Positions 1 to 64,000 of a DNA stretch of 64,000 bases are shown here, one piece after another (within the stretch, counting starts at the first letter, position 1; every line of letters starts with the position of its first letter). The stretch spans positions 29,913,511 through 29,977,510 of the forward strand of contig NC_068983.1 of assembly GCF_001194135.2 (NCBI RefSeq), written 5' to 3'. A program made the position numbers and the translations under genes. This DNA is from Octopus bimaculoides (lineage: Eukaryota). A model generated the notes under the pieces. The model saw only the letters and a program-made list of their open reading frames with translations, did not search any database and had not been told where the DNA came from.

Positions 1-339
1 GATTCTTGTTATACAGATGTTCGTCGCTGGCTGAGATTCTTGTCTGTTTATTTATCGTGGTGAAGCTAAGTCACCTAACAGAATCGAAGAGAGAGATGTG
101 CCGCGGTGGTTTAGTTTGGTGTACATAGAAAGTCGTGTAGACGCTGGTGGAGATTGATGCTGGTTAGTAGTAATCGTAGAATCATGTTGGTCATGACGAT
201 GATGCTGGTTAGTAGTCGTAGACTCGTGTTGCTGATGTGGCGACGGCGGTGGTCATCGTTGGCTGGACGAAGCTGTTGATATGTCGCTGGCTGCCGTCGT
301 GTAGTACACGGAACAGTCTCTATAGAGAAACTGAACCGA

Positions 340-560
340 GACAAATTTGCTGGGTATGAGTTGCTCTATTTATAGCGAATTATCGGCTCCCGAATGCTTC
401 AGAAAAATACTCTATCACGTGACCTTATTAGGGGCCGTGATTGGTCAGTTTGCGTTCTGGCGGGAACGGTTCGAAGAAGTTGCCGCTTCGAATATTAATC
501 AGTCACGTGATGACAAGGAGATGGGTTCTCCGCTACGCTCGCGCGTGTTTATATTTAAAT
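340..560 (-). promoter_or_regulatory. CpG-rich putative promoter of a divergent (minus-strand) gene
   Basis: Minus-strand TATAAATA (367-374) and CCAAT (440-444); two TCACGTGA E-boxes (415-422, 503-510); CpG-rich relative to the rest of the window. Confidence 0.45.
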
Positions 561-634
561 GAGAAGATTGTATCTAATGGCGATAGGTAGTTTCACTACA
601 TATATATTACATGATTTAGTTAAAGAAGGTAGAC

Positions 635-830
635 TAACACCTATGTTATTACTGTTTAGGTCTGGTGAGAACAGACCTATGATCGAAGGAATTCAGTCCG
701 TGGCTACCTATCTTTTTGTATAATACCAGAAACTGCAATATGTTTTTCTGTTATTTAGGATGCTATGTTGTGATTTGAGGGTGATTAGTTGTTATTTCTA
801 GCAGGTCAAATGGTGACAGTCACGTTCTGT
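635..830 (+). repeat. Old interspersed repeat family F (further degenerate copies near 4270-4490, 13130-13320, 26860-27070, 37730-37905, 48640-48830)
   Basis: Shared blocks such as gacctatgatc-aaggcattcca-gcc-tg and tgtgatttgaggg-gatt--gctgctatttctagcag. Confidence 0.55.
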
Positions 831-1352
831 TGCCTTTAAATTCGTAAAGTAACCTTGATGTACGCAATGAAATAAAATAGCAGTCTTGTAATAGATAGCT
901 TGGTCAAAATTCCTCAAACTCAACTCCTGACAAAATTGAAAAAAGAGAAAAAAAAATAGTATCTGTCGCGCCGGTAATTAATGTAGATGAATACTATTTA
1001 CCTATAGTAACTAGATTCTGGTACTGGAAAAAAAATAAGGTTTCATATTACGAATTTGCTTCAAAAAATAAAGCAATGAATGGTAGCGAATGATCACCAA
1101 AACATAAATACAAAAGGAAGATTTATATATTTATGTTCTGGTACACGTATGCTAATGAAGAATTAATACAATTACTGTTTTGTCCCTACACTGTCTTTTT
1201 CGTAGTACAGTCCAACTGCAAATAAAATCTAATGTCTTTTTCTATCATTATTAAAAAAAAAACATTTTATACCAAATTAAAAGCAGACATTGTATTCATT
1301 TTGGATATTCTTTGTAAGCACACCAGAAAAGTTTGAAAGAATACATGAATTT

Positions 1353-1662
1353 AAAGCAATATTATTATTAATAAATAGTAAAAAAATTAAATCCAAGTTC
1401 GAAAGCAATTGAAATATTTTATTTTATTAATGAAGTATGAATAAAATAAAGTTTATGTATTGTTAAAAAATATTTATATGTAAATATACTTCAAAAACAT
1501 TAACATAAAAGCAATATTAATGTTAATAAATGCTAATAAATTAACTTCACGGTCGATAGCAATTGGAATATTTTTATTTTCAAATAAAATAAAGTTTTCA
1601 TATGGTTAAAAATATTTTTAATATGTAAAATATATTTTTAAATAATTAACAATAGCAATATA
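1353..1662. repeat. Degenerate tandem duplication, about 150-bp unit, two copies plus the start of a third
   Basis: aaagcaatatt...aataaaataaagttt...atatgtaa recurs at 1353 and 1508; agcaata recurs at about 1654. Confidence 0.7.
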
Positions 1663-1871
1663 CATTTTACGACATTCTCGGAATGTTTCGTCAGGTTCCG
1701 TCAATTTTCGTTCGTTTCCGATACGACCTTCACTTTATCTCTCAAGGTGAGGAAAATAAAGGTCACTGGAGATAGTGGTTGCGAGATAGCAGTTTAGTAG
1801 CTGCTTGACAGAGATCCAGTAAGTGACTGATTGGTTGTGAATTACCTGAGATAAGCATTTCAACACCAAAA
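1660..1871 (+). promoter_or_regulatory. Probable Pfk core promoter / 5' UTR
   Basis: CpG-enriched stretch directly upstream of the ATG after an AT-rich block; TSS not determinable. Confidence 0.45.
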
Positions 1872-2049
1872 ATGGAAGCAAAGGAAACTGCTGTGAAAAC
1901 GCAGAAGAGTACGGTTCAGAACTTACGAGGAGAATTTAGTCGTAACGACAGCGTCATGGCAGTTCCAGGTCGAGAAGGTGCTTATGTTGAGAAGGGTTCA
2001 TATCAAGGCCGAGCCGTCGGTGTTTTCACCAGTGGAGGCGATGCACAAG
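1872..2049 (+). CDS. Pfk: Pfk exon 1 (MEAKET...GVFTSGGDAQ-G)
   Basis: ATG in aaaaATGG context; ends G|gtaata, phase 1. Confidence 0.95.
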
Positions 2050-2245
2050 GTAATAATGAGCTTTGATATCTATTTGCTTTGTTTTTATTAAAAAAAGAGA
2101 AGAAATCTGATTATTTATTGATGCTTTTTCTCCCCCCGACATTTTTTCTTTTGCTTTTTTGTTTTGATGAACGAAAAGCCAAGCCAGTCGCAATCAGCCA
2201 CTTTCTGTTGTTGACGATACTTGCCATCACAAGATGTTTTTAAAC

Positions 2246-2507
2246 ACTCTTTTACTTGTTTCAGCCATTTGACTGCGGCCATGCTGGAGCACCGCCTTTT
2301 AGTCGAGCAAATCGACCCCAGGACTTATTCTTTGTAAGCCTAGTACTTATTATCGGTCTTTTTTTGCCGAACCGCTAAGTTACGGGGACGTAAACACACC
2401 AGCGTCGGTTGTCAAGCGATGTTGGGGAGACAAACACAGACACACAAACATACACACACATAAACATACACACACACACACATATATATATACATATATA
2501 TATATAC

Positions 2508-2550
<43 letters not shown>

Positions 2551-2602
2551 CGACGGGCTTCTTTCAGTTTCCGTCTACCAAATCCACTCACAAGGCTTTG
2601 GT
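2246..2602 (-). mobile_element. tRNA-derived SINE family A, 5'-truncated, with internal (CA/TA)n
   Basis: Reverse complement of the body and (AAAGAGT)n tail seen in full copies at 16043 and 53630. Confidence 0.85.
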
Positions 2603-4144
2603 AACAGCGATTACTAATTATCTAATTATCATTCAAAACCATATTTCGTTTTCTGTCTAATTGCTATTTGAAAACAAATTTCATAAATTAATACTCTAGT
2701 CTATATTACCAACCGAAGTGAACTTTAACTTTCACCCTTTCGGGGTCAATAAAATTAAATACAAGTCAAATACGGCGTCGATTTAATTGACTACACCACA
2801 CACTTCTCTTCGTGCAAATGCGAAGGCTTGTGACAAAGTTAGAAATCAATATTCCCAGACTAACTTTCTGAGTTCTAATCTTTACTGTGGTCAATATTGT
2901 TTCGCTGTGTGTGTTATAATTATGCAAGATTTTAGTGTGACTATTCATTTTGTCCACTACTACCAATTCGCTAGTTGCAGTTCTTTATGGAATTGGTTGA
3001 GTATGTCAAAGATCGGTAAAAATACAATATCATTCAAGAACTGTGGATTTAATTAATTATATCCTTTCTTTAAATTTCTGGGTTTGCATCAATGTTAGAA
3101 ATTAAAGAAATCATTGCTGCTGTTGTCGATTGGCAAGAAACGTTAGAAAGTCGTCACAACATTGCTTGCAGTATTTGTTCCGGCACTATGTCCCGAGTTC
3201 AAATACCGTTGACAACAAATTTGTCTTCTTTTATCCTTCCGAGGTCGATAATAGCAGTGATGTACTTGGGTTGCCATTATTGTATCTTTTATCATTTTTA
3301 TGTTCTTCCTTATAGGATAAAGGGCAGCATTCATGACCCTCTTTATTTGGTTAATATCTATTAACCCTTCTAGATATTAACCCTTTATTTTTCCTGAGAT
3401 CAGTGGAGGGAAAAGAGGAAATTATCCTCACAGCAAGGTCTTCGCCCAAATACTTGCATCTATATGTCTGATCGTGATGCTAAAGCCGGACGTCAGAGTG
3501 AAACAGTAATTATTATTGACAATAATCACAATCTTACTGATTTCTAACATCTAGTAAAATCTATCTTGTTATATAATTAACATGTTTTGTTGTTCTTACA
3601 AGTGGATGATAGGGGTAAGAAATAACAGGTTGAATTCGATATGCAACTGCTACTTCTTTCTCGAACAACACTACTAGTACGAGTGACGCAACGAAATGTC
3701 AAGTTTATATTTATTTTTAATCGTCATTCGTCCTTCACCTTATACAGTAGGTTGAAGGACAATTTTTATATCTACACATTTATCAACGAATTACTTTGTA
3801 TTCTTATACCAATGTCTAATTTACCTTAGACAATATGGTTTTAATGTTTTAATCATTGTTATTTCACAAGTAGAACCAGTGCAGAGTGTATTACAAGTAC
3901 TATTGGCACTGTCTTTTTTTTTCAGTTTTTTTTTCTTAAATATAACTGGAGCGAGAACAACACATCCCACAAAGTGTCCTTCCTCTTTTAACACAGTAGG
4001 GTCTAATTTGAAGGACATTTGGCTGCTGTTTTCAGCATGTCGAGTGATTTTGCTGTGTATAGGCCCACTCAAAATCACTCAGTATCTGGATAAATAAGTG
4101 TCTATAAAATTTTGAAACTGTTTATATTTGTACAACTCACTCCA

Positions 4145-4146
<2 letters not shown>

Positions 4147-4200
<54 letters not shown>
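4147..4200. repeat. (TA)n microsatellite
   Basis: Perfect run. Confidence 0.95.
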
Positions 4201-4203
<3 letters not shown>

Positions 4204-5195
4204 TGAGCAAGCTTATGATCAGAAACGTTTCAGCCATGACCAACTTTTTTTTTTTTTTTTATACCTACGAATACATTATCCTCTATGTACATTTTAAAAG
4301 ATAAGACTGTAGGATGTAATTTGAGGAAATTTGACTGTTGTTTCTAACAAGTCGAACGACTGTATCGAGGCTCCCTTAGCTCGTGATATTTTTTATACCA
4401 ATATATCCTTTAGAACGATAAGGATATGATTTTGAAGGAGACGTGGGTGCTATTTTTAGCAGATCTAGCAACCAGATAAGGACTACCTTAAGTGTGTGTT
4501 AAGAGGATATATTTAGTCTTCATTATCACTAGTTTCTCCTTGTTACGAATCTAAGTTTGTCTCCATTTCATGTTTCTAACCCACCGCCTAGAAATTTATG
4601 CACAATTCGTTTCCGCGATTAAATTAATATTCATTTATTTTATTAATGGTTGTTGCTATTTTCGTATTTTGGGACAAACAAAATTGCAACGCTATTTGTA
4701 TTCTACACTTCTAATAATCCCAAGAAAAGCATGAATGTTACAACATACTAGCTACACAGTCTCTTGAAATAAAGTTTCAGACCTCTGCTGAAGAGTCGCC
4801 AAGTTATAAGATTATCATCATTATTATTATTATTATTATGATAAATAAATCTAGGACTTGGTTATTTTGTTTATTTTGTCTTCTTTCTGTCATAATTGTA
4901 ACTCCTTTTACTTTATATATAATTTTTAGTCCCTGGAGCTTTATATGTAGGAACCTAATTCTTGTTTATGGTTTGTTTTTATTTAAATTTTTGTTAACGA
5001 TTAGATGTTCTGTCAATCCAATTACTCTAATTTACTTCGTCCTCAATTAAACATGATTATGTTGTATTGTAGTGGGTAATTTCGCTGTTTTCTTTTAGAG
5101 ACGAATCAGTTCCAATGGATAGCTAAAACACTGAAAGCACCTTATCAGAACTGCTTCAGCAACTTCGAAAGAAAACATTTAATTAATTCAATGTT

Positions 5196-5197
<2 letters not shown>

Positions 5198-5249
<52 letters not shown>
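5198..5249. repeat. (CA)n microsatellite
   Basis: Perfect run. Confidence 0.95.
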
Positions 5250-5251
<2 letters not shown>

Positions 5252-5942
5252 CGTTCATTGTATTTCATTTTATTATCAGCAGATCAAATACTGTGAAAAT
5301 TGGTTAAAACAAGATCAATAATAATTACTAGAGTTGCTTGAGGAAATTTCACGTTTTAATGCATTTATTTTGATGTATTAACCTTCTTGGATATGAATAA
5401 CTCATTTCATTTCTCACTGTCATTCAGTATTTCTTCATATATATTCGAAGTTGACCACTATGCAGACGTACACCCCCCTCCCACACAAAGTTAAATAAGA
5501 TTCGAGTAAAAACCTTGTAGAATGCTTTGCAAGCTCATCCACAGTTATTGGCTACCTGATGTCATCATACAGTGGAAATGTTCCTGCTACTATGTATACA
5601 TCAGGAATTCCATAGTATCCATGGAGTTTATATAAACAGATAAATGATAGAAAATGAAACAAATGACATCCTTTATTTAAAATCACTACAATTCTTTCGA
5701 TACTTTTACACTTTTAGTGTGATGAAGTGCTGAGGAGTATTTTTTATCATATATCCAAGTTGTAAAAGGCATATTCTGAGGTGATTGATTGTTTTTAAGT
5801 AATCACCTGAGGAGGTGAAATTTACATTTTGGATGTATGATAATGATTACACAACTTTTCACCAATGTACTAAAGGTGTAAAAATATGGGGAAACAATTT
5901 TAATGATTTTAAATGAAGTATGTCATTCATTCCATTTTCTGT

Positions 5943-5974
<32 letters not shown>

Positions 5975-5979
<5 letters not shown>

Positions 5980-6248
5980 CTAGACTGGCTCCTGTGCAGG
6001 TGGCACATAAAATACACCATTTTGAGCGTGGCCGTTGCCAGTACCGCCTGACTGGCCTTCGCGCTGGTGGCGTGTAAAAGCACCCACTGCACTCTCGGAG
6101 TGGTTGGCGTTAGGAAGGGCATCCAGCTGTAGAAACTCTGCCAAATCAGATTGGAGCCTGGTGTAGCCATCTGGTTCACCAGTCCTCAGTCAAATCGTCC
6201 AACCCATGCTAGCAAGGAAAGTGGACGTTAAATGATGATGATGATGAT
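5975..6248 (+). mobile_element. (GAT)n-tailed retroposon family D, 5'-truncated
   Basis: Conserved 3' block ctcggagtggttggcgttaggaagggcatccagctgtagaaactctgcc...ggacgttaaa-(gat)n. Confidence 0.85.
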
Positions 6249-6878
6249 CGATATGTGTGTTAGTGGCATGGTACAAATTTGTGAGACATTCTAAAAATTC
6301 TGCATTTGAAATTCTTTAAATGAATATATGCACACACTTGGTTGTGTGCATCTACAAAGACTTATGCAAAAGGTAATCATGTGCACGCACACACACACAC
6401 ACACACACACACATGTACTGAAGATACATGTCCACAGAGAATGTAAGTGCTGGTGCATACTTCTACAAATATGCACGCTAACTGAACCATGTGTTAACAG
6501 ACCCTGAGAACTGTCTTAACTCAAGGAGTGTTGTTACTTTGTTAGCAAGTGACTTGAATTCCTGAAGAACATGAATAAATCCCAACAGAAACAGCTATAT
6601 ATGCTATTGGCACCTTATACACATGTGCATTCACACATATGCAGTATAAGCTCACACTATATGCACACATTTATGTCTAACATAAACCACACTTGTATAC
6701 AGTCATACACATGAACACATATACACATTACTGCTGGTAAAACATGCTCCTAGAGACACCTATACATACACATACAGATGTTTACCCATGCATATACACA
6801 CATATGGACTCACATCTCACAAATACACATGCATCTATATATGCATATGTTTACAAACTTCTATCTCACATGCCTATG

Positions 6879-6930
<52 letters not shown>

Positions 6931-7317
6931 NNNNNNNNNNNNNNNNNNNNNNNNNNNNNNNNNNNNNNNNNNNNNNNNNNNNNNNNNNNNNNNNNNNNNN
7001 NNNNNNNNNNNNNNNNNNNNNNNNNNNNNNNNNNNNNNNNNNNNNNNNNNNNNNNNNNNNNNNNNNNNNNNNNNNNNNNNNNNNNNNNNNNNNNNNNNNN
7101 NNNNNNNNNNNNNNNNNNNNNNNNNNNNNNNNNNNNNNNNNNNNNNNNNNNNNNNNNNNNNNNNNNNNNNNNNNNNNNNNNNNNNNNNNNNNNNNNNNNN
7201 NNNNNNNNNNNNNNNNNNNNNNNNNNNNNNNNNNNNNNNNNNNNNNNNNNNNNNNNNNNNNNNNNNNNNNNNNNNNNNNNNNNNNNNNNNNNNNNNNNNN
7301 NNNNNNNNNNNNNNNNN
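6931..7317. other. Assembly gap (others at 15830-16035, 41349-41799, 56229-56238, 59039-59533)
   Basis: N runs; all except the 10-N gap adjoin microsatellites. Confidence 0.99.
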
Positions 7318-7637
7318 TCCCACTGTGTGGCATCTTGGGCAAGTCTGACCAAAGCCTTGTGAGTGGATTTAGTAGACGAAACTGAAAGAAGCCTGTTGTA
7401 TATATGTATATATATGTATGTGTGTGTATATGTTTGTGTGTCTGTTTGTCCGCCAACATCGCTTGACAACTGATGCTGGTGTGTTTACGTCCCCGTAACT
7501 TAGCAGTTCGGCAAAAGAGACTGATAGAATAAGTACTAGGCTGACAAAGAATAAGTCCTGGGGTCTATTTGTTCGACTAAAGGCAGTGCTCCAGCATGGC
7601 CACAGTCAAATGACTGAAACAAGTAAAAGAAAAGAGT
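7318..7637 (+). mobile_element. SINE family A (head lost in gap)
   Basis: Same body and tail as the other family A copies. Confidence 0.85.
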
Positions 7638-8099
7638 ATACTTCATGTCCTATGAAAATCGAAGATGATAATTATCATACAGTCAATTTTGGTTATGTCA
7701 TTCATTAGTTAAGGTTGTTTAAAGCATATCACACAAACGTCATGACAAAAAGAATAATGATAATAAAGTATTGCATTTGTCATCAAAAACTTATCACAGT
7801 AATATGCTAATCATGCAGATCTACTTTGATATGATTCTGAGTGTCTTTAATGGTTTCTTAAACTAAGTGCTGGGTTGTAGCATCATTTGTTGAATAAAGT
7901 CTTTGGTATACAAATCTCTCATTGTTGCTTTTTACAACAATTCATTCAACTATTTGGATATGGATATGCATTCTGTATCTCAACCGACTCAAGACAATTC
8001 ATTCTCAATCAATAATTATTATCTCCTGAACTATTATCACATATTGTGATACTCATGAGAAAATGATAAATTCCTTGAACTGGTAACTGAGGTTTTTGT

Positions 8100-9640
8100 G
8101 AGACGCCAACACCTAACACACGAGTAACACCAAATTTGCTTCTGAGATCAATTGCTTCATGCCTTAAAACTTCTGACTAAAGAATGCAATTTCATGACTG
8201 TTGTTGGAACAGTATATGTAAAATTCCATAATGTTTGGCTTTTTTTCTTTTTCTGCAAGATTACCTGAAAATAAAACACCAAATTTGAGCCAAAGCATTG
8301 ACCTTAGCTTAAAAGAATGCTAGCATTTATCAATGATAGCTTTGTAAATGATGCTATTGTTAGAAAGAACATCAAACAGGATACTATTTCAGCAACTTCT
8401 CGGAAGGAATTTTTTGGTTCGGATTGAATATAAATATAAGAGTTAGATCATGGATTGTGAGGATATGTAAAATGGGTATTTGGAATGCTGAGTTGTATAA
8501 AGACTGGTCACTATTTGTATATCATCTCTTCTCAGATTTAATACTTGGATGATTTCATGTCTCAGCATTCTTTACACCTTTTCCTAATTTAACTCCAAAT
8601 GCAAAACCCATTGATATAATTGTTTGAAGATATTCTGTGAACAATTGCAAATTAATAAAACAAAAGGTAAACTGCCTAATCAAAGAAGGCATCACAGAAC
8701 CAAGTAATTCCTCTTGAAGAGCTCAGTTTACAAGAAGAAACAAGAATCACAAAAAGCACCTTGAAATTGGTTTCTCAACCATTGTTAATATTTTATGATC
8801 TTGATGTTTTACCTGTTTGTCATTGACTAATTACTAGTACATACTGTCACAACATTTATGTATCAAGGAAGTTGTAATGCATACCAATTAACAACTACCA
8901 CTGGTAGCTAAAGACTGTTCTTATACTGATTTTCAAGCTTTAGAGCAATTTTATCAGTATACAGGACTTCCAGTTGCCTTATGGATGCAATGACACAGAT
9001 TTCCAACAAGTTACAAGACACATTATCTCATAGAATAACCATAAATTCATCTATTTATATAAGAATAACCTTATTCTGTGCTGTAATTCTATTGACCATC
9101 AAGCCAAAATTCTAAAGACATTTCTGTTTTGCACAAAAGATATCAACATAAATATTTTCAGGTAAACAAGTATCAATTTCCTTCGTTATTACATTCAAGA
9201 CCATGAAATAACACCTGATCCTGATAGATTATTTCCTCTTAACAATCAATACAGTTCCTTCTTCAAATAAGGAACCTGAAAAAATATTGTTGCTAGTTTG
9301 TTACAGCAATTGAATGATACATTTTCTGATAAATACACCACTTTTCTCATTTTTCAAAAAGCTATTAACTACTTTCAAAAAAATTGAGACTAGTACAGAA
9401 AATGCCTGACTTCACACTATTGACAACTCATAGATTGGCACCTCAGATGTTGCTCTAGCTATAAACATTATCACAAGAAAATCCTATTGCTATTTTCTCT
9501 TGTACCCTTTCTAACAGTAAATAGTGGTATCATTTCTGTAACTCTTAAAACCTGCCATCATAATTTAAGTAAGAATCTTTCGTTATTTCAAACACGTTCT
9601 TTAGAACATTTTAGTCCGTTTACTGAAACTTTCTAAATTC
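8100..9640 (+). mobile_element. Decayed Gypsy-type LTR retrotransposon pol (RT-RNase H) in Pfk intron 1
   Basis: 8583-8730 reads PNLTPNAKPIDIIV*RYSVNNCKLIKQKVNCLIKEGITEPSNSS*RAQ, like a Gypsy RT N-terminus. DPDRLFPL and SDVALA...NPIAIFSCTLS (RNase H-like) follow. Many stops and frameshifts; no LTRs found. Confidence 0.75.
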
Positions 9641-9817
9641 TCAATTATTTTCAAGGCAAACAAAAACTAAAAATAAATTTAAAAAATAATGCTTTACTAA
9701 TATGTAAGCCTGTGAAAATATGAGAGGTCATAAATTATGCTGAAAAAATTCCTGAAATTGCTCTCTTTTCTACCTACCAACCGACTACTTTCTCTTTCAA
9801 ACATTTACAAATGCATA

Positions 9818-9819
<2 letters not shown>

Positions 9820-9896
<77 letters not shown>
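9820..9896. repeat. (CT)n microsatellite
   Basis: Perfect run. Confidence 0.95.
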
Positions 9897-9898
<2 letters not shown>

Positions 9899-11589
9899 GT
9901 ACACATAGACCAACATTGTGTTGATGTGTGAATAAAAAAGAAAATGGAATGATCACACAGCTGGAATACCTTACTCACAGGCAGCTTTTATCAGAGCTGA
10001 CACAGAACTAAACAATATGTTGAATGCACATAAGAAAATTATTTTTCTGGATTAGTTTTGTAAGGTTCATTACTGGTTTAATATATAACTGTTAGTATAA
10101 TGAATTATCAATAAGACTGCATAAAAATGTGTTACTTAAGAAGATAATTAATTTGACAAACAATTGTTTTGCACTGTGCATATTGATCCAATAATTTATT
10201 GATAAAATCTTTTGAAACATACTTAATCTACAAAATATAAGATCTACATTTATTAAGCAAGTCACATAAATTAATGATTAGTTGTAATAGCACCTCTTTA
10301 ATACTTTATTTGCACAATGTTTAAGGCAAGTAGGTCTATCAGAATAATCCCTCTGCAAGTGTCATTTACAGGAGGATTTAAATTCAGCAACAAAATATTT
10401 ATTTATTCTGTTGTGTGTATATGTGTGTGTGTGTGTGTGATGGTTTTAAAACATGGCTGGTTGTTCTAGATTTCTGAACATAATCTCACGTAGCACATTT
10501 TTTATTTTTTATTTTTTATCTTGTTATTACACCTTCACATTTCTGTATGACACGATAAACTTCCTAAAATTATATTTGTATGTGGAATAGTTAATCAGGC
10601 ATATGTTAGGTTTTTCCCTTTTTCCCCCTTTTTTTTTTCTTTTTGCTTTGTGTATTAAAATAAATTTAAATGTAAATTCTAGAAAATGTATAATTGTATA
10701 TAACAATTTATCTGATATTCTTCAAAACAGATTTATACCTTAATGGCCCAACATAAAAAAATGTTATTGCACAGAGTATCATCATTTTAAATAAGGCTGC
10801 ATGTTTCATTGAATGCAATTTAAGAGAAAATGAAATATTTGGTGTTTGAAAAAAATTTGGCTTGAATGGAAAAAGGGACAATAAATGATGATGACGATAA
10901 TAAAGGAATTGTCTTACCCTTGCCTTTTTACAGGATTTCCAAGATAACTGTAGTGGGGACAAAACCCTAAGTCATGAATTTGCTACAGTGAAAAGGAACA
11001 CAATCTAGATATTGATTTATGCTCTGTCTCAAGATCTGTTCCAAAATGCTGACAACATAGAATCCTCTAAAAACTATGTGCTTTTAGTAGATTTAGGGCC
11101 AGACAGTGGTGTTAAACTGAGCAATGGATTAAGTCTCTCACCAAATGACAGTTGTAGTAGATATTGATGCCAACGATTCATCAGGTTCTGTATATCAAAG
11201 TAACATCACATGTGGTTGAAAGTCTAAAATGCATTAATCATGAAGAAATATAGAAAAATTGTTTATTAATGATAAAATCTAATTCTAAACATTAAAATGA
11301 CTTTTATTGATAAATGTGCAGTATGTAGGTACTTTATGTTTAGCTCAAGTTATCTTTTAGTTAGCTTGATAATAATTATGGGAATGTTTTAGGTGTTTGA
11401 TGATGACTGTAAATAACAAATGCAATGTTGTATATTTATTTTAAAATTATAATATCCCTTTTTAGACTGTCATTCAATTAAGTGTATTTAGATTATTGAA
11501 GCATTTTATTTATAAATTGAATCCAAAAGTATATTCAAAGTTTGTAAATCTGATAACCCTAAATGTTTTTTTTTTTCTGTTATATTATT

Positions 11590-12305
11590 ATTCATTTATT
11601 TTTTTTAATGGAAGTAACTGGACCCATGATCTAGAGTTATGTTCATCTTAGGAAAAACATGGGTAGGGAAGGAATTCCAGAGGCCTGACACTTTGTAGAA
11701 AGTGATTAATATGAAACTTGGTTTGAGGAAACACTATGGATGATGAGAGGAACTCATCTCAAGTGAACTTTGGTGTAGGTGATACATAACCGGCTTATTC
11801 TGAGGAGCTGAGGTCATTATATTATTAGAATGCACCTGTGCTGTGTTTATGCAGCGCTGACATGAGTGCGTTAATACTGCATCGACACAGGTACTTTTTA
11901 AGTGGTGCCGGGACGACTTGAAAAGCATCCATGCTGGTGGTGCATTGGCATACCCATGATGGTGACACATAAAAAGCACCCAGTGCACTCTGTTAAGTGG
12001 TTGGCATTAGGAAGGGCATCCAGTTATAGAAACCATGCTATAACAGACAGTTGGACATTAAACGATGATGATGGTAAAGGCAGGGTGAGGTGAGAGTGCA
12101 TCTGAGTAAGAGGTTGAAATGTGTTGGTGAATGACTTCCCATCATTTGAATGGCTTTTTAATGGGGCTGCAGGATAAGATGTTCAGGTGTGGAGCAGCAG
12201 TACTTCCAAGATGTAGAGTGAAATATTCTACTAAAGGCCTCACCTGGACTATGAAGAGTAAAAAATTGTGAGAAGCCAAGTATTTTCTAGCTTTAAAGAA
12301 AAAAG
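11590..12305 (-). mobile_element. CR1/L2-superfamily LINE 3' relic interrupted by a family D-like fragment (about 11880-12075)
   Basis: Minus-strand ARKYLAS...VQVRPLVEY and LWNSLP-like (ctctggaattcc) segments typical of the LINE ORF2 C-terminus. Confidence 0.55.
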
Positions 12306-13540
12306 CTAGTATGCTTTAGTTTCCATATTTAAATAGTTAATTTTATTATTTAGCAAAGTGAACAATGTTTTAGCATAGTTGGAGTTTATTTACAATGATG
12401 ATTTTTATTCCTATATAAATCAGTGCTTAACTTGGGGATTAAATCAAAACAAACTTATTAATTTGTCATTCTACAAAATCATGCATATTGGATGAATTGG
12501 CTTTCATGCCTCTGATTTGTCATTTCCCTATTTTAAATATATAAACCTTTTTATGTGTGATACTATGATAATCTCAAAGCTAAAAAAATGACTGACTGCA
12601 AAGAATAAACTTGAGATATGGAGATTAAATTATGACTAATTATGAATGCTAGCATGACTGTTAGGAACTCCATTTCACAACCATGTAATTCCAAATTCAT
12701 TCCCAGTGTGAGGCACCTTGGACCACACACTGGGGATATTTTGCCTGAGTTTTTTTATACAAGTATTCTTTTGTTATTCTCACCTTCAGAAATGCAATGA
12801 ACTGGTGAGTGGCCTATTGAAAGTATGTAACCAATAAAACTGTCACTCGCAAAAAAAAAAAAAAAAAAAGATCAACTATCAACTTGTCACCATTATTTTA
12901 ATAGTAGTGTCATGAAGGAAAATAATTATTTTATTAATTGAAACAATTGTTCTCTAGTTAAAATTATATCATTTACCAATTCATTATTGTTGAGTAATAT
13001 TATCTGTATATCTCTTAGTAAAAATATTATATATTTTATTTTTGTTAAAAAAAATAGAATTTGAGAAGTTATCTGAAAGAAGTTGGTGACTTGTATAGTG
13101 TAAGTTAAAGTAAGGCTTATGATGAAATGAAAATGTAAGTGGAGTTTGGTAGTCTTTAGTTGATCAGGCTTATGACCAATGGCATTCTAGTCATGGCCAT
13201 CCTACCTTTTTATCAAATATTTGACTATATTATCCCGTATATCTTTCCTTTGTTTAAGTTGGTGTGATTTGAGGGAGCTTTAGCTGCTATTTTTTGTAGA
13301 TTGAATGACTTACAGTGTCTGGTCTGGTCTGGTTTGGTAATACCTATATTTGTAATGTTTTTTAAACTGAATTTTCTTTGTGGATGATTAAATATAATGC
13401 TAGCATTGAATCTAATAATTTGATAAGAAAGACAGCCATGTATTCAACGTATAGTAGAAAAAAATTAACTTTGTATTTATTTCATTGTTAATTTTTTAAT
13501 TACGACTTTTAAAATTTAATTGTCTTGTTCTTCTTTAAAG

Positions 13541-13614
13541 GAATGAATGCAGCCGTCCGGGCTGTTGTCCGGATGGGAATATATCTAGGATGCAAAGTAT
13601 ACTTCATCAAAGAG
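13541..13614 (+). CDS. Pfk: Pfk exon 2 ([25 protein letters not shown])
   Basis: ttctttaaag| acceptor, |gtaagc donor; follows an 11.5-kb intron 1. Confidence 0.96.
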
Positions 13615-13888
13615 GTAAGCAGCTACACATAATTTCACCATTACAAGGTACTCAGATATAAGGACATTTATGTTTTAGATTGAAAATGATAGCATTTATG
13701 GCTTACCAGGAAATTTAGATTTCATGAATGGTAAATTTAAGATATTCTACCTGAATACAAATAGATTTAGTAAATTAAATTTCATAAAGTGAAATTTTTA
13801 ATTTATTAATCACATGATGTATTGTTAAATTAGAAATCACTGATTTAGAATTTCATTTCACAAAATCATATTTTATTCTATTTGTTCT

Positions 13889-14041
13889 CTACACTCTCTG
13901 AGTGGTTGGCGTTAGGAAGGGCATCCAGCTGTAGAAACTCTGCCAAATCAGACTGGAGCCTGGTGTTGCCATCCGGTTTCACCAGGCCTGTCAAATCGTC
14001 CAACCCATGCTAGCATGGAAAGTGGACTTTAAACGATGATG
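13889..14041 (+). mobile_element. Family D 3' fragment
   Basis: Same 3' block. Confidence 0.85.
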
Positions 14042-14624
14042 TTTGTGGAAGCCAAGCCATATACTAATGTACCTTCATATGACAGGCTTTCACCTCTTGA
14101 AGCCCTAAGATCAGCTATCGGACATTTATCACTATTCAAATACTCACTTTGTTAAATGTTTTCCTAATGCAAGGTTTTGTTATTTTCAGTATAATTACAT
14201 CTACTTCACTTGTGTACCAAAGCTATGTCTAATCTAATAGCTCAATGTAATTTCTTCATTTATTTGCTACGTAAGGCTTTCTATTACATGATCAAAGTAT
14301 TACTGTTTTTGTGAATAAAGTGTTGATCTATAAAATGTTACTGATGAGTAATGACGTCCTATCATATCTTTAGCATTTGCTTCAGTCAAGACTAGCTCTG
14401 GCAGCAGAGAATAAAAATAAAAGGAATAGGCTATCTTGATGAGGGGTTGCTGCTCTGTTCTAATTGGAAATTAACTATTAGTGTAGTAATTGCAAAAGAA
14501 TGTTTTGATTTACTATTAGCTGAATTCAATTCTTACTTAAGATATTGTATAAAACAAAGTTGAATTTATAAAACTTTCAGATGCTGTTTTTTAAATATAT
14601 ATATATGTATATTTTGTGAAACAG

Positions 14625-14702
14625 GGATACCAAGGAATGGTAGATGGTGGAGACAATATTGTGGAAGCAACATGGGCACAGGTGTCTGGAATGATGAATC
14701 TT
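14625..14702 (+). CDS. Pfk: Pfk exon 3 ([26 protein letters not shown])
   Basis: aaacag| acceptor, |gtatgt donor, phase 0/0. Confidence 0.96.
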
Positions 14703-14780
14703 GTATGTATTTCTTTTTGCCTTTCTTTGTGTAATGGTTTTAAATGATTCTGACTGATTACTAATACAGGACTAAGTAAC

Positions 14781-15000
14781 AAGGCAGCAAGCTGGCAGAG
14801 TCATTAGCACACCAGGCAAAATGCTTAGTGGCATTTTGTCTTTTTTTTCACATTCTGAGTTCAAATTCTGCCGAGCTCAGCTTTGTCTTTCATCGTTTCA
14901 GGGTCAATAAAATAAATACCAGTTGAACACTGGGGTCGATGTAATCAACTTATACCCTCCCCCGAAATTGCTGGCCTTGTATCAAAACTTGAAATCAATA
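14781..15000 (+). mobile_element. SINE family E
   Basis: Head ggcagcaagctggcagag, B-box-like gagttcaaattc, ggggtcgatgtaatc body; related copies at 57932 and 59668. Confidence 0.75.
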
Positions 15001-15142
15001 AAGATTAAGTAATATTAGAGATGTAATCTAAAAAGAATCTTATCAATAGCATTCATACAAGTAATCAGTTGTTAGCTTGGTTAAAGATCTTGTATAAAAT
15101 GAAAAGAACAGGAATATTTAGACTTCAAGATAGGCATTTTAA

Positions 15143-15363
15143 CCCTTTTGATGCCAACCCACCTGAGTCAACTCTCAATTCTATGATACAAACTCATTGT
15201 CTTAAAGTGATCACATTTAAAGCCATTTGTTAAAATTTCATGTTAATTGATGTTCCAAATACCAGGTTGATAATGACATGGTTATTTTACTAAATTATTC
15301 CTTACTTTAAAAATAAATTGTAACATAGGCAATATATTGCTCAGAAATACAGTAATGAAAGAG
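15143..15363. mobile_element. Degenerate TTAA-type MITE upstream of Pfk exon 4
   Basis: ttaa|cccttt start; gaaagag|ttga degenerate end. Confidence 0.45.
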
Positions 15364-15480
15364 TTGAAAAATATTGTTTCAATATTCTTGTTGTGTTTGG
15401 AAAATATCAGTTGTGAAAAAGGAAATTGAGAATTCCTGAAATTAAAATAACAAAAAAGATTTTTCTTTAATTTCTTATAG

Positions 15481-15670
15481 GGTGGTACAATAATTGGAAG
15501 TGCACGATGTATGTCTTTTCGTGAAAGGGAAGGTCGTTTGACTGCTGCTCTCAATTTGGTAAAACAGAACATTACCAACTTAGTGGTTATTGGAGGTGAT
15601 GGTAGTTTAACCGGTGCAAACAAATTTCGTATGGAATGGCAGTCATTACTACAAGAGCTAGTGGAACAAG
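15481..15670 (+). CDS. Pfk: Pfk exon 4 ([10 protein letters not shown]...[11 protein letters not shown]...ELVEQ)
   Basis: tttcttatag| acceptor, |gtgagt donor; contains the GGDGS motif. Confidence 0.97.
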
Positions 15671-15795
15671 GTGAGTAAAAGATATTTAATATTGTATTAG
15701 AATTATTTAATTAGTTACTTCTCTGTCAGTGAATGTATGTACTTTGACACATAGGCGCAAGTGTCACTTTGTTGTTGAGAAACTTGCTTCCCAAA

Positions 15796-15829
<34 letters not shown>

Positions 15830-16042
15830 NNNNNNNNNNNNNNNNNNNNNNNNNNNNNNNNNNNNNNNNNNNNNNNNNNNNNNNNNNNNNNNNNNNNNNN
15901 NNNNNNNNNNNNNNNNNNNNNNNNNNNNNNNNNNNNNNNNNNNNNNNNNNNNNNNNNNNNNNNNNNNNNNNNNNNNNNNNNNNNNNNNNNNNNNNNNNNN
16001 NNNNNNNNNNNNNNNNNNNNNNNNNNNNNNNNNNNATATATA

Positions 16043-16444
16043 GGCACAGGAGTGGCTGTGTGGTAAGTAGCTTGCTTACCAACCACATGGTTCTGGGTTC
16101 AGTCCCACTGCGTGACACCTTGAGCAAGTGTCTTCTACTATAGCCTCGGGCCGACCAAAGCCTTGTGAGTGGATTTGGTAGACGGAAACTGAAAGAAGCC
16201 CATCGTATATATGTATGTGTGTATATGTTTGTGTGTCTGTGTTTGTTCCCCCAACTTTTGCTTGACAACCGAGGCTGGTGTGTTTATGTCCCCATAACTT
16301 AGTGGTTCGGCAAAAAGAAACCAATAGAATAAGTTCTAGGCTTACAACAAGTAAGTCCTGGGGTTGATTTGCTCGACTAAAAAAGGTGGTGCCCCAGGAT
16401 GGCTGCAGTCAAATGACTGAAATAAGTAAAAGAGAGTAAAGAGT
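16043..16444 (+). mobile_element. SINE family A, full length
   Basis: Pol III A-box-like TGGCTGTGTGG and B-box-like GGTTCAGTCCC, central microsatellite, (AAAGAGT)n tail. Confidence 0.9.
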
Positions 16445-16538
16445 ATATATAATATGTGTATATAATGTAGTGTGTGTGTTTATGTTCAGTACCTGTAATT
16501 ATATTATGGCTTACATTTTATATATGATTTATTAACAG

Positions 16539-16704
16539 GTCATATTACTAAAGATCGTATGGAATCATGTAAGCATCTTAACATTGCTGGCATGGTTGGT
16601 TCTATTGACAATGACTTTTGTGGAACTGACATGACAATTGGTACAGATTCAGCCTTGCATAGAATTATGGAGGCTATTGATGCTATTGCAACTACTGCAT
16701 CGAG
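16539..16704 (+). CDS. Pfk: Pfk exon 5 (GHITK...[23 protein letters not shown]...TAS-S)
   Basis: ttaacag| acceptor, |gtaaaa donor; contains the catalytic SIDND motif. Confidence 0.97.
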
Positions 16705-16873
16705 GTAAAATATTATTTTACAGCTTTCACATCCTATTATTGCTTGGGAATATTTAAAGAAGAACATAATTGTATACTGTATTACAGTATTTTCTGGCAT
16801 ACAAGTTGAATTTTGCAGACCAAAATTTGCAGCCAGAAAAATATAGGTTAACTTATATACCATGACTAGCAGT

Positions 16874-17245
16874 GGAGGCGCAATGGCCCAGTAGTTAGGG
16901 CAGCGGACTCGCAGTCAAAGGATCGCGGTTTCGATTCCCAGACCGGGCGTTGTGAGTGTTTATTGAGCAAAAACACCTAAAAGCTCCACAAGGCTCCGGC
17001 AGGGGATGGTGGCGAACCCTGCTGTACTCTTCCACCACAACTTTCTCTCACTCTTACTTCCTGTTTCTGTTGTGCCTGTAATTCAAAGGGGCAGCTTTGT
17101 CACGCTGAATATCCCCGAGAACTACGTTATGGGTACACGTGTCTGTGGAGTGCTCAGTCACTTGCACGTTAATTTCACGAGCAGGCTGTTTCGTTGATCG
17201 GATCAACTGGAACCCTCGACGTTGTAAGTGACGGAGTGCCAACAA
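16874..17245 (+). mobile_element. tRNA-derived SINE family B with 13-bp TSD
   Basis: Head ggaggcgcaatggcccagtagttagg, B-box-like gtttcgattccc, (CAA)n tail; TSD CATGACTAGCAGT at 16861-16873 and 17246-17258. Confidence 0.92.
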
Positions 17246-17249
17246 CATG

Positions 17250-18066
17250 ACTAGCAGTAATACCTGTTGTTGATCAGGTAATTAATTTTACTGTTTCTTG
17301 GGCTGAGAAGTTAGAAAAATTGGTATATCATATAGAAGGAAGGATAGCTTCACGGAATCCAGTTGACTGCGACGGCACTGAAAAGGCTGCAGATCAAGTG
17401 GAACATCACTGTTCATATAGAAAAAGCATTGCACGTCGTGCATTTTTTTGGTTTTCGTTTTTTGGCGGTCTTTTTTTAGTAGACATTTTGTTTTTATTAG
17501 GAATATCAGTGAGTAATAGTGAAATGATATTACAAATGCTGTGTCCTGTCAGTGTTAGTGCTGAAATTTCAGCGCTATATTACAGGAACTGAAGGCATGA
17601 CAATGGTAAGTAATAGTCCAATGAAATTACAAATGCTGTGTCCTGTCAGTCAGATTTAGGTTTACTCATCCTGTATGATGTGTGTATTATATAAGAAAAA
17701 GACGTAATAATTTAAGTAGAAAAAAAGATGGCTTTCATATGCAAACTTCTGTTTGTTCTTCAAGTTGCAATCCAGCAACTTTTAGTGTTTGGTCCTGACT
17801 TTTATTAAAGCTCATGGCAAAAGAAAGTAGGATAGGAAACTGTAAGGGCTTAAATTTGAATGGGACATTAGATGTCCCATTCGCATAACTGGTATGTGAA
17901 GAACGAAGACAGTGTCACGTTTACCACAACCAGTGAGAATATTTGCCTCAATGCAGTTCATCATAGGTTTGTGCACAATTAGTGTTGCCTCCCTTGAACC
18001 ATTTAGTTTCATTTTATGGGACAAACAAATACACAAACGGACAGAATCTCTCTTTTATATAAATGT
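17250..18066 (+). mobile_element. Possible non-autonomous Helentron/HINE-like element
   Basis: 5' ACTAG followed by hairpin TACCTG-N8-CAGGTA; 3' acaaacggacagaatctctcttttatataaat; internal 24-bp direct repeat ttacaaatgctgtgtcctgtcagt. Confidence 0.45.
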
Positions 18067-18234
18067 ATGACTTTGGCAGACCAAAAATTCCATGTGAAAT
18101 ATATCAGGATTTGGAAAGATAGTGATGTTGTTTGAATGTTTACACTACATTCTACATCAGCTTGTATGCCTGAAAATACAGTGAGTTTTTTTTTTTTTTT
18201 CCCCCATTGATTAACTTTATTTCTTTTATTGTAG

Positions 18235-18279
18235 CCATCAGAGATGCTTCGTTATGGAAGTGATGGGTCGACATTGTGG
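18235..18279 (+). CDS. Pfk: Pfk exon 6 (SHQRCFVMEVMGRHCG)
   Basis: ttattgtag| acceptor, |gtaagt donor; 45 nt. Confidence 0.96.
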
Positions 18280-18759
18280 GTAAGTAATTCTCATTTGGTA
18301 TTTTTTAAAAACATTTGGAACTAATATGATTATATCTGTATATTTGGTCTTGTATAGATTTATTTATAGAAGCTATCAATGCTATATGTAATAGTGATGA
18401 GTTTCAGTTAAAATGTCAGAAAATAATGTTTGAACTGCACCTATGTTAGGCGTATTACCAGAAGATGCCTAGCATAAAAATCTCATTTTCAGCTAATCAG
18501 TTATTTTGTAATTATATATTTCATGTCATTTTGTGAAGAAGATAGCATTGTTGGTTATATATACTTCCAATAGGTTAATCACAAGTTAATGTCATTTTAA
18601 ATCACAAGTTCATATCATTGGCAAGAGTAGCAGGGAAGTTTCTATGAAACTTGATTAGAATATTTTTATAAGTTTTCGTGCCCATGTTTACAACTTACAT
18701 TTATATACATTGATAAAATAGATTTATGTACATACGTGCATGCACACACACGCACACGC

Positions 18760-18799
<40 letters not shown>

Positions 18800-19100
18800 T
18801 TAGGTAGTTGCAGTATGATTAAAAGTTTAAGAAGTTTTACTTCACAATCATGACTTCTTTTTGATTCCACTGTGTGGTACTTTGGGCAAGTATAATTTTT
18901 TATAGCCTCAAGCTGATTGGTAACTTGTAAGTTAAATCAAGGAGATGGAAACTGTGTTGAAGCCTACCAACTTTCATGCTAATTCCATGAACCTGGTAGT
19001 ATAGTTGATTGAACAACTAAACAGCCATGGTTGGAAAGCTTGACTAAGATCTGTTTTACGCACGCACACACACGCACGCACGCACGCACGCGCGCGCGCG

Positions 19101-19400
19101 TGAAGGCACATGGTTTAGTGGCTAGGCATATTCGACTCTCGACTGTAAGGTCATGAGTGTGATTCCCAGCAATGCATAGTGTTGTTGAGCAAGGCACTTT
19201 ATTTCAGGTTCCTCCTGTCCACTCAACTCACAAAACGAGTTGTACCTGTAATTCTAGGGTCCTGCCTTGTTGCATTCTGTATCACATTGAATCTCCCTAA
19301 GAACTACATTGAGGGCACACATGTCACTTGCACATTAATTTCATGAGCAAGCTCTTTAGTTAACTAAACCGACTGGAGCACTTGTCATCATAACTAACAG
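19101..19400 (+). mobile_element. SINE family B-related, old copy
   Basis: Degenerate head and the aatctccctaagaactac...cacttgcacattaatttcatgagc block. Confidence 0.6.
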
Positions 19401-20419
19401 TGTGCCTGGTGGTCACACATGCATGTGCACTCACAAAGAAATGCTCATTACTTGCCTTGTCTAATTTATCTAATTGACATTTAAGAAATGTAATCAATAT
19501 TTTATGTTGTAATTATTTGTATTTGCTTCATCATCAATTTTATGATAACTTTAAAAGTATTCAAATAAAAACAAAACAGCATTAATTAAATTTACAGTTT
19601 TGCTACTCCTCTGGCTGTAGTTTTTTCTTTTTTTTTTTCTTTTGTGATTTGAGATTTATAAGTTTTCTTTTAATAGAAATTGTCTACATACATATATATT
19701 TTTTGTCTACATCTGTCTACCTTGCTCTTTCTCCCCATCACTCTGTTTTTCTTACTTACTGATCATTCTTCCTAATGCAAAATCCAGATAAAAGGGAGGG
19801 ACGAGTGTTCATTGTATTTGTGGGTTGGGTAACTCTGAGATTTCATGTTGTTCGTGTTCGGTTTGAATTTATGTATGGCACCATCCTCAAAGAAAATACT
19901 GGTAGGGGAGGAAATTCAGTGGATTGCAACTCTGGGAAGGAATGGCTTCATAAATTTAATGTCATTGTGCATACTTTTTATGTTTACAGTTTTGGGTGTT
20001 TTTGCCCTGTTTACTTCATACATTTACAAGTTAAGATTGGGCAAATGAACTTGATTCTAATTATTTGCTATTCAAAAATAAACTATATTTTACTTTTGAA
20101 ATATCAAAATTTGGAAAACTTGTTTAATGGAAATAAAAAATTACAATTAAAAAAAGTAAATCTGGAATAATTAAAAGCAAAAAAGGGTTTTCTGTTACAT
20201 ATCCACAATAAAAACAAACTGGTATCTGTTTCTACCCTTGGAAGACTGTGACCAATTGAATAATGTTCTTTGCCTTGGGTGGATACAGGACTATGACTAA
20301 CCTCTAAAATTATCTTTAGGGAATCCAACACATTCATATTAGATATCTATGATAAAACTGATTTCAAATAAAAGCATATAATTGTTGATGTCAATAGAAA
20401 TATCAAATTTTCTTTCCAG

Positions 20420-20528
20420 CTATTTAGCCTTAGTTGCTGCTTTGGCGAGTGAGGCTGATTGGGTTTTCATTCCTGAATGGCCCCCAGAGCAAGGTTGGCA
20501 AGATGTTCTTTGCAACAAATTAGCTGTT
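20420..20528 (+). CDS. Pfk: Pfk exon 7 ([22 protein letters not shown]...KLAV)
   Basis: tctttccag| acceptor, |gtaagt donor. Confidence 0.96.
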
Positions 20529-20633
20529 GTAAGTTGAATATTTTCAGAATCATTTTGGAATTAAATGATTATATTAAAGATAATTTTTTTTTTTTTAACA
20601 TTTTAAAAATTTTATCTACATTTCTTATTTTAG

Positions 20634-20729
20634 GAGAGGACACTTGGTCAAAGGCTGAACATCATCATTGTAGCTGAAGGTGCAATTGACCGAGAGGGTA
20701 ATCCCATAACAGGAGACATGGTGAAGAAG
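20634..20729 (+). CDS. Pfk: Pfk exon 8 ([19 protein letters not shown]...MVKK)
   Basis: ttttag| acceptor, |gtaaag donor; follows a 105-nt intron. Confidence 0.96.
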
Positions 20730-21796
20730 GTAAAGATTAACAATATTGGATGTTATTCCAACTTTATTAGTACTTGACTCTTAAAATTATAATCCAATAG
20801 CAGATAAGTTTCTTTTTATTCCTAAATATTTTAGGTTCAGTGATGCAACAATATATGTTAAAATGAAGGCATATCTATCATCACCATAATTTTCATCATC
20901 ATTTGTATCCATCTTCCATTTGTTAGAGGGTTTGACAAGATGCAATGAGTTGAAGGACTGCATCATGCTTCAGTGCCTGCTTTAGTTTCTATGGATGGAT
21001 GCTCTACCTAAAACCAACCACTTTACTAAGTGTACTGGATGCTTTATTTCATGGCATCTACAGTAGTGAAGTCACTCTGTAATTTGCATTTCTAAAGAGT
21101 TCTCTAAACTGTGTGTGTGTGTTGTATACAGGCATGCACACATGGGTGCATGTATACAACACTAAACAGTAGCTAGCATTCCATTAAATAACCCTAGGAA
21201 AGCTTACAGGATTTTAAGTATACTATGTCCTTGATATTTTATCTTGCTTGGGACTGTCTATCTCTCAATAACCCAACTCCACCCACCCACACACACACAC
21301 ATTTTATAATATAACCAATTAATATGCCTCCTAATTTATTAAAAAAGGGAACATTTTTCAAAGTGAAGAAATCTAAACGAGTGAGATATACTGTTATTTA
21401 TTGTCCATGTCTGTTTTCATTGGATTTCCTCTCAACTAAATGTCCAATAATTCATAAACCATATGGATACATATACTGCTTCACATTTTCAATAACACTC
21501 TTCATTTTTTTTTTTTTTTGTTCCATGCTATTATGGGCTGAAGTGTAAAATCACTATAATATCAAGTCACTGCTAGTTTGTACATATCCTCTGATAGCCC
21601 AGCTTAAATGAAATTTCCTTGTATATTTTTAGAGAGACCGTCAGTCATTTCTTCATGTGTAAAAAGCAGTCTGGCACAGCTAGCTCCAGATTTCATAATA
21701 CCCCAAGTGTTCTGAAGTTAACTGAACCGGGGCTTATCTAATGTATTGTATCATTTGGTCACTCCTCAAAAAATTGTATATATATAAATATATATA

Positions 21797-22090
21797 TCAT
21801 CATCATCGTTTAACGTCCGCTTTCCATGCTAGCATGGGTTGGACGATTTGATTGAGGACTGGTGGACCAGGAGGTGACACCAGGCTCCAATCTGATTTGG
21901 CAGAGTTTCTACAGCTGGATGCCCTCCCTAACGCCAACAACTCTGAGAGTGTAGTGGGTGCGTTTACGTGCCACCGGCACGAGGGCCAGTCAGGCAGGTA
22001 CTGGCGACGGCCATGCTCAAAATGGTGTATTTTATGTGTCACCTGCACAGGAGCCAGTCCATCGGCACTGGCAACGATCTCGCTCGAATG
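21797..22090 (-). mobile_element. Family D copy (antisense, Pfk intron 8)
   Basis: Reverse complement of 24565-24850. Confidence 0.88.
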
Positions 22091-22336
22091 TTTTTTCAGA
22101 TGGTGCCATACATATAATATATATTCCAAATCACTGAGTAATAGTTTACTGTGAGTACCTATGAATGGTAGCCACAACTCTTAAAACCCTTATAATAAAA
22201 AGGAGCATAAAAATAGTACAAGAGAAAACCAGTGAAACAAGCATTCACTTATAAACTTACATGCACATCTATATATGCTTACATACCTTGATGGAATTAT
22301 CAATCCATAAATATTGTTTTGTACATTATTTTTTAG

Positions 22337-22459
<123 letters not shown>

Positions 22460-22830
22460 TGAACTATTTTGATATACTGTTATTAAATCTTAGATATTTG
22501 AAATATTTAACATTTCTCTCTCTCTCTTTTTTTTTTTTCAACTATTTCAATTTACATGATTTATAAAAAGTATTTTAAGCAACCTTAATGGAATTCAATT
22601 ATTTTACATTCATAAGTTTATTATGTTATATAACCAAGTTTCCACAAGTACTACTTTGAAATCTAATTGTCTTTTTTTTTTTTTTTTTTTTTTTTTCTTT
22701 TTTTTGTAAAAATTTAGTTTTAAACTCATAAATTAAATATGTTACTAGCTACACCACAGTAGAAGTATCTGTTCTGTTGTTTAAAGAGGTTTTAAAATAT
22801 ATATATGCTAATCATTGTCTATCTTTGTAG

Positions 22831-22956
22831 GGCTCTAGAATGGGTGCAGAGGCAGTTTTAGCCTTAATGGAAGCAACTCCAGATACTCCCGCCTGTGTTG
22901 TATCTCTTGAAGGTAACCAGACTGTTCGAGTCCCACTTTTGGAATGTGTTGAACGG
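22831..22956 (+). CDS. Pfk: Pfk exon 10 ([17 protein letters not shown]...ECVER)
   Basis: ctttgtag| acceptor, |gtgagt donor. Confidence 0.96.
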
Positions 22957-23090
22957 GTGAGTTTCATAATTACAAGTGTATCTAATTGCTGAATAAAATG
23001 TTATCCATATAATAATGAAATTACGTTATTCAACAGTTTGTATTAGTCTTATTAGGTATTAAAACAATTATAGATGAAAAAAATTTTATT

Positions 23091-23491
23091 GGTGCCAGTG
23101 TAGCTGTGTAGTAAGGAGCTTGCTCCCAACCACATGATTCCGAGTTCAGCCCCACTGCGTGACACCTTGGGCAAGTGTCTTCTACTATAGCCTCAGGCCA
23201 ACCAAAGCCTTGTGAGTGGACTTGGTAGATGGAAACTGAAGGAAACCCGTTGTATATATATATGTGTGTGTTTGTGTGTCTGTGTTTGTCCCCCCACCAC
23301 TACCATCGCTTGACAACCGATGCTGGTGTGTTTACGTCCCTGTAACTTAGCGGTTCGGCAAAAAGAGACTGATAGAATAAGTACTAGGCTTACAAAGAAT
23401 AAGTCCTAAGGTCGATTTGCTTGACTAAAAACGGTGCTCCAGCATGGCCGCAGTCAAATGACCGAAACAAGTAAAAGAGTAAAGAGAGAGT
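23091..23491 (+). mobile_element. SINE family A, full length
   Basis: Co-linear with the 16043 copy. Confidence 0.9.
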
Positions 23492-23717
23492 AAGGTTTCA
23501 ATTTATGACTGCAGAGTAGTTAAGCACATTTAATCTCAGTTATGGTCTCTTGTAAAAGTCATTTCAAGAAACTTTTTACTTATACATCAAACACTATTTC
23601 ATTATTTATTGAGGTTTAATTTTTGGTATATTCATTCAAAAACAATAGAAATAGCAACTAATATTTATTTTGTAAAAGAATCCTAATTTCTATATATTTT
23701 AACTTTTTATTTTTCAG

Positions 23718-23782
23718 ACTCAAGCTGTTCAAAAGGCTATGGATGAAAAAAATTTTGATGAAGCTGTTAGATTGAGAGGAAG
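23718..23782 (+). CDS. Pfk: Pfk exon 11 (TQAVQKAMDEKNFDEAVRLRG-R)
   Basis: tttttcag| acceptor, |gtatta donor. Confidence 0.95.
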
Positions 23783-24272
23783 GTATTAAATCATTTGATA
23801 CTGTAAAATTATTTGGGGAAAAATGCTTGTGATTGGTTAAACCTTGACATAAATTAATAGCATAGTTTTTGTAAGATATTGAAGAAAAAAAAGTTAATTG
23901 ATATAACTTAACAAAATGTAAAAATTTATTGAAGCCTTAAAAAGAATACCAAATTTTAATAATTTAAAGAAAAAATGTGAAATAATTAAACATATAAAAG
24001 GGCATTTCTATAACATAGAAAGAGTTGTATATCTCAAATTGTTTTAAATTCTGAGATAATTTAATTCTGATCACAGAAATCCTAAAAGTATTAATGGCTG
24101 TGAAATTAAGCTGCTGGACGAGTGACCACATAGCTTTTAGAAGTTCAAATCCTATCACAATCATTGTCTCCCATAATAAGGTACACAACTCTTCATGGCT
24201 AGGTGGTTAGCTGCAAAAACAATTGCTTCTTCAAAATTTAACTTGTTCAAGTGTGTATGTATGAACACTAAA

Positions 24273-24858
24273 CTTGGCTTGCGAAGACCTGTTGAGGCAA
24301 GCGAAAGCGAAATCATGATGGCACTTGTACCAGTGGAGCACTAAGAGCACCGTCCGAGTGTGATCGTTGCCAGAGCAGTTGTCTGGCTTCCATGCCGGTG
24401 GCAGGTAAATAGCACCAGCGTGATCGTTATCAACGTCGCTTTCCTGGCACGTGAAAAGTCATTCGAGCGAGATCGTTGCCAGTGCCGATGGACTGGCTCC
24501 TGTGCAGGTGGCACATAATACACCATTTTGAGCGTGGCCTTTGCTAGTAAGACATCCGAGCGAGATCGTTGCCAGTGCCCCTGGACTGGCCCTTGTGCAG
24601 GTGGCACGTAAAATACACCATTTCGAGCGTGGCCGTTGCCAGTACCCGCCTGACTGGCCCTCGTGCCGGTGGCACATAAAGGCACCCACTACACTCTCGG
24701 AGTGGTTGGCGTTAGGAAGGGCATCCAGCTGTAGAAACTCTGCCAAATCAGATTGGAGCCTGGTGTAGCCATCTGGTTCACCAGTCCTCAGTCAAATCGT
24801 TCAACCCATGCTAGCATGGAAAGCGGACGTTAAACGATGACAATGATGATGATGATGA
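24273..24858 (+). mobile_element. Family D, long copy with internal ~95-bp modules (Pfk intron 11)
   Basis: Repeated cgagcgagatcgttgccagtgcc...gtgcaggtggcac...tacaccatt modules followed by the common 3' block. Confidence 0.88.
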
Positions 24859-25646
24859 TATATATATATATATATGTATATATGTAATTTTTAGGACTAA
24901 TGGGTATATGTCAGTTAGTGTGAGTAAAGCCCATTCACAGTTGGGGGTATATTTCTGCTGGATCTATTTCAGGAATTCCAGTGTTAGTTGAGATAATAAT
25001 AATCAATGAATGAAGTAGATGATGGATTTTAGCATTAGTCTATATTCAGTATGACAATCGTTTCAACCCTTCTGGCAATTGTCCTTTATGGGTGGGATTG
25101 ATGCAACACATTTGGATGCACAACATAGTACTTAACCATAAAATATATGGTTGGGAAGTAAACTCCTTAACCACACAGTCATTCCTGCCCTCTTATTCCT
25201 CCCTCACCCACAGACACAACAAACTTCCTGCAGTTTCTGTCTGTTAAACTCCAACATAAGACATTAATTAACCTGCAGTTACAATAAAGCTTACTTACCA
25301 AGATGTCTCACAGTTGGACTTAACCACATAGCAACAGTGTGGTTTAATTATGCCTAGAATATAAATATATACATAAACCATGCTCGTAACACGTATTTAG
25401 TTTGTATTTAACTGTAGAAAAAGTAGATGTGTTTTGTAATTGTCAATTTCTGGATATGATCTGAATTTCATTAAGAGAATGAAATAGATTTGAAATGTTT
25501 GTATGTAATTCTGAGCATTCTGATAGTTTAGTGTATGAATTAGAATGAGGAAATGTATTTAATGCAATTTTAGGAGTAATTGAAATTTATAATTTTTTAA
25601 ACTTAATTTTCCATGTTTTCTTGTTTTTTCTGTTTCCCGTTTGTAG

Positions 25647-25722
25647 AAGTTTCTTAAACAACTTGCTGACGTATAGAAAATTAACCAAGTTGCGTCCACC
25701 AAGCTCTCGTTCTTCTGTTGGG
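25647..25722 (+). CDS. Pfk: Pfk exon 12 (SFLNNLLTYRKLTKLRPPSSRSSVG; interdomain linker)
   Basis: gtttgtag| acceptor, |gtaaga donor. Confidence 0.94.
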
Positions 25723-26042
25723 GTAAGATTACTTTGCTTTTGTAGTATTAGTTGTTCTTTTTTTTTTATGTGTAATGTTTTAGCAGAAGTGCTATGTTAA
25801 CGAATTCAGTTATTTCTCACAACTTCTAAGACAATCCTTCTTTTCTTAATGTCTTGAACAATCTTTAAGGCATTTCCTTAAAGACCTTGTACAAAATTAA
25901 GCCACCTATCAACTTTCAATCCAACTTTAGCATCTGTACCTCTTTCTAATTGATTATCTCCTAAATATAAATCTTTGCTGCATATATTATAAATTAATTG
26001 CTATCAGCAAATACTAATTTGTCACTTTTGTTATTGTTACAG

Positions 26043-26189
26043 GATACTAAAAACTTAGCTCTTATGAATATTGGTGCACCTGCATGTGGTATGAATGCTG
26101 CAATGAGATCTTTTGTTCGCCTTGGTATTACTAAGGGATATAATATCCTGGCAATCCATGACAGTTTTGATGGTTTGCTGAACGATAAT
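26043..26189 (+). CDS. Pfk: Pfk exon 13 (DTKNLALMNIGAPACGMNAAMRSFVR...LLNDN)
   Basis: gttacag| acceptor, |gtaagt donor; start of the regulatory half. Confidence 0.96.
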
Positions 26190-26300
26190 GTAAGTATTTA
26201 ATCATATATTTCTCCATTTGTTTGCAGTTTTGAAACATAAATTATATCAGTAAATCTTAAGTTTTAACATAATGAATTATAATTTTACAATTTAATTTTT

Positions 26301-26560
26301 AGTGGAGGTGTGTAGCTTAGTGGTTAGAGTGTCAGCATCATGATCGTAAGATTGTAGTTTCAATTCCTGGACTGGGCGATGCGTTGTGTTCTTGAGCAAA
26401 ACACTTCATTTCACATTGCTCCAGTCCACTCAGCTGGCAAAAATGAGTAACACTGCGATGGACTGGCGTCCTGTCCAGCTGGGGAACACATACGCCATAG
26501 AAACTGGGAAACTGGGCCCATGAGCCTGGCTAGGCTTTGGAAGGGTGAGAAAAAAAAAAA
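26301..26560 (+). mobile_element. tRNA-derived SINE family C (CORE-like central block)
   Basis: Head gtggaggtgtgtagcttagtggttag; ttgtgttcttgagcaaaacacttcatttcac block; A-rich tail. Confidence 0.85.
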
Positions 26561-27458
26561 ATTAAAAAATTTTATTTAAAAATTTTATTTCTGATCAGTT
26601 CATCAAAAATCAGATAAGGAAATGATAAACTAAACAGTTAAAATTTTACAGAGAGTATTTTGCTGAGACAAGGCTTAAATGTTATAGGTGACTCTACAAT
26701 CTTAGGTGACTGTTATTATACTTGATTGGATACGGATTAATTTGGATTACTAAATATATATACACATTTGAGTTAAATTATGAATTAATGCTCACACTCC
26801 ATAGTCTTCAGTATCTTCTACTTGTCAGGATTATAGCTGATGCTATAAATCTGATCTGAAACAACTGAGGGAACCTCTGTAAGTTTGCTTGATTTGTTAG
26901 AAGTAGCAATAGTAATTAAATCTCCCTCAAATCTCACCTTACCTTCTGAAAAAAGGAAGGTTACAGAACATAATGTAGTCCTAGATAAGCTACCTGAAAG
27001 AAAAAAAATTAAGACAGATTGGTCATGGTGAGAATGCTTTTGGTTACAAGTCTGCTTTATCAAGGTTGATCTCTCAATTCTATTGATTCTTTCTAAAAAT
27101 TGTATTCCCTTTTCTTTACGTTATTGCAAATACTTCCCTTTATAAATCGTCGCTAAACATTTATATTGAAGATAAGAGACTGAAACAGTAAGCAATAGAC
27201 TTACAATGTAAATCTTGGGGTTGGATTAAATTAAGAATAAGGAAATAATGCAGGGAATCCTGATGCATGGGATATAAAAATAAGATAATTTTACCACGTA
27301 AATAAATATAGATTGGGGAAAAACTGTAGATAACAAAGGATTTTGAAAGATTTGAGAAAATAATGTGAACAGGAAACAATTTGTAAGCTCATCTTTGACA
27401 AAATGGAAAATATATTAATAGCTTTATTGATGATACCTATATTAATAATTGATTGCAG

Positions 27459-27529
27459 GTGACTCCCGTAGCTTGGGAAGATGTGCGAAGTTGGACCAGC
27501 AAAGGTGGATCCTTATTGGGTACCAAAAA
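27459..27529 (+). CDS. Pfk: Pfk exon 14 (VTPVAWEDVRSWTSKGGSLLGTK-K)
   Basis: attgcag| acceptor, AA|gtaatt donor, phase 2. Confidence 0.94.
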
Positions 27530-28268
27530 GTAATTACAAATTGATGTTTTTCTTTTTTTCTATCACCGTATTTTATTTGTTTTAGTATAAAACAAAACAG
27601 AACAGAATTTGGTGTAATTAATTTTCAGCAAATCTTTTGAATCGTTACATGTAGTGTTAACTTACAAGGAAGATCAAACATAAATTTAACAAGCTTGTTA
27701 TGCATGCTAAATTCATTTAATGAATTTAGCATGCATTCAGTGTAAGAGGCCATTGTAGTAGTATGTGCATTGAATACAAACGGATGATACATATTAAATG
27801 AGAAGTGACCGATACTAGAGAAATGTAAATGTAATAAAAGTTAAGTGAGAAATATTTGAGATGAAGTTGTTAGGCTGGCCTGATAATGCTGGGTTTCATC
27901 AAATGAAATTGTATGGATTAAATGTGTATCGCTGAACTATTTTCAATTTTTGCTGAAGTGGAAAATAAGATGTTAAAATAAGGATTATGGCCTCCTTTTA
28001 TTGGTTAAGTGTTGATTAGGAGAGCTGCATTCACTATAAAAGATTTCTTAAACATTTTTTTTTTCTACTTTTAAAGACTTGCAAGTTTTCCTGCTTTAAA
28101 ATTTAATCAATTCTTAAGAAGGAAATCTTAAAGCGAATTTTGCACTAAGTGTAACTGAAAAAAAACTGTTTCAAATTTTTCATTTTTAAGTTAGAAGTAA
28201 TTTTAGCATGATTTTATGATGAAAATTACATGAGCATGAATTCTTAAAAAATTTTTTTTTAATTTTAG

Positions 28269-28359
28269 AATGATTGCTGGGAAAATTGGCCTTGAGAAAA
28301 TTGCTGCCAAATTTATCAAACACAAAATACATGGTCTATGTGTTATTGGTGGCTTTGAG
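28269..28359 (+). CDS. Pfk: Pfk exon 15 (MIAGKIGLEKIAAKFIKHKIHGLCVIGGFE)
   Basis: attttag| acceptor, |gtaaaa donor. Confidence 0.94.
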
Positions 28360-28875
28360 GTAAAATTTTATGCTACATTATACACTATTTATAATCAATA
28401 TTCTTACATTATCCTATTATTATGGGCAGTTTTTTGTACAAAAATTTAATTCAAATTATGACAATAATATGCACTTTTGCTACTGGAAAGGATTATACTT
28501 TTGGAATTTGGTGTTATCTTGAAAATTTTGTTTTCTCAATCTTGAGTATTAAACTCAAAATTTTTAATTTTTTAAACTTTCTCACTCTTTCTCTCAATAT
28601 ATATATATATAACTGGTATTTGTTGTGTTGCATGAATGTAGATGATCAATTATGCCACCCATTAATTTTACCTCTAGCGTTAGTGGTCACTGATATGGTT
28701 ATAATCTATCTAAGCATTTGATGAGCATTAAAATAAGGAATTTTAATTTCAGTTGTTGATAACTTGATATGGACCATTAAATCAGATGGAACTTTTAAAG
28801 ACTTGAAGAAAGTGCTTACATTGACTACATGTACTTTTCTCACTCTCTCTCTCTCTTTTTTTTTTTTTCTTGCAG

Positions 28876-29028
28876 GCATACCACAGTGTCGTCCAGCTGT
28901 GCGAAGCACGTTATCGTTTTCCAGCATTCTGTATTCCGATGATTGTTATCCCTTGTACTATCAGTAATAATATCCCTGGTACAGATTTTAGTTTAGGAGC
29001 AGACACAGCTCTTAATGAAATTACTGAC
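28876..29028 (+). CDS. Pfk: Pfk exon 16 (AYHSVV...PCTISNNIPGTDFSLGADTALNEITD)
   Basis: tcttgcag| acceptor, |gtaagt donor. Confidence 0.97.
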
Positions 29029-29945
29029 GTAAGTAATTTTTAGCAATGGAATAATTTTCTTTTTCATTTAAAGATATTAAACATGTTCTGTATTTCTTCA
29101 ATTATGATTTTCTTTTTTTTTTTTTTTTTTTTTTGTCAAAAACTAGGTCTTTGAGTGTCTTGTCCCATATTTTGCAAAATAGTGTGTTAATTTCCTTCTA
29201 GGTCCATCTTCAGCTGGAATTTGGCTCCTTAGAGGAAAAAAGGGAATGAGACTCCTCACATGTAACATCTTTTTTTCAGAATGGGGTAAAGATATTGCAT
29301 GTGAGATGTGTCTGCCATCTCTTTTGATCATAAAGAATTATTTATTGTCTTCAAAGATGGCACTTTGATTCAATTATAACTTTATAAATAATTATCTCAT
29401 TTGGTAAGCATGCTATGGATGAGTGGCAAAAGTAGAATGGTAATGGATATGGTATTAGGTTGTTAGACAGAACACTTAATTCATTATTGTCTTATTTCAT
29501 GTCAGACTTTTCTCCAAAATTTTCTGTAATTGACTGATCTCATTTCAAAAAGAGCAGAATGTTGCTTATCAGCTTAATTCTGCTGAAAATGGACTTGAGC
29601 ATTGACCTTATGGAGGGATTAACTAAAATACAGGTAGCCTAGGTGATGGTACACAGATTTAAGCCTTGTTTCAAATACTGACATAATAAATGGCATCTCT
29701 TCCCTCAGACTATTTATCTGAAACAGATATTTAAACAGCATTAGAAAAGGTAACTAACAAATAACACTACTCCAATGATTTCTTTTAATGTGAGATTTTA
29801 AGTCATCATCCCTCCATGGGCATGGAAACCAAGTGGTTATAATTAGCAATATTAGTGAAATGAGTGGTATGGTTTTAACCCTTCATTTAACTACTGTGAC
29901 CTGTTTTTAACTACTTATTAATGTTATAATGCCTATTTTTATCTA

Positions 29946-30092
29946 TGGCATTAGGAAGGGCATCCAGCTGTAGAAACTCAGCCAAATCAGATTGGAGCCT
30001 GATGTAGCCATCTGGTTCACCGGTCCTCAGTCAAATCGTCCAACCCATACTAGCATGGAAAGCGGTCGTTAAACGATGATGATGATGATGAT
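29946..30092 (+). mobile_element. Family D 3' fragment
   Basis: Same 3' block and (GAT)n tail. Confidence 0.85.
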
Positions 30093-30693
30093 CTTTAGAC
30101 ATTGTGAATGTGAGACAACCAACTAAACTTCTGATAACACGGTCATATATCTAGACCATGTGACAATTATTGTGTGATGCCTATAAGCAAGGCACATATT
30201 CTGTTCTAGGAAGAACCTCCAGTAGTAAAATCACATGCTGCAAGAATATGCAAAATCCAAATTTGTATAAATCCACCTATGACCATGATAAAATGAAAAA
30301 CACAATAGAACTATCTTTTAAACCAGTTTTAGGTGGTAGATGTGTAACATGCTCACCCTTTGAGATCTAAACCACATATTGCCTGGTGATTCCGTTATTG
30401 ATAGCACTATAAATTACCTGCTGTTTTCTGTTCTAAAGTTATTAATGGGTCTTTTTTCTGCTATGCTAAGTGAACTCTATTTTGCCTTCACAAGTATCTC
30501 ACTTGTTTCACAGACAGTTTGTCAGTTGCTTAGCATTAGCAGAATAAGCTAGTCTACTAATGTCCAACCTGACAAGCAAGAGAGATATGATTAAAATTCA
30601 TTTTAGAATGCCTCCCACCTTCTTTTTTCTTTGTTACTGGTCAAGTTCCAATGCTTTAAGATGTCTTTTTATCTTTTTTTATTAAAAATTTAG

Positions 30694-30858
30694 ATTTGTG
30701 ATCGAATCAAGCAATCAGCTTTAGGTACTAAAAGAAGAGTTTTTATTGTTGAAACTATGGGTGGCTATTGTGGCTACCTTGCTACCATGGCTGGGTTAGC
30801 TGGAGGAGCTGATGCTGCCTACATCTATGAAGAAAATATGACCATCACAGATTTAAGG
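30694..30858 (+). CDS. Pfk: Pfk exon 17 ([27 protein letters not shown]...TDLR)
   Basis: aatttag| acceptor, |gtaagc donor. Confidence 0.97.
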
Positions 30859-31821
30859 GTAAGCATATGATGTTATCCCACCATTAATTTATATACATGA
30901 TAAATGCTTGAAGAAGTATTATATTGAATGTGTCTTAGAAATGTCCATTCTTGTGTAATCTTGTTGCCTCAATCACCTAAATTAAATTTGCATTGATTTT
31001 ATGGTGAAACTACAGAAATTCAGGATTATTGTTATACAGCATCAGATCAGCTCTGGTCAAGCAGTTGGCATGTAGGTTGTTGGCCAAATGACTAGACATG
31101 CTCTCATATCTGTTGTTTTAGTACAATGCTTCTGTCTAGAATCAACTTTACCAATAAGTAATTATTGCATTGCTTGGATAGGTAACATATCAGATATATC
31201 TTAGAAATGCTTATATTATGATAGCTGCAAACACTTAATCTTATTATTCTCTATCAGATATAAACTTATACAAAAACTAACAAAGAACCAGATCATGTTG
31301 GAAAAGAATAATTTGAAAATCTGATATAGTGCTTTATTAATTTCCAGATTAGTGGACATGATATTGGTAATTATTATGAAATTATCTTAGAAGGTAAAGG
31401 GAGACAGTATTTAGTTACATCCCATTAAGTTCTGTGTTCAAATTTTGCCGATTAAGTTCTGGGAATTGATTGAATTGACTTAATGATTCCTAATACAAAG
31501 CCATAGATTCTGAAAAAGGTGTATAGATAATTAAGAAATGAGATCAGGGTGTTGTACACCTGTTTAGATAGTTTACAATATCTTGTTCAGCACTGTGCCT
31601 TTCTCTTAGAGAAAAAGGTTTTGTGCTTAGTGAGAAAATAATGTAGTAAATGGTTTACTCTTGGTGAACTGACGCTCTAGTTTGCTTTTCATTCACAGTC
31701 AGAAATTATTTAGAAATCTTGGAAGTCATGAGTCTTGTAACTCCCAACACTATGGCTTTTCACCTACATAACCTCTCACCTAATTTTTACATACCTTTTT
31801 TTTTTTCTTTTTTTTTTTCAG

Positions 31822-31886
31822 AATGATGTATTCCATTTAAAGAATAAGATTAAAGACATTGGAGTTCAGAGAGGTTTGATTTTGAG
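31822..31886 (+). CDS. Pfk: Pfk exon 18 (NDVFHLKNKIKDIGVQRGLIL-R)
   Basis: tttttcag| acceptor, |gtattg donor. Confidence 0.95.
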
Positions 31887-32899
31887 GTATTGATATTTTT
31901 TTTTTAATTGATCTATTTAAAAATACAATTATCAATATTGTCCTACTTGAATTTTTGTCATAATTTCTTACTAAGTACATGCTGCAAATATTCTTTAAAT
32001 AAATAATAATGCTGTGCTGTATTTTTTTTTTTTTTAGTTGGGTGGGTTCTCTTTTGTAATGCATGAAAGAAGAAAAATTCATATTGGCTCATTGTGTGTG
32101 AGTCTATATCACTAATAAATTAGAAAAGGCATAATAGAGTTCATACTTCATTGGAACTGATTTTTTACTGCTATTTGATTATTATTATTATATTGCAATT
32201 GATAATTATCTCATTTTCTGTGAATAATGTTTCAATCAGCATTCTGTCTTATTCAGTAGCTACTATCCCTGTTCATTTTCAGAAATATTTCAGCCATAAT
32301 TTGCATTCAGTTTTACTCTCCATATAGAGTCTGTCAAGAGCCCTGGGTCTCATAAGGTTTAACCTAGTTTCCATGGTCTATAAGTGACTGAGATAACAAT
32401 ACTTCCTGTTGAACATGGCACTAGTCTGTTGTAGGATTAATTTTCCAGCTTTTGCTAGAACTCATTTTCAGTTGACCAGACTGGAGCAATGTGAAATGAA
32501 GTTTTCTGCTCAAGAATGTGCCACCTGGTCATGAAGGCAACACTAACCACTAAACTACGTCTTCAGTTACGTTTCATATAGTGAACTTAAATTTGTATAA
32601 AAATTTTGGCCCATTTCAATTTTGATTACCATCTGATTCAGGAGTCCTGTATATATTTTTCCTCATGAAATATCTTAGCATGGTTTCTGAAAATTTTACA
32701 TTTGCATGTTATGTAGCCACTCTCTAATTGAAGGCTCTTTATATCAATTCTTCAACCATAAAAATTAGTAACACTTATTTGCTTCAAAGCAGATTAAGAC
32801 AAACAAAGCTATTCTTGAATTTCTGATTTTCCAAAGATTGTGAAATAAGTAATCTCATGCATATTTAAACCAAATGAAATTTTCTTCTTGTATTTGAAG

Positions 32900-33114
32900 G
32901 AATGAAAATGCTAATTCTAACTATACTACGGATTTCATCTACCAATTGTTCTCTGAAGAAGGCAAAGGTGTATTTACAACTCGTAAAAATGTCTTGGGTC
33001 ATATGCAGCAAGGAGGTGTCCCAACACCATTTGATAGAAACTTTGGTACAAAAATGGCTTCCAAAGCTATCGACCATCTAATTGCACAACTTGAAGAACA
33101 TACCCGCCCTGATG
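32900..33114 (+). CDS. Pfk: Pfk exon 19 ([12 protein letters not shown]...[16 protein letters not shown]...RPD-G)
   Basis: tttgaag| acceptor, |gtaatt donor. Confidence 0.97.
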
Positions 33115-33302
33115 GTAATTATGTTGTTAAGGATATAATTTTTATATTTTAAAAGAATGACTAATGAATTGTGAAAATAAGTAAATATTAATTTGATCCT
33201 TCAGACTATTATTTCAAAGTGTAACTTACTAAAATATTTTGCATTTACATTAAGCTTTACAAGTATGCTACTTTTCTCATTAAAATTTATACTTCTTTTC
33301 AG

Positions 33303-33408
33303 GAACTGTCTTTACTTCGCAGCTTGAGACTGCTACACTTCTTGGAATGCAAAAACGTCATTTGTGCTTCACTCCAGTCATGGAGCTAACTCAATATGCT
33401 AATTTTGA
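33303..33408 (+). CDS. Pfk: Pfk exon 20 (TVFTSQLETATLLGMQKRHLCFTPVMELTQYANF-E)
   Basis: cttttcag| acceptor, |gtaagt donor. Confidence 0.95.
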
Positions 33409-33956
33409 GTAAGTGTTTAAAATATATCTTTGATTTTACACATCTACAATGTTGTACAATGGGTGTAAAAGGGGCCAAACATCTAACCATTTAGTCTTCA
33501 ATTAAAACATATGCTACAGCTGTTGTGATGTGCTCTCGGTAAAGCACATATCTAAGCTTATCTGCAGAATTAACAAGAACACTTACTTCATGCTTATGTA
33601 TAGAATGAAAATTCAGCTGTACAATTACTCTGATAGTAGGCAAATATCTAAATTTGTGAAATCCATCACAGACGTTGGAGCAATGGATTATAAAATGGTG
33701 AAAACCAATCATCATTAACATCATTATTTAATGACCACTTTTCCATGCTTGCATGGTGCAAATCAAATTTTTGAGGTACATTTTCTGCTGCCAGATGCCC
33801 TTTCTATCACCAACTCTTGATTGTTTCCAAGCAAGGTAATATTCCCCTTAACCAGACATGTTTTCACAGAAGATTGGAAATGACAGACAACTGTAAATGA
33901 ATGTCACCATCATGCAAGTGCTATCTCATGAAATCAAGGCAAGGTGACATTAACAC

Positions 33957-34102
33957 ACATACATACATACATACATACATACATACATACATACATACAT
34001 ACATACATACATACATACATACATACATACATACATACATACATACATACATACATACATACATACATACATACATACATACATACATACATACATACAT
34101 AC
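33957..34102. repeat. (ATAC)n tetranucleotide microsatellite, about 36 units, in Pfk intron 20
   Basis: Perfect run followed by (GT)n. Confidence 0.95.
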
Positions 34103-34507
34103 GTGTGTGTGTGTGTGTGTATGTAACTTTTAATTTAAAAGTTGCACGTGAAAGGAAAATCTAGGATTTCAGTGGGAACTGAATTTAGGATGTAAGAGAG
34201 ATGAATTCAGTAACTATATTTTTGATAAGAACTATGTTACTAGATATTACTCAAGTGAATTTTATTGGAAAAAGAAATTACCGTTTAAAACATTATTGGC
34301 TTTGAAAATCCAGTGTAAAAAATATAGTTTATGATCTGATAAAAAAGAGTTATCTAAAATTTAAACACTGAGAAAGATTTGAAAATTTACTACCAATCTT
34401 TTTTAAAATTAAATAGAAAATAGTTTTTAGCTCTCTTTATTATTTAAATTTTAAATTATTTTGATAATTTTTTAAAAAATCTTTCCTTTTTTTTCTTCCC
34501 ATTCTAG

Positions 34508-34646
34508 GAAACGTATTCCTAAAGAACAATGGTGGCTAAAACTACGTTCACTGTTGAGAATCTTGGCCAAGCACGAAACCGTGGCCTATCACACAGAAGC
34601 TGTATCTGCTGGTGTTGATGAGGTAGAAGATGAAGATAACATTTAG
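34508..34646 (+). CDS. Pfk: Pfk exon 21 (KRIPKEQWWLKLRSLLRILAKHE...VDEVEDEDNI*)
   Basis: cattctag| acceptor; TAG at 34644-34646; possible internal donor GAG|gtagaa after 34622. Confidence 0.95.
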
Positions 34647-37600
34647 TTACCTTTCTCCCTATATTTATCAGACATTTATCTTTGTTTTGGATATTTTTTG
34701 TTTGAAAACTGTTGCTTTTCCCCTTCATGAACATTTTTCTGATTTAGATTTACAGCATCAAGAATAGTTTTATTGACTTGGAATTTTGAATATAATAACG
34801 CTATTTATTTGAAATATATTTTTCAAATTGTAAAATATATATTCTATCTATATCCTCAAATAATGTTTACATCCTTTAAATTACGTTACTAACAATTTTT
34901 TAAGATTATTTCGAATTTCTTATAGAAAAATGTCTCAAAACGGGGTAGATTTATAATGCAGTGTTTAATTCTAAAAGTGATCAAAATTGTCTCGAAGCAT
35001 ATTGGTTTCAAGTAACTTATTCATGATAATTTTACTAAAATGCTTAGTAAAATACAAGTGGAATTTAAAATTGATAACTATTAGTATTCCATCGCCAAAC
35101 CAAAATTTTACCTCCAAGTTGTATTCATCTTTAACCTTGTTTTGTTATTTTCATCCTTGCCTATTTGCTTTTTGCTGATCTCATTTGTATGTTATTTAAA
35201 AGGGTTTTATTTAAGTTAAGAAACTATTAATTTTTTTAAAATTAAGTTACATTTTAAATAGTCTTTCAATTATAAATTATTTAGTTAATTTTCTAATTCA
35301 ATTTGTTTTAACACAATGCTACTTTTTATATTTTTGTATTTTTTATAATTTAATGAAATTTGGTTTCAATTAAATCTTAATTACATATTCTAAGAATATG
35401 AAATTCTTATAGGAATACTTTGTATGCTTTTAACATTGATCTTTTTCATAATCGCTGTAGCATTGTTTAAAAATGCATCAAAGTATTTCAAATTAATCAT
35501 CAACTCTTTAGAGAATTGATATTTTTGACAAATAGTATGAATCAGAATAAATTTGCAAAAATGATTTTAGATGAAAAACAAAAGAAGCAATGTAATTTGC
35601 AAGGTGTTAAATGACTAAAAGTTTGAAATTGACTTTAGGAATAATGATGTATTAATATCAAATGAAATAAATTTATTAGCTTGCTTAATTTATTGATACC
35701 CGTGACGAATAACTTATATAGAAACAAAAGTAAATGTTTCAAACATATCTTATATTTAATTTTACATAGTTGTTACTTGCTTATCTGTGATATTGTTATA
35801 GCTGTTAATAGATTTTTGTGATCGATTCTAAAAGGAATAAAAGCCAAAATAGAAGATGAGCAGAATGAACAAAATTTTAGGAAGCTTTCTGCTAGAAAGT
35901 TGTTTTTTATGATAAACTGATTTGGTGTCATCATCATTTCCCTTTTTAATAAATCACACAATAATTACTTGTCTAAACTAATGGCTATAATTAGTTTAAT
36001 ACAATAAAGATCTGTTTTATTTTATCTATTCCAAATCTTTTATGTATATTTCTGTACAATACTCTGTTAGTTTGCTGTTAACTGTTTTGTTAGTAAACAG
36101 GAGTTTGTAATTTAAATAAATAATTGAAATTATCAGTATCACTTAAAAAAAAAAAAAGAATAAGAAATAATATTTGATATAAATTATGTTTTAATTATTT
36201 TAATCATTAGCTTATATTTTGTACCTTTTTTCACCTTTGAGGAAATATTTTTTAAATCTAGAATTAGAATGAAAACATTTTAGTCTGGGAGAAAGGTAAT
36301 CTAATTTGCTTGAATATTATTCAATCTAGAAAAAAATATTCGCTCCATTGATATCTGATTTCTATCAGAGAAACCGTTTCTGTGAAATATTCTGTAACAA
36401 ATAAAGCAATTCTTGAAAACTTTCAATATTTCTCTTCTCATTTCTGCTTGCTGCCTCTTTCTTTCCCAACTTCACTGCCATTACCTATCCAGGCTTTACA
36501 AAAGCATACACTGCTTCTCCTTTTACTTTTCCCTTTCTATCACTTTATCTTTTCCCCTTTTATCTATTAGGTTATATCAAAAAATTTTTGACTTTAAAAT
36601 TAAGGTTAAAAACTTCCTGTATAATCCATCAATGTTTATTAATATATCAATATACCTATCTTACTTCAGTCTATTGAACTACAAAATATTATTGACTAAG
36701 CACAAATCAAATCTGAAGGTGCTTTACTTTAAGTATTAGAAGGGATGGAATTTATAATCATGTGATTTGTAAAAGCTATTATATTCATATTCAGTGTGTA
36801 ATGGTATATATACTCTAAAATATAAAATATACAATAACAATTTTAGAATATTTGGTAAAAGAAGACATGTTTTGATAATATAAATCTACATTTCAACCTT
36901 AGATATGAAATATTTTATTCTCTAAGTTGATAAGTTTTATCTTATTGTTTGTTTCTTTTATATTTTTAAATTTCTTCAAGAAGCCTTTCTCACTCCTTCA
37001 GTTAGGATGACGTACAAAAATCAGCTTATCACAACTGTACTGTAGACTTAATTTCTCTTTACTTGTTTTGTTTTTTATTTTCTTTAGAAAGTTACAGAAC
37101 TGGAGTTAATAGAAAACTCTTATTTCAAGTAGAAATTGTTTTGATACTTTCAGGTTGCAGATTATCTGAAGTTTACACTTTAATATTGTTTTTTTTTTTT
37201 GTTCGTTTTCTTTTGTTTTGTTTTGGGGGTTTTTTTTCAAATTTATTTTGAAATATCAAGATTTTATTTAATTAATATCATCCCAATTGATATCATTCTC
37301 ACTTTTAACAGTAAAAACTGAATCTTTGTATGCAAATGCTTTTCCATTCTTTGATTTTAAGTTCACAATAATAAGTAATTCAATGATTTTAGTTTAATTT
37401 TCTTCATACTGAAACATTTTCTGTAAAGTCTAACTTCCTATGATATGGTTTAAGTATCTTATCATTGTACTACTCTTTTTCAATTACCAAATACTATCAA
37501 AAATGGAGACTTATGTGTTCATGAATGCCTCTTATAATGGTTCCTTAATATAAACATGACTCCTTCGTAAACTGACCAATACCTTTCTAAATTCATTCAA

Positions 37601-38879
37601 TCAATCTCTAGTTCTTGTTGGAAATATCTATTTCATTATTTTCTAGTTGCTGCAAGACATTTGTATATTATATTTCTGACATAATTTACCTCTTGTCATA
37701 AATAAAAGCAGGGAGCCAAGAACTGTCTCTGCACTTATTTGATCTGCTAAAAATACAATATCACCTTGAATTCACACCTTACCATTTTAAAAATGGAAGG
37801 GTACAATGGGTAATGTAGTCATAGATATCTTATAGTTGATTGGATGATCATGGTTGGAATACTTTGATCTTAAGTCTATTCATCAGGGACTAAATAACAA
37901 CAAATCAAAAGCAGAATTTACTATCAATTTTGCACCCTAGACTACCACCAGCTCCACCACTATCACTAATTAACTCTACTCAGGAAGAGGAATGAAGAGT
38001 TAAATATACTTTGTCTGATTTATGTTGTTGCTTTTTAGCTTCCCAGATCAGACCTGGTTGTGTGGACTTATGATTACAGACATTCCAACCACTATCTTTC
38101 TTTCAGAAGTAACCTATTATCATCATCATTATATTTACATCCACCTTGGCATGAGTTTGATGGGTTTTCACAATCTGAATCTATTATTATTTGGAGTTGC
38201 CATCTTCCTAGATAGATAAAAGGATATCTCACTCACACATTTCAACTACTCTGTAGAGTTTATTGGATGCATTTTATCATGACATCAACACTAAAGATAT
38301 TGAGACTAGAATCCTCTCTATTGTATGTTGTCTTCATTCATTCACCAATCACTTTACAAATCATTCTGGATACATTTTACTACAGCACCAACATTGGAGA
38401 GATTGCTTTCTTTCCTGGAAAACTAAGAGTCCTCTTTACTCTATATTGTTTTTTTCCAAGGCAAGCATCACTGAGAGTATGGATAAAGGAGTGTGATGAC
38501 TAAGAGGGTGGAAAAAGAGTGAATGTGAGGTGGGGGGGACAGCAAAATGATGATAGCGGAGGTGGTAATGGAGGAGAAATAGTGATAGCTATATTTTGGT
38601 TGTTGGTAAGGAGATTGAATGTAAAAGCAGCATAGTCAGTGTAAAGGAATAGCAATAAAGATGTCCTGAAAGAAAGCAAGTGATAGATAACATTAGAGAC
38701 ATGTAATAGTAAGAAATATATACATGGGGAAAAAGAAAGATGGCTAATAATAGAGAAGGGTGATGATGAATGAGGGTACTGAATATAGACAGATGTGAAG
38801 CCTTTCCTCATTACACAGACATTGTGATAGATGATGGAAGGATTGAATGCAGATTAAATACTATGTCACATAACACAGG

Positions 38880-40130
38880 CAGCATGTTACAGTGAATAGG
38901 ATAGAGAACGAGTGAGATAAAGTAATGAAGGTTCTATCCACTTCAAGCAACCAGTACATCTTTATATAACTGGCATCTTCCATATGCATCATTCTTGCAC
39001 GCTACATCTCATCATTTGTGTTCTGTTATTCATTAGTTCATTACATGTCCATTGGAGCATGTTCACTCAATTGTTTTCCTATCTATCCCAAATCTTCCAT
39101 ATTCAAGGCCCAAATCTTGCTACCGTGTAATGCTACACTTGGCAATCTGCCCTTCAGGCTGAGAGAGAAACTTCTTGCTGCGAGCAAAAGTAATAACACC
39201 TTGGACTTTTTCCACCCCATTCCTACCCTAGCTACTATGTATTCTGTACACCCACTTCCACTACTAATATTAGGTCACCTAAGTGACCAAAGTTATCAAC
39301 TAGTTTTAGAGAGCCGAAATTTATTTCATGTATATTCTTATTTCATCTACAACATACAAAGTCTAGCTTCTCCATTAACCAATCTGTGATTCCACTACAC
39401 CTTTCATGTATCCATTGTTTATATTAGGTCTATCATATAAAATTTCTACATACTGCTTTTTTGTCTATCATGCGTGACCATTTCCCAGATGGTCGCGGGG
39501 TCATGTCCTTTTTTTCTTGCTTACTTTGACTTTTTGATTTGTGTCCATACATGAAACTTCTTTAAGCTTTCGCATGATGAAGCCGAATCCTCTTGCTGTA
39601 CAAGTTTTCTCCCTCTCTGAAGGTGACACAAGGTGTCTGCAGTGACAAGGGAGAAAACTTGTACAGCAACATGATTCACCATCAGTGTGTTAAAGGTTAA
39701 CTCTACAAATTGAGCTGTAAGACCTAGGTTATCAGCATCCATGAGTTTCTGTGGATAGTCAGCATTAAATTTATCTGCTTTGGTTTGGAGGACTAAAGTA
39801 AACGGAAGACTGTTGGGGGTTGAGACTGAGCCCTGGTGGTCTACCTGCATGTATAATTCATTTCTGAACTCATTGTTAGTTCTTACTTTGATGACTACTC
39901 CTCTGTACGTGGTTTGTATGGTCCCTACATGCTCTTCATCTGGCCATAGCTCCCTTAATACCCCTCCAGATTTCATAGTGTAGAATCCCATCAAAGGCCT
40001 TCTCCAGGTCATTGACGGATAAGTACAGGGGCTTCTAGCTAAGTATTTCTTCTACAGTTGTTTCACTAGAAAGATAGCAACAATAGTACCTCTTTCTTGA
40101 ATAAAGCTAAACTGCACCTTATCTCACCTG
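38880..40130 (-). mobile_element. RTE-clade LINE ORF2 relic (RT domain)
   Basis: Minus-strand DLEKAFD (39990-40010), VDHQGSV (HQGSVLSP-like) and MDADNL (YADD-like); frameshifted; accounts for the 163-aa ORF 39521-40012. Confidence 0.8.
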
Positions 40131-41055
40131 ATTCTCTTCCTAATTAATTGTGCAATTCATAGTCTAGTAAAACAATTTCTGTATATACAAAATTTAATAG
40201 ATCTAATTTTATTCTTCATTTCTACCATAATGCTAAGTGAAAATAAAGAATAAAAATAAGATATAGCTTTGTTATGGTAAAGCAAAGCAGGAAATTAATT
40301 TATCACATTTGTTAGGGCTTAATTACAAATACAGGAAGGCAATTGTGGTGGGGGTGCTTTATTGTAGACTGGATTATGCATTTCTATTACATATCCACTC
40401 ACACATACACATTATATATATACAATTTGGAAACGAGCAAAAGAAAATTAACAGAAACAGAAGTCTCCCATCAGCTGTGAACCTGGATGTCATGACAGTT
40501 TTAGCACTTCAGGATAGAACTGTATTCTCTGGTGGTGACAATAGCTTCAAAGAGAAATACTGCTAGAGAAGAGTATCCTTTTTGTGTCCTGTATATTGGT
40601 ATTATGTATACACTACCCTGTGTCTATTTTTAACTCTCTCTAATAGTATTTCCTTCTGAAAGTAATGGAAACCTGATAGTTTCAGGGTCTTCTCTGATTT
40701 ATCTTCTCTCTCTCTCTCTTTCCAATTTCCTTCTATCTCTGCTTCTTCCTCTCTTTTCAGTTTCTCCCCCCTTTCCTTCTAATCCACCTTGCTCTCTGTA
40801 TCTATCTTGCCCATGTTCTTTTTATTCTTTATTACTTTCTAATCACTCATGGTATTTTTCTTATTCTTTGAAACTACTGGCAACCATGTGGTTCCAGTTC
40901 CAACCTCATTGCACATTACCCTACAGGGCTTGTCTATCATAGCCTTGGGCTAACCAATGCTTGGAATTCAAGGAACTGCAGAAACTTGACATTATTTGTG
41001 TGTGTGTGTGGCTTTGATAATACAAACAGGATATTTAGAACTCAAAATATGACAC

Positions 41056-41090
<35 letters not shown>

Positions 41091-41189
41091 TAATCAATAG
41101 AAGTTACAAAGTGTCCCAAGAGCCAAGAATTTTATACATGACATTTCTGAAACTTTTGATGTAGATTAAAATAATAATGATAATAATAA

Positions 41190-41801
41190 TTAGTGTGTGT
41201 GTGTGTGTGTATATATGTATATATATATGTGTGTGTGTATATATGTATATATATATGTGTGTGTGTATATATGTATATATATGTGTGTGTGTATATATGT
41301 ATATATATATATGTGTGTGTGTATATATGTATATATATGTGTGTGTGTNNNNNNNNNNNNNNNNNNNNNNNNNNNNNNNNNNNNNNNNNNNNNNNNNNNN
41401 NNNNNNNNNNNNNNNNNNNNNNNNNNNNNNNNNNNNNNNNNNNNNNNNNNNNNNNNNNNNNNNNNNNNNNNNNNNNNNNNNNNNNNNNNNNNNNNNNNNN
41501 NNNNNNNNNNNNNNNNNNNNNNNNNNNNNNNNNNNNNNNNNNNNNNNNNNNNNNNNNNNNNNNNNNNNNNNNNNNNNNNNNNNNNNNNNNNNNNNNNNNN
41601 NNNNNNNNNNNNNNNNNNNNNNNNNNNNNNNNNNNNNNNNNNNNNNNNNNNNNNNNNNNNNNNNNNNNNNNNNNNNNNNNNNNNNNNNNNNNNNNNNNNN
41701 NNNNNNNNNNNNNNNNNNNNNNNNNNNNNNNNNNNNNNNNNNNNNNNNNNNNNNNNNNNNNNNNNNNNNNNNNNNNNNNNNNNNNNNNNNNNNNNNNNNT
41801 A

Positions 41802-41840
<39 letters not shown>

Positions 41841-41880
41841 ATGTATATATGTGTGTGTGTGTATGTATATATATATATAG
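41190..41880. repeat. Compound (GT)/(AT) microsatellite spanning a gap
   Basis: gtgtgtgtatatatgtatatatat modules on both sides of the N-run. Confidence 0.9.
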
Positions 41881-42240
41881 GTGCAAGTGTAGTTGTGCTG
41901 TTAAGATTTCTTCTCAACCATATAGTCTTGGGTTCAGTTTCACTGCACAGCTCCTTGGGCAAGTGTTACCCTAGCCAATTAAAGCCTTTTGAGTGGATTT
42001 GAGTGATAGAAACTGAAAGACTGTTATATAAATGTGTGTTTGTCCCTTACCACTGCTTGTCAATTGGTGTTGGTTTGTTTATGTTCCTGTCTCTTGTCAG
42101 TTTGGCATAAGAGAGCAATACACTAAGTACCAGGCTTTAAAAATAAATACTGGGATCAATTTGTTGAACTAAACCCTTTGAAGCACTGCTCCAACTTGCC
42201 CAGGACCCAGTGACTAAAGCAAGTAAAAAAATAAAAGAAT
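41880..42240 (+). mobile_element. SINE family A, diverged
   Basis: Degenerate head, body and tail. Confidence 0.7.
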
Positions 42241-42571
42241 ATAGTTATATATATGTGATTCCGTGTATATGTAATGTGTATATATGTTACTGATGTATGA
42301 GAGCACAAGGTATAATCATTGAGAAAATCAAGAACACACTTTTTTTTAAACCAACTGTAAAGATATTTTATCTGGGTAATATGTAAGTAACTTAAAATAG
42401 GCACACACTTTTCATTGTCCAAAAGTTAGCTCATGCAAAGTACTTTCATTTTCTGTCTTTGCAACAATCAACTTTTGGAATAGTTTCATTCTCTCTGACC
42501 AATATCATCTTCAGTAGAGTTCATATATTCATTGTCCGCATGCATTTTAGCTATTGATTACAGTAAACAGT

Positions 42572-42959
42572 GTGGAGGCGCAATGGCCCAGTGGTTAGGG
42601 CAGCAGACTTGTGGTCATAGGATCGCGGTTTCGATTCCCAGACCGGGCGTTGTGAGTGTTTATTGAGCGAAAACACCTAAAGCTCCACGAGGCTCCGGCA
42701 GGGGATCGTGGTGAACCTTGCTGTACTCTTTCACCACAACTTTCTCTCACTCTTACTTCCTGTTTCTGTTGTGCCTGTATTTCAAAGGGCCAGCCTTGTC
42801 ACACTGCGTCACGCTGAATCTCCCCAAGAACTACGTTAAGGGTACACGTGTCTGTGGAGTGCTCAGCCACTTGCACGTTAATTTCACATGCAGGCTGTTC
42901 CATTGATCGGATCAACTGGAACCCTCGACGTCGTAAGCGATGGAGTGCCAACAACAACA
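42572..42959 (+). mobile_element. SINE family B with 12-bp TSD
   Basis: Near-identical to the 16874 copy; TSD ACAGTAAACAGT at 42560-42571 and 42960-42971. Confidence 0.92.
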
Positions 42960-45249
42960 ACAGTAAACAGTATCTTGAATCTTCTCAACTCATCAGCTTT
43001 ACTTCAGCATATAATTCCAAAGTTTTTAACTAGTTAGAAAATCAATCTTTTCAGTGGAAATAGCCAAGTTTTAAAACTGTGTCTGAACTCTTTTATATGC
43101 CTACAAAAAAAAAACATTCTACATATTTCTTTCTGCTGGTAACATTGCTGATTCATGAAAATACGCCAATTTCCATTCTCATCATATATTTAAGTGTAGC
43201 CTTGCACATTCTTTTAGTTATAACCATCCCTAGAATGAGGATAACTGAAACTGGGACCAGAAAGTAGTATTATTGAAGCTTTTTAAAATATGGATAATTA
43301 TCACCTGAAACCTTGATTACAGCAGCTTAAATTGAAGATTAAGAGATTTTTATCTCTTTCATCTCAACATAGTTGCTTTTATCCTCTAGCTTTCTAAAAA
43401 GAACTGTGGTGAGTTCTTTGAAAAGAAAGAAAAATCCATTTTTTTCTTCTTTCCAAAGACCTCATTACTAAATGATACTTTCCCTTCAAGAACCTATCAA
43501 AAGTTTGTCTTGAAGTTCAGTTCACAATATTTGCAAAGCATCTCTTTAAGCAAACGCTTTAGCCCAAGAGTAACAACTTCAGCATAAATTGTTTTACCAA
43601 GATGGTGGTATTAGATATCTATTTTACTAGTATTTGGGTAAATTTCTTTAACATTCATCTCTCTTATCTATACTAGCATGGTTTATCTGAGCATAACACT
43701 TACTATCAGATATCACTTTTTGAACTCGTCAACACAACCCCTTTTCTGGACTGTTCTTTAGCAACATTCAATGTCAGTAGCAGCTGATAGATGTTGGACA
43801 CATTTCATTGCAGTCCATCATCTGGTACACACAACAACAGAAAATCAGCCATCTTTGCTGTATATATCCTTAACATGGTTTTTAAGACCAGATGAATTTC
43901 TTATTACAAGTCTCTATATAGTGTGCACTAATAATTCAAATATATAATTGTGAAATAATTTACCTTTTGTTATTAAGACAGATACTAATCATTGATACAC
44001 AAGATATCTTCATTAGAAAAAGGTAACAATTATTTTTTTCAATTTGTTGGTTCTGTATTTATCTGCCTAGCAGCTTTATTTGTTTTCATTTACTTCTCAG
44101 GATTCTTGCTATATTTTTTTATTGAAACATATAATTTGTCCTATCAGCCATTCTATTTGAATAATTAGAAAAAAAAACATTTCTCTTTTAATTACATTTT
44201 ATGTAAAAAGCTTTTTTACTTTGTCAAAGTATTTTTTGTTTAGCTGTCTGTTGCGTTTTAGTAAAAAAGGAAACTAAGTTATGAAATTGCAATTTGCCAT
44301 ATAAAGTAATGTTATGACTGTCATAGCTTAGAGTTTGTTTTAATATAATTAACTTAACATAGACATAATTGAAGCAGTTTACAGCTTAGCTATTCTTTAT
44401 ATAGAGCTGCCATAGAAACAGAAACGTTACAATAGTTAAAAAATATACTTCATGTATATAACATGTTGAGAAGGAGAGTTCATTGTTTTTTTGTGCAATA
44501 AAAACTGGATTTCACCCAATGTGTGTTTGTGTGTGTGTGTGATAACTCACTCATCAAATTTGCTAAACTAGTGTAAGGTTATCTTTTTATTGTGGGGAAA
44601 GAGCTGCACACACATCAGACTTATTCTCTCATCCTTACTCAATATGCTTGATAACAAAATAAAGTTAAAATAAGGATACAGGAGATTACCAAAATGTCTG
44701 AAGGTACCCCTGGAATGATTGGACAGCACTTGCTCTCTCACCAATATTTACTACATTGGTGAACCCAATTCATCAAACAGCTATGAAATACTACAAATCT
44801 GTGTTCTAAACTTACTATCACCACGCTGTCAATATTTCATTCAGTTGTGAACTTAAAGATAATCCTTTCTAGCCTACTATCCAGCTTTTCATTGTTTGAA
44901 ATACAGTTTCCTGACGCTCAGCATAATGTTAGAGGCTACATGTTTCAACTACATTATCATTTCACTTTACCTAAAATTAGCATATTCCAGCTATGAAGTA
45001 CCAGCTCAGATGCAGCGGTCACTGGGCAACTCAGATTTATCTTTGCAGGGAACACCATGAGTATCATACCAAAACCACACATGAACTCATCAATGATCCC
45101 TCATCATCATTAGCAACTTATCATCTTTCACAATTGCAGTTTACACTAAGAACTCTATGATAATTTTTGTTTTCACCTTTGTGACTAGCTCAGCTTATCA
45201 CTAGAAAACATGTAGAAGCTAGGAACATGATCTCATATTTGAAGGTATA

Positions 45250-45512
45250 AAAATAATAAATAAATGCGCCATTTTAAAGCCTAGCCAGGCTCATGGGCCC
45301 GATTTCCCGGTTTCTATGGCGTATATGTTCCCCAGCTGGACGGGACGCTAGTCCATCACAGCGATACTCATTTTTGCCAGCTGAGTGGACTGGAGCAACG
45401 TGAAATGAAGTGTTTTGCTCAAGAACACAATGCGTCGCCCAGTCCAGGAATCGAAACCACAATCTTACAATCATGGTGCTGACACCCTAACCACTAAGCC
45501 ACATGCCTCCGC
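45250..45512 (-). mobile_element. SINE family C with 13-bp TSD
   Basis: Reverse complement of the 26301 copy; TSD ATTTGAAGGTATA at 45237-45249 and 45513-45525. Confidence 0.9.
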
Positions 45513-47486
45513 ATTTGAAGGTATACTAAGTTATTAAATCCATTACTTATTCACTTTCGACAAACTGACTTGTATGAAAGTAAACATGTCATGCTGACCC
45601 ACTTGCATTTTACTCATACATGCACAGACCTCATGCAGTTCCACCTATGTTTGTACACACATGCACATATGCAAGTTCACTTAGATTTTTGTGCACACAT
45701 GCCAAACTTGCTTGCAACTTGTGCCTTTGTACATGGCAGATTGATTGTCCTTTTTAGACCAGAAGAACTCTACACTTATGGTGGTAGGCAGAAAATAAAA
45801 AAGCATTATCATAATTTATTGTCGTTATGTCCATGCATCCATATTGTTTACAGATGGTGGTAAAAGCAGTGATGATAAAATTTTTTTTTTTTAAATATAC
45901 TTTTTGCATGAAGTCCCTTTCTGATATTTGTTTTACACAGTCCTTTGTCACTCTTACTGCCACAAATGCAGAGAAAATGTGAATGCCAAATTAGAAACTG
46001 TATTCAATGATGCTATTGTTCACCATTGCAATAAAATATAATTTTGTTTTAGAGCACGAAACCCCTCAAAATCCAGATAAACTATACAAATTAAAGTATA
46101 TTTTTGTATTTGTTATTTCATTGGATATGGTGTTGAAGTTTTATTCATTCTGTTGTTCGCTGATATAAGTTTTATTGTCAACAAGGTCTGCTTTTCTCGT
46201 TTGTGTGATATTGTTACATCTGCTTGGTCTTATTTTATACTGTAAACAAGTTATCTCTATAAGTAATAGCAGTATATATTTTTATTTAATTTTCAATTTC
46301 GTTTTGCATGGTTCAAATTTGATTGATAGAAATATTAGTTGTTGCACTTTTAAAATATTAGATATCACATTACTGTATCACTCTATAAGTTCTGCATCTC
46401 TGTATTTGCTGTGTGTGTTATACTCCTATTTCCCCTAGAGTAATATGATTTTGGATGAGATGCTTTATGGCATTTGTTTTGGCTTACTACTTAGTACATT
46501 CTGAGTTTAACTCCCACCTCCTGTCACCACAGAATTTTTTTTAAATGTATTTTTTCAGACTTTGTGAAAAGGATGATAGGCCTGGGAAGTTTTTAAGCCA
46601 GTGCTCAAGTATTTCAGCTGATCAATGCCAACAAATCAGCTAACAGGAGGAAACTCAAGGGAATTTTCAAGTAACCATCAATGAATGACAATTACTCTAT
46701 AGATATTGCTCAATAGGTATTCTTCTATTACATTTGTGTATAGGTATTGCTTTACTATATTGCTTTATAGGCATTTCATGATCTGTATCGCTCTACTATA
46801 TTGCTCTATAGCTATTACATTATTGTATTACTCTACTATATTGCACTACTATATAGCTCTATATATATATACATATATTGCACTATTTCACTCACATTGT
46901 TAATAATCTTGGGAAAACAGGAATGTCATTCTTCTCATATGCCTGCAATTATTTTTACATCATATCCATGATTATAAGACAGTGTTGCTGCTTAATATCT
47001 TTTTTTGTGGCTCTTTACTCATCAAAAATAACCAAACTTTTAAAAAAGTAAAATTGATTGATTGATATTTCTTCAAGTTTTCCTTCTCAAGGACCTATCA
47101 CACTTGTATAAACTTCCATAATATAAAATGGTAAGATGAATCATTTTTAATTGTGTATTTGACACATCAACTGCATGCTTTGTATTTTTTTATAGCCTAA
47201 TAGCAATGCACATTTCTCCTGATTCATTATTATGTACATAAAATTTCAAGATAATATGAATTAAGTTTTTGAAAAAATTATCAACTTTTGTCATACGTGT
47301 TGCTATTTGTTGTGTTATTTGAAATAATATATTTGTGTATATTCAGAAGATTTCTGTGTCATATACTGCATGTTAAAATTAGAAGTTTTCAAAAGCTAAA
47401 CATATATATATATATATATATATATGTGTATATTCAGAAGATTTCTGTGTCATATACTGCATGTTAAAATTAGTTTTCAAAAGCTA

Positions 47487-47487
<1 letters not shown>

Positions 47488-47572
<85 letters not shown>
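47488..47572. repeat. (TA)n microsatellite
   Basis: Perfect run. Confidence 0.95.
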
Positions 47573-47576
<4 letters not shown>

Positions 47577-47666
47577 AGTTACTTTACTAATTGAAAAATT
47601 AAAATTGATATTAAATTTGAGCAAATAAGTATACAGTTAACATAAATGAGTGCAATACTACCTTAA

Positions 47667-47836
47667 CCCTTATTCAAACCAGCCAAATCTGGCCTCTCCC
47701 ACCAACTCTAAAATGACATTCTAAAAATTAAATTACATCATCAAATTCTCAAAGCTAGGACATAACACATGGCTAATTCAAAACAATGTCAATAAATAAA
47801 TATTAAATCTGGCAGAGTAATCTGAATGTTAAAGGG
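47667..47836. mobile_element. TTAA-flanked piggyBac-like MITE
   Basis: TTAA|CCCTT...AAGGG|TTAA, 170 bp. Confidence 0.65.
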
Positions 47837-47984
47837 TTAATATTTAATCTGATGTTGAGAAAAGAACATGTTATTGGTAAGGTTTATTATAACACTTTCC
47901 TGATTTTAGAATGCATTTTTGTTTAAACAATAATTTCCCTATTGCCATTTTAACTATTTTGAAAAGTAGCTTCTGCTTTTGATA

Positions 47985-48021
<37 letters not shown>

Positions 48022-48329
48022 TATAAAACTAACTCAGAATTCAGTAGAAAAAATATAAACTTCATAAAAAAAATAAACATAAAACATTAAAAAAAGAATA
48101 CAAATGATATTCCTTGTAAAAAAAATGTACTACTTAGTATAATTAAAGGCAACTAAAATAAGATTTTCATTAAGTCATCATTAATTAATGTTAAGTCATA
48201 ACCTAAAAATGAGTTGGTGATTCATTTATAGATGTAACAAGTTATAAAAGGATGAGAATAGAATGGAAACTATAGAGAGTGAATAGGTAATAAACTTTAG
48301 GGAGACAGGGGGAGGCATGGGTGGTAAAG

Positions 48330-48645
48330 CTGGTAGAATATTTGGCAACTAATAAAGAGTTTGGTGTCTTGTAATCTGTCACCAGTTTTGCGTTGTGATC
48401 ATAGCCAAGTCACAACTTAGTAGTGGAGTCCAGCAGAGTAAGTAGTGAGTAGCAGTAATGTAATCTGTTGTCTTCCAGCAAACAAACCAATTCCTTCTAT
48501 GGGAAATACTAGTTTGTGATAGCCTAGCATCCTATCCCTAAGAATATTTATCTCTCTTCTGCTTAACATTGCAGATATTAGAATTGAGTAGATTTGTATT
48601 CCATGAAAGATAAACTATAACATCTAGGAATCAGGCATGAATATA
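48330..48645 (-). mobile_element. Possible LINE endonuclease relic
   Basis: Degenerate LDVIVYLSWNTNL...LLDSTT resembles a CR1-like APE domain; weak. Confidence 0.35.
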
Positions 48646-48956
48646 GAAGGTTGTTGTTTAGTGCCAACAGACTAGTAATCAAAGGCGTTCGACCTTGACT
48701 TCTAGTATGTCCAGGACAATAATATAAAGTGTGTGCTTTTTGAAGACAGTTAACTGTAATATGAGGGAAATTTTGCTGTTACTTCCACCAGATCGAGTAA
48801 TCAAGTAGAGATTCTCGTTCTGACTCATTTAGAAGGAGATTTAAACAATGAGTAAAAATAGTAGTAAATTATGAAACACTTAAGATTATAAATGTTAGAA
48901 AAGAAAAAAACAATCAAAATGTTGCTGAGGTTCTAAAATTTGCTAGTGTTCAATGA

Positions 48957-49080
48957 CATCATCATCATCATCATCATCGTTTAATGTCCGCTTTCCATGC
49001 TAGCATGGGTTGGACGATTTGACTGAGGACTGGTGAACCAGATGGCTACACCAGGCTCCAATCTGATTTGGCAGAGTTTC
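48957..49080 (-). mobile_element. Family D 3' fragment
   Basis: Reverse complement of the 3' block. Confidence 0.85.
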
Positions 49081-50640
49081 AGAAATACAAATGTTTATTT
49101 AAAGAACCTCACCATCTTCCATTTATTACAAACAGTGTTTTATTTAAAGGATTCTCCTTACTGCAGGACAGAGACCAACCAGCCATATCAACTTCTTGTA
49201 GCCTCTTATTACTAGCACTGTTAAAGCTACATCTTTCCAATTTGTGTTTCTTTGTTTTAAAGAATTGAACCTAAGCACAGACTTCCTACAAATCCTAAAT
49301 ATGTTTTACTGTGGAATACTGCCCTCATGCATAGAATAGTAACATTTATTCTTGTCAGCGTCATTCTACATCACAACCAGAGGATTGTTATGTTGTATTG
49401 GGATGTACATTTTTTGTACTGCTATGACATTCTTAATTGTTTCGAACCTCTAAGCTGCACACTGCTTCGTTTGAAATCCCTTTATTTAACATGCTTCTCT
49501 GGTTCTTGCTAACTTTCTTCTTCAGTATAATGATAACTAAGAGTGTTCTCAATAGCTATTAATGCTTTTGGTGTTTGGAGATATTTATATTTATAAAAGT
49601 GTAAAAAAAACAATACTTGTTAAAATTTCAGTAGAAAATGATAAATGAAAGAATGCTACTAAGACTTGAATGATCTCTAAGTTTGTTATATAGGTTCTAA
49701 TATTTTATAATATTTTATATATATTTAATAAAAATCTTTAACAAATATAATATGAAGTAAATGTTTCATACAGACAGTATTATCATTATATTCTAAATTC
49801 TTTGAAACACAAAATACTTTATCTGAACTATTCATACCTTATTAACTAGTCAAATAATTCTTGTTGGAATCTTACTAAAATGACAATAAATAACTTCCTC
49901 TTACCTTGAAAATCCAGCCTTCCCTGTAGAATATTGATTACAGCCAAATCATATTGCTGTTAGTGATGTTTTACTTGGACTTGTTTAAATAATATACTTT
50001 TAAAACAGTTCTATTTTTACAGTTTTGTATCCTGTGACTGTATTTTGGAAATATTTGCTTCATCAGTTAAACAGTTTAACCTTTTATTTTAAACAGTTTT
50101 GGTGTTGTTTTCTCATTAATATTACTTTAAACAAAGTCTGACACAAATTAGGTTAACTTGTTTTTATAAATCAGATGAATATATATTCTTGTTATCTTAG
50201 GTAATTAGCATAAGAGTTCATAATGTTATCAGACTTGATAAGGTTTTCTTTTTATTTATTATGTAACAAACAAGCTTTCAATATATTTTTTGATCTTGGA
50301 AAAGGAATAGCAAAAATTAAAAAGACTCTTTTTGTAAAATTTTTGTTGACTGCCAGAAATATGGAAGAAGTTTGGATACCATGGTTATAAAAATAGAGTA
50401 ACTTATGATTCTATTTTGAATTGCTCAAGATAAATTACTCTTCTGAGATTCTGCTGTTCAGACATTTGTTTTCTTATTTTAGTATATTAATATTTCAAAT
50501 TCATTTTACAGGTTAATATCATCTGCAGATTTACTCAGCTCTATAAATTATCTGAGATATCTATATAGTATTGGCCATTTGACCATAGATTTAGAGAAGA
50601 GTCTACTTTTATCTAAGTTGATAATTGTGCTTGTCTAAGG

Positions 50641-51062
50641 CAGTGGTTCCTAGACATTTTTCTTACGCTACACTTGAGATCAAATAAAACATTTTAGTGC
50701 ACTTTATATTAAGGAAAAGTATTTATATATGTATCAGACTGAACTGGTTACAACACCCAAGGTACCTTGTCTGTGGGGCAACTTAGCCATCCAGGAGGAT
50801 TACAATGTGGACAGTAGCACAAACTGTGACAGTAGAGAGGCATCCAGGAATCATGACCTGGATGCAGTCCAGCCCCCTTATAGTTAAGGGCCAAAGCACT
50901 TGCATAAGGGGAGCTTGTTCTCTAAAGACTTTCTGCTGTTCAGCAACCCCTGCAGTGTTTTACTACTCACATATTCTTTTAATATAATTTTATTTTCACA
51001 GCACAGCAAGTTACATCCCACAACTCACCACCATGTCACTGCATACCATTTGGGAGCCACTG
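50641..51062. mobile_element. Older hAT-like MITE
   Basis: Termini CAGTGGTTCC... / ...TTTGGGAGCCACTG; TSD not matching. Confidence 0.5.
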
Positions 51063-51545
51063 ATCAATTTATACAAAATAATGAGTAGCAGGAACTCAAA
51101 TATTAGTACAATAATATTCTCAAATTAAAAAAAAAAAATCTCTTTCATATTTACTGTTAAGTAAACTTGTCTCTCTTGATGCTCATTTTGGGTCTGTAGA
51201 TCCTCTCCAAAATTTACAATCAACACTTTATGATTGCTGATGAGGTACCATTTTTAGAAACATTCTCTATGGTCAGTAAGACTCTAATTTCCAGTATTCT
51301 GGAAACATCTTAAATTTTCGTATTTGTACTTCATTCAAGTTATCTTTACTATAGTAGACCCAATTAGAAAAATGTAACTAAAAATATTCTAAAAATGAAC
51401 AGTTCTACAATTATTTCAACATAACATTATTGGTAGCATTTTCACTGCATCTTTGATTTATTATTATTGTTATTATTATTATTATTATTATTGTTAATGC
51501 ATCTTCTTTTGGTAACATTATTCTTTTCTTTACTTTTCTCCTCAG

Positions 51546-51608
51546 AACTTGGCAAACGAGGAAGATGACAACCCAAAGTCTTTCCGTCAACGCTTTTCTT
51601 TTGCATAA
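51546..51608 (+). CDS. Pfk: Candidate distal alternative terminal exon of Pfk (NLANEEDDNPKSFRQRFSFA*)
   Basis: Strong acceptor (branch-like ggtaac, tract ttcttttctttacttttctcctcag); phase 0 fits the internal donor after 34622; AATAAA at 52006-52011. Confidence 0.55.
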   Translation, partial: NLANEEDDNPKSFRQRFSFA

Positions 51609-51876
51609 CTGATACTGGTTATTGAGTCATGGAAAAAAAGCTATTACCTGACTTGGTATTTATAACAGACGATGCTATCAAATTTTATAAAATCTTACTA
51701 GAACTAGGACCAGATATAAAGAATTTCAGCGTAGAAAATTATTTAGGAATACCTTGGCTTCTTTCTTTTATTTTCATTGCATTTTTGCATGCAAGATTTT
51801 CCTTTTCACAAAATTCACTCACACGCATCACATGCATGCATGTACACACCACACACTTTAAATATTTTATCTGAAG

Positions 51877-51908
<32 letters not shown>

Positions 51909-52160
51909 CATAAATATATAGTATTAGGGAAAAGAACCAAGGTTTATGAACTCATCGATGAAAATCCACTGTCACATATAGAAAAAAATTTATAATTAGA
52001 AGTACAATAAATAAGTATAATATAATACAAAGTAAATACCATAAGATCAAGATAGTAAAATGACTACACGTGTTTCATAACCAATTTTCAAATAGAAAGA
52101 AATTTAAATCGATTAATAGTTTTTACCTGTAATTTTGAATTTTATCCCTAATATTATATA

Positions 52161-52282
52161 TAGAAACTCTGCCAAATTAGATTGGAGCCTGGTGTTGCCA
52201 TCCGGTTTCACCAGTCCTCAATCAAATCGTCCAACCCATGCTAGCATGGAAAGCGGACGTTAAACGATGATGATAATGATGA
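52161..52282 (+). mobile_element. Family D 3' fragment
   Basis: Same 3' block. Confidence 0.85.
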
Positions 52283-52611
52283 CACACACACACACGCACA
52301 CGCACACGCACACACACACCTAGAATACTGAAGCATTGATAAAACGCAAATTTTTTTTTTTTTTTTTCGTTTTGCCTTTCTAAATCTTTGACTTTTAGGT
52401 ATCAGAATTGTAAAATATATTTTATGAAAAGAGAGCAACTAACTACTCTGAATAAACATATTTATCTAAAAATGGAATATGCTTATTCATACTTTAAACC
52501 ATTACTCCAATAAATGCAAATATAAAAAAATTTTTATGTTGTTATTTCTTCTAATGCATATTACAACTGTTTTTATTTTTTTAAACTATCCTTCATATCT
52601 TTTATCTGTTA

Positions 52612-52926
52612 TCTTTTACTTGTTCCAGTCATTAGATTGTGGCCATGCTGGGGCACAGCCTTGAAGAATTTTTAGCTGAATGAATTGACCCTAGTACTTT
52701 TTTTTTTTAAGTATGGTACTTATACTATCATCTCTTGCTGAACTGCTAAGTTATGGAGGACATAAACACACCAACACTGGTTGTCAAACATACACATAAC
52801 AGGCTTCTTTCAGTTTCTGTCTATCAAATACACTCAGAAGGCTTTGGTCAGCCCGGGGCTATAGAAGAAGACACTTGCCCAAGGTGTCACGCAGTGGGAC
52901 TGAACCCAAACCATGTGGTCTGGAAG
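52612..52926 (-). mobile_element. SINE family A, left arm of a head-to-head pair
   Basis: Reverse-complement body ending at catgtggtctggaagc. Confidence 0.8.
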
Positions 52927-53218
52927 CGTGGTACCTTGGGCTGACCAAAGCCTTGTGAGTCGATTTGGTAGACAGAGACTGAAAGAAGCCCATCGTATGT
53001 ATATGTTTGTATTTGTATTTATCTCCCCTTCCACCATCGCTTAACAATCGATGCTAGTGTGTTTATGTCCCTGTAACTTAGCGGTTCAGCAAAAGACACA
53101 AATAGAATAAGTACTGGGCTTACAAAGAATAAGTTCTGGGATCTACTTGTTCGACTAAAGGTGGTGCTCCAGCATGGCCGCAGTCAAATGACTAAAACAG
53201 ATAAAAGAGTAAAAGAGT
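52927..53218 (+). mobile_element. SINE family A, right arm of a head-to-head pair
   Basis: Starts at gtggtaccttggg, ends aaaagagtaaaagagt. Confidence 0.85.
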
Positions 53219-53629
53219 ATGCAAAGATACTCCTTTCCCAAATCTTCTAAAGTTAAGAACAATTCGTACTGTAGGTTATGTTAACCTTTTTGTCTTTTTG
53301 TATGCACCGAAAATAATAGAAGCAGAAAGTCTATTATTTAATTTTCTTTGTTGTCAATGGGATGTGAAACTTTAATAGTTCTCTTGAGCCATATGTTGGA
53401 GTTCACATCCCCTCACCCCCCATAGAAGTTTATCTTTATCAAGACAGTCATTGTGTCATACACCAGCTGTTGCTTATTAACTTTAAAATATATTTGATTA
53501 ACCCTTTAACTGCCAAATTTTTGTATTCATGTTGTATCTGGGAAGAGTCGTTCTCTTTTGGTGCCTTTTAATTTAATACACTCACCGTTAAAATTTCCAT
53601 TGTTTCTTTTTTATTTTTCTAAAATTTTC

Positions 53630-54034
53630 GCAGGAGTGGCTGTGTGGTAAGTAGCTTGCTTACCAAGCACATGGTTCTGGGTTCATTCCCACTGCGTGGC
53701 ACCTTGGGCAAGTGTCTTCTACTATAGCCTCGGGCTGACCAAAGCTTTGTGAGTGGATTTGGTAGACGGAAACTGAAAGAAGCCCGTCGTATATATATAG
53801 ATGTATGTGCGTGTATATGTTTGTGTGTCTGTTTTTGTCCCCCTAGCATTGCTTGACAACCGATGCTGGTGTGCTTATGTCCCCATCACTTAGCGGTTCA
53901 GCAAAAGATACCGATAGAATAAGTACTAGGCTTACAAAGAATAAGTCCTGGGGTCGATTTGCTCGACTAAAGGCGGTGCTCCAGCATGGCCGCAGTCAAA
54001 TGACGGAAACCAGTAAAAGAGTAAAAGAAAGAGT
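53630..54034 (+). mobile_element. SINE family A, full length
   Basis: A/B boxes, body and tail intact. Confidence 0.9.
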
Positions 54035-55329
54035 TGCATCTTGGAACCTTTTCAATAGTTTTGACTATTCATATTTTTTTACTTTGTCAGGTGTCGTAGG
54101 AGTTAAAATGATGTATAGTATTCAAATTTTCATGTAAATTATTTTGGAAATTATGATAAATTTTTTTTGAAAAGTCCCAAATAGGGATTGTTGAATAAAA
54201 GCATATTTATCCTTTTTATTATTCAATTGCAATAATAAACATTTTAGTTCTTTTGAAACTATAGTGTCAGATGTGAATGTGTATGAAATATCAATGAATG
54301 ATATAGATGGGAAAGGCAAAAAAAAGAAACCTTTTCACAACAATCAATATTTTTGTAGTTCAAATCTCGGAGAGCGCGGACCTCCGCCAAGCAGCTCATT
54401 TCCACCCATATACATGGCCTAAATGCTTGCAACAGTGGGCTGTGGTAAAAGCATGCAAAGTGCCATAGGCAAGTGTTGAGTTGGGTAATAGATTATAGCT
54501 ACCACCCAAGTAGGCCATAGTGGGATTTGACTCAGAATACAAGGATCCAGAAAAAATACAAGACATCCAGTCTGATGTTCTTTTATTTTCCCCCAATCTG
54601 CTTCTCTGATGCTTTTAATTGACCCTGAAAGGATGAAACAATACATGGTCCAGCCTTTGTTTTGATGTGATGGCCTGTGTGCTTCAGTGATCCCAAGAAC
54701 TATGCCAGTGAAGTGCAAACTCCTTGTAGAGCCTCCCATGATGGGTAGATCAAAAGATGGAGGTTAGACTAGTATGGACCACATCTTTCCAGAGATAAAA
54801 ATGGGTTTACATAGAGCCAACACCCCATAGCTTGTAAAAAGCAAATTTTCAGAAGCATCAATGACAATTCAAAACCAACAAAATCTAGGAGAGGAAGGCC
54901 TTCCCTCAGGGAAAAATATGATGAAATGAAATACTGGGGAAGAGGTGAAAAAGTTGGAATCCAGCTGGAGAGAAGAATTGTGGTTTAGTGAATTGTAGGA
55001 AAGCATAAGAGAGAATGAAATGGAAAGATTGCATGCAATACTTAATACAGTTTGAAAGAAGACAAAGTTACTATAGATTGTAAAGATAAGTGAATAAAAG
55101 ATATTTGTAAATGATTAGAATAGACTTCGTTGGATTACTAAACCTAACTGAAATTTATAGAAATTGTATTAATAAAGTATTCTAAGCTAAATAGAGATTG
55201 TTATGGTTGCAGTGATTGGCCATTGCAAAGGAAAGATAAGAATGAAATAAACTGTGGCAGTGGCTGCAGCAGCAGCAATGGTGGTGGTGGTGGCGATGTT
55301 CAAATAATGGTGTTAGACACAAAGTAAAT

Positions 55330-55660
55330 GTTAGTGTGTCCTATTCTCAAGAAGAATAACCTTTCTGATCTTTTCAGCTAATGTTCTATCTAACATTTGA
55401 TAGGTGACGAAGACAGAGTCAAACAATCTTCTTTTATCACCTTGAGTCACTCTCCCTTTTCAAAGACAACTAATATAGCTACCATGGAGCTTATATCTTC
55501 CGGAGGCCTGCTTTGTTTCAGCACATGCCAGTAGTCTCTTATCTTTAAGGACTTTAATAAAAACAATGTTATTGCTTTTAACATCAGCAAAGGCTTTGAC
55601 TAGTTTGGCAGTGACTCTCAATTACATGATTCAGTTAAGTTCCCTGCAATTTTACTTCTG
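55330..55660 (+). mobile_element. CR1/L2-superfamily LINE RT relic
   Basis: PILKKNNLSD (PIPKKGDxS-like) and VIAFNISKGFD* (VALDISKAFD-like). Confidence 0.65.
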
Positions 55661-55785
55661 CATTACTTCTGTACATTAATGACCATGAATTTATTTCTTA
55701 TACACACACAATCCAATACTACTAATACTACTACCCTTCACTCCTTTTTAACTATCCACACATAGGAACCATTTCTACACAACAT

Positions 55786-56349
55786 TGGTTCAATTTCGAT
55801 TTCGAAGTCAAATCGAAATTGAACCATATTCGATGGCTGGCGCCTGCACCAGTGGAGCACTGATGGTGCTGTCCGAGCGTGTTCATTGCCAGAGCAGCTG
55901 TCTAGCTTCCGTGCTGGTGTCCCGTAAATGGCACCGTTTGAGCGTAATCGTTACCAGCGTCGCCTTCTAGCACTTGTACTGGTGGCACGTTAGAAAATCA
56001 TTCGAGCGAGGTCGTTGCCAGTGCCGCTTGACTGGCTCCCGTGCAGGTGGCACGTAAGAGAACACCTTTTGAGCGAGGCCGTTGCCAGTACCGTGTGACT
56101 GGCCCTTATGCCAGTGGCACGTAAAAGCACCCACTACACTCTCGGAGTGGTTGGCATTAGGAAGGGCATCCAGCTAAAGAAACTCTGCCAGATCAGATTG
56201 GGGCCTGGTGCAGCCTTCTGGCTTGCCANNNNNNNNNNCAGATTGGGGCCTGGTGCAGCCTTCTGGCTTGCCAGTCCTCAGTCAAATCGTCCAACTCATG
56301 CTAGCATGGAAAGCGGACGTTAAACGATGATGTAGATGATGATGATGAT
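55786..56349 (+). mobile_element. Family D, long copy (contains a 10-N gap)
   Basis: Co-linear with the 24273 copy; begins with a 17-bp hairpin. Confidence 0.85.
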
Positions 56350-56492
56350 TGGTGTCTCATACTAGATTTGCATTGCTGTCATAAATAATGATCAAAACAA
56401 CATCTTCGATAAGGGACAAGGCAGCCTAACCTCTTCCAGTAGCAATTCTCAAAAAAGAAAAAAAACAGAAAGAGTCAGACATTCTTCTAAAT

Positions 56493-56763
56493 CAGTGGGT
56501 CCCAAACTCTTTCAGGCTACAGCCCGCTTGGCACCTGGGTCACATTCCTAGCACCACCACCCCACTTATGAACACCACAAATATAAACCACTTTCTGCAG
56601 TAAATTCATAACTGCATTACACAAATAAAACTTAACCTAATTAACCCATTATTTTATTTTCTTTTACATCCATTGCCCCTCTTTTCTTCAATGCCTTCAT
56701 GGATCTTTCCACTGTCCCCTCCCCAGGAGGTGGTGGCAGTACCATTCACTTTGGGAACCACTG
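56493..56763. mobile_element. hAT (Charlie-like) MITE
   Basis: TIRs CAGTGGGTCCCAAAC / TTTGGGAACCACTG; 8-bp TSD ttctaaat / ttttaaat (7/8). Confidence 0.8.
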
Positions 56764-56809
56764 TTTTAAATGAACATTGTGAACATTTAAGAGAAAGGAA
56801 TTTGGACAT

Positions 56810-57818
56810 CACCGTAACGGCTTAATTTCTGAAATAAAAATGAAAAAGAAAAAACCTAGAAGACGCAATGTGCATGGACAACATCATCATAGTGAATGGT
56901 CCACTAGTGATTGGACAGTACAACTGTGGTTTGAGAGATTCTGAAGTGGAGATGAGAGCCTTGAAGATCAAGAAGGTAGAGGATGTCCATCCACCCTTGA
57001 TCAGCATTTGGAAACAACAGTCAATTGCATATTTCCAGGATGACATTGTACAAGTTCACAGACTTGAGATATGAGACTTTACCCCATCCTCCATATTCCC
57101 CTGATCTTTCACCCACTGACTATCGCTTTTTCAAGTATCTAGACACTTTTTTAAGACAAAAAAAACTTCCGTTTTAAAACTGAGGTTGAAACTAAATTCA
57201 AGAATTTCTTGGTATCAGAACTTTTGAATTTGTATTGAAGAGACATAAATGACCATGTTAATCGATAGGAGAAATGCAGAGCTGTTCAGGGATCATATTT
57301 TGAATAATTAAACCTTTGTATAAGTTCAGTTTTTCAGAGAGAATAAATCAAGACACTATATACAATCATGACTTGTCTTGGCAGATGTCATTCATCTTCA
57401 TTTAGAAATAATGATGAATATCAAAGAAGGGTTAATAAATTTGAAGAAAAACAATTTTCTAAGCTTTCAAATATATAGATCATAAATCACAGAATATGGA
57501 ATTTAATCTGGAAAATCTGCTCACCTATGTTATGTGCTGTCTCCCCATTGTATGCTCAAATCTTTGAAGTGAGGAAAAGCAGGACTGGTGCCAGGTCTTG
57601 CATTCTGATACCTTGTGTGTGTTTTTATGTCTGTGTTTGTCACCCCACTCTCACTACTTGACGACTGGTGTTTGTTGGTCCCCAGATAGCAGTTTGGTAA
57701 AAAGAAACAGGTAGAATAAGTACCAGACTTTATAAAACGTAAGTACAGGGTCAATTTGCTTTGGCTGTGGCCTTTAAGGCAGCTAAAATCATGATGTTAT
57801 TTTCCAAACAACCTAATA
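56810..57818 (+). mobile_element. Internally deleted mariner (Tc1/mariner) transposon relic
   Basis: TVQLWFERF*SGDESLEDQEGRG (HTH), PHPPYSPDLSPTDY (YSPDL motif) and C-terminal EKC...GSYFE*; candidate right TIR gttattttccaaacaacctaata+TA at 57795-57820; later insertions split the 3' end. Confidence 0.8.
57570..57765 (-). mobile_element. SINE family A remnant
   Basis: Degenerate match to the 3' half. Confidence 0.55.
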
Positions 57819-57931
57819 TATCTCACTTGAAGTACACTACTTGTGTTGCAGTTAATTTTGAATTTAGTAAAATAACTGTCATTTGCCAGTATTAAGCCGA
57901 TGTTTAGAACATAAATTATCATGAAATATTG

Positions 57932-58142
57932 GTTTCAAATTTTGGCACAAGGCCAGCAATTTCGGGGGAGGGGATAAGTTGATTACATTGACCCCAGTGT
58001 TAACTGGTACTTATTTTATCAACCCCAAATGGATAAAGGGAAAATCAACCTTGGTAGAATTTGAGCTCAGAACGTGCAGATGGACTAAATTCCGCTTACC
58101 ATTTTGCCTGGCATGCTAGTGATTCTGCCAGCTTGCTGCCTT
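57932..58142 (-). mobile_element. SINE family E with 17-bp TSD (1 mismatch)
   Basis: TSD ATTATCATG(A/G)AATATTG at 57915-57931 and 58143-58159. Confidence 0.85.
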
Positions 58143-58596
58143 ATTATCATGGAATATTGATAGAAAGTTTTCATTAAGACTAATTTAAAACATTGAGTTT
58201 TTATCAAAGAACCGGGAACACTCTCAAGTGATTTGGCACCGAAAGGATTGAATAAAACAGATTAGGAATGGAGCAGTGGAGAATGGAGCTAATAGGGGAG
58301 CAAGGAGAGTGACCACTTGCCACTTTTGCATTTTTATTGAAGAGACATAAATGACCAAGTTAATCAATAGGAGAAATGCAGAGCTGTTCAGGGATCATAT
58401 TTTGAATAATTAAACCTTTGTATAAGTTCAACTTTTTTTTTAACACTTTAGTTACCTATATCAGTAGTTGTGAGTTTCATACATAATGAGATTGTCACTG
58501 AAACATGAAATTAATGAATGTAGAATACAATTGCATATATCATAACTAATGGAATATTTCTTGTAATATAAGAGAAATGAGTTGAAAATTGGTATA

Positions 58597-58875
58597 GGCA
58601 CAGGCGTGGCTGTGTGGTAAGAAATTTGCTTCACAACTTTCATGGCTCTGGGTTTGGTCCAACTGAGTGGCACCTTGAGCAAGTATCTTCTACTATAGCC
58701 TAGAGCTGACCAAAGCCTTATGAGTGGATTTGGTAAACGGAAACTGAAAGAAGTCTGTCATGTGTGTGTGTGTGTCCCACTACCACTTGACAATGGGTGT
58801 TGGTGTGTTTACATCCCTGTAACTTAATGGTTTAGCAAATGTAACTTAATGGTTTAGAATAAGTACTAGGTTTTA
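58597..58875 (+). mobile_element. SINE family A, diverged and 3'-truncated, with internal 22-bp tandem duplication
   Basis: Head ggcacaggcgtggctgtgtgg; gtaacttaatggtttag present twice. Confidence 0.75.
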
Positions 58876-59667
58876 AAAAATCAAATATCATATCGTATAT
58901 CATTGTAAACTGGATACGATATGATATATATCCACTATTGCAATTATAATTATCTCTGGAAAATACCCACACGGATTCTTTACATGGATGTTTACTGTTG
59001 GAATGGAACTATACTCCAAGTACTTTTTCTTCTTTGTTNNNNNNNNNNNNNNNNNNNNNNNNNNNNNNNNNNNNNNNNNNNNNNNNNNNNNNNNNNNNNN
59101 NNNNNNNNNNNNNNNNNNNNNNNNNNNNNNNNNNNNNNNNNNNNNNNNNNNNNNNNNNNNNNNNNNNNNNNNNNNNNNNNNNNNNNNNNNNNNNNNNNNN
59201 NNNNNNNNNNNNNNNNNNNNNNNNNNNNNNNNNNNNNNNNNNNNNNNNNNNNNNNNNNNNNNNNNNNNNNNNNNNNNNNNNNNNNNNNNNNNNNNNNNNN
59301 NNNNNNNNNNNNNNNNNNNNNNNNNNNNNNNNNNNNNNNNNNNNNNNNNNNNNNNNNNNNNNNNNNNNNNNNNNNNNNNNNNNNNNNNNNNNNNNNNNNN
59401 NNNNNNNNNNNNNNNNNNNNNNNNNNNNNNNNNNNNNNNNNNNNNNNNNNNNNNNNNNNNNNNNNNNNNNNNNNNNNNNNNNNNNNNNNNNNNNNNNNNN
59501 NNNNNNNNNNNNNNNNNNNNNNNNNNNNNNNNNATATATATATATATATATATATATAGCTCCTACATAGTTTCCATATACTCATGAGGCATTGGTCAGC
59601 CCAAAGCTCTAGTGGAAGACACCCAGGTTTACTAATATCATAATGATAAAATATTAGACAACAATCC

Positions 59668-59860
59668 TTTCTACTATTGGCACAAGGCCTGAAATTTTGG
59701 GGGAGGGGTCTAGTCAATTACATTGATCCCAGTGCTCAACTGATACTTATTTTATTGGCCCTAAAAAAAATGAAAGGAAAAATCAACCTCAGGATTTGAA
59801 TTCAGAACATAAGGACTCACTATTTTGTTCAGCATGCTAACCACTCTACCAGTTGGCAGC
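59668..59860 (-). mobile_element. SINE family E, diverged
   Basis: Co-linear with the 57932 copy. Confidence 0.65.
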
Positions 59861-59861
59861 C

Positions 59862-60283
59862 TTTTACTCTCTTTACTATTTACTCTTTTACTTGTTTCAG
59901 TCATTTGACTGTGGCCATGCTGGAGCACCACCTTTAGTCAAGCAAATCGACCCCAAGACTTATTCTTTGGAAGCCTAGTATTTATTCTATCGGCCGCTTT
60001 TTGCCGAACTGCTAAGTTACGGGGATGTAAACACACCAGCATCGGTTGTCAAGCGATGTTGTGGGGACAAGCACAGACACACAAACATATACACACACAT
60101 ACATATATATATATATACATACATACGACGGGCTTCTTTCAGTTTCCGTCTACCAAATCCACTTACAAGGCTTTGGTCGGCTCGAGGCTATAGTAGAAGA
60201 CACTTGCCCAAGGTGTCACGCAGTGGGACTGAACCCAGAACCATGTGGTTGATAAGCAAGCTACTTACCACATAGCCACTCCT
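59862..60283 (-). mobile_element. SINE family A, full length
   Basis: Reverse complement of the 16043 copy. Confidence 0.9.
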
Positions 60284-60827
60284 ATTATTTGAAATTAATA
60301 AAACAACATTAAAGTGTTATGAAGTGTGTTAAGAAACGTTACTAGAAATTGATCTAGAAACTCAAGTTGCACTCATTATTTTACTGATTATGTTGTGCCA
60401 TAAATAATATGGGTGATGTAGTTGGTTTTAATAAATTCTTAGTAAGTGTAGGATCAAAACTAACACAGAAAAATCAATAGACTAGAAACAACCAAAGGAG
60501 GGCTCTGATAATAATTACAGGGACAGAAATCTGAGTTTTGAATCTCTGTCAGCTGAGAGAGATGGAACTGGGAAAACGAGGTTGATGTTAGATAATGAAA
60601 TAGGGTTACTGAGTGGAAAGACCTTTCAAAATGTTTGAAATCCATGGGAAAATTCTATTATGTTTAGATCATGTTCACGTGCCTGCTTCCATTGTTACTA
60701 CCATCAGAGTATACAAATATACAAAGGAGCCTCTATGAAGTTGTTGAAATAGCAACCCAATCCTCTGTTAAATTACATTCTACCTTCTTGAAAATGTTGG
60801 GGTGGGGGACATTTTAATATCATCATA

Positions 60828-61150
60828 ATCATCATCATCAACATTATTTAACATCCCTTTTCTATGCTGGCAAGGGTTGGATGATTTGGCAGGATATAGT
60901 AAACCACAGGGTTGTGTCAAGCTCCGGTGCCAGCTGCTTTGGCATGTTTTCTACCGCTGGATGCCCTTCCAAATGCCAACCACCTTATAGTGTGTACTGG
61001 GAGACAGCTGCACCAAGCTCCAGTTGTTTGTTTTGACATGGTTTCTATGGCTGGATGCCCTTCCTAATGCCAACCACTTTACATAATGTACTGGGTGCTT
61101 TTTATATGGCACCAGCACAGGTACTTTTGACATGGAACAACACCAGCAGG
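60828..61150 (-). mobile_element. Family D-related diverged copy
   Basis: ggatgcccttcc(t/a)aatgccaaccac present twice; (CAT)n at the start. Confidence 0.65.
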
Positions 61151-62159
61151 GTCACCAAATAACTTGTAAGACAAACACCTCAAAGCTGAGAGAGGGAGTG
61201 GAAGTGAGGGAAGGGGCTGTGTGCCCGGCAAGAGGTTAGAGCATAACAGAGGGACAGAGATAGTTGTCTGATTATAGAGGGAAAACTTGGTTACCCCAGT
61301 AGGACAAGAAGGAAAGTGGGAGAGAGTTACAGAGAAAGATAGAGAGATAGTTAGATAGATAGAGAGAGAAATAGATGGTGTTGGAGATGTATTGGGGCTA
61401 TAAACAGAGGACAGGAGGTGAGTATAAGTAGTACAGAGGGGATAGCAAAGCATGTTCCATAAGAGTGTGAGGAGATATATTAAGAGATGGGGAGGACATG
61501 ACTGAAGCAAATGAAGATAAAAGAAATTGGAGTGGCTTTATTAAGGTAGATATGTGAGGGCAGGGAGAGTAGGCAGATAGGTACATGAGAGAGAGAGTGG
61601 GAGGGCCAGCAGTAAATGGGGACATATGAGGGCGAATGGAGGCAAGGGGCCTACAGTAGGTATTGGGCTGATGAGGGAGTTTTTACAGAGGACAGATAAT
61701 ATGCATAGGGCAGCAGGGGTGTATGGCCATAGAGGACATGACTGTATAATCCACGAATTAAAACTTCTACAGAGCTTTAATCTAATGTATTCACTATGTA
61801 TGTACAATTGACTTTTGTTGTTTTTTTTTGTTCTTGGATTTGCCTCTGTGTGTGTGCGTATAAATAAATAGATGTAGATATATATATGTACGTATCGTAT
61901 GTGTATGTGTGTGTATGTGTGCATGTCTGTGTATGTGTGCGTGTGTGTAGATGTCAATATACAAAACTACATAAACGCAATAAAGTATTTCCCTGGTGAT
62001 ACATTGTGGTTAAGCATCCAGTTACACTTGGAATATCCAATGAGGTTCAAAACAACCAAACAATCCCAATGGCGAAACGTACGTAGGCAACAAATATAAG
62101 CGTTGTCTTTATCATAAGTTCACACACATACACATATATACACACACATATACATACAT

Positions 62160-62168
62160 ACGCACACG

Positions 62169-62228
<60 letters not shown>
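62160..62228. repeat. Compound (CA)n(TA)n microsatellite
   Basis: Direct reading. Confidence 0.9.
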
Positions 62229-62230
<2 letters not shown>

Positions 62231-62790
62231 GGATGCAACAGTGCGTCTACCTGAAAGTTAACATCACACGCATCTTGAGGTACACGCAATCTCTTGCACT
62301 ATTCTACAATGATCATGTCATTCTTTTGAACGAACAGCTGGAATATTCCCTAATCGTGGAAACAAACAGAAATCCATTTACTTGCTTTTAAAATATAACT
62401 ATCAAACCTAGATTTTAATACCACACCTACTACTACTACTACCAACAAAAAAAGTGGAGAGAAGGTGAGCAAAATTAAAATAAAATAATAGAACACGTGT
62501 GAAAGATTATAGTTCACGTAATGCAGGTTTAATTATGAGTAATTGCCCAGTTTCCAAATTGATTTGGAAGACATGAAGAATAATTACAGAAAGATGTGAG
62601 GTGAAAGCGAGGCTTTAGTATTAATTCCCATCAGGCTACACTATAACAATGACAAGACCCAGGCAGCTGAGCTTGTTTATGTGGTAAGTCTCTGAAAATC
62701 CTTGTTTTCTTAGTGTTGACGCCTAAAACAAAACAAAAGAGAGGGAAATAGATTGGGGGGGAAAAAATACAGCAACCATGTTTAGAAATG

Positions 62791-62800
62791 ATGACGTCAT
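62791..62800. promoter_or_regulatory. Full palindromic CRE (ATGACGTCAT)
   Basis: Exact TGACGTCA consensus, near candidate 5' exons of a downstream gene. Confidence 0.45.
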
Positions 62801-63311
62801 TTAATCTGCATAATGGCATTTTAAATACTGTAAACTTGACAAAGCTTTAGGTATAGAGAAGATACATAGTTTTAAGTGTTGTAGCGATGGTGGTAGAGTG
62901 GAAGACAAGTAATTGGTTCTTTTATACACATGTTGAACTTTTGGCAGTACCATTTCTGCAGGAGACAAAGCAAAAAAAAAAAAAACAAAAAAAAAACACC
63001 GAATACATTTAATTTTCACGGTTGAATCTATTAAGGAAAGAAAATTTTTTAATAGTAATGTTGAATACTAGGAGTTTATTGTTAATTTGAGAGTTATTAA
63101 AGCTTTGTAGTAAGCTAACGTTCTAAGAAATAATAAACATGGATTTGTATTTGTTAATAAAGTCGAATAGTTTTTTAAAAGTGTCTTCTGCTGTTTTTTC
63201 TCTTCGAAATTGTCTTAATTGAAAGATTGATAGAATTAATTGCTTCCTATTTTTCGCACAGCCGTCAGAGTTCTGTATGCAGACATTCTAGATATATATA
63301 TAAAAACATCA

Positions 63312-63380
63312 ATGTTTGATTTAACTCGAAGAGAAAGGATTATGGTACTTCGGTTTTTGTTATTGTTAACAAACATTGTC
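63312..63380 (+). CDS. Candidate first coding exon of an unidentified downstream gene (MFDLTRRERIMVLRFLLLLTNIV; signal peptide/anchor-like)
   Basis: Acceptor ttcctatttttcgcacag| (exon from 63262), phase-0 donor |gtatgt at 63381, upstream donor GTG|gtaagt at 62684. Confidence 0.4.
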
Positions 63381-64000
63381 GTATGTTAAATATCGCCATG
63401 TGGTACCTAAACCAAGTGAATATATGGAAGATTGTTAACATTATTTTTATGTTTGAACGATTATTGTTAATCTGTTTAATTTCCTGAGAAGTTATTAAAA
63501 CCTCAGTTTAGGTTACATATAATTTCTAAGGGGAAATGTTTATAGTATAAATAAGAGTTATAAAACAATTGCGCAGAAAGTAGCAGCGTGTAGTATTTTT
63601 AAAGTAGCAGTAATTTTAGTCGTAAAGTTAGAATGCTTCACTGTTGACATATATGTTGAACAGACGTGTAATTAATTTTTTGGTGAGGAAGCTAACATTT
63701 GTATTCATTTGCATGCACTTTGTTTTATTATACGAGATAATTTTTTTAAATACTCTATTTCGATAAAGTACTGCATCATTTAGAAACCGTACCCTACTAT
63801 GTATTGCAAAGTTTATTTTCAGCTTGTTTGTTGGCACCTTAAAGCTTTGTCATTATTGTGTCAGAAACATGGGGTGGTTGTCAATTTCCTGTTTCCGAAA
63901 ATCTGAATCGGTTCCATTGGAAATTAATTTGGTTTTATCCCAAACTTATTGCATGCACATAAGTAACCTCCTCTTATTGTAGAATCTGTTTTAGTTAAAA

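What the first reader, a model, noticed from the sequence alone, without database searches (positions are those of the whole stretch)
34620..51608. Hidden distal terminal exon could give Pfk a switchable C-terminal tail with a kinase motif
Seen: an isolated strong acceptor at 51545 (TAAC branch, ~25-nt pyrimidine tract, CAG) opens a 20-codon frame NLANEEDDNPKSFRQRFSFA*, with AATAAA at 52006. Exon 21 has an internal phase-0 donor-like site GAG|GTAGAA after 34622. Joining them replaces ...GVDE-VEDEDNI* (815 aa) with ...GVDE-NLANEEDDNPKSFRQRFSFA* (828 aa); both tails start with a similar acidic patch. Known: the vertebrate PFKM tail carries a basic phosphorylated RKRS site and modulates allosteric inhibition. 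Inference: alternative last-exon choice across a 17-kb intron makes isoforms with or without a basophilic R-Q-R-F-S-F site (PKA/PKC-like).
Basis: partly seen in the sequence, partly recalled or inferred. Interest (0 to 1): 0.8.

Follow-up and report, generated by a model that had tools for sequence, protein, structure and literature searches.

The report
Annotated alternative tail of octopus phosphofructokinase
The predicted far-downstream exon is real and gives octopus phosphofructokinase a second C-terminal tail, but this 828-residue product is already a public RefSeq and UniProt entry, and whether the tail is a kinase-controlled switch is untested.

Summary
Every letter-level claim holds. 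A 21-coding-exon PFK gene (+ strand, 1872-34646) encodes 815 aa. Joining GAG|GT after 34622 to the AG at 51545 gives 828 aa ending NLANEEDDNPKSFRQRFSFA. Both products are already public, matched exactly: 828 aa is XP_014767605.1 / A0A0L8I1M7 (Octopus bimaculoides isoform X1) and 815 aa is XP_014767606.1. The exon is therefore annotated, not hidden.

It is also conserved. O. vulgaris, O. sinensis and Argonauta hians have models with homologous distal tails. Cuttlefish RNA-seq contigs (Sepia pharaonis, S. esculenta) carry spliced mRNAs whose match to the window stops exactly at 34622 and continues into a homologous 20-codon tail. S. esculenta shows three mRNA forms with identical upstream coding sequence: read-through (VEDEDNI*), distal tail, and a 39-nt stop-containing cassette.

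The assembly gap lies in an intronic TG/TA microsatellite. Gap-free O. vulgaris and O. sinensis sequence bridges it.

The architecture is a composite terminal exon: a weak internal donor competes with a proximal 3' end.

All six tails keep R-x-[R/H]-F-S-hydrophobic-x-COOH, with the Ser always third from the end. That fits a PKC-like site poorly matched to PKA, and equally a 14-3-3 or PDZ C-terminal motif. Function is untested. The AATAAA at 52006 is not conserved.

The parts
1872..34646 (+). ATP-dependent 6-phosphofructokinase (PFK1) gene, 21 coding exons: 1872-2049, 13541-13614, 14625-14702, 15481-15670, 16539-16704, 18235-18279, 20420-20528, 20634-20729, 22337-22429, 22831-22956, 23718-23782, 25647-25722, 26043-26189, 27459-27529, 28269-28359, 28876-29028, 30694-30858, 31822-31886, 32900-33114, 33303-33408, 34508-34646. 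The product is 815 aa.
   Evidence: tblastn plus junction picking. The product is identical to XP_014767606.1 / A0A0L8I1S4. Pfam PF00365 matches in two stretches, E 1e-192.
34508..34622 (+). Part of exon 21 shared by all isoforms (E)KRIPKEQWWLKLRSLLRILAKHETVAYHTEAVSAGVDE.
   Evidence: Cuttlefish mRNA contigs align to the window up to exactly 34622.
34620..34628 (+). Internal phase-0 5' splice site GAG|GTAGAA. It is weak because it lacks the +5 G.
   Evidence: It scores 4.9 bits on the gene's own donor matrix, where real donors score 2.0-11.0. The context GATGAGGTAGAAGA is identical in O. vulgaris, O. sinensis and Argonauta hians genomic DNA and in Sepia esculenta mRNA.
34623..34646 (+). Proximal tail VEDEDNI plus TAG, read when the internal donor is not used. 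This is the ancestral molluscan PFK C-terminus.
   Evidence: The same or nearly the same tail is found in chiton, oysters, scallops, mussels and Solemya.
34647..35200 (+). Conserved block after the proximal stop, probably the proximal 3' UTR. The first poly(A)-type hexamers are ATTAAA at 35369 and AATAAA at 35546.
   Evidence: 97.5% identity to O. vulgaris over 554 nt, against an intron mean of 90.0% with sd 5.3. The true 3' end was not determined.
34623..51545 (+). Alternative intron, 16,923 nt as assembled, removed to make the 828-aa isoform.
   Evidence: Exact match of the joined product to XP_014767605.1. The region is colinear with O. vulgaris and O. sinensis.
41349..41799 (.). Assembly gap inside a TG/TA microsatellite. 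It is intronic.
   Evidence: The flanks are adjacent across a short (TA)n run in gap-free L001 and L002.
51513..51545 (+). Branch-like TAAC (51513-51516), pyrimidine tract and CAG acceptor of the distal exon.
   Evidence: It scores 7.9 bits on the gene's own acceptor matrix. Identity to O. vulgaris is 97.8% over 51500-51545.
51546..51608 (+). Distal terminal exon, coding part: NLANEEDDNPKSFRQRFSFA plus TAA. Ser826 is the conserved Ser.
   Evidence: Homologous tails: NLANEDDENPKALRQRFSFA (O. vulgaris and O. sinensis), EIIQNTEEKIIRQHFSLL (Argonauta), YLFKEEEMNPKVLRHRFSLA/V (Sepia) and YIFKMEEEMNPKILRHRFSIY.
51609..52530 (+). Probable distal 3' UTR; its end was not determined. AATAAA at 52509 is conserved in O. 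vulgaris; AATAAA at 52451 is not.
   Evidence: The Sepia distal-form mRNAs have 3' UTRs of at least 740-950 nt.
46559..46567 (+). Candidate start of the exon behind a third public model, A0A0L8I1I6 (810 aa, ending ...GVDE-TL*): ttttttcag|ACT TTG TGA. The alternative candidate is 38819 (cacag|ACA TTG TGA). This assignment is uncertain.
   Evidence: Pattern scan. The AG at 46558 scores 8.6 bits. Both candidates keep an early stop in O. vulgaris.

Best explanation
Shown: the last coding exon of the Octopus bimaculoides PFK1 gene is a composite terminal exon. If the weak internal 5' splice site after 34622 is not used, translation reads seven more codons (VEDEDNI*, the ancestral molluscan end) and the mRNA ends at a proximal site. 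If it is used, about 17 kb is removed and a distal terminal exon (51546 onward) supplies a different 20-residue tail and a different 3' UTR. Both products are already public database entries. The same choice is seen in spliced mRNAs of cuttlefish, so it predates the octopus-cuttlefish split. Cuttlefish also insert a 39-nt cassette with a stop codon between the donor and the distal exon, which makes a third, short tail.

Inferred: the ratio of isoforms is set by competition between splicing at the weak donor and cleavage/polyadenylation at the proximal site, as in the immunoglobulin mu secreted/membrane switch. The swap changes the extreme end of the PFK C-terminal tail. In human PFKL the positionally equivalent tail straps the regulatory domain to the catalytic domain in the inhibited T-state. 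The distal tail is predicted to be disordered and keeps one short motif, R-x-[R/H]-F-S-hydrophobic-x-COOH. Most likely this is a short linear motif, a phospho-acceptor Ser and/or a C-terminal docking site, that tunes ATP inhibition or the location of the enzyme in the cells that make this isoform.
For: - Exact look-up: the 828-aa join is XP_014767605.1 / UniRef100_A0A0L8I1M7 and the 815-aa form is XP_014767606.1 / A0A0L8I1S4.
- Orthologous models with both tails exist in O. vulgaris and Argonauta hians, and a distal-tail model in O. sinensis.
- Donor and acceptor are identical in O. vulgaris and O. sinensis DNA. The donor context is also identical in Argonauta DNA and Sepia mRNA.
- RNA-seq contigs L004-L006 hold a complete 828-aa CDS in 3.4-3.6 kb. 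L006 comes from SRR3011300, which is Sepia pharaonis. They align exon by exon to the window, the match ends exactly at 34622, and they continue into a homologous 20-codon tail.
- Sepia esculenta larval runs give read-through, distal and cassette forms with 0 mismatches over the 2424 nt upstream, so these are isoforms of one gene.
- K, R, F and S are invariant in six tails, and the Ser is always third from the end.
- The donor is weak at 4.9 bits.
- In the AlphaFold2 model the core is confident (pTM 0.84) and residues 808-828 have pLDDT below 50.
- The human PFKL tail stabilises the T-state, and deleting it relieves ATP inhibition (PMC11345425).
Against: - I had no RNA reads from O. bimaculoides itself. 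Usage there rests on annotation pipelines.
- Within Octopus the distal coding part is no better conserved than the intron (92.1% against 90.0% +/- 5.3). Four of its five differences change the residue, although none falls in the last eight codons.
- The 3' ends of both mRNAs in the window are undetermined.
- There is no evidence on tissue specificity. The cuttlefish runs whose source I could trace are whole larvae or whole animals.
- The tails of octopus and human PFK cannot be aligned, so the strap analogy rests on position only.
- Phosphorylation, docking and kinetic effects are all untested.
Confidence: 0.8

Rival explanations
1. The conserved end of the distal tail is a C-terminus-anchored docking motif rather than a simple kinase on/off site. 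It could be a class I PDZ ligand (S-x-hydrophobic-COOH) and/or a 14-3-3 mode III site (R at -4, pS-x-x-COOH). Either would place this PFK isoform on a scaffold or sequester it.
For: The tails vary in length (18, 20 and 21 residues), yet the Ser is exactly third from the C-terminus in all six. R at -4 and F at -1 are invariant and position +1 is always hydrophobic. The tail is predicted to be disordered, as short linear motifs usually are. The motif definitions come from my own knowledge.
Against: The last residue is A, L, V or Y. A and Y are poor class I PDZ ends. Only six sequences from two lineages were available. There are no binding data. This reading does not exclude phosphorylation; 14-3-3 binding would require it.
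Confidence: 0.25
2. The choice matters mainly at the RNA level. The two ends give different 3' UTRs, which could change stability, localisation or translation, and the coding difference is secondary.
For: The block after the proximal stop is the best-conserved non-coding stretch in the region: 97.5% over 554 nt, against 90% for the intron. The cuttlefish cassette form encodes only FLHHSTN* yet carries the whole distal exon as its UTR. Within Octopus the first 12 codons of the distal tail change freely.
Against: Frame, length (20 codons in both Octopus and Sepia) and the terminal motif are kept between lineages whose introns can no longer be aligned. That would not be expected if the peptide were irrelevant.
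Confidence: 0.2
3. The distal exon is an annotation artefact or splicing noise, for example a model wrongly joined to a stray exon, with no functional product.
For: From the sequence alone the acceptor is one of 22 equally good AGs downstream, and the donor is weak. AATAAA hexamers are common in this window.
Against: Public models from several sources (RefSeq XP_ entries, UniProt entries, and the O. vulgaris and Argonauta genome records) carry homologous distal tails in four octopod species. Complete spliced mRNAs appear in many independent cuttlefish runs. Motif and reading frame are conserved.
Confidence: 0.03

Closest known systems
RefSeq XP_014767605.1 / UniProt A0A0L8I1M7, ATP-dependent 6-phosphofructokinase isoform X1 of Octopus bimaculoides, with XP_029634457.1 (O. 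sinensis), CAI9720474.1 (O. vulgaris) and GAB1611013.1 (Argonauta hians)
   Same: The orthologues carry homologous distal tails.
   Different: Nothing differs in sequence. These are computed models without described function, and I found no paper on them.
Composite terminal exons, with the immunoglobulin mu heavy-chain secreted/membrane switch as the classic case (my own knowledge)
   Same: A suboptimal 5' splice site inside a terminal coding exon is followed by a few codons, a stop and a proximal 3' end. Using that splice site joins the body of the exon to far-downstream terminal exon(s) that encode a different C-terminus.
   Different: The protein here is a metabolic enzyme, not a receptor or secreted protein. 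The proximal poly(A) site in the window has not been mapped. No regulator is known.
Vertebrate PFK1 C-terminal tails: the PFKL T-state strap (PMC11345425) and the PKA site near the PFKM C-terminus (my own knowledge)
   Same: The tail sits at the same position after the conserved ...WWLKLRxLLxILAK helix. It is a variable region that controls ATP inhibition in human enzymes and is phosphorylated there.
   Different: There is no sequence similarity beyond LAKHE. Vertebrates get different tails from three paralogous genes, whereas cephalopods get them from one gene by choice of 3' end. The motif here has R at -4 and -2, not the R-R/K-x-S of PKA.
Other alternative PFK C-termini in molluscs: Pomacea canaliculata isoforms X2 and X6 (P0207, P0213)
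   Same: One gene has RefSeq models that differ at the C-terminus.
   Different: They branch earlier, right after LAKHK, and have unrelated tails (ELIAHEEGNVCPCQL and KSCTR). There is no distal-type motif, so this looks like an independent event.

Membership tests
Eukaryotic ATP-dependent 6-phosphofructokinase (PFK1, Pfam PF00365) | Two tandem PFK domains in one polypeptide of about 800 residues | tested here: met
   PF00365 matches in two stretches, E 1e-192, 639 bits against a cut-off of 30.9. The AlphaFold2 model has pTM 0.84.
Eukaryotic ATP-dependent 6-phosphofructokinase (PFK1, Pfam PF00365) | Close similarity to characterised animal PFK1 enzymes | tested here: met
   The C-terminal region matches human PFKM, PFKP and PFKL chains at E 1e-10 to 1e-14. 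Identity to mollusc PFKs is 70-75% over the full length.
Composite terminal exon / alternative last exon | A 5' splice site inside the coding part of a terminal exon that is used in some mRNAs and read through in others | tested here: met
   Sepia esculenta mRNAs with identical upstream CDS either read through GTAGAAGAC...TAG or are joined after GATGAG to downstream exons. In the window both products match public models.
Composite terminal exon / alternative last exon | A proximal cleavage/polyadenylation site downstream of the internal donor | tested here: inconclusive
   The cuttlefish read-through contig carries at least 405 nt of 3' UTR with an AATAAA. In the window there is a conserved block at 34647-35200 and hexamers from 35369 onward, but no 3'-end reads.
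Composite terminal exon / alternative last exon | A distal terminal exon with its own stop codon and 3' UTR | tested here: met
   The stop is at 51606-51608. Cuttlefish distal-form contigs have 740-950 nt of 3' UTR. The window's own poly(A) site is undetermined.
PKA (cAMP-dependent kinase) substrate site | Basic residues at -3 and -2 from the Ser (R-R/K-x-S-hydrophobic; my own knowledge) | tested here: not met
   Position -3 is Q or H in all six tails. Position -2 is R in five and H in Argonauta.
PKC-like basophilic site | Basic residue at -2 or -3 and a hydrophobic residue at +1, as in the R-F-S-F of MARCKS (my own knowledge) | tested here: inconclusive
   The pattern is present in five of six tails. 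It is a short, common pattern, and actual phosphorylation cannot be tested with these tools.
Homologue of the vertebrate PFKM C-terminal phosphorylation site | Alignable sequence around the site | tested here: not met
   HMMER alignments to human PFKM, PFKP and PFKL stop at ...ILAKHE(T). The resemblance is in position only.
14-3-3 mode III / class I PDZ C-terminal motifs | Ser or Thr one or two residues before the free C-terminus (S-x-hydrophobic-COOH; pS-x(1-2)-COOH; my own knowledge) | tested here: inconclusive
   The Ser is third from the end in all six tails, despite tail lengths of 18-21 residues. The terminal residues A and Y are atypical for PDZ ligands. Binding cannot be tested here.

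The most novel reading that the evidence does not exclude
Before octopuses and cuttlefish diverged, coleoid cephalopods acquired a splice-selectable short motif, ...R-x-R-F-S-hydrophobic-x-COOH, on the autoinhibitory C-terminal tail of their PFK1 gene, using a latent GT in the conserved Glu-Val codons. Phosphorylation of Ser826, or 14-3-3/PDZ docking at it, then gives cell-type-specific control of glycolytic flux. One gene with a choice of 3' ends would thus do what vertebrates do with the three paralogues PFKM, PFKL and PFKP. The stop-containing cassette would add an off position.
Probability: 0.3. Interest if true: 0.5.

Novelty: already known. Interest (0 to 1): 0.3.

Why it matters
For the scan, this shows that a reader working from raw sequence recovered a true 17-kb alternative splice to the exact residue. 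It also shows that the result repeats an existing RefSeq and UniProt model.

Biologically, the new part is comparative. The distal tail and the internal donor are shared by octopods and cuttlefish. The proximal tail is the ancestral molluscan one. The only strictly conserved feature of the distal tail is a Ser-containing motif fixed at the C-terminus. The PFK1 C-terminal tail was recently shown to hold human PFKL in its inhibited state (PMC11345425). A natural pair of tail isoforms from one gene is therefore a convenient system for testing how tail sequence sets ATP inhibition. No paper on it turned up in the held library.

Tried and rejected
- The search for homologous proteins with a hybrid C-terminus returned only 11 last-exon fragments of other animals' PFKs and none with the distal tail. 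It missed even the clusters later shown to contain it, so this negative result reflects the word index, not biology.
- The same tool given the six-tail alignment A1 found no candidate at all (after a rejected E-value setting).
- Argonauta DNA for the 826-aa model could not be fetched because the gene range is 108 kb. In the locus of the 815-aa model (L003) the distal exon is not within the 10 kb downstream. Argonauta therefore supports the tail at the protein-model level only, plus the conserved donor.
- blastn-short with the 39-nt cuttlefish cassette found nothing meaningful in the window.
- Phylogenetic footprinting within Octopus cannot judge the distal exon, because the whole intron is about 90% identical between O. 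bimaculoides and O. vulgaris.
- Run accessions for the third decapod-like tail (SRR24189505) and several other runs are not in the held papers, so those species and tissues stay unknown. The runs I could trace are whole larvae or whole animals, which gives no tissue information.
- Pfam found nothing in the mariner-like ORFs near 57 kb (one search was a coordinate error).
- I did not use the search of protein representatives. Clustering at 50% identity would merge all animal PFKs and hide the tails.

Full report
**1. The observation**

The last coding exon of a + strand gene starts at 34508 and ends ...GGT GTT GAT GAG GTA GAA GAT GAA GAT AAC ATT TAG, with the stop at 34644-34646. GAG occupies 34620-34622 and is followed by GTAGAA in phase 0. 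At 51513-51545 there is TAAC, a pyrimidine tract and CAG. From 51546 the frame reads NLANEEDDNPKSFRQRFSFA, then TAA at 51606-51608. AATAAA lies at 52006.

Choosing GT-AG junctions in the right phases gave 21 coding exons and a product of exactly 815 aa. The alternative join gives 828 aa. Pfam confirms a tandem-domain PFK (PF00365, two stretches, E 1e-192).

**2. The assembly gap**

The gap at 41349-41799 sits inside the proposed intron, so no reading frame crosses it. TG/TA microsatellite flanks it on both sides.

I fetched the orthologous loci of Octopus vulgaris (L001, OX597816.1) and O. sinensis (L002, CM016861.1). Neither contains any N. Window 34146-52927 is colinear with both at 85-90% identity. 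The two flanks of the gap map to adjacent, slightly overlapping positions in L001 (window 41228 to L001 63463; window 41840 to L001 63425). The sequence there is a plain (TA)n run.

The gap hides no unique sequence and does not disturb order or orientation. It only makes the intron length approximate: 16,923 nt as assembled, against 16,824 nt in O. vulgaris and 16,875 nt in O. sinensis.

**3. Sequence statistics alone**

I built weight matrices from the gene's own 20 donors and 20 acceptors.

- The internal donor GAG|GTAGAA scores 4.9 bits. Real donors score 2.0-11.0 (leave-one-out). It is weak, but it is the best GT in the exon.
- The acceptor at 51545 scores 7.9 bits, about the median for real acceptors. 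Twenty-two of the 1628 AGs downstream score at least as high.
- AATAAA or ATTAAA occurs 2.6 times per kb on this strand, so one about 400 nt after a stop is expected by chance.

The candidate could not have been told apart from chance on these grounds. The candidate exon is not a repeat within the window.

**4. What settles it**

An exact-sequence look-up found both products in public databases.

| Product | Public entries |
|---|---|
| 828 aa (distal tail) | XP_014767605.1, [quoted passage not shown]; UniRef100_A0A0L8I1M7 |
| 815 aa (proximal tail) | XP_014767606.1 (isoform X2 of an earlier annotation); A0A0L8I1S4 |

The window is therefore O. bimaculoides, and the "hidden" exon is an annotated one. 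Judging from the source lists, both models listed under the NCBI genome source (828 aa and a 768-aa form that starts in exon 2) carry the distal tail. The listed O. sinensis RefSeq entry with the distal tail (XP_029634457.1, 828 aa) carries no isoform label.

The same cluster holds these models:

- O. vulgaris: 828-aa and 768-aa models with tail NLANEDDENPKALRQRFSFA, and an 815-aa model with VEDEDNI.
- Argonauta hians: an 826-aa model with tail EIIQNTEEKIIRQHFSLL, and an 815-aa model with VEDEDNI.

Donor and acceptor, including TAAC and the pyrimidine tract, are letter-for-letter conserved in O. vulgaris and O. sinensis. The donor context GATGAGGTAGAAGA is also identical in Argonauta genomic DNA and in cuttlefish mRNA.

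**5. Transcript evidence from a distant lineage**

A search with the 828-aa protein returned P0021. It is 828 aa long, 86% identical, and known only from assembled sequencing runs. It ends ...GVDE-YLFKEEEMNPKVLRHRFSLA.

Its contigs (L004-L006, 3.4-3.6 kb) hold the complete CDS, so they are spliced mRNAs. They align to the window exon by exon, and the last match ends exactly at 34622. One run, SRR3011300, is Sepia pharaonis whole-animal RNA-seq (PMC5541922).

The members of that cluster show four ends after GVDE:

- VEDEDNI;
- YLFKEEEMNPKVLRHRFSLA or ...SLV;
- YIFKMEEEMNPKILRHRFSIY;
- FLHHSTN.

Several source runs are Sepia esculenta larvae (PRJNA844162 and PRJNA947123; PMC10466719 and PMC10571815). 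In that species three forms share a 2424-nt upstream CDS with zero mismatches, so they are isoforms of one gene.

The FLHHSTN form is the distal form with a 39-nt cassette spliced in between the donor and the distal exon. The cassette carries an in-frame stop. The distal exon then serves as 3' UTR.

Octopods and cuttlefish lie on the two sides of the basal split among living coleoids. By my own knowledge that split is of the order of 250-300 million years old. The distal exon and the use of this donor are that old.

**6. Which tail is ancestral**

The proximal end (V/F)EDEDN(I/A) is found almost unchanged in a chiton, Solemya, oysters, scallops, mussels and a unionid. It is the ancestral molluscan C-terminus.

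Among the listed isoforms of nine non-cephalopod clusters, none has a distal-type tail. Pomacea has unrelated alternative ends that branch earlier.

The donor's GT is the first two bases of the conserved Val codon after Glu. The splice site may therefore have been latent in the ancestral coding sequence. This is an inference; I read DNA only for cephalopods.

**7. How it most likely works**

The architecture is a composite terminal exon. A weak 5' splice site inside the exon is followed by a few codons, a stop and a 3' UTR. Far downstream lies a terminal exon with its own stop and UTR. In the classic case, immunoglobulin mu (my own knowledge), the outcome depends on competition between splicing and cleavage/polyadenylation at the proximal site. 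I infer the same here.

Support in the window is indirect:

- The donor is weak.
- The 554 nt after the proximal stop are 97.5% identical to O. vulgaris, against 90.0 +/- 5.3% for the intron. That fits a functional proximal UTR or regulatory region.
- The poly(A) sites themselves are not determined.

AATAAA at 52509 is conserved; AATAAA at 52451 is not.

**8. What the tail may do**

Human PFKM, PFKP and PFKL align with the octopus protein only as far as ...ILAKHE. What follows is the C-terminal tail: 15 constant residues (TVAYHTEAVSAGVDE), then either 7 or 20 alternative ones.

[quoted passage not shown] Deleting it raises F6P affinity and relieves ATP inhibition. The authors suggest that phosphorylation of the tail could displace it (PMC11345425). 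The octopus splice point falls roughly where the resolved strap ends. That comparison is by position only.

In an AlphaFold2 model built on a 48-sequence alignment, the core is confident (mean pLDDT 83, pTM 0.84). Residues 808-828 are below pLDDT 50. The distal tail therefore looks like a disordered segment that carries a short linear motif.

Across six tails the invariant residues are K, R, F and S. The consensus is K-x-hydrophobic-R-[Q/H]-[R/H]-F-S-hydrophobic-x-COOH.

- Measured against kinase consensus patterns (my own knowledge), PKA fits poorly because no tail has a basic residue at -3.
- A PKC-like pattern (basic at -2, hydrophobic at +1, as in R-F-S-F of MARCKS) fits five of six.
- The tails are 18, 20 or 21 residues long, yet the Ser is always exactly third from the C-terminus. 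That fits motifs read from the free end: 14-3-3 mode III (with the invariant R at -4) or a class I PDZ ligand.
- Within Octopus the first 12 codons of the tail change freely, with four conservative replacements. The last eight codons show no change. The numbers are too small for statistics.

A rival reading is that the main consequence is the different 3' UTR. No tool here can test any of these functional readings.

**9. Comparison with what is known, and verdict**

The feature is a true alternative last exon, correctly predicted. It is already present in RefSeq and UniProt and so is not new as an annotation. I found no paper that describes cephalopod PFK isoforms.

- conservation across coleoids;
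- the cuttlefish stop-containing cassette;
- the ancestral status of the proximal tail;
- the weak, perfectly conserved donor;
- the C-terminus-anchored Ser motif.

The kinase-switch idea remains a reasonable hypothesis, not yet backed by evidence. I rate the structure at about 0.95, the specific phospho-switch at about 0.3, and overall interest as modest.

Noticed in passing
L013 2575-2613 compared with L023 (Sepia esculenta mRNA contigs): A 39-nt cassette exon (TTCCTTCATCATTCAACTAATTGATCTGCATTGACAAAG) lies between the internal donor and the distal exon. It brings an in-frame stop (tail FLHHSTN*) and turns the distal exon into 3' UTR. This form was carried by more assembled contigs (18) than any other member of its cluster.
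   Followed up: partly
window 46559 and 38819: A third public O. bimaculoides model, A0A0L8I1I6 (810 aa), ends ...GVDE-TL*. Only two intronic acceptors fit it: ttttttcag|ACTTTGTGA at 46559 (8.6 bits) and cacag|ACATTGTGA at 38819. Either could be an octopus counterpart of the cuttlefish stop cassette. I could not decide between them.
   Followed up: partly
window 51897-52281: This 385-nt segment is present in O. bimaculoides but absent from O. vulgaris and O. sinensis, and it lies inside the probable distal 3' UTR. It holds a (TA)n run, the AATAAA at 52006 and a SINE-like repeat copy (52161-52283). That repeat has further copies at about 6130-6248, 13932-14041, 21796-21911 (-), 24732-24852, 29971-30091, 48962-49080 (-) and 56240-56342.
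   Followed up: partly
window 34647-35200 and 50200-50800: These blocks are markedly better conserved between O. bimaculoides and O. vulgaris (96-98%) than the surrounding intron (about 90%). The first is probably the proximal 3' UTR. The second, roughly 0.8-1.3 kb upstream of the distal exon, is unexplained.
   Followed up: no
window 34102-34146 compared with L001 48704-55605: O. vulgaris has about 6.9 kb, and O. sinensis about 3.7 kb, of extra sequence in intron 20 just upstream of the last exon, relative to the window.
   Followed up: no
window 13541 onward (exon 2): The 768-aa public models (XP_052822075.1 in O. bimaculoides, CAI9720476.1 in O. vulgaris) start at the Met of MNAAVRAVV in exon 2. 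That implies an alternative non-coding first exon. Both carry the distal tail.
   Followed up: no
window 2303-2614, 7372-7605, 16079-16408, 52750-53183, 53622-53995, 59909-60272 and others: A dispersed repeat family with a recurring open frame (...SYGDVNTPASVVKRCWG...) is present in many copies on both strands of the window, and in many places in the O. vulgaris and O. sinensis loci. It is probably a SINE or another transposable element.
   Followed up: no
window 57001-57174: An open frame contains ...LPHPPYSPDLSPTDYRFFKYLDTFL..., which from memory resembles the C-terminal part of mariner/Tc1 transposases. Pfam gave no hit at E <= 0.01, so this is unconfirmed.
   Followed up: partly
P0207 and P0213 (Pomacea canaliculata PFK isoforms X2 and X6): This gastropod PFK gene also has models with alternative C-termini, but they branch right after LAKHK and have unrelated short tails. 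It looks like an independent case of tail switching in PFK.
   Followed up: no
window 6931-7317, 15830-16035, 56229-56238, 59039-59533: Four further assembly gaps. The first two lie in introns 1 and 4 of the PFK gene and interrupt no exon of the model.
   Followed up: partly
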